The translations under genes and the position numbers were made by a program. A stretch of DNA of 46,213 nt from an uncultured Methanosarcinales archaeon. Its GTDB lineage: Archaea > Nanobdellota > Nanobdellia > Woesearchaeales > JAGVZT01. Positions 1-46,213 of this stretch are shown in pieces. The DNA is taken from positions 1 to 46,213 of the forward strand of contig CAYQPU010000009.1 in the NCBI GenBank assembly GCA_964419615.1, in the 5' to 3' direction. Numbering within the stretch: position 1 is the first letter of the stretch; the number at the start of each line of letters is the position of its first letter. Below the pieces are notes generated by a model. It was not told the origin of the DNA. It worked only from the letters and a program-made list of their open reading frames with translations, and did no database searches.

Positions 1-1604
1 GTTTCAGTACAAGTTCTTGATTGGGTTCCATCTGATTGGCAAGCATTCCAAGCAGGTTCGCAATCCCAATTCTCTTGGCACCCAGATTGTTCTTGTACTC
101 CTGAATGATGTAGTCCCTCTACTTTAAAATAATCACCTTCTATTGTACAGGTAAATCCATTATGAAGCTGGCCATCACATTCTACTGATGTTTCTGATGT
201 TCCATCGCAACCACTACTTATTTCTGTTATGGATGCTATTTCTGCATCTTTTACACAAACAGATATGCTGCTTGGATTGTTGATTTTAACATAAACTGTT
301 TTTGTTTCTGATCCAAGGTCAAGTCCTTTAACTAAAACAGAACCAGCTTCAGCTTCGATTTGAATTTCTGACCAGTCCAAATCATTAGAGTCAAAGTCAA
401 ATTCAAAGTCTACAACTGTTTGAGTATTATCTTTAATTACAACTTGTTTTGTTCCTGTTGCACTGCTTGGATTTGTTTGGCCATCAATTTCTACAACTGG
501 AGATATAGTTGTTGATTCAATGTCTGCTACTTGTCCAACAATGTTGTCTGATGAATCGTCCACACCATCATTATCTTTATCATTTGGATATTGATCACAT
601 CCATCTCCTAATCCATCATTATCAGAGTCTAATTGATTAGGATCTGTGTCATTTGGACATATATCACATGCATCTCCAAGATCATCTCCATCTGAATTTG
701 TTTGATCTGAATTTGATGTGTTTGGGCAGTTGTCCTGGTCATCTAAGATTCCATCATTATCGTCATCAAGATCTGCCAACTGTTCATTAATTGTTAATTG
801 TACTTCACCTGAATCAACATCTGTTACACTATCTGAGACTGTAAAGTAGTATGTTAATGTTGATTCTTGAGCAAAACTTGATAAGTCAATTGTTGTTTGA
901 CATTGTTTGTTTTCTCCATTTATACAACCAGTTAATGTTTTGGTTTGATATGAATTATCATTGTTTTTGTAGTATAAAACTACTGTGTTAAGATTAGCTT
1001 CAGTGTATGTAACTGAAAATGGTTCACTGTTGTTTCCTTCTAAGTATGTTTGAGTTGGAAATGTTGAGTGAATTACAGGTGCTAAAGTGTCAACTGAAAA
1101 GCTCACTGAATCTGATCCAACTGATCCTTCTGCATTTTGTGCAAATACACTTACTGAATGATCTCCATCACTTAAAGTAGTTGTTGGAAATAAGAAATCA
1201 TATGTTGTTTGACAGTTGTTTTCACAAACTGTTACTGATGAACCACCATTTAATTGATAGTATATTTTCTGAATAGCTTGATTAACATTAAATGTTAATT
1301 GGACTCTATCTTCTCCATAGACTTGATCTGTTGGAGAAGTTATTGTGACTGTTGGTATGCTAACAGAAGTGCTTCCTCCACCACTACAAGAACAACCACC
1401 AAGCCCATTACAATAGTCTGGATTTGTTGGAATACCATTGTTAACACAGATATTCATACAACAATCAGAACCACATGTGTAAATTGGTGTTGACTGGCCT
1501 GGAAGCGTAATTGTTTCTCCCCTTTCCAAACAAATAATCTCATAGGCTGCTGCAAAATTAATTGCTAAAACTAATAACATAACAAATACAAGTATTTTTT
1601 TCAC
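1..1604 (-). CDS. Secreted surface protein (3' end truncated by window edge): Cys-rich N-terminal domain, Ig-like domains, thrombospondin type-3 Ca-binding repeats
   Basis: Not in ORF track; translated by hand from GTG at 1604 (SD GGGGGTGGAG): MKKILVFVMLLVLAINFAAA signal peptide, YEIICLERGETITLPG..YTCGSDCCMNIC, later DDDNDGILDDQDNCPNTSNSDQTNSDGDDLGDACD and DSDNDGLGDGCD; frame open to base 1. Confidence 0.9.
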   Translation of the reverse strand, partial: MKKILVFVMLLVLAINFAAAYEIICLERGETITLPGQSTPIYTCGSDCCMNICVNNGIPTNPDYCNGLGGCSCSGGGSTSVSIPTVTITSPTDQVYGEDRVQLTFNVNQAIQKIYYQLNGGSSVTVCENNCQTTYDFLFPTTTLSDGDHSVSVFAQNAEGSVGSDSVSFSVDTLAPVIHSTFPTQTYLEGNNSEPFSVTYTEANLNTVVLYYKNNDNSYQTKTLTGCINGENKQCQTTIDLSSFAQESTLTYYFTVSDSVTDVDSGEVQLTINEQLADLDDDNDGILDDQDNCPNTSNSDQTNSDGDDLGDACDICPNDTDPNQLDSDNDGLGDGCDQYPNDKDNDGVDDSSDNIVGQVADIESTTISPVVEIDGQTNPSSATGTKQVVIKDNTQTVVDFEFDFDSNDLDWSEIQIEAEAGSVLVKGLDLGSETKTVYVKINNPSSISVCVKDAEIASITEISSGCDGTSETSVECDGQLHNGFTCTIEGDYFKVEGLHHSGVQEQSGCQENWDCEPAWNACQSDGTQSRTCTE

Positions 1605-1697
1605 TTATCTCCACCCCCCCGGTTTAATTTTAATTGTTAAATAACATTTGTTATTTTAAAGTAATCTTTACCAACAACTATTGAAAAGTGGTACTTC

Positions 1698-1713
1698 TAT
1701 TTAAAGATTGTGG
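1698..1713 (-). promoter_or_regulatory. Candidate BRE/TATA promoter of the TSP3 surface gene
   Basis: Minus strand CCACAATC-TTTAAATA about 95 nt upstream of the start codon. Confidence 0.45.
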
Positions 1714-1745
1714 TGAAAGAAAATTGATATCTTTTTAGAACAGAA

Positions 1746-2417
1746 TTATTCTTTTATCCAAATTTCTTTATACTCCATATTAGGATCATGTAGTTTGAAT
1801 CCATGTTCTTTAAAGAATATATCAAGATCATAATGAGTAGGATCACTAAGAATATGGATTGTCGGGCTTTCTTTAGGTGTTATTCTAAATAGTTCACGTC
1901 CAATGAATCTGTAATAATCTTTATTATAGTTCATTAGCAGTTTGGTATCAAGAAATCCACAGCTTATGATAATTGCTGAGTTGTCTGGTTGGGTTAAGAG
2001 AAATTCTAGTGCATCTTGATGAATTACCTCAACACTTCCTTGGAGTCCTGCTAGAATAGCTTTTGTCTCTTTTGGTTTATATAATTCAGGTGCAACATAT
2101 TCTTTTATTCCTAAGTCAAATAAAGTTTTTGCGAGTGGTTTAGAACCAGGTCCTAATTCAATAACTCTTTTTCCTCGTAGAGAATTTGTTATAAATTCAG
2201 TATATCTTGTGTATGTGGACGGACCATTTTCTAAGTAATCCATAAAATGTTTGCTAAAATTATTATCTACCTCAGCATCTCCCTGGAATATTTCTCTGCT
2301 TCGGTATAATCTTCCAGCTAGTAAAATACTTTTTTTTCTGTGTGTATCAATTGATTCAAGTTCATCCTGATTTAGAGATTTGCCAGCAAAAAAATCAGTT
2401 AGTAAAGATTTGTCCAT
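1746..2417 (-). CDS. Class I SAM-dependent methyltransferase-like protein
   Basis: Motif I-like RVIELGPGS, acidic residue after the second strand (EYVAPE), IHQDALEFL; ATG at 2417 preferred over TTG at 2423. Confidence 0.55.
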   Translation of the reverse strand: MDKSLLTDFFAGKSLNQDELESIDTHRKKSILLAGRLYRSREIFQGDAEVDNNFSKHFMDYLENGPSTYTRYTEFITNSLRGKRVIELGPGSKPLAKTLFDLGIKEYVAPELYKPKETKAILAGLQGSVEVIHQDALEFLLTQPDNSAIIISCGFLDTKLLMNYNKDYYRFIGRELFRITPKESPTIHILSDPTHYDLDIFFKEHGFKLHDPNMEYKEIWIKE

Positions 2418-2480
2418 ACCCAAAGGGAATCTTGATTGGCTTAAAAAACTTGGTTAAAAATTAAAAGAAAAAAACAAAAT

Positions 2481-5400
2481 CTAAATTGGTTTACCCCAAA
2501 TAAAGATTGATCCATCTGTGAATTCTCCATTACATGGTTCTGGTTTTATTAAACGAACGGTCATTGTTATGTCATCACCAGGACTCATTAATGAGTTTGC
2601 ATCAATTATTAGTTCTCTTTGAGTTGGGTTTGAAGTTTCATATGGTATTGAGTCATATCCTTCTGCATCTGCATCAATATTTGTGAATGTTGAATGAACT
2701 CCTTTTACTGCATAATAGCAGAAATTATCACTATCACATCCTTCTTGACCTTCTCCCTCATTATCATTGTTTAGCCTCATTACATTTGAGGTTGGACATT
2801 TGGCTCCTGATGAAGCTGGATCATAAAAGTCGCTTCCAGATATAGTCATGTTAAGAATGACACCACCTTCTGCAAGGTTTGTTATGTAGATTGTATCATA
2901 TGCTGTGTGTCCTGGAAGCACGCTTCCAAAGTTTACATCTCCTTCAATGTCTATGTTTATTTCTGGGTTTAAGAACCAATTTTCTCTTATTGTTGAACCC
3001 CCTCTTAATCCATCAAGGTCTACTGCCTGCCATTGCAGCCAGTGTTCCCCATACATTGAGTTTTCAACTGTGAATGTACATGTGTACCAGGTCATGGTGT
3101 CAGGATTAAATACTGTTAAGTCTTCTTCTCCTTCTTTCATTCCCGGGATCATGTCTGTTCTTCCTAGATCAATGTCACAGTTAGCTTCAATGCAAATATC
3201 CATTGTGCCTTCTGCCGGCATTGCTGCAACAAATACATCATAGATTTTTTCTGGCATTCCATTTTTATCCCAGACAATTATGTCATAAGATAGTTTTTCA
3301 CCTTCAAATGCATAATTATGAGCTCTCTCATCAGCATTATAACCGAGCCATGGGCTTGAGTAGATTGTTCTTGAGCTTGTGTTGATAAATATTCTTGGTG
3401 CAAATTTCCAACCATCGTCTGGGTCGTGTCCGTCAACTAAGCATTCAAAGCATCCTTCATCTACTTCTCCGTCACAGTCATTATCCAGACCATCACAGAT
3501 TTCTTCTTCTTCATAGATTGCTCCAATGCATTGATCCCATTCATCCCATTCACAGCTTCCAGTACAGCCTCTTATTCTGGTTCCGTATTCACATTCTCCT
3601 TCATCTGTTGCTGGACCACAGAATAGATCAATATCAAAGTTTCCTTCTTCACAATCTGCATTACATAGGCCTGCAACACAATAACTGTTTGTGTCTGGTT
3701 CTGAACAGTCAGTTGAGCAGTCTGTACAGCCACAATCTGTATCACATGTATTATCGCATGAGTCTGCAACAATTGTACTGTCCTGGATTTTATCAGAGTC
3801 GTACTCAACTAATTTCTTATCTTCACAATAATCATTATAGGTTTCTGAGCATGTGTTTTCTACGCAATCTGTGTCTTCACCACACTCTGCGCCACATTCT
3901 CCCTCCACACATTCATAGTTAAATGGATCTGGTTCACAAACACAGTCTGTTACACAGTCTCCATAGGAATCTCTTGTTCCAAGTTTTGTTCCTAAACATT
4001 CTTCTGATACTTGGTCACATTGGGTGCTGTCTGAGGTGAGTGGATCACATTCTTCGCCAGGATCTAATACATTATTATCACAGCCTGGAACATATTCATA
4101 TTCACAGCCACAACTGTCTATATTACATGTGTCAATTGTGTTCGGATCTAAATCATCACAATCCAAATCTACTTTACATTCTGCTCCACACACGCCTGCA
4201 ACACAATAACTGTTTGTGCTTGGCTCTGAACAATCTGTTGAGCAGTCTGTACACCCACAATCTGTATCTGTATCACATGTGTTATCACATTGATCTTCAA
4301 CTAATGTGCTGTCCAAGATTTCATCTGAATCATATTCTACTAGTTTTGTATCATCACAATAGTCATTATAGGTTTCTGAGCAGGTGTTTTCTGTGCAATC
4401 TGTGTCTTCATCACACTCTGCACCACATTCGCCTTCAACACATTCATAGTTAAATGGATCTGGTTCACAAACACAGTCTGTTACACAGTCTCCATAAGAG
4501 TCTCTTGTTCCTAATTTTGTTCCCAAACATTCTTCTGATACTTGATCGCATTGGGTGCTATCTGATGTTAATGGATCACATTCTTCGCCAGGATCTAGTA
4601 CATTATTATCACAACCTGGAACATATTCATTTTCACAACCACAATCTGCATTACAGGTGTCAATTGTGTTTGGATCTTGGTCATCACAATCATCATCTGA
4701 GTCGCATTCTGCGCCACATGATCCTTCTAAGCATTGATAATCAAATGGATCTTCTTCACAGACACAATCTGTTACACAGTCTCCATAAGAATCTCTTGAA
4801 CCTGTTTTTGTTCCAAGGCATTCTGATGCTGATTGATCACAATAAGTGCTGTCTGAGGCAAGTGGATCGCATTCTTCACCAGGTCCTAGTTCACCATCAC
4901 CGCAATGGCCGATGTCTTCATACTCACAACCACAGCTGTCTAAATTACAAGTGTCTATTGTGTAAACAAATCCATCATCACAATCATCATCGGAGTCACA
5001 TTCTGCGCCACATTCTCCCTCTACACAATATGGATCTCTGGAAGGTGGTTCACATAATGGACCACAATCTGTACATCCACAGTCATTATCACATATGTTT
5101 AAGCATGATCCTACTACTGTTAGAGTGTCTTGTTGTAAGTTTCCATTATAGTCATATAATTTAGTACCATTAACACAATAATCATCATAATCTTCTCTAC
5201 ATGTATTCATATCACAATCATCAAATGTATCACACTCTGCTCCACATTCTCCTTGTACACATTCATAGTTAAAAGGATCTTCTTCACAGACACAGCCTGA
5301 GTCGCAATCACCATAGCTGTCTCTTGTTCCAAACTTTGTTCCTTGGCAGTCTTGAGTGGATTGACCACAAAAAGTACTATCTGATGCCAATGGATCACAT

Positions 5401-8255
5401 TCTTCACCAGGGTCTAGAATGTTATTGTTACAATCTGGTTGATATTCATTTTCACAACCACATGTGTCTAGATTACAGGTATCAATTGTGTTTGGGTCAA
5501 GATCATCACAATCTGAGTCAGTTTCACATTCTGCTTGACATTCTAAATCACAATACGTGTTTGTTTCTGGGACTGAACAGTCTGGATCACAGTCTGTACA
5601 GTCACATCCACCATCACATGTGTTATCACATGAGTCATCAACAGTTGTGCTGTCTAATGTGTGATCATCATCATATTCTACTAATTTATCACCATCACAA
5701 TAATCATTATAGGTTTCTGAGCAATCGTTTGGATCACAATCATCATTTGAATCACATTCTGCGCCACATGAGCCTTCTAAACATTGATAGTCAAATGGAT
5801 CAAAGTCACATAGGCATGAGTCTGTGCAGTCACCATACAAGTCTCGAGAACCTGTTAGTTGACCTACACAATCTGATGTGGATTGATCACAATATGTACT
5901 GTTTAACTGTTCTGGATCACATTCTTCGCCTGGGTCTAGCTCCTCATTTCCACATAATTCTGCTGGTTGACATTGCATATCGCAGCCATCTGTTCCAGGT
6001 ACTTTTTCATCACAAAATGAATGAGATGTACAACCAGGGAATTGATCTTCACAATTATCATCTTGTAGTTGACAGTTTTGATCACAATAGTCTTGCAAGA
6101 AATCTTCTCCATAATCACATGAAGCATGTACTACATTTGGTGGTTCACATTCTTCTCCGGGATCAATGTGTCCATCTCCACAATATGGTTGTGGATCGTT
6201 TTCACAACCACAGTCTACATTACAAGTATCTATGGTGTTTGGATCTTGATCATCACAATCAGAATCTTCATCACACTCTGCTCCACATGAGCCTTCTAAA
6301 CATTGATAATCAAATGGATCATCTAAACATTCACATACATCATTACAATCTCCATATGAATCTCTGGAGCCTGTTTTATATCCAAGACAATCTGAGGTTG
6401 TTTGATCACAGTAAGTGCTGTTTGTTTGTTCTGGGTCACATTCTTCACCAGGGTTTAGTTCTCCATCCCCACACACATCATCATATTCACAAATACATTC
6501 ATTACAAGTTCCAAAATCTCCACAATCAGAATCTGTTTCACATTCTGCGCCACATTCGGTGTCACAGTAAGAATCTAGTTCTGGTGCTTCACATCCAACT
6601 TCACAATCTGTACATGTACAGTCTCCATCACATGTATTTAGACATTTTTCTTTTATTGTGGTTGAACCTAGGATGTGGTCACCATCATATTCATATAAGT
6701 ATAAACCATCACAATAATCAGTATAAGTTTCTTCACAAGATTCATCTTCACAGTCCCCTGCTGAGTCACACTCTGCCCCACATTCACCTTCTACACATTG
6801 GTAAGTAAATGGGTCGTCAATACAAGAGCAACCTGAGTCACATAGACCAAATGAGTCTCTTACTCCTAGTTTGTATCCATAACAATCTTCGGTTGATTGA
6901 TCACAAGATAATGAGTCCTGACCTGGCGGGTCACATTCTTCGCCTGGATCTATTTCTTGATTACCACAATAAGGATCATATTCATTTTCACAACTGCAAT
7001 CTGAATTACATGTGTCTAATGTGGTTGGATCTGAGTCATCACAATCTGAGTCTTGATCACATTCTGCTCCACAATAACTTTCCACACATTGATAATCAAA
7101 TGGGTCTGGATCACATAAGCATTCATCTGTACAATCTCCATAATCATCTCTTGATCCAAACATAAATCCTAAGCAATCATCAGTTGATTGATCACAATAA
7201 GTACTGTTTAATTCTTCTGGATCACATTCTTCGCCTGGATCTAGTACCTCGTTCCCACATACAGGGTTATATTCATTTTCACAACCACAATCTGAATTAC
7301 ATGTATCTATTGTGTTTGGGTCCTGATCATCACAGTCTGAGTCTGTCTCACATTCTGCTCCGCAACTGTCCTTTACACATTGATAGTTGAAGGGATCATT
7401 TTCACATTCACAAATATCATTACAATCTCCAAGTGCATCTCTGGAACCTGTTTTTGTTCCCAGGCAATCTGATGTGGATTGATCACAGTATGAGCTGTCT
7501 GTTTCTTCTGGATCACATTCTTCGCTTGGATCTAGAATACCATCACCACATTCTGGATCAATATCTTCATAAACATATTTATGTTGCCAAAAGCTGCTTT
7601 CACATAAGCATTCATTGTCCATTTTTGTCCAAACTGAGAAATTGTATTCTCCAACTTGGGTTGGTGTGTATACAAAAGAAACATCAATTGTTTGTGAGAA
7701 AGGTATGTCCACTTGAATGTGGTCTGTTTGTTGATCATTTACATAAAAGTATACATCAACTGTGGAAACATAATAAGGGTCTAGTAAATTCGGTACTTCC
7801 ACACTATTAGTTGAAATATTATGAGACGCAAGAATTCTTGCTTTAACTGTGACTGGTTGGTTTAATTCTAATTGAGAAGGTTGAAGTTTAACCCATTGAA
7901 CTCTTGCTGCGCAATCAACTGCTTTGTCAAAATCTATATTAAAATCCCATGGTCCAAAACCTGTTACTTCTGATGTATCGATTATGTTGATGTTTGGAAA
8001 GTAGCAACCTTTGTAGGTGTATTGCGCATGATATATCATTCCAGGGTCTTGTTCTGGTATTTGGTATTGATTAGGGTTGCCATAAACATCTGCGATCTGA
8101 CTTGTTAATGTGGAACAAGTAATATCTGTACACTTATATACAGTTGTGTGGAAATCTCCATCTGGAGATGTAAGTCTTATGGCAACAGGATATGCTGCTA
8201 CAAACAAGGATAATAATATTAATGTAAATAAAAGTATGAATATTTTCTTCTTCAT
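2481..8255 (-). CDS. Giant (1924 aa) secreted Cys/Asp-rich surface protein: head + Ig-like domain, about 10 CG(D/N)xxLDPGEECD units, CDGLDNDCDG metal-binding motif, C-terminal domain paralogous to 8382-9485 and 13191-14279
   Basis: Signal peptide MKKKIFILLFTLILLSLFVAA from ATG 8255 (SD GGGGGG); repeats and C-terminal motifs (NYAFEGE, DKNG, GAKCPTSN, PEPCNGEFTDGSIFIWGKPI) are visible in the translation. Confidence 0.93.
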   Translation of the reverse strand: MKKKIFILLFTLILLSLFVAAYPVAIRLTSPDGDFHTTVYKCTDITCSTLTSQIADVYGNPNQYQIPEQDPGMIYHAQYTYKGCYFPNINIIDTSEVTGFGPWDFNIDFDKAVDCAARVQWVKLQPSQLELNQPVTVKARILASHNISTNSVEVPNLLDPYYVSTVDVYFYVNDQQTDHIQVDIPFSQTIDVSFVYTPTQVGEYNFSVWTKMDNECLCESSFWQHKYVYEDIDPECGDGILDPSEECDPEETDSSYCDQSTSDCLGTKTGSRDALGDCNDICECENDPFNYQCVKDSCGAECETDSDCDDQDPNTIDTCNSDCGCENEYNPVCGNEVLDPGEECDPEELNSTYCDQSTDDCLGFMFGSRDDYGDCTDECLCDPDPFDYQCVESYCGAECDQDSDCDDSDPTTLDTCNSDCSCENEYDPYCGNQEIDPGEECDPPGQDSLSCDQSTEDCYGYKLGVRDSFGLCDSGCSCIDDPFTYQCVEGECGAECDSAGDCEDESCEETYTDYCDGLYLYEYDGDHILGSTTIKEKCLNTCDGDCTCTDCEVGCEAPELDSYCDTECGAECETDSDCGDFGTCNECICEYDDVCGDGELNPGEECDPEQTNSTYCDQTTSDCLGYKTGSRDSYGDCNDVCECLDDPFDYQCLEGSCGAECDEDSDCDDQDPNTIDTCNVDCGCENDPQPYCGDGHIDPGEECEPPNVVHASCDYGEDFLQDYCDQNCQLQDDNCEDQFPGCTSHSFCDEKVPGTDGCDMQCQPAELCGNEELDPGEECDPEQLNSTYCDQSTSDCVGQLTGSRDLYGDCTDSCLCDFDPFDYQCLEGSCGAECDSNDDCDPNDCSETYNDYCDGDKLVEYDDDHTLDSTTVDDSCDNTCDGGCDCTDCDPDCSVPETNTYCDLECQAECETDSDCDDLDPNTIDTCNLDTCGCENEYQPDCNNNILDPGEECDPLASDSTFCGQSTQDCQGTKFGTRDSYGDCDSGCVCEEDPFNYECVQGECGAECDTFDDCDMNTCREDYDDYCVNGTKLYDYNGNLQQDTLTVVGSCLNICDNDCGCTDCGPLCEPPSRDPYCVEGECGAECDSDDDCDDGFVYTIDTCNLDSCGCEYEDIGHCGDGELGPGEECDPLASDSTYCDQSASECLGTKTGSRDSYGDCVTDCVCEEDPFDYQCLEGSCGAECDSDDDCDDQDPNTIDTCNADCGCENEYVPGCDNNVLDPGEECDPLTSDSTQCDQVSEECLGTKLGTRDSYGDCVTDCVCEPDPFNYECVEGECGAECDEDTDCTENTCSETYNDYCDDTKLVEYDSDEILDSTLVEDQCDNTCDTDTDCGCTDCSTDCSEPSTNSYCVAGVCGAECKVDLDCDDLDPNTIDTCNIDSCGCEYEYVPGCDNNVLDPGEECDPLTSDSTQCDQVSEECLGTKLGTRDSYGDCVTDCVCEPDPFNYECVEGECGAECGEDTDCVENTCSETYNDYCEDKKLVEYDSDKIQDSTIVADSCDNTCDTDCGCTDCSTDCSEPDTNSYCVAGLCNADCEEGNFDIDLFCGPATDEGECEYGTRIRGCTGSCEWDEWDQCIGAIYEEEEICDGLDNDCDGEVDEGCFECLVDGHDPDDGWKFAPRIFINTSSRTIYSSPWLGYNADERAHNYAFEGEKLSYDIIVWDKNGMPEKIYDVFVAAMPAEGTMDICIEANCDIDLGRTDMIPGMKEGEEDLTVFNPDTMTWYTCTFTVENSMYGEHWLQWQAVDLDGLRGGSTIRENWFLNPEINIDIEGDVNFGSVLPGHTAYDTIYITNLAEGGVILNMTISGSDFYDPASSGAKCPTSNVMRLNNDNEGEGQEGCDSDNFCYYAVKGVHSTFTNIDADAEGYDSIPYETSNPTQRELIIDANSLMSPGDDITMTVRLIKPEPCNGEFTDGSIFIWGKPI
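3650..7550 (-). repeat. Intragenic tandem Cys-rich repeat array: 9 full units + 1 variant, joined by short and long linker modules
   Basis: Unit C-x5-DPGEECDP..S..CDQ...C.G.K.G.RD..GDC..C.C..DPF.Y.C....CGAEC; short linker D.DC.D.DP.T.DTCN.C.CE.EY; long linker with Y.DYC...L.EY...T....C.NTCD occurs 5 times; last two blocks repeat with a 531-nt period (3910 vs 4441). Confidence 0.92.
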
Positions 8256-8302
8256 AGTTTCCCCCCACAACAACTACAACTATTCTTGAGTAGTACTACC
8301 AA

Positions 8303-8321
8303 TATATAAACATTATTGTGG
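8303..8321 (-). promoter_or_regulatory. TATA box and upstream CCACAAT box of the giant surface gene
   Basis: Minus strand CCACAATAATG-TTTATATA about 48 nt upstream of the ATG. Confidence 0.55.
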
Positions 8322-8331
8322 TCAAATACCG

Positions 8332-8366
8332 AAAAAAAGAAAGAAAAATGTCACCAACCAGGTTGG
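8332..8366 (-). terminator. Hairpin + oligo-U terminator of the 8382-9485 gene
   Basis: CCAACC-A-GGTTGG (8354-8366) followed on the minus strand by T-rich tracts, just after the stop codon. Confidence 0.55.
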
Positions 8367-8381
8367 GACGAAATTATTGAT

Positions 8382-9485
8382 TTATATTGTTTCTGCCCAA
8401 AAATAAAAGTTTCCGTCAGTAAAGTCTCCACTACATGGCTCAGGAAGTTCTAACCTGAAGGTTATTGCCATTTCTGAACCTGGGCTTAAGATGTTGCCTG
8501 ACCAGTACCAACCATTAGGTCCTGTAAGTGGCAAATCTTGGATTATTTCAGCATCATCGTATAGATTTGTGCTAAATGATGTTCCATATTCAATGTTAAC
8601 ATAGCCTTCATCATCAACATCTCTAACAACTGCTGATCCAACTCTGTCTGTCTCCTGGTCATCTTTTGTTGAGTATGCACCATTAACTGCATAATACCTA
8701 AAATGATCCAGTGTTAGTTGGTTTGTACTTGGACACTTTGCACCAGAGGGATTTGGGTCTGTGAAATCTGAGCCTGTTATGAACATATCAAGCATCACGC
8801 CTGATCCAGATTCAGCTCCATTTCCAAGCAGAATTGTTTGGTCTGAGTATGATGTTGTTCCAGGTCTTACTGTTCCAAAACTGATTTCTCCTGTTAGCTC
8901 TATTGCAACTGTTGGATTTAGGAACCAATACTCATTCTCATCTAATGATGCTGATTGGTTATCTGAATCTACTACGTTTACAGTTATCCATCTTTGTCCA
9001 TGCATTGATGCTGCAGATTCTACTGTTAATCTACATGTGTAGTAATCCATCATGTCTGCATCCCAAGAAACCTGCTCTTCATCTATCCGTGCATTACAGG
9101 TATTTAACACTGTAGTGAAGGTTGTGTTTAGTGTACATGTGGTTTCTTTATCTATTCCATTACCTTGTGTTGTTCCTACTGACACATATACTTCATTAAT
9201 TGTTTCTTTACCGTTTTTGTCCATGGCTAAAACCAGCCATTCTATTTGTTCTCCTTCAAATGCATAGTTGTTTTCCCTTTCGGTCATGTTTTCTCCTGCA
9301 CCTGTTTGCCTTCCAGGAGTACTTGCATCATCAAGCACAACCCTGTGATCACAAAACCAGATCAAAGGTTCAAAATCTTCTGTAGCAACAGTAAAGTTAC
9401 CCAAACCTAAGCTCTGGCCAGTTGTGTCTGCAGTTACAACTGCAGCCAGCAAACAGATAAGGAGAATTAATCCTAGTTTTTTCAT
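8382..9485 (-). CDS. Secreted protein of an unnamed family (putative filament/S-layer subunit, paralog 2, 367 aa)
   Basis: ATG 9485 with SD GGGGTGA; signal peptide MKKLGLILLICLLAAVVTA; collinear with 13191-14279 (FEPLIW.CD.RVVLDD, NYAFEGEQI.W.VL.MDKNG, FGTVRPGT, GSGVM.DMFITG.DFTDP, GAKCP.TNQL, LSPG.EM..TFRL.LPEPC.GDFTDG..FW.E); sequons NFT, NMT, NTT, NQS. Confidence 0.9.
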   Translation of the reverse strand: MKKLGLILLICLLAAVVTADTTGQSLGLGNFTVATEDFEPLIWFCDHRVVLDDASTPGRQTGAGENMTERENNYAFEGEQIEWLVLAMDKNGKETINEVYVSVGTTQGNGIDKETTCTLNTTFTTVLNTCNARIDEEQVSWDADMMDYYTCRLTVESAASMHGQRWITVNVVDSDNQSASLDENEYWFLNPTVAIELTGEISFGTVRPGTTSYSDQTILLGNGAESGSGVMLDMFITGSDFTDPNPSGAKCPSTNQLTLDHFRYYAVNGAYSTKDDQETDRVGSAVVRDVDDEGYVNIEYGTSFSTNLYDDAEIIQDLPLTGPNGWYWSGNILSPGSEMAITFRLELPEPCSGDFTDGNFYFWAETI

Positions 9486-9701
9486 TAAGATATCACCCCT
9501 TTTTTTGACCAACTAAGGTAGAGTATGTTAGGTGATATTAATTAGTTGAGAAAGGTTTTTAAGAGGATTTTATTGTGATGGGTTGTTGACGAATTAGATT
9601 TGACTAAGAGTGGTAGTTAATTCTTGATTATTTCTTTACTCCGAAATAAACTGGTAAATTTGTCAGCTATACATATTAAATATTGAAAACCTCAGTTAGG
9701 T

Positions 9702-10118
9702 ATGACAAAAAGATACCTTATTGATACTTCAATATGGATTGATCTTAGGGAGGATAGAAAAGGTTACAATGGTGAACCCCTTGGAGAATATGCAATTAAA
9801 TTTCTTTTGAAAGTAAGACTGGAAAAGTCTAGAATTATTGTCACAGACCATTTGTATGAAGAACTAGGATCATTGTATAATCTCTCAGAAATTAGAAGTA
9901 TTTTTCCAATATTCCAAGATATTTTGGTTAAAGTTATTGTGAGTGAAAACCAAAAACAAGAAGCTGAAATAGAAGCAAAAGAGAGGAATGTTCCAAAGGG
10001 AGATGTACTGTTTGCTATTGTTGCAAGGGATAATGAATTAATATTGGTCACAAGGGACAATCACTTTAAAAAACTGAAAGATATATCAAAATATTATAAG
10101 CCAGAACAGCTTATCTGA
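9702..10118 (+). CDS. PIN-domain ribonuclease (VapC-like toxin)
   Basis: YLIDTSIWIDL, GDVLFAIVARDNELILVTRDNHF: PIN acidic active-site motifs. Confidence 0.9.
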   Translation: MTKRYLIDTSIWIDLREDRKGYNGEPLGEYAIKFLLKVRLEKSRIIVTDHLYEELGSLYNLSEIRSIFPIFQDILVKVIVSENQKQEAEIEAKERNVPKGDVLFAIVARDNELILVTRDNHFKKLKDISKYYKPEQLI

Positions 10119-10359
10119 GCTTTTCAAATACTTCTTCTCGAATTTTTTCCAATTCTTCATCAGTAGTTTGCCTGTTTGATGAACCTCTTAATTTTGCAAT
10201 TTGTACCATGGCCTCTTTTATTTTTACTTCTTCTACCTTTTCTCTCAATGCGCTTCTAATAAATTCAGTTCTGCTGTGATATTTTTTTTGTTTTACTATA
10301 CTGTCTATTTCTTTTAGAAATTTATCTTCAAGTTTGAACATGATTGCTTCTGTTGTCAT
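10111..10359 (-). CDS. Ribbon-helix-helix (CopG-like) antitoxin/regulator
   Basis: MTTEAIMFKLEDKFLKEIDSIVKQKKYHSRTEFIRSALREK; ATG 10359 lies 24 nt from the TATA box (leaderless). Confidence 0.85.
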   Translation of the reverse strand: MTTEAIMFKLEDKFLKEIDSIVKQKKYHSRTEFIRSALREKVEEVKIKEAMVQIAKLRGSSNRQTTDEELEKIREEVFEKLR

Positions 10360-10364
10360 ATGTA

Positions 10365-10390
10365 CATTGTATGTACAATGCATATATAAA
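10365..10390 (-). promoter_or_regulatory. Palindromic operator + TATA of the RHH gene
   Basis: CATTGTA-TG-TACAATG (10365-10380) between TTTATATA (10383-10390, minus) and the start codon. Confidence 0.7.
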
Positions 10391-10407
10391 TGTTTTTGTA
10401 GATGTTT

Positions 10408-10514
10408 CGGAAGATTAGTATATTTACTTTAGCAGAGCTTCCAGCAGGCATGTTCCTCGTGAAGAATTTAACTTATGTTTGATCTTAGCTTATGAGCTTT
10501 CTAGAACTTCCAGG
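10408..10514. repeat. Direct repeat copy 1 (~107 bp), containing a duplicate of the last codons (EVLESS*) of the 11404-12693 gene
   Basis: Core 10448-10511 matches 11362-11425 at 63/64 nt. Confidence 0.95.
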
Positions 10515-10630
10515 TTGTTTGATGTAACAAAAATGTTTATTTAAAACAGTTACTTCATCATATGTTAGATTATTTATAAAGAAGAAAAAACAAAATTATA
10601 AAAAGAAACGAGTTATACTATGAATCTTAT

Positions 10631-10900
10631 ATGAAAGCACAAAACAAAGGGCTTAGTTCCACCAAAGAATGTTATTTTTGTGGAGGAAAGCTTGTTGAGA
10701 AAGCAGAATTAATAATTGTAAATAAAAATTCCATAGTTTCCAAAGTGAAAAAATGTACTAAATGCAGTGAAGGAGTAGTCACACCACAAGAATATGAAAA
10801 AGTTAGGAAAGATATACATCCAGGTTTACTTACAAAGATTAAGAGGCTTTTCAAGCCAAAGATAGAATTTGTTGATTTATTTGATGGAAGACTTTTGTGA
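10631..10900 (+). CDS. YgiT/MqsA-type zinc-ribbon protein (candidate antitoxin)
   Basis: CYFCGGKL ... KKCTKCSEGVVTPQEYEK: two CxxC pairs; TATA TTTATAAA upstream. Confidence 0.75.
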   Translation: MKAQNKGLSSTKECYFCGGKLVEKAELIIVNKNSIVSKVKKCTKCSEGVVTPQEYEKVRKDIHPGLLTKIKRLFKPKIEFVDLFDGRLL

Positions 10901-11275
10901 GTAGATTCTGCCAATTCTGCTTCCTTTATTAAGAGGAGATACATGAATTATTAATAACTTCTTTTTGACAAGGATTCCAATAATAATCAATTTGGGATAT
11001 TTGTAGAGATTTTTCAATTTTTGTCTGATTTTATGAATGCAGTATATTCGTTTATGGCGCGGTTTGATTTCTGCGTATGATCTTTTAGAGAGTTTTCCTA
11101 AGGGGAATAATTCTTTTCCTAAGAAATATGTGCCTTTAAGCATCCATTCAACTATCATTTTTTGGTCCCAGTTGTAACCTTGTTTTATCATATCAATGAT
11201 GGAGTGCTGAGTAAACTCATATTTTCCTTGTTTTAATAATAGAATTATGTGATCTCTCTTTTTATTGTCTATCAT
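10877..11275 (-). CDS. DUF4258-like (RelE/BrnT-fold) candidate toxin
   Basis: YEFTQHSIIDM and LLIIHVSP resemble the DUF4258 FTxHA..M and C-terminal strand; neighbour is a YgiT zinc ribbon. Confidence 0.5.
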   Translation of the reverse strand: MIDNKKRDHIILLLKQGKYEFTQHSIIDMIKQGYNWDQKMIVEWMLKGTYFLGKELFPLGKLSKRSYAEIKPRHKRIYCIHKIRQKLKNLYKYPKLIIIGILVKKKLLIIHVSPLNKGSRIGRIYSQKSSIK

Positions 11276-11322
11276 TAATTAGGCATAGATTACAGGATTT
11301 AAAACATTTAGCTGAGATTCAC

Positions 11323-11428
11323 CGGAAGATTAGTTTATTATTTTAGCAGAAGTTCCACCAAGCATGTTCCTCGTGAAGAATTTAACTTATGTTTGATCTT
11401 GGCTTATGAGCTTTCTAGAACTTCCTGG
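11323..11428. repeat. Direct repeat copy 2 (~106 bp), overlapping the stop codon of the 11404-12693 gene
   Basis: CGGAAGATTAGT...GCATGTTCCTCGTGAAGAATTTAACTTATGTTTGATCTT(G/A)GCTTATGAGCTTTCTAGAACTTCC. Confidence 0.95.
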
Positions 11429-12693
11429 CCATTTGTTGAGTATGGTGTTTGTGGAGTTGAATCAAGAGGTATTGTACATGTTCCTGGTTTGTAGATGTAA
11501 TTAGGTGATCTTGCAATTATTATTTGTTTTTCAGCAGGTACACCAAATTTGTTAACTTTGTATCCTTGTGGTGTTTGAACTATTGTGTCTGGAGTTCTTG
11601 ATCTGTATGTTTTGTAGTATGTGTAGTACTTATAGCATTCTAGTGATCCATCTCCATCGTAATCTACTGCTATTTCTACATTGCTTCTTGAATAGTCTCC
11701 GTTTGAGTTTGTTCTAAATACTACTGTTTCTTGTGATGCTTGCTGCTGTACACATTGGTAATTGTCACATGTGTATCCGGTGTTACAATTAGTATCTTCT
11801 GTGCATGCTACTTCTGTGCATTGTGTGTTTAGGCATCTGTATCCTGATGAGCAGTCATTGTCTGTTGAGCATTGTGTTTGGACACATTTGTTGTCCTCGC
11901 ATTCATAGTTTACTCCGCACTGGTCATCTGATGTGCATTCATAACTTACACATTGTCCTTCAACACAATTGCTTTCACAGTCTTGGACTTGAGTTATTGT
12001 GTCATCATAAAAGCAGTTGGTATTACAGTAGTAATCTCTGTAGACTTGATAAACATCCCCACTGTCACAGTATTTTGTGCCTATGAATCCATCTGTGCCA
12101 CAGTCTTCATCTAAGTTACATTCTGATTCTGATGAACCACATATTGATGTTGCTTCACATAGGTTGTTAAATGATGAGAATGATAGCCAGGATTTTATCT
12201 GGGCTAAGTCTGATTGTATTGAATCTAAGGTTGCCTGGACTGCGTCTTTCCAAGCTTTTAGTATTGATATGTCTGAATCTGCTGATGTTTTCCATGCTTC
12301 TAGTGCTGCTAATCTTGCTTCTATTTCTGGATCTGTTGTTTGAGGTTCTTGTTCTGGTTCATCATCAATACCATCACATGCATCCCCTATCCCATCTTGG
12401 TTTAGATCTTCTTGGAGTCTGTTCCAATGGTTAGGACAGCTGTCTTGATCATCAAGTATTCCATCAAAGTCTTGATCATTGTCTGCGTTTCTTGTGCATT
12501 GCTCTTCAGTACAGTATGCCCATCTTGTTGAATAACCTGAATCTGTTAAACATAGTGTACAGCTTTCAGCAGGACATGTGTAAGTGTTATCTCTTAATGT
12601 ATCACCTTTACTCATACATGCCCAATAATATGCATTTACTGAGAAAGATAATAGGAAGAAAACAATGATTGGAATCAAGATCTTTTTTTTCAT
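11404..12693 (-). CDS. Secreted protein: Cys-rich N-domain, TSP3 repeat, coiled coil, Cys-rich C-x4-DC repeats, Tyr-rich C-terminal domain
   Basis: Signal peptide MKKKILIPIIVFFLLSFSVNA; DQDFDGILDDQDSCPNHWNRLQEDLNQDGIGDACD; LAALEAWK..ISILKAWK heptads; ECTSDDQC/QCSTDNDC/ACTEDTNC repeats. Confidence 0.9.
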   Translation of the reverse strand: MKKKILIPIIVFFLLSFSVNAYYWACMSKGDTLRDNTYTCPAESCTLCLTDSGYSTRWAYCTEEQCTRNADNDQDFDGILDDQDSCPNHWNRLQEDLNQDGIGDACDGIDDEPEQEPQTTDPEIEARLAALEAWKTSADSDISILKAWKDAVQATLDSIQSDLAQIKSWLSFSSFNNLCEATSICGSSESECNLDEDCGTDGFIGTKYCDSGDVYQVYRDYYCNTNCFYDDTITQVQDCESNCVEGQCVSYECTSDDQCGVNYECEDNKCVQTQCSTDNDCSSGYRCLNTQCTEVACTEDTNCNTGYTCDNYQCVQQQASQETVVFRTNSNGDYSRSNVEIAVDYDGDGSLECYKYYTYYKTYRSRTPDTIVQTPQGYKVNKFGVPAEKQIIIARSPNYIYKPGTCTIPLDSTPQTPYSTNGQEVLESS

Positions 12694-12748
12694 TTTGTTT
12701 TTTTTGATTTCATAGGTTTCAGAGTAAAACCTTGCAATAATAAATTGA

Positions 12749-12900
12749 TGATTAGGATCACAGGTCCTAAAGCAAAACCCTGTGCTCCTCGATTTAGTAA
12801 ACTCGTGATTGGGATCACAGGTCTCTACGGTGTTGGTCTGGGGTGGAGAACAGTTTACAGCAGGCTGTAAGTAAAAAGCTCTCTAGCAGAGACCTGTGAT
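12749..12900. repeat. Nested direct and inverted repeats (two tandem hairpins opened by ATCACAGG)
   Basis: Direct repeat TGATT(A/G)GGATCACAGGTC at 12749-12766 and 12806-12823; perfect 13-bp IR 12814-12826 / 12888-12900; CACAGG/CCTGTG 12759-12764 / 12779-12784; inner TTACAG/CTGTAA. Confidence 0.8.
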
Positions 12901-12979
12901 TAATGAATATGATTTTTTTGACATAGAATCTTTTAGTTCTACCTCATTTTTTGTTGGTCTTATTTTGTTTTTTCTGGTT

Positions 12980-13011
12980 TGTCAAAAACCACATTTTATG
13001 ATTTTTTGACA
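12980..13011. promoter_or_regulatory. Operator-like palindrome TGTCAAAAA-N14-TTTTTGACA
   Basis: Perfect 9-bp IR; a third half-site TTTTTGACA at 12915-12923. Confidence 0.5.
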
Positions 13012-13158
13012 TTTTGTTAAGCAATCTTCAACACCAATTAGTGCTTGATATTCAAAATCCAGCTTGCAACAGGTATGTTTTTGAACACACAAAACCCCAA
13101 GTGAATTTTGGTTTGTTCTTGCCTTGCCATTTATCTAAGATAAGTGGGCTTTTGTTGT

Positions 13159-13178
13159 AAAAAAAAAAAAATAAAAAA
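13159..13178 (-). terminator. Oligo(dT) terminator of the 13191-14279 gene
   Basis: Minus strand T6-A-T13 starting about 12 nt after the stop codon. Confidence 0.75.
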
Positions 13179-13190
13179 TTTAATTCGTCC

Positions 13191-14279
13191 TTAGACAGCT
13201 TCTCCCCAGAAGAAAATGCTTCCATCTGTGAAGTCCCCATTACATGGCTCTGGCAACATTAGTCTAAAGGTTACTGACATTTCTGCTCCAGGAGATAAAA
13301 CATTTCCTGAGTAGTATCCTTGAACATCTGCTGCTGGTGCCTGTAATACTTCAGCGTCAGCGTACAAAGCTGTACTGAAATAGTCACCATATTCAATGTT
13401 CATGTAGTCTTCTGCATCTTGTGCTCTTACTACACCAACAGTGTTGGTCAATGCATCAGTTGCTGAACTGTATGCTCCACTTGTTGCATGGTACCTTAAG
13501 TTGCTTAAGGATAACTGGTTAGTTGTAGGACACTTTGCACCGGAGTGTGCAGGATCTGTAAAATCAGTTCCTGTGATGAACATATCCATCATTACACCGG
13601 ATCCAGGTGTTGCTCCATTACCAACAGTGATTGTTGGTGAATAAGCTGCGGTACCAGGTCTAACTGTTCCAAAGCTCAGTGAACCTGATAAAGTTACTGC
13701 TACAACTGGGTTTAAGTACCAGTATTCATTCTCGTCTGCTGATGCCAACTGACCATCTAGGTCTTCTACATTTGATGTTATCCAGAATTCACCTAACATT
13801 GAAGTTGGGCTTTCAACTGTTAACAAACAAGTGTAGTAAGCCATTGTGTTTCCATCAAATACTGTTAACTCTTCTTCGCCAATTCTTGCATTACATGATG
13901 CATTGATTTCGGCATGAGTTACTGTTGAAAGGTCACAATTTGCTTCAATCTCTGAACCATTTGCTTGAGTTCCACCAACAGTTACAAAAACATCTTTGAT
14001 TTTTTCAACTCCGTTTTTGTCCATTACAAGAACTTCCCACCCAATTTGCTCTCCTTCAAAAGCATAATTGTGGTCTCTCTCTACAAGAGATGCTCCTCCC
14101 GCAGATGTTCTTCCTGATTCTACGTGGTCATCCAATACAACTCTACTATCACATTGCCAGATTAAAGGCTCAAAGTCTTCAGTCTCGATTGTGATTCCCA
14201 AGCTACTTCCTGTGTCTATTGCTAATGCCATTGGCAAAACAAGTGCCATTGCCATTAAAATTGCTAATAGCTTTTTCAT
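13191..14279 (-). CDS. Secreted protein of an unnamed family (putative major filament/S-layer subunit, paralog 1, 362 aa)
   Basis: ATG 14279 with strong SD AGGAGG; signal peptide MKKLLAILMAMALVLPMALA; mature N-terminus IDTGSSLGITIETEDFEP; ends FFWGEAV; no TM anchor. Confidence 0.92.
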   Translation of the reverse strand: MKKLLAILMAMALVLPMALAIDTGSSLGITIETEDFEPLIWQCDSRVVLDDHVESGRTSAGGASLVERDHNYAFEGEQIGWEVLVMDKNGVEKIKDVFVTVGGTQANGSEIEANCDLSTVTHAEINASCNARIGEEELTVFDGNTMAYYTCLLTVESPTSMLGEFWITSNVEDLDGQLASADENEYWYLNPVVAVTLSGSLSFGTVRPGTAAYSPTITVGNGATPGSGVMMDMFITGTDFTDPAHSGAKCPTTNQLSLSNLRYHATSGAYSSATDALTNTVGVVRAQDAEDYMNIEYGDYFSTALYADAEVLQAPAADVQGYYSGNVLSPGAEMSVTFRLMLPEPCNGDFTDGSIFFWGEAV

Positions 14280-14312
14280 TTTTCTTTTCCTCCTTCTAAT
14301 TGTTTGTTTATT

Positions 14313-14420
14313 ATTCCAGCCACGAGCTGGAATGTCGTGGCAGTTGAATTGACTCAACCAACCACCCCCCCTACGTTGAAATAGGGCCTATTCCAACAAA
14401 CCAAGGGTTTGATTTGTTGG
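14313..14420 (-). promoter_or_regulatory. Structured 5' leader (several hairpins) of the 13191-14279 gene
   Basis: ATTCCAGC/GCTGGAAT (14313-14333), GTTGA/TCAAC, AATAGG/CCTATT, CCAACAAA/TTTGTTGG (14393-14420). Confidence 0.5.
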
Positions 14421-14458
14421 GCCATGAATAACATGACTATGAATATAGCTAAGGCTAA

Positions 14459-14506
14459 TTAGTCTAATAATGCGAAAATATCCTCCCCTCTCACATGTCG
14501 AAACAT
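14459..14506 (-). other. Candidate upstream ORF / leader peptide MFRHVRGEDIFALLD*
   Basis: ATG preceded by SD-like GAGGGGT; the same frame continues after TAA as hydrophobic LALAIFIVMLFMAQQ... to TGA at 14354. Confidence 0.35.
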
Positions 14507-14590
14507 ATTACCCCTCGCCAACACTAACATTCTTTTGTTGCTCCCCTTCATGAGCAATAACTTGTATTTTCTATTGAAACGTAGTACAAG

Positions 14591-14610
14591 ATATAAATAC
14601 TTTATTGTAG
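14591..14610 (-). promoter_or_regulatory. Candidate promoter of the 13191-14279 gene
   Basis: Minus strand CTACAATAAAGT-ATTTATAT, similar to the giant-gene promoter. Confidence 0.45.
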
Positions 14611-14766
14611 TCCAATCTATATACAATATCACCGAAAAGCAGTATCCCTACTGTGTTGAGACAAATTGCTTTTTAGCCCTTATATCCTCTATAAAATACG
14701 TTTTCAGAGAAATTCAACATCTATAGGTTATGACAGGGTGCATTTTTAAAGAGGGTAGTGGAAATG

Positions 14767-15192
14767 CTAAAAATCAACCAAAATTATCTCTGCTTTCTCT
14801 ACAAACCTTTTTGCAAAAGATAAACTCTGTATTGCATCTTGTTTTGAAACAGGTGCAGCAGTATAAACTGAGTTATTTCTCAGTTTCCTTAGTCTGTCAA
14901 ACTCCCAGACTTCCAAAGAAAACTCGGAAGAATAATATTCATTAATAAAACTGACAGTGGCCTTATGAGAATATGGTTTGAATCCATTCAAAGACATTAG
15001 AGATTGGGCAGATTCCCTTACAGATTCATAAGAATCTTCTAAAACAAAAGGTGCTGTTTTGCTATTAATCTCTTTAATAGAAATATACTCAAGCCTTTGT
15101 TTTGATCTATTTAAAAGAGATCTTGCCTCTTTTGGATCAGGAGTATTTTTCCTGACTTTTCCCTGTTCAATAAAAACTTTGAAAGGTATCAT
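14767..15192 (-). CDS. HEPN-domain protein (HEPN/MNT module)
   Basis: YESVRESAQSLM..GFKPYSH, RKLRNNSVY; start overlaps the stop of the upstream MNT gene. Confidence 0.85.
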   Translation of the reverse strand: MIPFKVFIEQGKVRKNTPDPKEARSLLNRSKQRLEYISIKEINSKTAPFVLEDSYESVRESAQSLMSLNGFKPYSHKATVSFINEYYSSEFSLEVWEFDRLRKLRNNSVYTAAPVSKQDAIQSLSFAKRFVEKAEIILVDF

Positions 15193-15719
15193 TTAATATC
15201 AATATAGCCGTAAAGCACAATTCCATTTGCAACTGCATTCTGAAATTCTGCTGAGCTTTTTTCTAAAGATACCTCATGCAGGTTAATTGTCCTATTTAAC
15301 TTCTTCTCGTACTTAACCAAAAACTTTCCGGCTTTAACAAAACCAATAATAAGAATATCAATATCACTTTTTTTTATATCTTCTCCCCTTGATGCTGAAC
15401 CAAAGAGAACAATTGCTTTAGGATTATTTTCAGACAACTCTTCAACAAGACCTTTAAGTTGATGTAGATTGTATAATCGCTTGTAATAATTATAAGAAGA
15501 GGATCCAAGATCAGCTTTGATATTGGTTGTTAGTTTTGTCTTCTCAACCTCAATAATCTTGTTTTTATGAAGAATATCTACAGCTTTGACTATTGCTGTG
15601 GTCGATAGACCTGCTTTTCTTTCAAGCCTTCTAATGTAAAATACATCAGTAGGATTGTTAAATATAATCTGTGCAACCTTGTATGTTGAATCAGTAAAAC
15701 TGTTTTTTCCATATAGCAT
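15189..15719 (-). CDS. wHTH + minimal nucleotidyltransferase (MNT antitoxin)
   Basis: FYIRRLERKAGLSTTAI helix-turn-helix; IVLFGSASRGEDIKKSDIDILII (GS..G..DxD). Confidence 0.9.
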   Translation of the reverse strand: MLYGKNSFTDSTYKVAQIIFNNPTDVFYIRRLERKAGLSTTAIVKAVDILHKNKIIEVEKTKLTTNIKADLGSSSYNYYKRLYNLHQLKGLVEELSENNPKAIVLFGSASRGEDIKKSDIDILIIGFVKAGKFLVKYEKKLNRTINLHEVSLEKSSAEFQNAVANGIVLYGYIDIK

Positions 15720-15799
15720 GTGTATTTTAAAAATAACAACTGTTATTTAAAAGTTACGGTGATAAAAAGTAATATAAATCAGGCAGAATTAGACACAAT

Positions 15800-16009
15800 A
15801 TGGAAATAACTTATGATAAGGAAGCAGATGCAATGTATATTAAATTAAGGAACTCTGAAGTTGATCACACAAAGGAGCTTGATGAGAATACCATTATTGA
15901 TTTTGACAAGGCAAGAAAGGTGATTGGTGTGGAGTTATTGTTTGTAAAAGAGAATAATCCTGATTTGTTAAAAGAATTTAAAATTGAAAATCTATGCCTA
16001 ACAAAGTAA
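15800..16009 (+). CDS. DUF2283 family protein
   Basis: MEITYDKEADAMYIKL...IIDFDK..KVIGVELL. Confidence 0.9.
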   Translation: MEITYDKEADAMYIKLRNSEVDHTKELDENTIIDFDKARKVIGVELLFVKENNPDLLKEFKIENLCLTK

Positions 16010-16016
16010 CATAAAA

Positions 16017-16229
16017 ATGACTAAATTGCATATACACTATGATGCTCAAGGAGATTTTTTAGAAGTAAGATTCGGAAAACCAAAACCATCTTATTTCAAA
16101 GATCTTGGGAAGGACACTTTTGAAAGAAGAGATGAGGAAACTAACAAGTTAATAGGATATGCTTTTTTTAATGTCAAGAAAAGAAAAATTCCTCAAGATA
16201 TTGAAGTTGATCTGTCTGCTATGGCTTAA
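16017..16229 (+). CDS. DUF2283-like protein (second, divergent copy)
   Basis: IHYDAQGDFLEVRFG...RRDEETNKLIGYAFFN. Confidence 0.75.
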   Translation: MTKLHIHYDAQGDFLEVRFGKPKPSYFKDLGKDTFERRDEETNKLIGYAFFNVKKRKIPQDIEVDLSAMA

Positions 16230-16273
16230 CTCATAAAAGAAGATTTATTAATTAGAATAATAAGTACGATATT

Positions 16274-16594
16274 ATGAACGTTTTATTTATCTGTAATCAG
16301 AACCAGAACAGAAGCAAAACAGCCGAAAGAATCTTTAAAAACAGATTCAACACAAGATCTGCTGGACTTTATAACAACAGTCCTGTTACTAAAGAACAAA
16401 TTAATTGGTCTGATATTATTGTAGTAATGGAAGAACCTCAACGTAAAGAGATTTCCATCAGATACCCAAAGCAATATCTACAAAAAAGAATACTATGTTT
16501 GAATATTCAAGATATTTACCACTATAATCAACCAGAACTTGTTGAAATACTAAATACCCGAATTAATCAATTATTTGAACCATTTGTTAAATAG
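16274..16594 (+). CDS. Small low-molecular-weight protein-tyrosine-phosphatase-like protein (COG4551-like)
   Basis: VLFICNQNQNRS = CX5R(S) P-loop; TRSAG; WSDIIVVME. Confidence 0.88.
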   Translation: MNVLFICNQNQNRSKTAERIFKNRFNTRSAGLYNNSPVTKEQINWSDIIVVMEEPQRKEISIRYPKQYLQKRILCLNIQDIYHYNQPELVEILNTRINQLFEPFVK

Positions 16595-16753
16595 TTCTAT
16601 TGCTTTTTCCTTGTCTCTAAACATCTTTGTTTCAATAACAGACATGTCTGGAATGTGTCTTGTTACTTTATATAAAACACCAATACTGTTTTGAAGTTCA
16701 CTTATGCTAACTTCCCATGTTTTAGTAGAACCTTTCTTTGATTTCACCATCAA
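16571..16753 (-). CDS. Small hypothetical protein
   Basis: 60-aa ORF with protein-like composition; SD-like GGTGA at the start; convergent overlap with the phosphatase. Confidence 0.6.
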   Translation of the reverse strand: MMVKSKKGSTKTWEVSISELQNSIGVLYKVTRHIPDMSVIETKMFRDKEKAIELFNKWFK

Positions 16754-16841
16754 GATTGAACCAAACTGTTTAATAGAATTTAGCTAAGTAAATTCGAAAG
16801 GTTTCCGGGAATCATCACAAGGAATCATATCTCAAGTTAAT

Positions 16842-25561: not shown

Positions 25562-26392
25562 ATGGATATAACATTTATTATACCTGTTTATAATGAGCAG
25601 TTAAGTATTAGGAAAACAATTGAGGAAATTAAGGCACAAAAACCTGCCCAAATTATTGTTGTTGATGATGCTTCTACTGATGCAAGCTTTAGTATTCTTA
25701 AGAAAATCAAGGGAATTATGCTATTGCAGCACTCTTATAACAAAGGATACTCGTCTTCTATTAAAACAGCATTGAGAGTTGCAAAATCAGAATATGTATG
25801 TATTACCGATGCTGATGGTACATACCCTATTAATGAGTTTCCAAAGCTAGAACGATTTGTTAAAGATTATGATATGGTTGTTGGAGCAAGAGCAAAGCAA
25901 AACATACCTTTAATAAGAAAACCTGCAAAGTGGTTTTTAAGGATTTTGGCTAATTATCTTGCAGGAAGAAAGATACCAGATCTTAATTCGGGATTTAGGA
26001 TTTTTAATAAAAATATGGCTATGGAGTTTTTTCATTTGTATCCACAAAGGTTTTCTTTTACAGTTACTATCACACTTGCTTTTCTTACATCAGGTTATAG
26101 TGTTAAGTATGTTCCAATTAGTTATCATAAAAGAAAAGGTAAATCATCAATTAAGCCAAAACATTTTATTGAATTTATTAATTTGATTTTAAGGGTTGTA
26201 ACTTATTTTAATCCATTTAAGATATTTTTTACATTTTCAATATTACTCTTTTTATTAGCAGGGTTTGTTTTCATGTACTCCAAACTGGTTTTGGGAAGAG
26301 TTATGGATATTACTACGATTATTATTGCCCTTTCATCACTGCAGGTGTTTTTGTTTGGGCTTGTTGCTGATATGATTGCTAAAAGAAAATGA
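25562..26392 (+). CDS. GT2 glycosyltransferase (polyprenol-phosphate glycosyltransferase-like) with two C-terminal TM helices
   Basis: IIPVYNE, VVDDASTD, ITDADGTYP, DMVVGAR, DLNSGFR. Confidence 0.93.
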   Translation: MDITFIIPVYNEQLSIRKTIEEIKAQKPAQIIVVDDASTDASFSILKKIKGIMLLQHSYNKGYSSSIKTALRVAKSEYVCITDADGTYPINEFPKLERFVKDYDMVVGARAKQNIPLIRKPAKWFLRILANYLAGRKIPDLNSGFRIFNKNMAMEFFHLYPQRFSFTVTITLAFLTSGYSVKYVPISYHKRKGKSSIKPKHFIEFINLILRVVTYFNPFKIFFTFSILLFLLAGFVFMYSKLVLGRVMDITTIIIALSSLQVFLFGLVADMIAKRK

Positions 26393-27801
26393 AAATATTA
26401 TTGATTAATCCACCACTTGACAACATGCTTAGTAGTGAGGTTCCTTCTGTTGTGACTGAGGAACGAGGCCATAATCCACCAATTGGATTGTTGTATGTTG
26501 GAGCGAGTTTACAAAGAGCAAATTTTAATGTTGAGATTATTGATGCGCAGGCAGAAGAGCTTACTTATGATCAGCTTAAGAGGAGGATTGAGAGGTCAAA
26601 TCCAGATGTTGTTGGATTGTCTGTTACAACTTTTACATTAATTGATGGCTTGATTACTGCTCGAATTGCAAAAGAGATTAATCCAAATGTTAAGGTTATT
26701 TTTGGTGGAGCACACGTTCATATTTATCCAATACAGACTATTAATCTTAAGGAAGTTGATTTTTTAATTTTGGGAGAGGCTGAAAAGCCAATTGTTGATT
26801 TGATTAAGAATATTGATAATCCTGATAAGTTAAAGAATGTTGATAATCTTATCTATAAGCTTGATGGTAAGGTTGTGCAGAATCCATGGAAAGGTTATGA
26901 AGAAGATCTTGATGATTTGGCTTTTCCAGCTCGACATTTGACAAATCATAAGTTGTATTCTTCTTTGCTTGCTAAGAGGAATCCAGTTACAACTATGATC
27001 ACAAGTCGAGGTTGTCCGTATAATTGTTTGTTTTGTAATAGACCTAATATGGGCAAGTTGTTTAGAGCACGATCTCCTAATAATGTTGTTGATGAAATGG
27101 AAGAATGTGTGAATATGGGTATTAAAGAGTTTTTGATTTATGATGATACTTTTACTATTGATAGAAAAAGGGTTATTGGTATTGCTGATGAGATTAGGAA
27201 AAGAAAGCTTGATATTGGCTGGGATATTAGGGCAAGGATTAATACTATTGATTTAGCTATGCTTCAAAAGATTAAGAAGGCAGGTTGTGAGAGGATTCAT
27301 TATGGTGTTGAAGCTGGTAATCAGAAGATTTTGAATATTTTAAGAAAAGGTATTACAATTAAAGAAACAACAGCTGCCTTTAAGGTTACAAAGAAGACAG
27401 GAATTAGTACACTAGCTTATTTTATGATTGGATCTCCAAAAGAGACAGATAAGACAATTATGCAGACTATAAATTTTGCCAAGAAGCTTGATCCGGATTA
27501 TATTCATTTTTCTATTACTACTCCCTTTCCTGCAACTGATTTGTATGTTAGAGCACTGCAAGAAGGGATTATTAAAAAAGATGTTTGGCTTGAGTATGCA
27601 ACTAACCCAGATAAGAATTTTGTCCCACCACTTTATGAAGAGAATCTTAATAGAGATGAGTTGATTGGTTACCTCAAGTTAGCTTACAAGAGTTTTTACA
27701 CTAGGCCAAGTTATATTGTTAGAAGGGTTGCAAGTATTAGATCTCCTGGAGAGTTTAGAAGAAAGGTTAAAGCAGGTCTTAAGGTCCTGACAACCCGCTG
27801 A
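26389..27801 (+). CDS. B12-binding (class B-like) radical SAM protein
   Basis: LLINPP, PPIGLLYVGA, IFGGAHV, TSRGCPYNCLFC (CxxxCxxC), DDTFT, YGVEAG. Confidence 0.93.
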   Translation: MKILLINPPLDNMLSSEVPSVVTEERGHNPPIGLLYVGASLQRANFNVEIIDAQAEELTYDQLKRRIERSNPDVVGLSVTTFTLIDGLITARIAKEINPNVKVIFGGAHVHIYPIQTINLKEVDFLILGEAEKPIVDLIKNIDNPDKLKNVDNLIYKLDGKVVQNPWKGYEEDLDDLAFPARHLTNHKLYSSLLAKRNPVTTMITSRGCPYNCLFCNRPNMGKLFRARSPNNVVDEMEECVNMGIKEFLIYDDTFTIDRKRVIGIADEIRKRKLDIGWDIRARINTIDLAMLQKIKKAGCERIHYGVEAGNQKILNILRKGITIKETTAAFKVTKKTGISTLAYFMIGSPKETDKTIMQTINFAKKLDPDYIHFSITTPFPATDLYVRALQEGIIKKDVWLEYATNPDKNFVPPLYEENLNRDELIGYLKLAYKSFYTRPSYIVRRVASIRSPGEFRRKVKAGLKVLTTR

Positions 27802-27830
27802 GAATATAGTATTGAGAGTTGTTAGGACAC

Positions 27831-27906
27831 AAAAAAGCAGACAGAAAAAATGCAACTTAAGATTAATTGTATATCTCATATGTAAAGAAAATAGATCTGC
27901 TTTTTT
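27831..27906. terminator. Candidate bidirectional terminator between convergent genes
   Basis: Perfect 11-bp IR AAAAAAGCAGA (27831-27841) / TCTGCTTTTTT (27896-27906). Confidence 0.55.
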
Positions 27907-28970
27907 CAGTGTACTTGTTTCATAATCTTAGCTAGATCAGATCCAATTACATCCATGTTATAGTTGTTTTCAACTGTTTTTCTTGCATTTGTTTTTAGTT
28001 TAGAAAGTAATTTTTTGTCTTGGGCTAATAATTCACAGCTTTTGATAAAGTCTTGTTCTGTTTTAACTATTAGTCCATTATGATTGTGTTTGATTACCTT
28101 TCCACTTTCACCAACATCTGTTGATATGATTGCCAGATTTTTTGCCATGTACTCAAATAATTTTGTTGGGCTTTTGGAGCGGTTGTATTTTGTGTTTTTT
28201 AATAGTATAAATAGTCCAACATCTATTGTGTTAAGATATGATGGAATTTTGTCTGGATTGATTCTGCCCTTGAATACTATATTTGGGTTGGATAGTTTTT
28301 TGATCACCTGCTCAACTTGTTTCATGTGATCTCCACCACCAACAATTTCTAGTTTAGCATTTTTGTTTTTGATTTTGTCAAAGTTGTTTACAATGAATAA
28401 TACATTTTGGAGTGCTTCTTTGTCAACAATCACACCCATCCAACAGAAAGTTACTTGTTTTGTTGCTTTTGATTTAGATGGTTTGAATATTTGTAGATCT
28501 ACTCCAGTTGATACATAATAGACCTTTCGATTGAATTTTTTTAATAAGGTTTGAAGGAATTTAGATGCAGTAACACAAAATATTGATCGTCTTGCAAGGA
28601 TTTTGAGTAGTGGTTTTGAGATTATGCTTTGTTCATATTCATAATCATCATAATCTAGTACTAACCTGTTTCCTTTTAAGAAATGAACTATTAAGGGTGC
28701 TAAGGAAAAAAAGCCAGATTTCTGAACATAAAAGATTGTTCTTTTGTCCTGTTTTAAGAGGTGTTTGATTGCTCTAATAATTAGTGTTAATCTTTCAAAG
28801 TGACTTACCTTATATGATTGTTGACCATCATGACTTGCATTAAGATGATCCTTAAATGAGAACACTTCTGCATTTACTTTGTTTTTAACAAGTTCTTTAG
28901 CAAATCTGTAACAGCGGACTCTAACATTTGTTGTATCATACCCATCATAGCAGACAAAAAGGATTTTCAT
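27906..28970 (-). CDS. GT4 glycosyltransferase
   Basis: RVRCYRFAKEL, STGVDLQIF, KSPTKLFEYMA..LAIISTDVGE. Confidence 0.92.
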   Translation of the reverse strand: MKILFVCYDGYDTTNVRVRCYRFAKELVKNKVNAEVFSFKDHLNASHDGQQSYKVSHFERLTLIIRAIKHLLKQDKRTIFYVQKSGFFSLAPLIVHFLKGNRLVLDYDDYEYEQSIISKPLLKILARRSIFCVTASKFLQTLLKKFNRKVYYVSTGVDLQIFKPSKSKATKQVTFCWMGVIVDKEALQNVLFIVNNFDKIKNKNAKLEIVGGGDHMKQVEQVIKKLSNPNIVFKGRINPDKIPSYLNTIDVGLFILLKNTKYNRSKSPTKLFEYMAKNLAIISTDVGESGKVIKHNHNGLIVKTEQDFIKSCELLAQDKKLLSKLKTNARKTVENNYNMDVIGSDLAKIMKQVH

Positions 28971-28991
28971 TTTATTTTAAATTTGATTTGT

Positions 28992-30413
28992 TTATAATTT
29001 TAATTTGGATTCAATTACAGCTTTAGCAATCCCTGGACCGCGCAGTAAACTTAGTTTTGCTAAATGTAGCATACCTCCTTCTTGGTAAGCCATCTTGATT
29101 AGTTTTGTGAATTCTCCAGATTGTAGGAATTTTCTATAAACGGAGTTTTTTCCAAGTTCATATAGTTTATTTGTTTGTTTGGCACTAAGTGTTGGAAGAT
29201 CAACTATTGCTCCTTTTGCACCATCAAAGTCTTGCCAGGAGTCATATCTTAACCAACCATTTTGTTTGGCTGTTTCAAAATAAGGTGTACCTGGGTATGG
29301 TGTGCAGATGCTTATTTGATATGAATCCCCATATTCCATTGCAAATCTTATTGTATCTTTGACTTTCTTTTCTGTATCACCAGGAAGACCAATTGCATAG
29401 GTTAAGTGAGTTCTTATTCCCAAGTCTTTGCAATTTTTTACAGCTTTTTTAACTGAGTCTATTGTGATGCCTTTGCCAAGCTGTTTTAATACATCATCAC
29501 TGCTTGATTCAACCCCAAATTTTAATGCAGTACATCCAGCTCTTTTCATTAGTTTCAGTGTTTGTTTAGTTATTTTGCTATGAGCCATAGCACTAAATGG
29601 AATGTCAATTTTGCGTTTGATTTTTTGTTCACAGAATTTTTCTAGTTGGTCTGGTTTTCCATTAACTAAATCATCATCAAAGTAGAATTCCTTTGGATTG
29701 TATTTTTCAATGCAATGCTCTATTTCATCCAAGATGTCACTTGGATTTCTAAATCTATAATTTCTACCACCATACATCATAAAGATTGTACAGTATGAAC
29801 AGCGGTAATAACAGCCTCTTGATGCGAGCATTTGTATGTTTGGATAGTTATTGCAGAATGGTTCATTGTATAAACTCATGTCAAACATGTGGCGTGCTGG
29901 CCAAGGTATTTTATTGATGTCAACTAATTCTTTGACTCTGATTATTTTTTCTTTTGGTTTTTTTGATTTACTGTCAACTATGTTCTTAAGCAAGAATTCA
30001 TATTCTCCAATCAAGGCATGATCAACAAATTTGTTTTTTACAACTTTGTCTGGAAGTGCAGATACATGCTGACCACCTAGTACTATTTTAGCATTTGTGA
30101 TTTGTTTTATTTTGTCCATAAACCACATATCATTGTGATAAGATGGTGTTGCGATCTCAGAGAAAACAAGATCAGGTTTGAATTTTTCTACCTGTTTTAG
30201 GAATTCATTTTCAGGTATGTTTTGGGCAAGAGCATCTATCACACCAACTGTGTGGTTTTTTTCAAGCAAAGCTGCTGCACTTCCCAAATAAAATGGAAAA
30301 GGTCTATAGCTTACTATTTTCTGGTTTTTACTGTGACTGTGTGCCCACCTAGAACCAGCTCTAACAGCATAATCTTTGCCTCTCCAAGGTGGATTTACAA
30401 GTAGGATTTTCAT
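28992..30413 (-). CDS. B12-binding radical SAM protein (HpnJ-like N-terminus)
   Basis: LLVNPPW..RAGSRW, ASRGCYYRCSYC, DDDLVN, FGVESSSD. Confidence 0.92.
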   Translation of the reverse strand: MKILLVNPPWRGKDYAVRAGSRWAHSHSKNQKIVSYRPFPFYLGSAAALLEKNHTVGVIDALAQNIPENEFLKQVEKFKPDLVFSEIATPSYHNDMWFMDKIKQITNAKIVLGGQHVSALPDKVVKNKFVDHALIGEYEFLLKNIVDSKSKKPKEKIIRVKELVDINKIPWPARHMFDMSLYNEPFCNNYPNIQMLASRGCYYRCSYCTIFMMYGGRNYRFRNPSDILDEIEHCIEKYNPKEFYFDDDLVNGKPDQLEKFCEQKIKRKIDIPFSAMAHSKITKQTLKLMKRAGCTALKFGVESSSDDVLKQLGKGITIDSVKKAVKNCKDLGIRTHLTYAIGLPGDTEKKVKDTIRFAMEYGDSYQISICTPYPGTPYFETAKQNGWLRYDSWQDFDGAKGAIVDLPTLSAKQTNKLYELGKNSVYRKFLQSGEFTKLIKMAYQEGGMLHLAKLSLLRGPGIAKAVIESKLKL

Positions 30414-30449
30414 TAGATTGAGTAAAGAAGTTTGGTTTAAAAGCTTTTC

Positions 30450-30779
30450 CTACAAGTTTTTCATTGCTCTAATCCAGTTTATTGCTCTGGTTTCAATTGT
30501 GGTATATTTTGTGCTATCACTACCATAATAAGCAATTCTTAGTCCTGCATCAATAATATTTCCAAAACCAATACCTGCGATCAAACCACAACCAGTACTA
30601 ATTAGTTTTGTTCCAAGAGTAGATCCAGATTCTGGCATTGAGATTACTCCGATTATGCCTTCAACAACTCCAATTGTGCCTTGAGTTAGAGCACCTCTAT
30701 TTTCCCAAGCTTTTTGCATACAATAGTCTTTTACGTCTCCAAATGCATCCTTCATGGAATAATCAATATTAACTACCAT
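30450..30779 (-). CDS. Small Gly-rich hypothetical membrane protein
   Basis: GTIGVVEGIIGVI and GCGLIAGIGFG glycine-zipper-like segments. Confidence 0.6.
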   Translation of the reverse strand: MVVNIDYSMKDAFGDVKDYCMQKAWENRGALTQGTIGVVEGIIGVISMPESGSTLGTKLISTGCGLIAGIGFGNIIDAGLRIAYYGSDSTKYTTIETRAINWIRAMKNL

Positions 30780-31006
30780 ATCTTTAGATATACTTAGAAC
30801 TTAAAAAAGATTTGTGTGATCAAAAAGTAGTATTAGCGTTAAGAAAATCTGCCAAATTAATCTTCTAATTTCACAATAAACAAAAATTACCTCTTTTTCA
30901 TAGCAGCAGATTTTCAAACTCAAAATTATCTGGACCTAAAATGTGGGCTTTAGGCCCATCACATTTTGAGTAATATTTTTAAAACAGAGCACTAATTACA
31001 GGAATT

Positions 31007-32119
31007 ATGAAGATTTTGGTGCTTAATGCTTTTGGAGAAAGAGCAGCAACAACTATAAGAATGAAGCATCTTTCAAAGGAGCTTTCAAAACATCATAAAA
31101 TTGTATTTGTTAGTTATGCAGAGAATCCAAGAAAGCTGCACAGCAGGAATTTTCACCATGTTGTTTTTAAACAATTCTTACCAAGCCCGTTTTATCATTT
31201 TTTCCAGATGTTTCTAAAACTTTTTGTTTGCCTTTTTAAAAAATATGATGTTATTTATGTTTCAAAGCCACTACCTTGGGCATTATTTCCTGCTTTGATT
31301 GCTAAAGCTATTAGAAAGAAACCAATTATTCTGGATTGGGATGAGCATGAGTATGCTATTATTAGTAGGGTGACTAGGTTTAAGCTATATTTGAAGTTAA
31401 TGGGTGTGATTGAGAAAAAAGGTGTAATGAGTGCAGACAAACTTGTTGTGGTTAGTCCTTATTTAAAGAGATTAGCACTAAGATGGGGTGTTTCTAAGAA
31501 AAAAATAAGAGTTGTTCAAAACGGAGTTAATATTAAAGAATTTAAGCCATCTAGTTCAAAAGAAGAAGTAAGGAAAAAATTTGGTTTGGGTGGAAAGATT
31601 GTGATGTTTGTTGGTGCTTTAAGAAAGCAATTTGATATTGATATCTTGTTTAAATCCATGCCTTATATTCATGAAGAAGTTGATAATGTAATGCTTGTTA
31701 TTGTGGGAAGAGGAGAATATGAAGGTGAATTAAGGATGCTTGCAAATAAACTCCACATTCCGGTTACATTCCTTGGATATCAACCCTACAAAAATGTACC
31801 TTCAATTATGAATGCTGCGGATGTTGTGGTTGCTCCAAATAGAAATAATAATATGAATAAATCTAGAAGTCCAGTCAAGATTGCTGAGTACATGGCTGTT
31901 GGCGTGCCTGTTGTTGGTAATGCTGTTGGTCTTGCTGATGAGATGCTTCCAAAAAAGAGTAAGGTTTTATCTGATCAACCAGATGAAATGGCTGAAAAGA
32001 TTATTAATATTCTAAGTAACAGAAGTCTAGCAAGTGAGCTTAGGTCACAAAACAAATTAAGAGTTAAAAAGTACACCTGGAAAGCACTAGGTCAAGAACT
32101 TAATGATTTTATCTCTTGA
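31007..32119 (+). CDS. GT4 glycosyltransferase
   Basis: LDWDEHEY, NGVNIKEF, RSPVKIAEYMAVGVPVVGNAVG. Confidence 0.92.
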   Translation: MKILVLNAFGERAATTIRMKHLSKELSKHHKIVFVSYAENPRKLHSRNFHHVVFKQFLPSPFYHFFQMFLKLFVCLFKKYDVIYVSKPLPWALFPALIAKAIRKKPIILDWDEHEYAIISRVTRFKLYLKLMGVIEKKGVMSADKLVVVSPYLKRLALRWGVSKKKIRVVQNGVNIKEFKPSSSKEEVRKKFGLGGKIVMFVGALRKQFDIDILFKSMPYIHEEVDNVMLVIVGRGEYEGELRMLANKLHIPVTFLGYQPYKNVPSIMNAADVVVAPNRNNNMNKSRSPVKIAEYMAVGVPVVGNAVGLADEMLPKKSKVLSDQPDEMAEKIINILSNRSLASELRSQNKLRVKKYTWKALGQELNDFIS

Positions 32120-33239
32120 TAGAATTATAAAAATTCTCAATTTTATTAGTAATTATGTCCCAATCAAAGTTTTGCTCTGTTTTCTTTCGACCGTGTTTTG
32201 CAAATTTAGCTGCTTTTTTCTGGTCTTTGAGAAGAAATTGGATTTTTTCTGCCAAGGATTCAATATTTCTTTGCTTGACTAAGAATCCGTTTTTATTATT
32301 GTCTATTACATCAACCACACCATCTGAGTAATATGCAATACAAGGAACATTACAGGCAAATGCTTCAACCAACACCATTCCAAATCCTTCTCTTGTTGAG
32401 GGTAAAATTAGGATTTGGGATTTTTTTACCTCTTTTACTAGATCTTTGTATTTGATTTTTCCAAAGAACTTGATTGTTTTGTCTAATCTTTTTTGTTTGG
32501 TTAGGTTTTTTAGTTTGCTCTGCTCTTGACCACTTCCAACAATTTTTAGTTTTACTTTTGGAATTTCTTTTTTTACCAATTCAATTGCTTTTATCAAATC
32601 ATCAACATGCTTATGTGGTATCAATCTTCCAACATATACCACTGTTTTTGTATCTTTAGTTTTTATTTTTATACTGTCAATTAGCTTTATATCTACTCCA
32701 TCACCAATTACTTTGATTTTATGAGATTTTAATTTATATTCACTGACCATTCTTTTTTTGACTACTGTTCCTACTGTAAGAATTTTATTAAAAGGAAGAT
32801 GAAGCAGAATCTTTTCTGATAGTTCTGCAAATTTTCTTGATTGTACCCATTGATCTGATTTTCCTGAACTTAGGTCATGTACAACTGTGATTGTTTTGGC
32901 TGATTTGAAAAGCCCAATTAGTGAGACCGGAACCATACTTACCCAGGCGTTTGCTTCAATAATGTCATATTTTTTGTTTGACAACCATTTGATTGCAGCG
33001 AGTATAAACTTTAAGAAATCAAGTTTTGTTCTCTTTGGTGGTTTTGCAATAACTGGACCAATATGATGAACATTTATGCCATCTATTTTTTCATAGTTCT
33101 TTACTCCTTTTATCTTCATACAGATAAGATCTACATGATGACCTTTCTTAACTAGTCTTTTGAGTATTTCATAATATCTTCTTTCTCCACCACCTTGATA
33201 GTGAGGTACAAAAAAATCTGTTACTATACATATTTTCAT
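32109..33239 (-). CDS. GT4 glycosyltransferase
   Basis: Start MKICIV at 33239 (overlaps upstream stop); GGGERR, YVGRLIPHK, PSTREGFGMVLVEAFAC. Confidence 0.93.
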   Translation of the reverse strand: MKICIVTDFFVPHYQGGGERRYYEILKRLVKKGHHVDLICMKIKGVKNYEKIDGINVHHIGPVIAKPPKRTKLDFLKFILAAIKWLSNKKYDIIEANAWVSMVPVSLIGLFKSAKTITVVHDLSSGKSDQWVQSRKFAELSEKILLHLPFNKILTVGTVVKKRMVSEYKLKSHKIKVIGDGVDIKLIDSIKIKTKDTKTVVYVGRLIPHKHVDDLIKAIELVKKEIPKVKLKIVGSGQEQSKLKNLTKQKRLDKTIKFFGKIKYKDLVKEVKKSQILILPSTREGFGMVLVEAFACNVPCIAYYSDGVVDVIDNNKNGFLVKQRNIESLAEKIQFLLKDQKKAAKFAKHGRKKTEQNFDWDIITNKIENFYNSIKR

Positions 33240-34351
33240 TTTGAGTATAATTTTTCTACTTGATTTGATATGTTTTTCCAGTTGTAGTGTTTGATTATTT
33301 CTTTTTGTTCTTTTGTGCATTTGTTGTAAAGTTTTTTGTCTTTGAATAGTTGGGATAGTTTAAGTGCAAGATCTTGTGGGTTTTTCGGTTTGAAGAATAA
33401 GCCACCCTTGTCTTTTGATACTTCTTTGTATGGTGGGATATCAGAACATACAAATGGTGTTTGACAGGCAATTGCTTCAAGTAGTGTTATTCCAAATCCT
33501 TCAACAACACTTGGTGAACAAAAGATGTGGCTTTTTTTCATTACTTTTAATACATCTTTGTGTTCATCTAAGAAGCCTAAGAATTCAACATTTTTAGGAG
33601 CTTGTTTTTCAAGCTCTGCTTTGGCTGGTCCTAATCCAACAATTTTGCACTGAATTGGTTGTTTGATTAGTTTTACTGCTTTTATTAAGTCAATTACTCT
33701 CTTGTGCTCTGTGATTCTTCCAGTAAAACAGATTGTTGGTTTTTTGTACTTTGTTGTTTTGAATTTATATTCTTCTAAATCTACACCGTTGTGAATAACA
33801 TGAATGTTTTTGTTTTTAATTCCATGTTTGACTAGTAATTGTTTTGTGAAGTCTGATACAGCAATAATGTTTGTGTTAGTTAGTTTTGATAGGAATAAGA
33901 CTTTTCTTTCAAATAATTCTCCGATTATTCCAAGAAAGTTAGTGTTTTTTATCCAGCTTCCAATCCAGACTTCATGATAGGTTAGAAATCTTTTTGCTTT
34001 ATTGAATACTGTTGCTATAAATGCACTTGGATACGCAAAAAAGCTGCAGCCCTCAACCACATGAATTTGTCTTTTATTTACAAGAGCTCTTGCTTTTAAT
34101 CCTGCAACTGCACTAAACAACATTCTTTGAGTGAGATGGCCTGTTTGAGTGTAAGGGTATTTTGGGCCAACTCTTAATACATTTATGCCTTCAAGTTTGT
34201 ATTGTCTTTTTTTGCCTTTATAAGAGGTTAGCACATAAACAGTGTGTTTTTTAGCTAGCTCTTTTGCGACATTATAGGCCCTTGATTCAATTCCTCCAGT
34301 GATGTCTGTACTTGACTCTGGGAAGAATTCGGTTATTAGTATTATGTTCAT
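33236..34351 (-). CDS. GT4 glycosyltransferase
   Basis: GGIESR, NGVDLEEY, FTGRITEHK, PSVVEGFGITLLEAIAC. Confidence 0.93.
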   Translation of the reverse strand: MNIILITEFFPESSTDITGGIESRAYNVAKELAKKHTVYVLTSYKGKKRQYKLEGINVLRVGPKYPYTQTGHLTQRMLFSAVAGLKARALVNKRQIHVVEGCSFFAYPSAFIATVFNKAKRFLTYHEVWIGSWIKNTNFLGIIGELFERKVLFLSKLTNTNIIAVSDFTKQLLVKHGIKNKNIHVIHNGVDLEEYKFKTTKYKKPTICFTGRITEHKRVIDLIKAVKLIKQPIQCKIVGLGPAKAELEKQAPKNVEFLGFLDEHKDVLKVMKKSHIFCSPSVVEGFGITLLEAIACQTPFVCSDIPPYKEVSKDKGGLFFKPKNPQDLALKLSQLFKDKKLYNKCTKEQKEIIKHYNWKNISNQVEKLYSK

Positions 34352-34385
34352 AACTAAAGGTTTTTCCGAGAGTTTAAAAGAATTT

Positions 34386-35273
34386 CTACAAAATTTGATA
34401 GGGCATGTGAAGTTTTTGTGCTACATCAACCATAATGTCAACAACACTATCACCAAATTCCAGTGCTGCAGGAGTATTTCTGTAATCTTGACCACTAACT
34501 GTTCGAGGCACATTTATGGTAACCATGGTCTGCTTTTTTGGTAGATACACTTTGGATTCCTGATCTTCTGGAATTTCCGAGTATTGAAAACCAAATTCTG
34601 GTAGAATCTCATTATTTATTCTTCTAAATACCCATGGTTCAAATTCTTGTTTTAATAATTTAAGTAGTCCAGAGCTTAGTTTTTCTGCATAATTGATAAG
34701 TTCATTTTCTACAATATTTATTGCAATGGCGCCATTTTCAACATTCAACATCTCAGGGTACTCCATAATTGAAGGTAGTCCTATTAATGAGGTAAGATTA
34801 TAATCTTGGATAAATTCGTGATTTTGTTGAACACTTGACCCGGTAAGAAGAGTAATATATGGTCCATCAATACCCATTTTTTCAATTAACTTTCTAAATT
34901 CTTTTGGCCATTTTTTGTCTCCTTGAACAACTACTCCATCTTTGTCTAGTATGAGTAATTCAATTCCTTTTTGAGCAGCTTTGCTGTAAAAGTCAATGAC
35001 TCCAAATATTGCTTCTTTTTCAGATACAAAACCATACTTGAGAGCAGCAACTTTTTCTTTTACACTATCCAGAGCATTTGCAGGAGCGCATGCATAACCT
35101 AATCCATCTAATTCTAGCATAGGTAAGTCATTTTCTCCATCTCCCATTGTTCCCACCTTACTTAATGGAACATTATACCTATCTGCGACTAAAGTTGCAG
35201 ATTCATCTTTTGTTATTAGTGCTGCATCTATTGCAGCTGGGGATTTTGATATTATGACTTTTCTTTGATTCAT
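34386..35273 (-). CDS. Circularly permuted Cof-type (HAD IIB) phosphatase
   Basis: Motif order III (K22), IV (GDGENDLPML 44-53), APANA (63-67), then I (LILDKDG, D110/D112), II (LLTGS, T144), ENGA (179-182), cap. Confidence 0.88.
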   Translation of the reverse strand: MNQRKVIISKSPAAIDAALITKDESATLVADRYNVPLSKVGTMGDGENDLPMLELDGLGYACAPANALDSVKEKVAALKYGFVSEKEAIFGVIDFYSKAAQKGIELLILDKDGVVVQGDKKWPKEFRKLIEKMGIDGPYITLLTGSSVQQNHEFIQDYNLTSLIGLPSIMEYPEMLNVENGAIAINIVENELINYAEKLSSGLLKLLKQEFEPWVFRRINNEILPEFGFQYSEIPEDQESKVYLPKKQTMVTINVPRTVSGQDYRNTPAALEFGDSVVDIMVDVAQKLHMPYQIL

Positions 35274-35342
35274 TTGATATTTAGAGAATCAGTATTTGTT
35301 TTTTAATCTTGCTCAAACATATTTAAAAGATCTAGCTCATTG

Positions 35343-35666
35343 CTATTTCTTAGATTTGGCTATTTCTCTTACTATCTTTGTTAGATCTTGTCCTGTTTCA
35401 TCTAATTTGACATAGACTCTGAAGATTAGGTAGAATAGTACAATAATGCTGATGGCAATCAAGAAGTCCATTCCCCTTCTAAATCCTGCTTTGTTTGACA
35501 GGTAATTTAATAGACCTGGAAAAAACGCAAAACCCATTGCTCCAGTCCAAATACCTGACCAGAATAAAAATTCACCAAGTTTGATCTTGTTTTCTCTATA
35601 TCTTAAAAAAGCTCGACTTATGGCAAACAATCCAAAAACAATTACAATTATGTGTATTAAGCTCAT
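35343..35666 (-). CDS. DUF2304 family membrane protein
   Basis: Three TM segments; FLFWSGIW..FFP; G..RGMD; LTKIVREIA; adjacent to a GT2 gene. Confidence 0.88.
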   Translation of the reverse strand: MSLIHIIVIVFGLFAISRAFLRYRENKIKLGEFLFWSGIWTGAMGFAFFPGLLNYLSNKAGFRRGMDFLIAISIIVLFYLIFRVYVKLDETGQDLTKIVREIAKSKK

Positions 35667-35670
35667 TTTT

Positions 35671-36348
35671 TCACCTCAAGAGTTTGTTTATTATCATTTT
35701 AAAAAATATTTTAAAGGCGCTTGTTTTAAACTGCTGACCATGTTTTATTGAGTAGTCTGTGTATTTTATATCAACTGGAATTTCTCTGAACTTTAGTTTG
35801 TATTTATGGATTTTTTCTGGAATTTCAGAGGCATGCTCCATTCTGTCTCCTTGAATTTTGATCTTTTGAGCTGCTTTCCTTGAAAAAGCTCGAAGGCCAT
35901 TGTGAGAGTCTGTAAGCTTTATGCCATACATTAAGAATATTACCAGTGCCCCTACCTTTAGATATGATCTTCTGATTAAAGATACATTTTGGTTTTGTTT
36001 TAAGAATCTTGAGCCAAGTGTTACATCAACCTTGCCTTCTTTAACAGGCTTAATCATTTTTTCAATATCTTTTGTCTGATGCTGGCCATCTGCATCAAAT
36101 GTGACAATAATATCAGCTCCTTGCTCGAGTGCATACTCTATGCCTGTTCTTAGAGCTGCTCCCTGACCTCTGTTAATTACATGTCTTAGAGCATGAACTT
36201 TTTGCTTTTTAGCTATTTTGTAGGTGTTGTCTTTGCTATTATCATCTACAACTACAATATTATGGTATTTAGCTTTTTTAAGATCTCCAATTACAGTTCC
36301 AATCATCCCAGCTTCATTATAAGCTGGAATAACAATATATACCCCCAT
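35671..36348 (-). CDS. GT2 glycosyltransferase (dolichol-phosphate mannose synthase-like)
   Basis: VIPAYNEA, VVDDNSKD, NRGQGAALRTG, TFDADGQH, GSRF, DSHNGLRAF. Confidence 0.93.
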   Translation of the reverse strand: MGVYIVIPAYNEAGMIGTVIGDLKKAKYHNIVVVDDNSKDNTYKIAKKQKVHALRHVINRGQGAALRTGIEYALEQGADIIVTFDADGQHQTKDIEKMIKPVKEGKVDVTLGSRFLKQNQNVSLIRRSYLKVGALVIFLMYGIKLTDSHNGLRAFSRKAAQKIKIQGDRMEHASEIPEKIHKYKLKFREIPVDIKYTDYSIKHGQQFKTSAFKIFFKMIINKLLR

Positions 36349-36387
36349 ATTAAAAAAAGAAGGAATTGGTTTTTAAATAATTTGTTG

Positions 36388-36669
36388 TTAGTTATATAAA
36401 GCAGGGTGTTCATCTCTATGGCATTTAACCATATTGACTTGATAATAAGTGTCATCTCCTTCTTTATGCTTTTTCAAAATAAATAGACTCTTCCACCATC
36501 CATGAATAGCGTCAAAGGGTTCCATAAGAATTTCTTCTATCTTACTATATCTTAGTGAATAGGTTGTTTCAGAAACATACCTTTGTATAAATTCATCTCT
36601 TGTCCTAAATTTCTTAGAACCAAAATTCTCTAAATACCATTCATATGTGTCAGGTAAAGGATCTCCCAT
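36388..36669 (-). CDS. Hypothetical protein (93 aa)
   Basis: ORF co-oriented with its neighbours; no motif recognised. Confidence 0.6.
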   Translation of the reverse strand: MGDPLPDTYEWYLENFGSKKFRTRDEFIQRYVSETTYSLRYSKIEEILMEPFDAIHGWWKSLFILKKHKEGDDTYYQVNMVKCHRDEHPALYN

Positions 36670-36751
36670 ATGAATTAAAGAATTGGTTGAAATATAAAAA
36701 TGTTGTTACTTGTAGATTTATTAAAGAACCTTTTAAAACAAAACTTGTAGT

Positions 36752-39535
36752 TTAATCTCCTTCCCAATCAACTTCATATACATAGATATCTAGTCCAGAT
36801 ATATCTTGATCTCCATGGAATCTATCAAAGTGTTTTAATCCAACACCTTGGAAGAAGAATAATCTGGTGAACATTGATGCTGTTAAGGCAGGATCCATGA
36901 GTATGCTTTGATAGTCTGCTCCTTTTCTAAAGAAAGCTGCTGCCACAATTTTACCGTCTTCTGTTCTCCAAACATTTTTTGTGTGCACACCTACTCTAAA
37001 TCTTGTCCATTCATCTATATAAGAAAAGGTTGCGGGTCTGATTCTTCCCTGAGGTGTTTGAACATAAGCTTCTTTTGAAGTTAAGTTCAAATTCAGTCCA
37101 TTTGCACAAGATATAAGATCTTTTTCTCTATTACAATTTGCAGGCTGGGAGTAATAGCCTGGCCAAGGTGCAATCCAAGTGTTTGTATCCTGAGTTTGTA
37201 TTTGATAATAAAATTCATCTGCTTGTTCTTCACTTAATCCAAATTGCTCAACTAAGATTTGTTTTCCTTGTGCTGGTTTTTCTTGTTTTACCTCAAATAC
37301 CATTGAGGCTTTTTCAAAGTCCCAGCTTCCAAAATGAGCCCAAACCCCACTTTTTGCAACCATATCCTCTGATGCAATAAAGAAGTCTTCTGGTGGATTG
37401 CAGTGTGTCAACTTTAGAATCTCTTCTGTTTCTTCTGCATTAAAGTGTTCTGACAAAATTATTTTCGCTTCTGCTTTATCAACAAGGACTAATTCATTAA
37501 TTAGATCAATTGATTCTAGTTCCTCAAGTTTTAGATTTATTTTTTCAAATGCTGTGTTTCCACCACAATCAAGCATTCTTAATATTCCTATTGCCTGGGT
37601 TTCATTGTCAGTTAACAGTGTTTTACCTATCCAATGAGCTCTTGCTCCGGTTTGAGATGTTCCATCAAATGTGACTGGCCGATCTGCCCAGTACTTAAAC
37701 CAATGTCCAAAGTCCCACCAAGAGTTAATTATTGCAGTCTCATTAGAATTATCTTTTATTTTTTCTAATGATCTAACCCATGCATCATTCATGCTAGGTA
37801 ATTCATTTTTCGCTGTGTTCACTGCTCTGTTAAATGGAGCAATTAACAACAGGCCAAAGATAATTATTAAACTTATTTTAGCTATATTTTTATTTATTGC
37901 GAGCTCTTTTGCCATGTAGTTTGATACAAATCTAGTTGTTATTCCAACAAATATTCCAAATGCTATGCTAAATGCCGGAACTAAAAGCATGACATATCTA
38001 ACTCCTTTTGTAGTAGCATACATTGTTGCAAAAAACCATATACCTAAAAGGACAGCATATCTAATGTCCATCTTACCGTGTTTATCTTTTCTCATTAAGG
38101 TAAACATAATTCCAATAACAGATAGTAAGAAGACAAGATTACCCCCTATTTGAGAAATTGCTCCCTTAATTGTAATTTCATTTTGCTCAGCAACTGTTGT
38201 GTAAACATTTGGCCAGATAGAAAGTTTTGCTACTTCTTTTATCTGAATGAACGAGAGCGGTGCTGAGTAAACTCTAGTAAAGTTTGTAAAGGATGTTGCT
38301 AGTGATGTAAATATCATTGTTGAGAATATAAAGATTACAATCAACAACACTGCATCAAATATTACTTTTTTTGTTTTTCTTGATTTAATTGTTTTTAGGT
38401 GTATTAATATGTAATAGCCAAGGAATATTCCACTTGCTCCAAGCAGAAAATCAAAGATGTACCACCAGCCACCCCAGGCTGAGCTGTATAATCCAACTAA
38501 TAGTCCTGCTAGAGTACTTAACGTGAATGTTTTTGTGCGTTTTTTTGAGTCAAATGCCTCAAGGAATATCCAAGTAATTAGTAATGGAAATAATACATTA
38601 TATGCATCTGTGTCTGCAAAGCCTGCTACTGTTCTTGTTAAGAATGCTGGGTGTATTGCAACAAACATTGCTGCAAAGAATCCGGCTATATCTCCTCCAA
38701 TTTTTCTTGCTATAAAGAATGCAGGGATTACACATAATGATGCTAAGATTAATGGAACATAGAATGCAACTCGCATTGGATACATTTCTTTGTCAAAGAA
38801 ATTTAAGAACTTATAGACATAGTATTCAAATTCTATGTGAAAGTCATCTTCTCCAATGAATCTTCCTATTGGAGCTAGAAAATGGTTGTCATAAGGTTTG
38901 CCATCAACTAAAATATCTCCATAATGGCCATTTTCTTCAATGTTCTCTACAAATCTTAACCAATAATATGGATCAATTGCTAATAAATATGTTTGACCTT
39001 GTTCATCTCTCATCTGATCTTTAAATTGATTTGAGAGTTCATCTATCTGGGCCTCTATCGCGGGCTTTTGCTGCTTGAGCAGGATATCAAATTGTTCATC
39101 AACAATAACTTGCTTTCTGTCTGCAGGTAGTGTTGGATAATTTTGATCTATTTGAGTTCTGATTGTGTTTTTATGGTAATTGTATACTGTGCTTTCTGCC
39201 CAGTCATCTGTTAAAGGCAAGAATGCTGGTTGAGATCTTAATAAAACACTGACTAGTAAAGGAATTAAGATTAGAAAAATTATTTTGTATTTTGAAAATA
39301 AGTTTAGAACAGGTTTAAGGCTTTGAAAGTCAAGGGTTTTTTCATCTGATGATTTTTTTGAGGAGTCTTTGGATCCCTTAAACAGATTGGTAATTTTGCT
39401 AAAGTCAATTGTGACTTCATCATCTTTAGTTTCTTTGGTTTTTCCAGATTGTTCTGATTTCTCTTTTTTTTCTTTTTTTGATTTAAAAAAAGATTTAACC
39501 TTACTAAAGTCAATGCTTATTTCATCATCACTCAT
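36752..39535 (-). CDS. aglB: Oligosaccharyltransferase (STT3 family)
   Basis: AIDPYYWLR, GFADTDAYN, TVAEQ, INSWWDFGHW (WWDYG-type motif), multiple TM helices. Confidence 0.96.
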   Translation of the reverse strand: MSDDEISIDFSKVKSFFKSKKEKKEKSEQSGKTKETKDDEVTIDFSKITNLFKGSKDSSKKSSDEKTLDFQSLKPVLNLFSKYKIIFLILIPLLVSVLLRSQPAFLPLTDDWAESTVYNYHKNTIRTQIDQNYPTLPADRKQVIVDEQFDILLKQQKPAIEAQIDELSNQFKDQMRDEQGQTYLLAIDPYYWLRFVENIEENGHYGDILVDGKPYDNHFLAPIGRFIGEDDFHIEFEYYVYKFLNFFDKEMYPMRVAFYVPLILASLCVIPAFFIARKIGGDIAGFFAAMFVAIHPAFLTRTVAGFADTDAYNVLFPLLITWIFLEAFDSKKRTKTFTLSTLAGLLVGLYSSAWGGWWYIFDFLLGASGIFLGYYILIHLKTIKSRKTKKVIFDAVLLIVIFIFSTMIFTSLATSFTNFTRVYSAPLSFIQIKEVAKLSIWPNVYTTVAEQNEITIKGAISQIGGNLVFLLSVIGIMFTLMRKDKHGKMDIRYAVLLGIWFFATMYATTKGVRYVMLLVPAFSIAFGIFVGITTRFVSNYMAKELAINKNIAKISLIIIFGLLLIAPFNRAVNTAKNELPSMNDAWVRSLEKIKDNSNETAIINSWWDFGHWFKYWADRPVTFDGTSQTGARAHWIGKTLLTDNETQAIGILRMLDCGGNTAFEKINLKLEELESIDLINELVLVDKAEAKIILSEHFNAEETEEILKLTHCNPPEDFFIASEDMVAKSGVWAHFGSWDFEKASMVFEVKQEKPAQGKQILVEQFGLSEEQADEFYYQIQTQDTNTWIAPWPGYYSQPANCNREKDLISCANGLNLNLTSKEAYVQTPQGRIRPATFSYIDEWTRFRVGVHTKNVWRTEDGKIVAAAFFRKGADYQSILMDPALTASMFTRLFFFQGVGLKHFDRFHGDQDISGLDIYVYEVDWEGD

Positions 39536-39609
39536 CTCATACCCCCCACTTCCAGATTAATTACTGATTATATATAAATATTACGTTTAGAGGGAAAAGT
39601 CAACTTTAT

Positions 39610-39763
39610 TTAGGTAGCTCCTCTAGGCCGGTTTGTTCAGCCGTTTGTTAGATTTTGGAACATTGTAATCCAAACAAATCTTCAAAAGACAAACGGTTCC
39701 GTACTGGACTGACCATGCACCTAGCTTCACTCACAAATATGTGGCCGAGGAGGAGCTACCTAA
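39610..39763. ncRNA. 154-nt structured element (candidate ncRNA or MITE)
   Basis: Perfect 14-bp terminal IR TTAGGTAGCTCCTC / GAGGAGCTACCTAA, extended by GGCC/GGCC; inner CCGTTTGT/ACAAACGG stem; about 45% GC (69/154) in AT-rich surroundings; no ORF. Confidence 0.55.
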
Positions 39764-39852
39764 TTAGCGATTTACCCCTTTTGAGCTAATTCTCTTGCTC
39801 TAACACAATTTTGCATTAAATTTATATAAACAATAAAACCTCAAAGCAATGG

Positions 39853-41322
39853 GTGGCTTTTATTAAGAAGAAGGTTTTAATGCTTATAATTATTGGAGCT
39901 ATTATTCGGCTAGCTTTGGCTTTTATGTACCATCCATCTGGAGATGCTTGTGTTCATCTTTCTGTGGCAAGGTTCATATCTGAGTTTAAAGAGATTCCAT
40001 TTCTTGAACCTGGCTGGAACTCTAGAGAAGTGTGGGCTCCGCCTTTGTTTCATATTGCTTTAGCATTAGCTAAGAGTTTTTTTGGAGAGTTTGCTATGAA
40101 GCTTGTTTCACCTGTTTGTGGGATAATTGGAATGATCTTTGGGTACAAAATAACCAGACTGTTGTTTAACAAAAGAATTGCATTTTATTCATTGTTTTTT
40201 CTGACCTTTGTACCAATTATGTTGTTTTCCAGTACAATTGCCTATGTTGATAGTTTTTCTTTAATGTTGATGATGCTAGCAATTTATTTTGCTTTAAGGA
40301 AAAATGTTTTTGGAAGTGCTGTTTTTTCAGGACTTTCTGTTTTATCAAAATATTATGGCTTATTTGTCCTACCTGTTGTATTATATATTCTTTTTAAAAA
40401 GAAGGTGTTGTTTAAAAATGGATGGAGGTTTTTCAAGATTAGCCTTCCAATATCTAGTCTTTGGTTTATTAGAAATTGGTTTGTTTTTGGTAATCCAATT
40501 TATCCTTTTTTAAGTCAGCTTTTTGGAATTGAGGTTGCACAGCTTTACACCAAGAACACAAGTCTGATAAATTTGTTTAGTTTAAAACATGTTCTTTCAT
40601 TGTTTTTGAATTTATTTGGAGTGCCAGAAGGTAAGTTTACCAATTTATTCTTTTTTGACTTTCCATACATAAAGATAATTGTTGGGATTTGGTTATTGGG
40701 AACAGTATTGTTTTTATTGTTTGTATTTGTTGGCTTAAAAAGATTTAAGTTTAATACAAAATGGAAAATTTTATTGGTTTGGTTTTGTACTTATGCTGCT
40801 ATGATCTTAGCATTTATTGTGCACAATGGTTATACCAGATTAAGATATGGCATTGGTATTATCCCGGTTGTTGCGATTTTATGGGCACTTGGTTTTGATT
40901 TTGTTTTGAAAAAAGTAAATAAGAAGTGGATTGTGTATGGGTTTGTTATTTTGTGCGCAGTTGGATTTACTGGAGCTGAATTTACAAAAACATATTTTGC
41001 ATCACAATCATGGGATTATTTCCAAGATGATTTTGATTGGATTAAGGAAAATACATCTGAAGATAGTTTGGTTTATATTAGAAAGATTGACTGCATTCAT
41101 TACAATACTTATAGAGAAGTTTCACCAACATTTGAGCAAGTGTTGGATAAAGGCGGTTATTACTGGGTCAAGGATGAGATTGAAGGAGATGATTGTGATG
41201 TATGTGGTTGGCTGCCTAAAGTTGATGTGGAAAAATATTCTAACAATTTGGTGCTTGTTTATAATAACACCAAAACACAATCTTTAGTTTATGAGGTGAT
41301 TTCTGTTGGAGAAGTATCATAA
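39853..41322 (+). CDS. ArnT/PMT-like (GT-C) membrane glycosyltransferase
   Basis: SGDACVHLSVARFI, WAPPLFH, AYVDSF, LSVLSKYYG, WFIRNW..FGNP. Confidence 0.88.
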   Translation: MAFIKKKVLMLIIIGAIIRLALAFMYHPSGDACVHLSVARFISEFKEIPFLEPGWNSREVWAPPLFHIALALAKSFFGEFAMKLVSPVCGIIGMIFGYKITRLLFNKRIAFYSLFFLTFVPIMLFSSTIAYVDSFSLMLMMLAIYFALRKNVFGSAVFSGLSVLSKYYGLFVLPVVLYILFKKKVLFKNGWRFFKISLPISSLWFIRNWFVFGNPIYPFLSQLFGIEVAQLYTKNTSLINLFSLKHVLSLFLNLFGVPEGKFTNLFFFDFPYIKIIVGIWLLGTVLFLLFVFVGLKRFKFNTKWKILLVWFCTYAAMILAFIVHNGYTRLRYGIGIIPVVAILWALGFDFVLKKVNKKWIVYGFVILCAVGFTGAEFTKTYFASQSWDYFQDDFDWIKENTSEDSLVYIRKIDCIHYNTYREVSPTFEQVLDKGGYYWVKDEIEGDDCDVCGWLPKVDVEKYSNNLVLVYNNTKTQSLVYEVISVGEVS

Positions 41323-42781
41323 AATAACAAGACAGACTGGACTTACAGCTTTATTTACTATACTAGTTTTTATTACATCTCCAATATTAACGTATATACT
41401 TACAAGAAATTTGTCTTTGGAGCAGTTTGGAGCTTACTCCATATTTGCTGTTACAATTGCTTTTTTTAGTGTTGTATTTGATTTGGGATTACCTGATTAT
41501 GTTGTTGCTAAATTATCTGGAATTTCAAAAAGAAAATCTTCAATCAGAGAGAATAGGTTTTTTGCAATTTTGTTTTTCTTTGCAATTTACTTGTTTATTG
41601 TATTAGCTGTAGTTGCTTTTAGTGGTATCTCAAACTTATTTCTTTCACTATTTGGGCTAGCTGAATTTAGTAAAGAATTTGTTTTTGTTTTATTGATTAT
41701 TATCTCAAGCTTGTTGTTTAGAGTTTACAATTCTTACTTTCATGCAAAGCAAGATGTTGCATTTTCTTCATTTATGGGATTTATTAATTTGTCTTTGTGG
41801 GTTTATTTACTGATTTTTTTGGTGTTCTTTCAAAATAAACTTGAACTTTCAATTGTATTTTTTGTCTGGTTTATTGGTGTGTTAATCAGCTTGCTGATAA
41901 TGGTGATTAAGACTAGAAAAGAGATTAAAAGTATGTTAAAAAAGAGTCCTAAGTTTAGTAGTTTTCTCTCGGCATTAAAATATGGGCTTCCGCTTATTGC
42001 ATTTCAAATTGGTATCTGGTTGATTAGAGTTGGTGATAGGTATGTTCTAAAATATTTCACTGATTTAAGTTCAGTTGGAATTTATAATTTTGGTTATTCT
42101 CTTGTAAGTTTTGTACTAGGTCTTGCAAACGTAATTACTTTTGTTATTTATCCATACTATGCTGAGAATTGGAAAGATAAAAGTGTTTATCAGAACATGA
42201 CAATCAAGTATGTTTTGTTACTTGCACTTCCTGCTTGTTTTGGATTGTTTTTTATGCGAGATCAGTTTATCACATTAATTGCAGGACAATCTTATTTGCA
42301 GGCTTCAACGATTGTTGCTTTGTTAATTCCATTTCCAATTTTTGGTGCATTGAGTATTTTGTTTTATCAAACACTGTTGATAAAGAACAAAACTTGGCAG
42401 GTTGGTTTGATTTATTCTATTATTGGCAGCCTTAATATTTTACTAAACATAATGGTGATTCCAGTATATGGTATGATTGGAGCTGCTGTTGTCAATGTTT
42501 TTAGTTATTTTCTAATTTTTGCAATTTCATGGCTGATGTGCAGGAAATGGTTGGATATTGATTTTAAATATATTCGGCCTGTTAAGATTTTGATTGCATC
42601 TTCGGCAGTTGGTTTAATTGCATTCTTTATTAATCCTAAAACACTTATTCCAAAGCTATTCACTGTTCTAGCTGGATTTTTGGTTTATGTTGCCTTAATA
42701 TTCATATTAAAGATTCTTAGCAGAGAAGAACTCAAAGTACTTAAGCAGTTTGTGGTTAAGCTTATTAGAATTAATCCATAA
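41306..42781 (+). CDS. Oligosaccharide flippase (Wzx/MOP family)
   Basis: About 13-14 TM helices; ILTRNLSLEQFGAYS, DLGL, GDRYVL..VGIYNFGY, YGMIGAAV; TTG start with SD GAGGTGA. Confidence 0.92.
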   Translation: MEKYHKITRQTGLTALFTILVFITSPILTYILTRNLSLEQFGAYSIFAVTIAFFSVVFDLGLPDYVVAKLSGISKRKSSIRENRFFAILFFFAIYLFIVLAVVAFSGISNLFLSLFGLAEFSKEFVFVLLIIISSLLFRVYNSYFHAKQDVAFSSFMGFINLSLWVYLLIFLVFFQNKLELSIVFFVWFIGVLISLLIMVIKTRKEIKSMLKKSPKFSSFLSALKYGLPLIAFQIGIWLIRVGDRYVLKYFTDLSSVGIYNFGYSLVSFVLGLANVITFVIYPYYAENWKDKSVYQNMTIKYVLLLALPACFGLFFMRDQFITLIAGQSYLQASTIVALLIPFPIFGALSILFYQTLLIKNKTWQVGLIYSIIGSLNILLNIMVIPVYGMIGAAVVNVFSYFLIFAISWLMCRKWLDIDFKYIRPVKILIASSAVGLIAFFINPKTLIPKLFTVLAGFLVYVALIFILKILSREELKVLKQFVVKLIRINP

Positions 42782-42821
42782 GTTTTATATATTTTCATTA
42801 CTTTCTGTATATTGAGGGATT

Positions 42822-43538
42822 ATGGGGGATGAATCAAAGATTAAAGTATCTGTAGTTATGCCTACGTTAAACGAGGCTGGAAACATCACAAAGATGATAG
42901 ATGATGTTGAGGCTGTTTTTAAAGAACATGATCTCAAAGGAGAGATTGTTGTTGTGGATGACCATAGTGAGGATAGGACTGCTGATATTGCTAAAAACCT
43001 AAATAACAAGTATGGAAATGTTAGAGTTATTGTTAGAAATGTTAGAGATGGTGCTGGTGCCGCCCATTTGGTTGGTTACCAGGCTGCAGAAGGAGAGATT
43101 GTAATTCCTATTGAAGCAGATTGTTCTTGTGATGTTTCTGATATTGCAAATCTTGTTAAAAAAATTGATGAGGGTTATGATGTTGTTGTGGCATCTAGAT
43201 ATGCCAAAGGTGGGAGAAATACCAAAACAACTGCAACACTTAGCAGGTTTGCAAATATTGTTATTTCAAAGATCACAAGAATACCTATTAATGAGTTTAC
43301 TATTGCTTATAGAGCTTTTAGAAAAGAGGTTGTTGATAAACTTAATTTAGTTGAAAAGGATGGAAATGCTTTACTTGTTGAATTTTTATTTAAAGCGCAT
43401 AGGGCAGGATATAAGATTGGAGAGATTCCAACCAAGTATTCAGCTTATAGAAAGTATGGTACAACAAAGAATGTGATTATTAGAGCTGGATTTAATACAT
43501 TTAAAGCATTAGGGAGGATATACATTACAGGAAAATGA
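42822..43538 (+). CDS. GT2 glycosyltransferase (DPM1-like)
   Basis: VVMPTLNEA, VVDDHSED, IEADCS, DVVVASRY. Confidence 0.92.
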   Translation: MGDESKIKVSVVMPTLNEAGNITKMIDDVEAVFKEHDLKGEIVVVDDHSEDRTADIAKNLNNKYGNVRVIVRNVRDGAGAAHLVGYQAAEGEIVIPIEADCSCDVSDIANLVKKIDEGYDVVVASRYAKGGRNTKTTATLSRFANIVISKITRIPINEFTIAYRAFRKEVVDKLNLVEKDGNALLVEFLFKAHRAGYKIGEIPTKYSAYRKYGTTKNVIIRAGFNTFKALGRIYITGK

Positions 43539-44560
43539 TTATAAGAGCAAAGTCACCAATGAGAGTTAGTTTTGCAGGAGGAGGTACAGATGTAAGTCCT
43601 TTTTGTGAGGATTATGGTGGAAGTGTTGTTAATGTTACTTTGAATAAGTATGCTTGGGCAACTTTGAAAACAAATACTCCAAGGGGAGTTGAATTAGTGT
43701 CTGATGATTTTCGTCAAAGATTTATGTTTAATTCTGTTAATGATATGAAATATGATGGTAATCTTGACCTGATTAAATCAGTTATTTCAAAGTTTAATGA
43801 TATGGATAGTAATTTTAGTATTTTTCTAAGATCAGATGTTCCACCCAGGTCTGGCTTAGGTTCATCTGCCTCAGCATTTGTTTCTGTTATTGGATTATTC
43901 AATCATTTAAAAAAACACGAAAGAATATCTGATTATGAAATAGCAGAACTTGCATTTAAACTTGAAAGAGAAGAGCTCAGAAATGCAGGAGGTAGACAAG
44001 ACCAGTATGCAACTGTATTTGGCGGTCTAAACCAAATTGAGTTTAAGGGCTCTGACTTTGTGAGAGTAAATCCGCTTAGACTAAAAAAACATCATCTTTT
44101 AGAACTAGAGAAGCACATGGTACTTGTGAACCTTGGGAAAAGAAAAGATTCAGGAGACATTATAAAAGATCAGGTTAATAGATATAAAAAAGGGAAAACA
44201 GAGGATGCTTTATTGCATGCAAAAGATCTTGCAGAAGAGACAAAATCCAGCCTATTGAGTGGTGATTTTAACAGGTTTGGGAAGTTGATTCATGAAGCAT
44301 GGGAAACAAAGAAGAAATACAGCCCTATGATATCTAATAAAAGAATAGACAAGATCTATGATCTCGCACGCAAGCATGGTGCATTAGGTGGCAAGATTAG
44401 TGGAGCTGGAGGCGGTGGGCATGCTATGTTTTACTGTGAACCTAATAAGGAACAGATTGTTGCACGAAAACTGACAAAGGCCGGAGTCAAGGTGATTAAC
44501 TTTAGTTTTGATTTTGAAGGTTTACAAACGTGGGAGGTTAAGAGTGGAAGACCATATTAA
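43535..44560 (+). CDS. hddA: GHMP kinase, D-glycero-alpha-D-manno-heptose-7-phosphate kinase
   Basis: PMRVSFAGGGTDV, PPRSGLGSSAS, GGRQDQYA, GGKISGAGGGG. Confidence 0.9.
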   Translation: MIIRAKSPMRVSFAGGGTDVSPFCEDYGGSVVNVTLNKYAWATLKTNTPRGVELVSDDFRQRFMFNSVNDMKYDGNLDLIKSVISKFNDMDSNFSIFLRSDVPPRSGLGSSASAFVSVIGLFNHLKKHERISDYEIAELAFKLEREELRNAGGRQDQYATVFGGLNQIEFKGSDFVRVNPLRLKKHHLLELEKHMVLVNLGKRKDSGDIIKDQVNRYKKGKTEDALLHAKDLAEETKSSLLSGDFNRFGKLIHEAWETKKKYSPMISNKRIDKIYDLARKHGALGGKISGAGGGGHAMFYCEPNKEQIVARKLTKAGVKVINFSFDFEGLQTWEVKSGRPY

Positions 44561-45116
44561 AAAAAGGATAAGTGAAAGTATCAAAACAAAACAAAAAGTA
44601 ATTGATAATCTGCTCCCACAAATAACCAGTGTTATTAAGATTATGCTTGATTCTTACAGGAATGGAGGCAAGCTTGTTATTTTTGGAAATGGGGGAAGTG
44701 CTTCTGATGCGCAACACATTGTAGGTGAGTTAGTTAACAGATTATATTTTAACAGACCTATGCTCGAGGCTATTGCTTTGAATGTAAATTCTTCTGTGAT
44801 AACTGCTATTGGAAATGATCATAGTTATGATTATATTTTTGCAAGACAAGTTGAAAGCTTGGTTAAGGAAAATGATGTTGTTATTGGCCTTAGTACAAGT
44901 GGTAATTCCATGAATGTATTGCAAGGTTTACTTGCAGCAAAAGAAAGAGGTGCAACCACTGTTGCTTTTACAGGGGAGACTGGGGGAAAGTTAAAACCTA
45001 TAGCTGATATTTTAGTTAATGTTCCTTCAAAGGATGTAGCAAGAATCCAAGAGGCGCATATCACTATAGGTCACATTATATGCGAGATGATTGAGCACAG
45101 TATGTTTAAAAAATGA
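44544..45116 (+). CDS. gmhA: Phosphoheptose isomerase (SIS domain)
   Basis: FGNGGSASDAQH, GNDHSYDYIFARQV, STSGNS, RIQEAH; GTG 44544 with SD GGGAGG. Confidence 0.95.
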   Translation: MEDHIKKRISESIKTKQKVIDNLLPQITSVIKIMLDSYRNGGKLVIFGNGGSASDAQHIVGELVNRLYFNRPMLEAIALNVNSSVITAIGNDHSYDYIFARQVESLVKENDVVIGLSTSGNSMNVLQGLLAAKERGATTVAFTGETGGKLKPIADILVNVPSKDVARIQEAHITIGHIICEMIEHSMFKK

Positions 45117-45829
45117 GAGCTTTTATTGGTACTGGTGGCAAAGGTAAGAGATTATTGCCTCTAACTTCTAATATACCTAAACCAATGGTGAAGCTTAATG
45201 GGATTCCAATTCTTGAGCGTTTAGTTTTATGGTTAAAAGAGTATGGTATTAATGAGATTGTTATGCTGAATGGTCATATGCATGATGTGATTGTTAATTA
45301 TTTTAAAGATGGTTCTAAGTGGGGAGTTAAGATCTGGCATTCAAATGAACCTAAGCCTCTTGGAAGCGGAGGTCCGTTAAGGTATGCAAAGAAGTTTGTT
45401 AATGGAAGGTTTGTTTATCTTAGTGGAGATATTGCATGCAAGGTTGATTTGAAAAAAATGATAGATGTTCACAAAGAGGCTAACAAGAAAGGTGCTATTA
45501 TGAGTGTTTTTTTACATGAATCATCTCATCCAGAAGATAGTGATATCTTGGTGCTGGGTGAGGATAATAAGGTTGCTAGGTTTGTGAGCAAGCATGATGA
45601 TCACACTAATACTGGTAATTTAGGTAATGCTGGAATTAGTATTTTGGAACCAGAGGTTATTGATTACATGCAAGAAGAAGTTTTTACTTATGAGGGTTAT
45701 CTATATCCAAGATTGTTAAAAGCTGGAGAGTATATTTATGGTTATGTGAGTGAGGATTTTGTTAAGGATATTGGAACTATTGAAAGGCTAAGAGAGGTTG
45801 AAGATTATTACAAGGAAAAAGGATACTAG
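45113..45829 (+). CDS. hddC: Sugar-phosphate nucleotidyltransferase (heptose-1-P guanylyltransferase-like)
   Basis: GGKGKRLLPLT..PKPM, EPKPLGSGG, SGD, HPEDSD, DIGT; follows hddA-gmhA. Confidence 0.8.
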   Translation: MRAFIGTGGKGKRLLPLTSNIPKPMVKLNGIPILERLVLWLKEYGINEIVMLNGHMHDVIVNYFKDGSKWGVKIWHSNEPKPLGSGGPLRYAKKFVNGRFVYLSGDIACKVDLKKMIDVHKEANKKGAIMSVFLHESSHPEDSDILVLGEDNKVARFVSKHDDHTNTGNLGNAGISILEPEVIDYMQEEVFTYEGYLYPRLLKAGEYIYGYVSEDFVKDIGTIERLREVEDYYKEKGY

Positions 45830-46213
45830 GACAAAGTGGCTTGTTTTATTTCTGATTTTATTAATACCTCTGCAAGCTGTTCCAAGTATGATGCAACATT
45901 CTATTCATGGTGATGAAGCCCATCATATTATTTCGGGTTATACTAAGCTTAAAACATTTGATTATAGAATGCTTCCTGAACATGGACCCTTGCCTGCTAT
46001 GATTAGTGCATTTCCACTGCTGTTTATGGATTTGAATTTTCCTTTTGATCATCAGAGTTGGCAGATTAAGGATATGAATACATTGACTTATTTATTTTTG
46101 TTTGAGAGCGGGAATGATCCTTACCAAATTGTGTTTTGGTCGAGAATTCCTATGATTTTATTATCTATGTTACTAGGTTTTTATGTGTACAAATGGGCAA
46201 AAGAGCTTTATGG
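45798..46213 (+). CDS. ArnT/PMT-like (GT-C) glycosyltransferase, 5' part only
   Basis: Not in ORF track; frame from TTG 45798: KIITRKK..WLVLFLILLIPLQAVPSMMQHSIHGDEAHHIISGY..DYRMLPEHGPL..SRIPMILLSMLLGFYVYKWAKELY, open to the window end; start codon uncertain. Confidence 0.85.
   Translation, partial: MKIITRKKDTRTKWLVLFLILLIPLQAVPSMMQHSIHGDEAHHIISGYTKLKTFDYRMLPEHGPLPAMISAFPLLFMDLNFPFDHQSWQIKDMNTLTYLFLFESGNDPYQIVFWSRIPMILLSMLLGFYVYKWAKELY

Follow-up and report, generated by a model that had tools for sequence, protein, structure and literature searches.

The module of about 320 residues described here, which makes up two secreted stand-alone proteins and the C-terminus of a giant Cys-rich protein, is tentatively read, at a little less than an even chance, as the building block of a thin surface fibre, accessory and specific to DPANN archaea, in which subunits would be joined head to tail by β-strand complementation. 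This reading is considered the best since in its anatomy the module agrees with two kinds of donor-strand pilus, Elr/WxL and Pam. Such a fibre, or else a scaffold, would display sticky or enzymatic cargo. The two-sandwich subunit family has no solved or named relative.

The window is the stretch of 46,213 nucleotides of contig CAYQPU010000009.1 (assembly GCA_964419615.1, an uncultured, tiny DPANN archaeon of symbiont type) that was analysed; genes A and B, the giant, the two 'YWxC' genes and all parts thereof lie on its minus strand. An earlier note on this DNA had claimed three copies of the module, at coordinates that proved right: all three were found again, and according to a whole-genome search they are the only ones in the 1.48-Mb genome. 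Gene A (13191..14279; identified by translation, sequence comparison and whole-genome search) encodes a stand-alone module of 362 aa. It consists of a signal peptide (residues 1-20, 14220-14279), an N-terminal strand delimited by conservation (residues 21-38, 14166-14219) and two domains taken from the AF2 model, D1 (residues ~39-192, 13704-14165) and D2 (residues ~193-362, 13194-13703). The Shine-Dalgarno sequence AGGAGG that had been reported was read directly at 14289..14294, 9 nt upstream of the ATG. Directly 3' of the stop codon a T6-A-T13 run was likewise read (13159..13178); the run is present as claimed and is likely an archaeal oligo-T terminator. Gene B (8382..9485) encodes a second stand-alone module of 367 aa with a signal peptide, the same N-terminal strand and four N-glycosylation sequons; it is 57% identical to gene A over the full length (E 7e-144).

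The giant (2481..8255) has 1924 aa and a signal peptide. Its N-terminal domain of ~215 aa (7557..8201) shares 51% identity with the start of a 923-aa protein at 20381-23152 and 42% with that of a 3050-aa giant of related genome G004, and yielded a weak, sub-threshold CARDB match in the family search. A stalk of Cys/Asp-rich repeats follows (3408..7556; 14.6% Cys) that holds 201 of the 214 cysteines of the protein, in agreement with its earlier description as Cys-rich. The C-terminal module (residues 1617-1924, 2484..3407) corresponds to family profile positions 38-361 and lacks both the Gly-rich N-terminal strand and the pair Cys43/Cys129; gene A is 41% identical to the last ~290 residues of the giant (E 5e-59). 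The motifs NYAFEGE, DKNG, W.LNP, FG.V.PG, GAKCP and PEPC.G.FTDG, listed earlier as shared, can be read in the translated genes, and no columns of the family are better conserved. None of the three proteins has a TM anchor, as had been claimed, since a Kyte-Doolittle scan of A, B and the giant identified the N-terminal signal peptides as the sole hydrophobic segments.

The genes of the window are interspersed with toxin-antitoxin genes and do not form an operon, which counts against the fibre. Directly downstream of gene A lies the gene of a 429-aa secreted Cys-rich protein (11404..12693), the N-terminal 'YWxC' knob of which marks a family; in most related loci examined a module gene is followed, co-directionally, by a member of this family. 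A second member, with Big_7 and TSP_3, is found downstream of the giant and is cut by the contig end (3..1604). In genomes G003 and G004 the homologues of this second protein are followed by the gene of a PapD-like membrane protein.

The mature N-terminus of the free subunits is amphipathic, with consensus V.VG.G[IV]G[IV]D[I].TE.F.P among 180 stand-alone members. G24 (85%), G26 (77%), T33 (74%), E34 (81%), F36 (79%) and P38 (94%) are conserved, and positions 27 and 31 are aliphatic in over 90%. In the monomer model of gene A residues 21-38 have no β pairing and residues 21-30 have a pLDDT of 71. Of the earlier claim that the free copies begin with a β-like strand missing from the giant, conservation and absence from the giant stand; the term 'β-like' rests on the sequence pattern, since the AlphaFold monomer gives the segment no β structure. 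Cys43 and Cys129 are both present or both absent in 176 of 179 sequences, a co-variation which suggests that residues from ~39 onward are tied to D1 in cis and that ~21-35 are left free. Conservation and monomer model together thus place in the free subunits what a donor-strand fibre calls for, a conserved amphipathic strand outside the folded core.

The AF2 model of gene A (pLDDT 91.8) consists of two β-sandwiches with 9 and 7 strands. Judged by strand assignments, both sandwiches appear complete, with no evident missing strand, a point against the fibre. Homodimer prediction with two copies of mature A scored 0.00 in both runs, which were made without controls and carry no weight either way. 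Among solved structures every match to the module has Z 8.3 or lower and is generic. The best solved neighbour of D2 is TLP-1b (PDB 9IKK; Z 8.0, rmsd 3.5, 147 of ~170 residues aligned); D2 also matches the PapD-like domain of CEP192 (Z 7.3) and the pilin domain of CfaE (Z 6.0, 116 residues aligned). The likeness to TLP-1b and CfaE falls within the ordinary range and is weak evidence for a fibre. A possible relation to TasA, AbpA or CanA found no support: Pfam, PDB profile search and the structural matches listed gave neither a sequence link nor a clear fold link, and TasA, AbpA, CanA, Sulfolobus threads and S-layer folds are absent among the 50 matches listed. Neither phmmer nor a profile search of PDB sequences with the module gave anything usable, and nothing in its sequence ties the module to WxL, TasA or a solved chain, which speaks against the fibre; the named clusters of a language-model atlas yielded no match either.

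Neighbours of D1 include carbohydrate-binding modules and glycosidase N-domains at Z 7-8, and some fusions carry glycoside hydrolases or lyase-like β-helices. Both would fit a protein, soluble or only loosely attached, that binds glycans or other ligands without self-assembly and the binding domain of which is reused in fusions. We regard this as improbable: the D1 Z-scores are generic, a binding domain needs neither a strict C-terminal place nor a conserved N-terminal strand, and evolution in concert with the resident free copies, described below, is not expected of it. The glycoside hydrolase cargo also counts against the fibre, being unusual for pilus tips.

The earlier view of the module as an unnamed family that occurs both alone and in fusions was borne out. 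No Pfam family matches A, B or the giant module at E up to 1, the WxL and DUF916 models included, and NCBIfam holds no family for the module; NF012200 gave 16.1 bits (E 0.012) on giant residues 1773-1829, below its curated cut-off of 45. The likeness of D2 to the choice-of-anchor D / ASH / PapD-like β-sandwich is at fold level only. The family is large, falling into more than 1070 clusters when grouped at 90% identity and 355 when grouped at 50%, and is conserved at 55-60% across orders. A census of the 298 relatives in hand gave 180 stand-alone proteins, 48 N-terminal fusions, 23 loop-insertion forms, which keep signal peptide and strand and bear their inserts within loops of D1, along with 6 tandem arrays. 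In nearly all 298 the end of the protein is the end of the module. To a tandem-module protein all stand-alone homologues align at the second unit only. Cargo types include DUF4215, DUF11, β-helix/NosD, LTD, TSP3, laminin-G, GH88 and GH127. In most module-positive genomes surveyed the cargo-free form alone was found.

Cargo joined to a subunit domain that lacks a donor strand, as would be expected of a tip adhesin, is found in the giant and in 37 of the 48 N-terminal fusions, which start at profile position 25 or later; the other 11 start at 24 or earlier and retain the entire strand. Most N-terminal fusions retain its second half (TPNITIE.F.P), which, like the 11 that retain all of it, weighs against the fibre. 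The capping role proposed earlier for the giant would agree with its lack of residues 21-35, but does not extend to all decorated forms, given the 11 strand-keeping fusions and the 23 relatives with loop cargo.

On the fibre reading, the products of genes A and B would be secreted by the Sec pathway and processed, after which the conserved amphipathic strand of each free subunit would bind the subunit before it. The constrained assembly core would be formed by D2 together with the C-terminus, which is always free, with D1 facing outward and tolerating cargo. N-terminal fusions without the first half of the strand could only accept and would therefore sit at the distal end, where the giant would place its disulfide-rich stalk of ~1400 residues and its N-terminal domain; strand-keeping relatives with D1-loop cargo may take an internal position. 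A PapD-like protein anchored in the membrane, as encoded in related genomes, would probably prime or tether the subunits.

The latter protein, found to accompany the module in related genomes, may add support to the fibre proposed earlier. Strong matches occur in 26 of 401 high-quality genomes of the phylum, and 23 of these 26 encode the module, which overall occurs in 31 of the 401; in twelve cases the gene lies on the same contig, at most 20 kb from the module. Its domain matches CEP192 ASH (Z 13.6), MSP (13.2), the Enterococcus faecium WxLIP (9i1y; 13.0), FimC and SafB (12.4) and, at Z 10-12, YadV, EcpB, FaeE, CfaA, CsuC and PapD, with only a sub-threshold Ig_CFAP65 match in Pfam. The protein has a single such domain, compared with two in classical chaperones, besides an extended low-complexity stalk and a TM helix at its C-terminus. 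No copy of it was detected in the present assembly, where the window begins at a contig end; candidates for the missing cluster end elsewhere in the assembly were only paralogous C-terminal domains of other giants and were rejected. When the PapD-like family was compared with the module by profile, the signal peptides alone aligned. In three genomes without the module, genes of a different large surface family flank the PapD-like gene, which may therefore serve that family; this, the single domain and the lack of a match here count against the fibre.

A membrane-anchored partner would also suit display without polymerisation, with the module as a C-terminal docking unit that sits one-to-one on a membrane receptor, for instance the PapD-like protein, by β-strand augmentation. 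The invariably C-terminal position of the module, its diverse cargo, enzymes included, the complete appearance of the monomer model and the co-occurrence with a TM-anchored domain related to MSP/VAP and chaperones, which bind peptides through an added strand, all speak for such docking. We nevertheless hold it to be unlikely: since most module-positive genomes have the cargo-free form alone, that form would be without obvious purpose, and the conserved free N-terminal strand, the strand-preserving loop insertions and the tandem arrays are left unexplained.

The distribution of the module, 31 of the 401 genomes, is patchy, which fits an accessory system. The module was not found in G001, a genome of the same genus (99% complete), where the syntenic region lacks the island. 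In G003, G004 and G264 stand-alone and fused copies share islands, a co-occurrence for which the earlier note had suggested a search, and there the fused modules cluster with the free copy of their own genome (support 98-100%, in a module tree with unresolved backbone), which fits a need for compatibility between the two.

This distribution weakens the S-layer, previously named as the main alternative, in which free modules would form a two-dimensional lattice on a membrane stalk protein, as in SlaA/SlaB, with decorated subunits interspersed. Archaeal S-layer proteins are typically tandem β-sandwiches, gene A has a strong ribosome-binding site and a likely terminator, the PapD-like partner could offer the stalk and membrane helix, and the atlas neighbours of the module include CARDB/DUF11 and a 'COG1361 S-layer family' cluster, though only at TM 0.36-0.42. 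A main envelope protein would however be found throughout the lineage, unlike the module, and the conservation across orders is unlike that of fast-evolving S-layer proteins; we know of no PapD-like S-layer anchor. An S-layer role is thus unlikely, and we give it a rather small probability.

Returning to the fibre, the closest parallel is the Elr/WxL pilus of Enterococcus faecalis, with its WxL tip adhesins that carry modular cargo (10.64898/2026.10.17.759780). Shared with the module system are small secreted subunits, each with an amphipathic strand conserved at its N-terminus (10.64898/2026.10.17.759780), large proteins with variable N-terminal cargo (β-helix, Ig spacers) that end in the subunit module, the almost always most C-terminal place of that module, tipless as well as internally decorated variants, and a membrane-anchored PapD-like helper, the archaeal one being that with the WxLIP match. 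The module system differs in being archaeal, in lacking a WxL or DUF916 sequence match and an LPxTG or sortase base, in having two sandwiches without an evident missing strand in the monomer model, and in that no helper turned up in this genome. The Pam pilus, reported to be exclusive to CPR bacteria (PMC13278184), resembles it, going by the description, in belonging to ultra-small organisms of episymbiont type, in a subunit with a nine-strand N-terminal sandwich and, after it, an Ig-like C-terminal domain with paired cysteines, and in TM-anchored chaperone-like proteins without a trans-envelope machine; in Pam, however, the inter-domain linker is the donor and the chaperones have two domains.

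Chaperone-usher tip adhesins such as FimH and CfaE likewise join cargo to a terminal pilin-type domain without its own donor strand, but differ from the giant in orientation, size and envelope; no usher is present here, and the similarity of CfaE to D2 is in the generic range. To our knowledge giant fused adhesins are not known in the AbpA, Tafi/TafA and CanA systems. AbpA, Tafi/TafA and the CanA cannulae (PMC9245690, PMC12337348, PMC12518558) form fibres by strand donation without chaperones; they are, like the module, archaeal and Sec- or Tat-secreted and, as is proposed for it, joined via an N-terminal strand, whereas the module has no TasA-like sequence signature and none of them is among the top structural matches listed. 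In pond fibrils TLP-1a/b (PMC11494351, PDB 9IKK) act as donor-strand subunits and bear an N-terminal strand, but they come from bacteria (Flavobacteriales-like), consist of one domain and donate n+4, and the Z-score of TLP-1b to D2 is tied with unrelated folds. The CryoSeek pond glycofibrils (preprint), also considered, are eukaryote-linked and unrelated to the module.

A further step, which we regard as possible yet doubtful, would be to see here the first chaperone-assisted donor-strand pilus of Archaea, a DPANN-wide accessory fibre of two-sandwich subunits, primed or tethered by the PapD-like protein, with interchangeable giant adhesins or enzymes that hold hosts or substrates, in parallel to Elr in Bacillota and Pam in CPR. 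The subunits are small and Sec-dependent, so that the fibre claim can be tested by recombinant expression. The module family is abundant in metagenomes and highly conserved and has been without any annotation. Little is known of the genes by which DPANN archaea attach themselves to a host or a surface. If true, strand donation with a PapD-like helper would place this assembly logic in Archaea beside Gram-negative, Gram-positive and CPR bacteria, and archaeal fibres would also be known to carry modular tips.

Translation of the window reproduced three module genes on the minus strand at the coordinates of the earlier note: gene A (13191-14279, 362 aa) and gene B (8382-9485, 367 aa), each a stand-alone module, and the giant (2481-8255, 1924 aa), which carries the module at its C-terminus (2484-3407; residues 1617-1924 by the family profile). 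That one domain occurs three times is confirmed: a full-length alignment of A with B shows 57% identity (E 7e-144), A is 41% identical to the final ~290 residues of the giant (E 5e-59), and a whole-genome search of the assembly (1.48 Mb, 64 contigs, 99% complete) found exactly three copies and no fourth. As had also been claimed, TM anchors are absent, the N-terminal signal peptide being the only hydrophobic segment of each protein, and gene A has a strong Shine-Dalgarno sequence, AGGAGG, 9 nt upstream of its ATG and a T6-A-T13 run directly 3' of its stop codon. The giant contains 214 cysteines, of which 201 are in its central stalk.

No significant family was found for the module proteins in Pfam and NCBIfam, where only CARDB (N-terminal part of the giant) and choice-of-anchor-D (its D2) appeared below threshold, and neither single-sequence nor profile searches matched the module to PDB sequences. 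An AlphaFold2 model (pLDDT 91.8, pTM 0.82; 59 homologues) predicts a nine-strand sandwich D1 (about residues 39-192), an invariant LNP linker and a seven-strand sandwich D2 with long ordered loops (residues 193-362). Foldseek returned tandem-Ig proteins only (TM 0.2-0.3). By VIA-align D1 best matched CBM/FN3-like domains (Z 8.3) and D2 matched TLP-1b (Z 8.0, 147 residues aligned), the CEP192 PapD-like domain (Z 7.3) and the CfaE pilin domain (Z 6.0), all Z-scores within the range the tool rates as ordinary. In the ESM Atlas unnamed Nanobdellota and Aenigmatarchaeota clusters stood alone at the top (TM 0.62-0.73), followed by CARDB/DUF11-type proteins at TM 0.42 or below. That the module is a binding protein that does not assemble seems to us very unlikely, the least probable of the readings weighed here.

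Among the 298 relatives in hand, a biased sample, 180 are stand-alone, 48 have N-terminal fusions, 23 have loop insertions that keep the signal peptide, the N-terminal strand and the first part of D1, six are tandem arrays, and the remainder are fragments or other forms. The loop inserts are 50-920 residues long and lie near profile positions 63 or 110-135; none interrupts D2. Cargo includes DUF4215 Cys-rich repeats, DUF11, beta-helix/NosD, LTD, TSP3, MopE, laminin-G, GH88 and GH127 domains. Since in nearly all relatives the protein ends where the module ends, and D2 is free of inserts, D2 and the C-terminus appear to be the constrained part and D1 the decorated one. Natural tandem arrays (P0124, P0276, P0152, P0125 and P0193), in which some units are D2 only, link their units by ~10 residues and keep the N-terminal strand segment in the second and later units, the first lacking it; in P0124 the second unit is followed by the beginning of a third, where the protein ends. 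A stop-free frame at L009:5-5110 in G004 (P0147, 1701 aa) runs from a TSP3/beta-helix giant into a complete module with N-terminal strand, through a TM-like segment and then another that resembles a signal peptide; this is a genuine fusion, or else the one frame yields two products.

The mature N-terminus of the 180 free members follows the consensus V-[SD]-[VT]-G-x-G-[IV]-G-[IV]-[DN]-I-x-T-E-D-F-x-P, with G24 in 85%, G26 in 77%, aliphatic residues at 27 and 31 in over 90%, E34 in 81% and P38 in 94%. Cys43 and Cys129 co-vary (both in 153, neither in 23, mixed in 3), which suggests a disulfide; this would tie the chain from residue ~39 on to D1, with about 21-35 left free. The earlier note had described a beta-like strand on the free copies that the giant lacks. 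The loss holds, as the whole segment is missing from the giant together with the Cys43/Cys129 pair, but its beta character is not borne out by the monomer model, which has no beta ladder for residues 21-38 (pLDDT 71 over residues 21-30). In 37 of the 48 N-terminal fusions the module starts at profile position 25 or later, and in the common DUF4215 class the cargo abuts 'TPNITIE.F.P', so that the first, Gly-rich half of the strand is gone; the other 11 retain the full strand. Cargo sits either at the N-terminus, the free end of the strand then being lost, or in a loop, with the strand kept, a pattern that would be predicted for a donated strand and is not proof of one. The module may otherwise be a one-to-one docking module, which we consider unlikely.

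Related genomes encode a ~210-240-aa protein with a signal peptide, one Ig-like domain of ~110 residues, a stalk of low complexity and, at the C-terminus, a TM helix and a basic tail. Strong matches occur in 26 of 401 genomes, 23 of them module-positive (22 of 25 without the unpublished G375), and in twelve cases module and partner share a contig, no more than 20 kb apart. In the model (pLDDT 82; >95 in the domain) this domain is clearly PapD-like, with Z 13.6 to the CEP192 ASH domain, 13.2 to MSP, 13.0 to WxLIP of Enterococcus faecium, 12.4 to FimC and SafB, and 10-12 to YadV, EcpB, FaeE, CfaA, CsuC and PapD, although it is a single domain, unlike the two-domain pilus chaperones. A first-strand Arg or Lys is present in 17 of 20 members; in pilus chaperones such residues grip the subunit's C-terminal carboxylate (summarised in 10.64898/2026.10.17.759780), which we infer may parallel the always-free C-terminus of the module. 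The partner was not found in the source assembly, where the window's contig stops ~1 kb short of its position in G003 and G004. In three module-negative genomes its gene lies between genes of the secreted 'DVAY' family, so that it may serve this family too, or instead. At L041, L042 and L043 (G238, G369, G256) the partner is found in the absence of the module, between secreted proteins of 1000-1300 aa that begin 'DVAY...', and the two may form a second, more widespread surface system with the same helper. Elsewhere in the source genome (L049:1480-3029, C34) a signal-anchored protein of 138 aa, its domain weakly PapD-like, neighbours an Ig-rich protein of 377 aa that has a TM helix at its C-terminus; similar small ORFs (about 130-190 aa) gave weak matches in many genomes of the phylum.

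The anatomy of the module family is shared with two pili of cells without an outer membrane, described in recent preprints (10.64898/2026.10.17.759780; PMC13278184), to neither of which the archaeal family belongs by sequence. Elr/WxL subunits of E. faecalis combine an N-terminal donor strand with an incomplete C-terminal WxL fold and are primed by a membrane-anchored PapD-like chaperone; their tip adhesins join variable cargo to an invariant module, C-terminal in 2867 of 2871, and some adhesins occupy internal fibre positions (10.64898/2026.10.17.759780). In Pam pilins of CPR bacteria the N-terminal sandwich has nine strands and the C-terminal domain is Ig-like, and Pam chaperones are TM-anchored (PMC13278184). 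The archaeal strand-donation fibres Abp, Tafi and cannulae are chaperone-free (PMC9245690, PMC12337348, PMC12518558), and no link of the module to them was found. A fibre is the best available reading of the family, though a tentative one; the statistics of the strand, the architecture census and the PapD-like partner all strengthen it.

The window's three module genes have PIN/RHH and HEPN/nucleotidyltransferase pairs between them and are not an operon. Such pairs lie at 9702-10383 and 14767-15719; in G003 and G004, too, a HEPN/nucleotidyltransferase pair is found upstream of the gene for the free module. Usually next after a module gene, close and co-directional (19 loci, 16 genomes), is a gene for a secreted protein with Ig-like (Big_13) domains and, at its N-terminus, a small 'YWxC' cysteine knob; in the window such genes lie at 11404-12693 after gene A and 3-1604 after the giant. 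Farther along there often come, in this order, a beta-helix protein, the ~210-240-aa protein and a ~1000-aa protein that begins 'DVAY'. The 225-aa ORF that separates the giant from the following surface gene (1746-2423, minus strand) has no signal peptide, and neither a Pfam match nor a counterpart in the G003 or G004 islands was found for it. A 923-aa secreted giant without module (20381-23152, minus strand) shares its first ~215 residues with the module-bearing giant at 51% identity, so at least two chassis carry this N-terminal head; the 923-aa giant as such is kept at 66% identity in the same-genus G001, which lacks the island. A ~215-aa domain in the C-terminal part of the G003 homologue of 3-1604 recurs at the C-terminus of four other giants of the source genome (L045-L048 on C19, C33, C1 and C5; 1252-2024 aa). 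Matches to the stalk/TM part of the PapD-like family suggest a C-terminal TM anchor in those of C19 and C33, which would be a mode of attachment unlike that of the module-bearing giant.

The family is large: clustering at 90% identity gives more than 1070 clusters among sequences the size of a stand-alone module, all annotated simply as hypothetical proteins (Woese-, Nano-, Pace- and Aenigmarchaeota), and at 50% identity there are 355 clusters. Its distribution is patchy: the module was found in 9 of 41 close relatives and, across the phylum, in 31 of 401 high-quality genomes, counts that take in the unpublished G006 and G375 (30 of 400 without G375). It was not found in G001 (99% complete), whose syntenic region retains geranylgeranyl reductase, glycosylation genes and a 927-aa homologue of 20381-23152, followed by housekeeping genes. 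Giants are in the minority (G000, G003, G004, G264, G266, G126) and in all six genomes have free copies alongside, which bears out the co-occurrence of stand-alone and fused forms that the earlier note had proposed to check. In G003, G004 and G264 fused modules cluster with their own genome's free copies (support 96-100%), consistent with free and fused copies evolving together; the module of the giant in the window has diverged along a long branch, on a backbone without resolution. Most commonly, a positive genome has one stand-alone gene. An S-layer-like array, the alternative previously raised, is weakened by the patchiness and by the failure to find the module in G001, and we rate it as less likely even than docking. 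Patchy distribution and single stand-alone genes argue for an accessory system, counter to the role of a lineage S-layer.

What the first reader, a model, noticed from the sequence alone, without database searches (positions are those of the whole stretch)
34386..35273. Naturally circularly permuted HAD-IIB phosphatase
Seen: catalytic motifs appear as III-IV-I-II instead of I-II-III-IV (K22; GDGEND 44-49; PANA; then DKDG 110-113; TGS 144-146; ENGA 179-182; cap). The usual C-terminal helix (GVIDFYSKAA) is joined seamlessly to the usual first strand (KGIELLILD), and the new termini fall in the C2 cap. All catalytic residues are retained in one uninterrupted ORF within a normal operon. I know of no described HAD with this order.
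Basis: partly seen in the sequence, partly recalled or inferred. Interest (0 to 1): 0.8.

Follow-up and report, generated by a model that had tools for sequence, protein, structure and literature searches.

The report
Circularly permuted HAD-IIB phosphatase family
This archaeal gene encodes a common type of sugar-phosphate phosphatase whose chain is wired in a rotated order (last third first). The rewiring is real and is shared by about 60 related protein groups, and I found no paper describing it.

Summary
ORF 34386-35273 (-), 295 aa, carries HAD motifs in the order III (K22), IV (GDGEND 44-49), I (DKDG 110-113), II (T144), then the cap.

- **HMM order.** Pfam, NCBIfam and PDB profile searches hit canonical Cof-type HAD-IIB proteins in two pieces, in swapped order.
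- **Permutation test.** A family profile concatenated with itself aligns to a canonical Cof profile in one collinear stretch (E 4e-21). This is the classic test for circular permutation.
- **Not an artefact.** About 60 representative clusters of roughly 300 aa align end to end with it (24-43% identity). K22 and D49 are invariant, and D45, D110, D112, G113 and T144 are kept in at least 94%. Eight of 401 genomes of the phylum carry intact copies. Three independent assemblies share the arrangement.
- **Structure.** AlphaFold2 gives pLDDT 97.3 and pTM 0.92. Once rotated, the model's elements follow the canonical order. The old termini are joined by a 4-residue loop, and the new termini sit at the last β-hairpin of the cap. 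No PDB chain matches collinearly, whereas a canonical control model gets 225 hits.
- **Likely function (inferred).** A Mg-dependent sugar-phosphate phosphatase in glycan or NDP-heptose gene clusters. The substrate is unknown.
- **Caveat.** Two near-identical assemblies carry TGA in place of the G113 codon.
- **Earlier scan notes.** This scan noted other permuted HAD families on other DNA, with different cut points.

The parts
34386..35273 (-). Whole ORF, 295 aa plus TAG stop: circularly permuted HAD-IIB protein (P0001)
   Evidence: end-to-end collinear homologues; AF2 pLDDT 97.3, pTM 0.92
35220..35273 (-). Residues 1-18: new N-terminus, two cap β-strands (E6-10, E14-18). E6-10 corresponds to the second strand of the last cap hairpin of canonical Cof proteins.
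   Evidence: DSSP; hhalign mapping
35208..35210 (-). K22, motif III lysine, invariant in 54 family members
35127..35144 (-). GDGEND 44-49, motif IV (Mg-binding acids D45, D49). D49 is invariant and D45 is kept in 98%.
34959..34982 (-). Residues 98-105: junction where the ancestral C-terminal helix (H88-101) is joined to the ancestral first strand (E106-109). Five family members have 8 extra residues between Y96 and D110.
34935..34946 (-). DKDG 110-113, motif I (nucleophile D110, acid/base D112). Position 34937 is the first base of the G113 codon and reads T (TGA stop) in assemblies L001 and L002.
34836..34844 (-). TGS 144-146, motif II (S/T in 100% at position 144)
34728..34739 (-). ENGA 179-182, end of core strand S3 and hinge into the cap (E179, N180, G181 kept in at least 93%)
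34389..34727 (-). Residues 183-295: C2B-type α/β cap with conserved Q238, K247, T252, N254, P256, R265, S/T267. The new C-terminus is strand E292-294.
35343..36348 (-). Upstream genes on the same strand: GT2 (best NCBIfam hit is polyprenyl-phospho-sugar synthase PpgS, below cut-off) and the small membrane protein DUF2304
33236..34351 (-). Downstream GT4 glycosyltransferase on the same strand
43535..45829 (+). HddA-like GHMP kinase, GmhA-like SIS_2 isomerase and a sugar-1-P nucleotidyltransferase (NDP-heptose-type trio) in the same glycan island. No GmhB-like phosphatase lies in the window.

Best explanation
The ORF is a real, intact gene for a naturally circularly permuted HAD-IIB (Cof/SPP-like) enzyme.

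Compared with canonical HAD-IIB proteins, the chain starts in the turn of the last β-hairpin of the cap. It then runs through the motif III helix, strand S4 (motif IV), S5, S6 and the old C-terminal helix. A 4-residue loop leads into the old first strand S1 (motif I), followed by S2 (motif II) and S3. The chain ends after most of the cap.

In three dimensions this rebuilds one ordinary HAD core and one cap, with both core-cap hinges kept.

Inferred chemistry:
- D110 forms an aspartyl-phosphate.
- D112 acts as acid/base.
- T144 and K22 hold the phosphate.
- D45 and D49 hold Mg2+.
- Conserved polar and basic cap residues (K247, R265 and others) select the substrate.

Inferred role: a sugar-phosphate phosphatase serving glycan or NDP-heptose-type sugar biosynthesis. 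The exact substrate is not known.

The permutation most likely arose by tandem duplication and fusion of a Cof-type gene, followed by loss of both ends.
For: **Shown**
- HMM pieces come in swapped order.
- The doubled family profile aligns in one collinear stretch to the canonical Cof profile: columns 105-402 to 3-265 of 279, probability 99.4%, E 4.1e-21, score 164. In native order there are two separate pieces, scoring 114.5 and 66.7.
- About 60 representative clusters of 283-324 aa align end to end. Catalytic residues are conserved at 94-100%.
- Eight of 401 genomes of the phylum have intact full-length copies.
- AF2 gives pLDDT 97.3 and pTM 0.92.
- The rotated element order equals that of a canonical control model.
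- Foldseek against the PDB gives no hit at E<=1e-3 and TM<=0.34 for the permuted model. The canonical control gets 225 hits, with TM up to 0.83.
- Residues 100-295 superpose on the N-terminal two thirds of HAD-IIB structures and models.
- Tandem Cof-Cof fusion proteins exist and align across their domain junction.

**Inferred (function)**
- Sugar-1-P nucleotidyltransferase, GmhA-like SIS_2, HddA-like kinase, glycosyltransferases or EamA transporters lie beside the gene in many loci.
- SIS_2 lies on the same contig within 10 kb in 6 of the 8 genomes that carry the gene. In the whole phylum sample, 99 of 401 genomes have SIS_2 anywhere.
Against: - No coordinates were available, so distances between the six catalytic residues were not measured and no permutation-aware structural alignment was run.
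- Two near-identical assemblies carry TGA at codon 113, so in part of this population the gene is a null allele and may be dispensable.
- Gene neighbourhood varies: five loci have no sugar genes nearby.
- In five heptose-type loci a GmhB-like phosphatase is also present. The protein is therefore unlikely to be a simple GmhB replacement.
Confidence: 0.8

Rival explanations
1. Same permuted fold, but the enzyme is a phosphomutase (like the HAD-IIB eukaryotic-type phosphomannomutases). It would convert a sugar 6- or 7-phosphate into the sugar 1-phosphate used by the neighbouring nucleotidyltransferase.
For: A sugar-1-P nucleotidyltransferase directly follows the gene with overlapping stop and start in L003 and L005, and directly precedes it in G362. 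The best HAD-IIB chain in the VIA second look is T. cruzi phosphomannomutase (Z 6.5, model 102-295 to chain 1-171), tied with trehalose-6-P phosphatases. Conserved basic cap residues K247 and R265 could bind a second phosphate.
Against: The sequence signatures (GDGxND, PxNA, ENG) and all HMM hits are of the Cof/SPP/phosphoglycolate-phosphatase type, not PMM. No Pfam PMM hit appeared. The Z scores do not separate PMM from T6PP.
Confidence: 0.12
2. The window's copy is a decaying relic. The family is functional elsewhere, but in this lineage the gene is on its way out.
For: Two independent, otherwise near-identical assemblies have TGA at the G113 codon. L001 also has a 1-bp indel in the neighbouring GT4 gene. 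The same-genus genome G020 lacks the gene.
Against: The window's allele is intact and keeps every conserved residue of the family. It scores 358 bits end to end against the family profile.
Confidence: 0.08
3. The two halves complement between chains. The III-IV piece of one subunit would complete the I-II piece of another (a domain-swapped dimer) rather than forming an intramolecular site.
For: Only general plausibility. The junction loop is short (4 residues in the model), and permuted proteins sometimes swap.
Against: The monomer model is compact, with pTM 0.92 and pLDDT above 90 for 293 of 295 residues, junction included. No oligomer test was run.
Confidence: 0.05
4. Assembly chimera, or a fusion of two broken HAD genes.
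For: None found.
Against: Three independent assemblies share the same arrangement. About 60 collinear homologous clusters exist, and intact copies occur in 8 genomes.
Confidence: 0.01

Closest known systems
Cof-type HAD-IIB sugar phosphatases (Pfam PF08282 Hydrolase_3; e.g. E. coli YidA 1rkq, B. subtilis 1nrw, BT4131 1ymq, PfHAD1 4qjb)
   Same: All four catalytic motifs are present, along with the GDGxND, PxNA and ENG signatures. It has a Rossmannoid core with a flap hairpin after S1, and an α/β C2B cap attached by two hinges. The profile-profile match is E 4e-21 once the sequence is rotated.
   Different: Chain order is III-IV-I-II-cap instead of I-II-cap-III-IV. The old termini are fused and the new termini sit in the cap's last hairpin. 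Motif I is D[KR]DGV. No collinear PDB match exists. It falls below the NCBIfam Cof cut-off (38 against 137 bits).
Sucrose-6F-phosphate, trehalose-6-phosphate and mannosyl-3-phosphoglycerate phosphatases, and eukaryotic-type phosphomannomutase (other HAD-IIB branches)
   Same: Residues 100-295 superpose on their N-terminal core plus cap. These enzymes work beside glycosyltransferases or nucleotidyltransferases, which matches the context here.
   Different: All of them have canonical order. Sequence similarity is weak, and no family-level HMM match passes its cut-off.
Tandem Cof-Cof fusion proteins (P0080, P0085, P0097; 534-573 aa)
   Same: The stretch III-IV of domain 1 followed by I-II of domain 2 is collinear with residues 18-184 of this protein. 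This is the architecture expected of a duplication intermediate.
   Different: They are two complete domains. Nothing shows that they are the actual ancestors.
GmhB (HAD-IIIA D-glycero-D-manno-heptose-1,7-bisphosphate 7-phosphatase)
   Same: It is a HAD phosphatase found in the same heptose-type clusters.
   Different: It is capless, has canonical order and belongs to a different subfamily. It co-occurs with the permuted protein in five loci, so the two are probably not equivalent.
Other permuted HAD families noted by this scan (e1-5305115 in a CPR bacterium; e1-5537349 in giant viruses)
   Same: They are natural circular permutations within the HAD superfamily.
   Different: According to those notes, they are small-cap or capless HADs with motif I moved to the C-terminus. 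That is a different subfamily and cut point. I did not test them.

Membership tests
HAD superfamily | Motif I DxD nucleophile at the end of a hydrophobic strand | tested here: met
   LLILDKDG 106-113. D110 is kept in 98% and D112 in 94% of 54 members.
HAD superfamily | Motif II S/T, motif III K, motif IV (G)DxxxD | tested here: met
   T144 (S/T in 100%), K22 (100%), D45 (98%), D49 (100%).
HAD superfamily | Motifs in the order I-II-III-IV along the chain | tested here: not met
   The order is III-IV-I-II. This is the finding itself. Homology is kept; connectivity is not.
HAD superfamily | Rossmannoid core with a β-hairpin flap after S1, assembling one active site | tested here: inconclusive
   The model has S1 (106-109), short strands at 112, 116-117 and 120, then the same helix and strand series as the canonical control, with pTM 0.92.
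HAD-IIB / Cof (PF08282, TIGR00099, TIGR01484) | C2B α/β cap inserted between S3 and the motif III helix | tested here: met
   The cap comprises residues 183-295 plus 1-18. Residues 103-295 align to Hydrolase_3/S6PP models (149 aa, rmsd 2.8) and to PMM and T6PP chains.
HAD-IIB / Cof (PF08282, TIGR00099, TIGR01484) | Whole-protein HMM score above the curated cut-off | tested here: inconclusive
   Pfam Hydrolase_3 scores 57 bits against 20.9 and is met, but in two swapped pieces. TIGR00099 (38 against 137) and TIGR01484 (19.3 against 41.8) are not met. Family members P0047 and P0058 get no Pfam hit above cut-off.
Phosphomannomutase (HAD-IIB, PF03332) | Match to the PMM family model | tested here: inconclusive
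   PMM is not listed among Pfam hits at E<=10. There is only a middling structural tie with T6PP.
GmhB (HAD-IIIA) | Capless HAD-IIIA fold matching TIGR00213/TIGR01656 | tested here: not met
   No such hit appears for P0001. Genuine GmhB-like genes are separate ORFs.

The most novel reading that the evidence does not exclude
The permuted HAD-IIB family is a dedicated, so far unrecognised enzyme of NDP-heptose-type sugar pathways in DPANN-like archaea and some bacteria. It could, for example, be a bisphosphate phosphatase that supplies or processes the heptose precursor alongside GmhA, HddA, HddC and GmhB. Placing the chain termini in the cap may have changed substrate gating compared with every known HAD.
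Probability: 0.25. Interest if true: 0.75.

Novelty: new variant of a known kind. Interest (0 to 1): 0.62.

Why it matters
The HAD superfamily is one of the largest and best-studied enzyme superfamilies, and its classification rests on a fixed motif order (I to IV) and on where caps are inserted.

- **Proof of tolerance.** A conserved natural family with a rotated chain shows that the fold tolerates fusion of its termini and a break inside the cap.
- **A possible evolutionary route.** Tandem Cof-Cof fusions exist today and have the architecture expected of an intermediate.
- **An annotation gap.** Pfam and NCBIfam models see only a fragment, or nothing, for many members.
- **A ready-made design.** It provides a natural template for engineering split or permuted HAD enzymes.
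- **A functional lead.** It flags an uncharacterised step in glycan or heptose biosynthesis of ultra-small archaea.

Tried and rejected
- **Genetic code 25 (TGA = Gly)** as an explanation for the TGA allele: rejected. TGA ends many long ORFs in the window, including overlapping ATGA junctions.
- **Word-based homologue search**: it found only the protein's own fragment. The exhaustive search was needed.
- **The search for related loci** with alignments A2 and A3: failed, because no stretch was conserved enough.
- **The look-up of sequencing runs**: Read support, allele frequency and expression were therefore not tested, and read laying was not used.
- **Foldseek pdb and VIA searches** of the permuted model: these gave only piecewise HAD matches, plus generic Rossmann-like or periplasmic-binding-protein folds at Z about 8. 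This is expected for sequential aligners on a permuted chain and is not evidence of a new fold.
- **Literature** (six full-text searches; papers read): no description of a permuted HAD was found. The hits concerned other families, for example GH70.
- **Simple GmhB replacement**: considered and down-weighted, because GmhB-like genes sit beside the permuted gene in five loci.

Full report
**1. Observation**

The minus-strand ORF 34386-35273 encodes 295 residues without interruption.

- Pfam Hydrolase_3 scores 57 bits (cut-off 20.9), but in two stretches. Residues 20-75 match profile positions 186-239 of 255, and S6PP matches residues 106-161 to profile positions 4-59.
- NCBIfam Cof, phosphoglycolate-phosphatase and sugar-phosphatase models behave the same way, and none reaches its cut-off.

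**2. Is it a real gene?**

- Two other assemblies (L001 from ENA, L002 from JGI) are collinear with the window over the whole gene. This rules out a chimera.
- The exhaustive phmmer search found 117 representatives at E<=1e-3, 44 of them at E<=1e-30.
- About 60 of these, mostly 283-324 aa long, align end to end with the query at 24-43% identity.
- Every member that keeps the exact patterns has GDxxND near residue 44 and DxDG near residue 110.
- In a 54-member alignment, K22 and D49 are invariant. G44, D45, D110, D112, G113, T144, N151, E179, N180, G181, K247 and P256 are each kept in at least 90%.
- N- and C-termini fall at nearly the same place in all members. The junction loop has a fixed length in 47 of 54 members and carries 8 extra residues in five.
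- In the window's phylum, 8 of 401 sampled genomes hold intact full-length copies, spread over four families and six genera. The same-genus genome does not have the gene.
- One named member is from a Woesearchaeota archaeon.
- One member lies on a 199-kb contig with proteobacterial-type genes, with an IS66 transposase gene two genes downstream. The family is therefore rare, scattered and probably mobile.

**3. Is it a circular permutation?**

- A family profile hits 29 of 29 canonical Cof-type proteins in swapped order. Profile positions of about 100-165 match the target N-terminus, and about 15-100 match the target C-terminus.
- In native order, hhalign gives two separate pieces. Columns 24-103 match canonical 193-265 (score 114.5), and columns 105-216 match canonical 3-98 (score 66.7).
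- With the family alignment concatenated to itself, hhalign gives one collinear alignment of columns 105-402 to canonical columns 3-265 of 279. It has 248 aligned columns, probability 99.4%, E 4.1e-21 and score 164.
- That alignment runs from residue 101 to 295 and on through residues 1 to 99.
- A PDB profile search shows the same swap on PfHAD1 (4qjb) and finds no collinear solved relative.

**4. Structure**

AlphaFold2 on the family alignment gives pLDDT 97.3 and pTM 0.92. Read from residue 106, the elements are:

- S1 (106-109) and flap bridges
- a helix, then S2 (139-143)
- helices, then S3 (176-178)
- the cap (183-295, then 1-18)
- the K22 helix, then S4 (40-43)
- a helix, then S5 (60-63)
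- a helix, then S6 (81-83)
- the terminal helix (88-101)

A canonical relative (P0081) folded the same way shows the same series in its native order.

By the hhalign mapping, the C-terminal strand (292-294) corresponds to the first strand of the last cap β-hairpin of the canonical protein. The N-terminal strand (6-10) corresponds to the second strand of that hairpin. The cut therefore lies at the hairpin turn.

Comparisons with known structures:

- Foldseek against the PDB gives no hit at E<=1e-3 and TM<=0.34 for the permuted model, with only local pieces such as 1kyt (65 columns, rmsd 1.7 Å).
- The canonical control gets 225 hits, with a best E of 2.9e-23 and TM of about 0.8.
- ESM-Atlas Hydrolase_3/S6PP models align to residues 103-295 (149 residues, rmsd 2.8 Å).
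- HAD-IIB chains (T. cruzi PMM, trehalose-6-P phosphatases) align model residues 100-295 to their first roughly 175 residues at Z 6.1-6.5.

I could not obtain coordinates. Distances in the active site and a permutation-aware superposition therefore remain to be done.

**5. Origin (inferred)**

Tandem Cof-Cof fusion proteins of 534-573 aa exist. They align collinearly with residues 18-184 across their domain junction. This fits the duplication, fusion and truncation route, but it does not prove ancestry.

**6. Function (inferred)**

The window gene sits in a long glycosylation island that contains:

- four GT4 and three GT2 genes, two B12-radical-SAM genes and AglB/STT3
- a PMT_2 protein and a flippase
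- a PpgS-like GT2 with DUF2304 directly upstream
- an HddA-like kinase, a GmhA-like isomerase and a nucleotidyltransferase at 43.5-45.8 kb

Elsewhere, the permuted gene directly abuts a sugar-1-P nucleotidyltransferase, with overlapping stop and start in L003 and L005 and directly after one in G362. In L003, G346, G373, G229, G304, G362 and the P0061 locus it lies among GmhA-like, HddA-like, GmhB-like and dehydratase genes.

SIS_2 lies within 10 kb in 6 of the 8 genomes that carry the gene. Overall, 99 of 401 genomes have SIS_2 anywhere. Fisher's test gives p = 0.004, or 0.008 by my rough genus-level count; kin are not independent.

A GmhB-like gene is also present in five of these loci, so simple replacement of GmhB is unlikely. 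The own genome has a second, complete heptose-type cluster with GmhB on another contig.

Other loci show NUDIX genes, EamA transporters or unrelated genes.

The Cof-type signatures favour a phosphatase. The conserved K247 and R265 in the cap suggest an anionic substrate, possibly a bisphosphate.

**7. Caveat: a nonsense allele**

L001 and L002 differ from the window at position 34937, which changes GGA (G113 of motif I) to TGA. This is the only mismatch in 981 bp of L002. In 5395 aligned bp of L001 it is one of two differences; the other is a 1-bp indel, apparently in the neighbouring GT4 gene, which is called as two ORFs there.

TGA is a true stop in this genome. Null alleles of this gene therefore circulate in the population.

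**8. Novelty**

Six full-text searches found no paper on a permuted HAD. Source annotations call members only "HAD hydrolase family protein", "hypothetical protein" or similar.

This scan's notes list other permuted HAD families with different cuts. I did not test them.

**Verdict:** a new variant of a known kind.

Noticed in passing
window 34937 (codon 113 of the ORF); L001:3650-4537; L002:3-761: Two independent, near-identical assemblies have TGA instead of GGA at the motif I glycine. This splits the gene into 112-aa and 163-aa gene calls. L001 also has a 1-bp indel, apparently in the neighbouring GT4 gene, which is called as two ORFs there. It looks like strain-level loss of surface-glycan genes.
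   Followed up: partly
L023:8922-9908 (+) (genome G346): A 328-aa paralogue with the same permuted order sits two genes downstream of the active copy. It has lost K22, motif IV and both motif I aspartates, so it is probably a catalytically dead pseudo-enzyme. Pfam finds nothing in it.
   Followed up: partly
window 35343-36348 (-): A GT2 whose best NCBIfam hit is polyprenyl-phospho-N-acetylgalactosaminyl synthase PpgS (202 bits, below cut-off) sits next to a DUF2304 membrane protein. From my own recollection, not checked here, this resembles the mycobacterial PpgS gene and its small membrane-protein neighbour. The same GT2 + DUF2304 pair recurs near the permuted HAD in L008 and L021.
   Followed up: no
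window 43535-45829 (+) and L030 (G000 contig C28: 7500-17500): The genome has two heptose-type clusters. The one in the window has an HddA-like kinase, a GmhA-like isomerase and a nucleotidyltransferase, but no GmhB. The one on C28 is complete and also carries a transaldolase/FSA gene and two IMPase-like genes, as if precursor supply were encoded in the cluster.
   Followed up: partly
window 26389-27801 (+) and 28992-30413 (-); also L003:1133-2644 and 5842-7383: B12-binding radical SAM genes are embedded among glycosyltransferases in the glycan island, both here and in a distant relative's island. Their role in glycan modification is unexplained.
   Followed up: no
window 20381-23152 (-), 23154-24020 (-), 2481-8273 (-): Large ORFs of 923 aa and 288 aa have no Pfam match. 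A 1930-aa ORF near the start of the window was not examined.
   Followed up: no
L029:7001-7897: A family member (P0009) lies on a 199-kb contig with proteobacterial-type genes (exonuclease I, PqqF-like peptidase), with an IS66 transposase gene two genes downstream. Its GC content is 35% against 41% for the locus, which suggests horizontal transfer between domains.
   Followed up: partly
L005:8336-9493 and L019:2324-3496; L008:6915-7805 and L022:9760-10653: Two pairs of unannotated proteins (385 and 390 aa at 38% identity; 296 and 297 aa at 36% identity) recur next to the permuted HAD in unrelated loci. They may be functional partners.
   Followed up: no
L022:8796-9620 (-) (genome G229): A canonical-order Cof-like HAD-IIB gene lies two genes from the permuted one, with an EamA transporter between them.
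   Followed up: no
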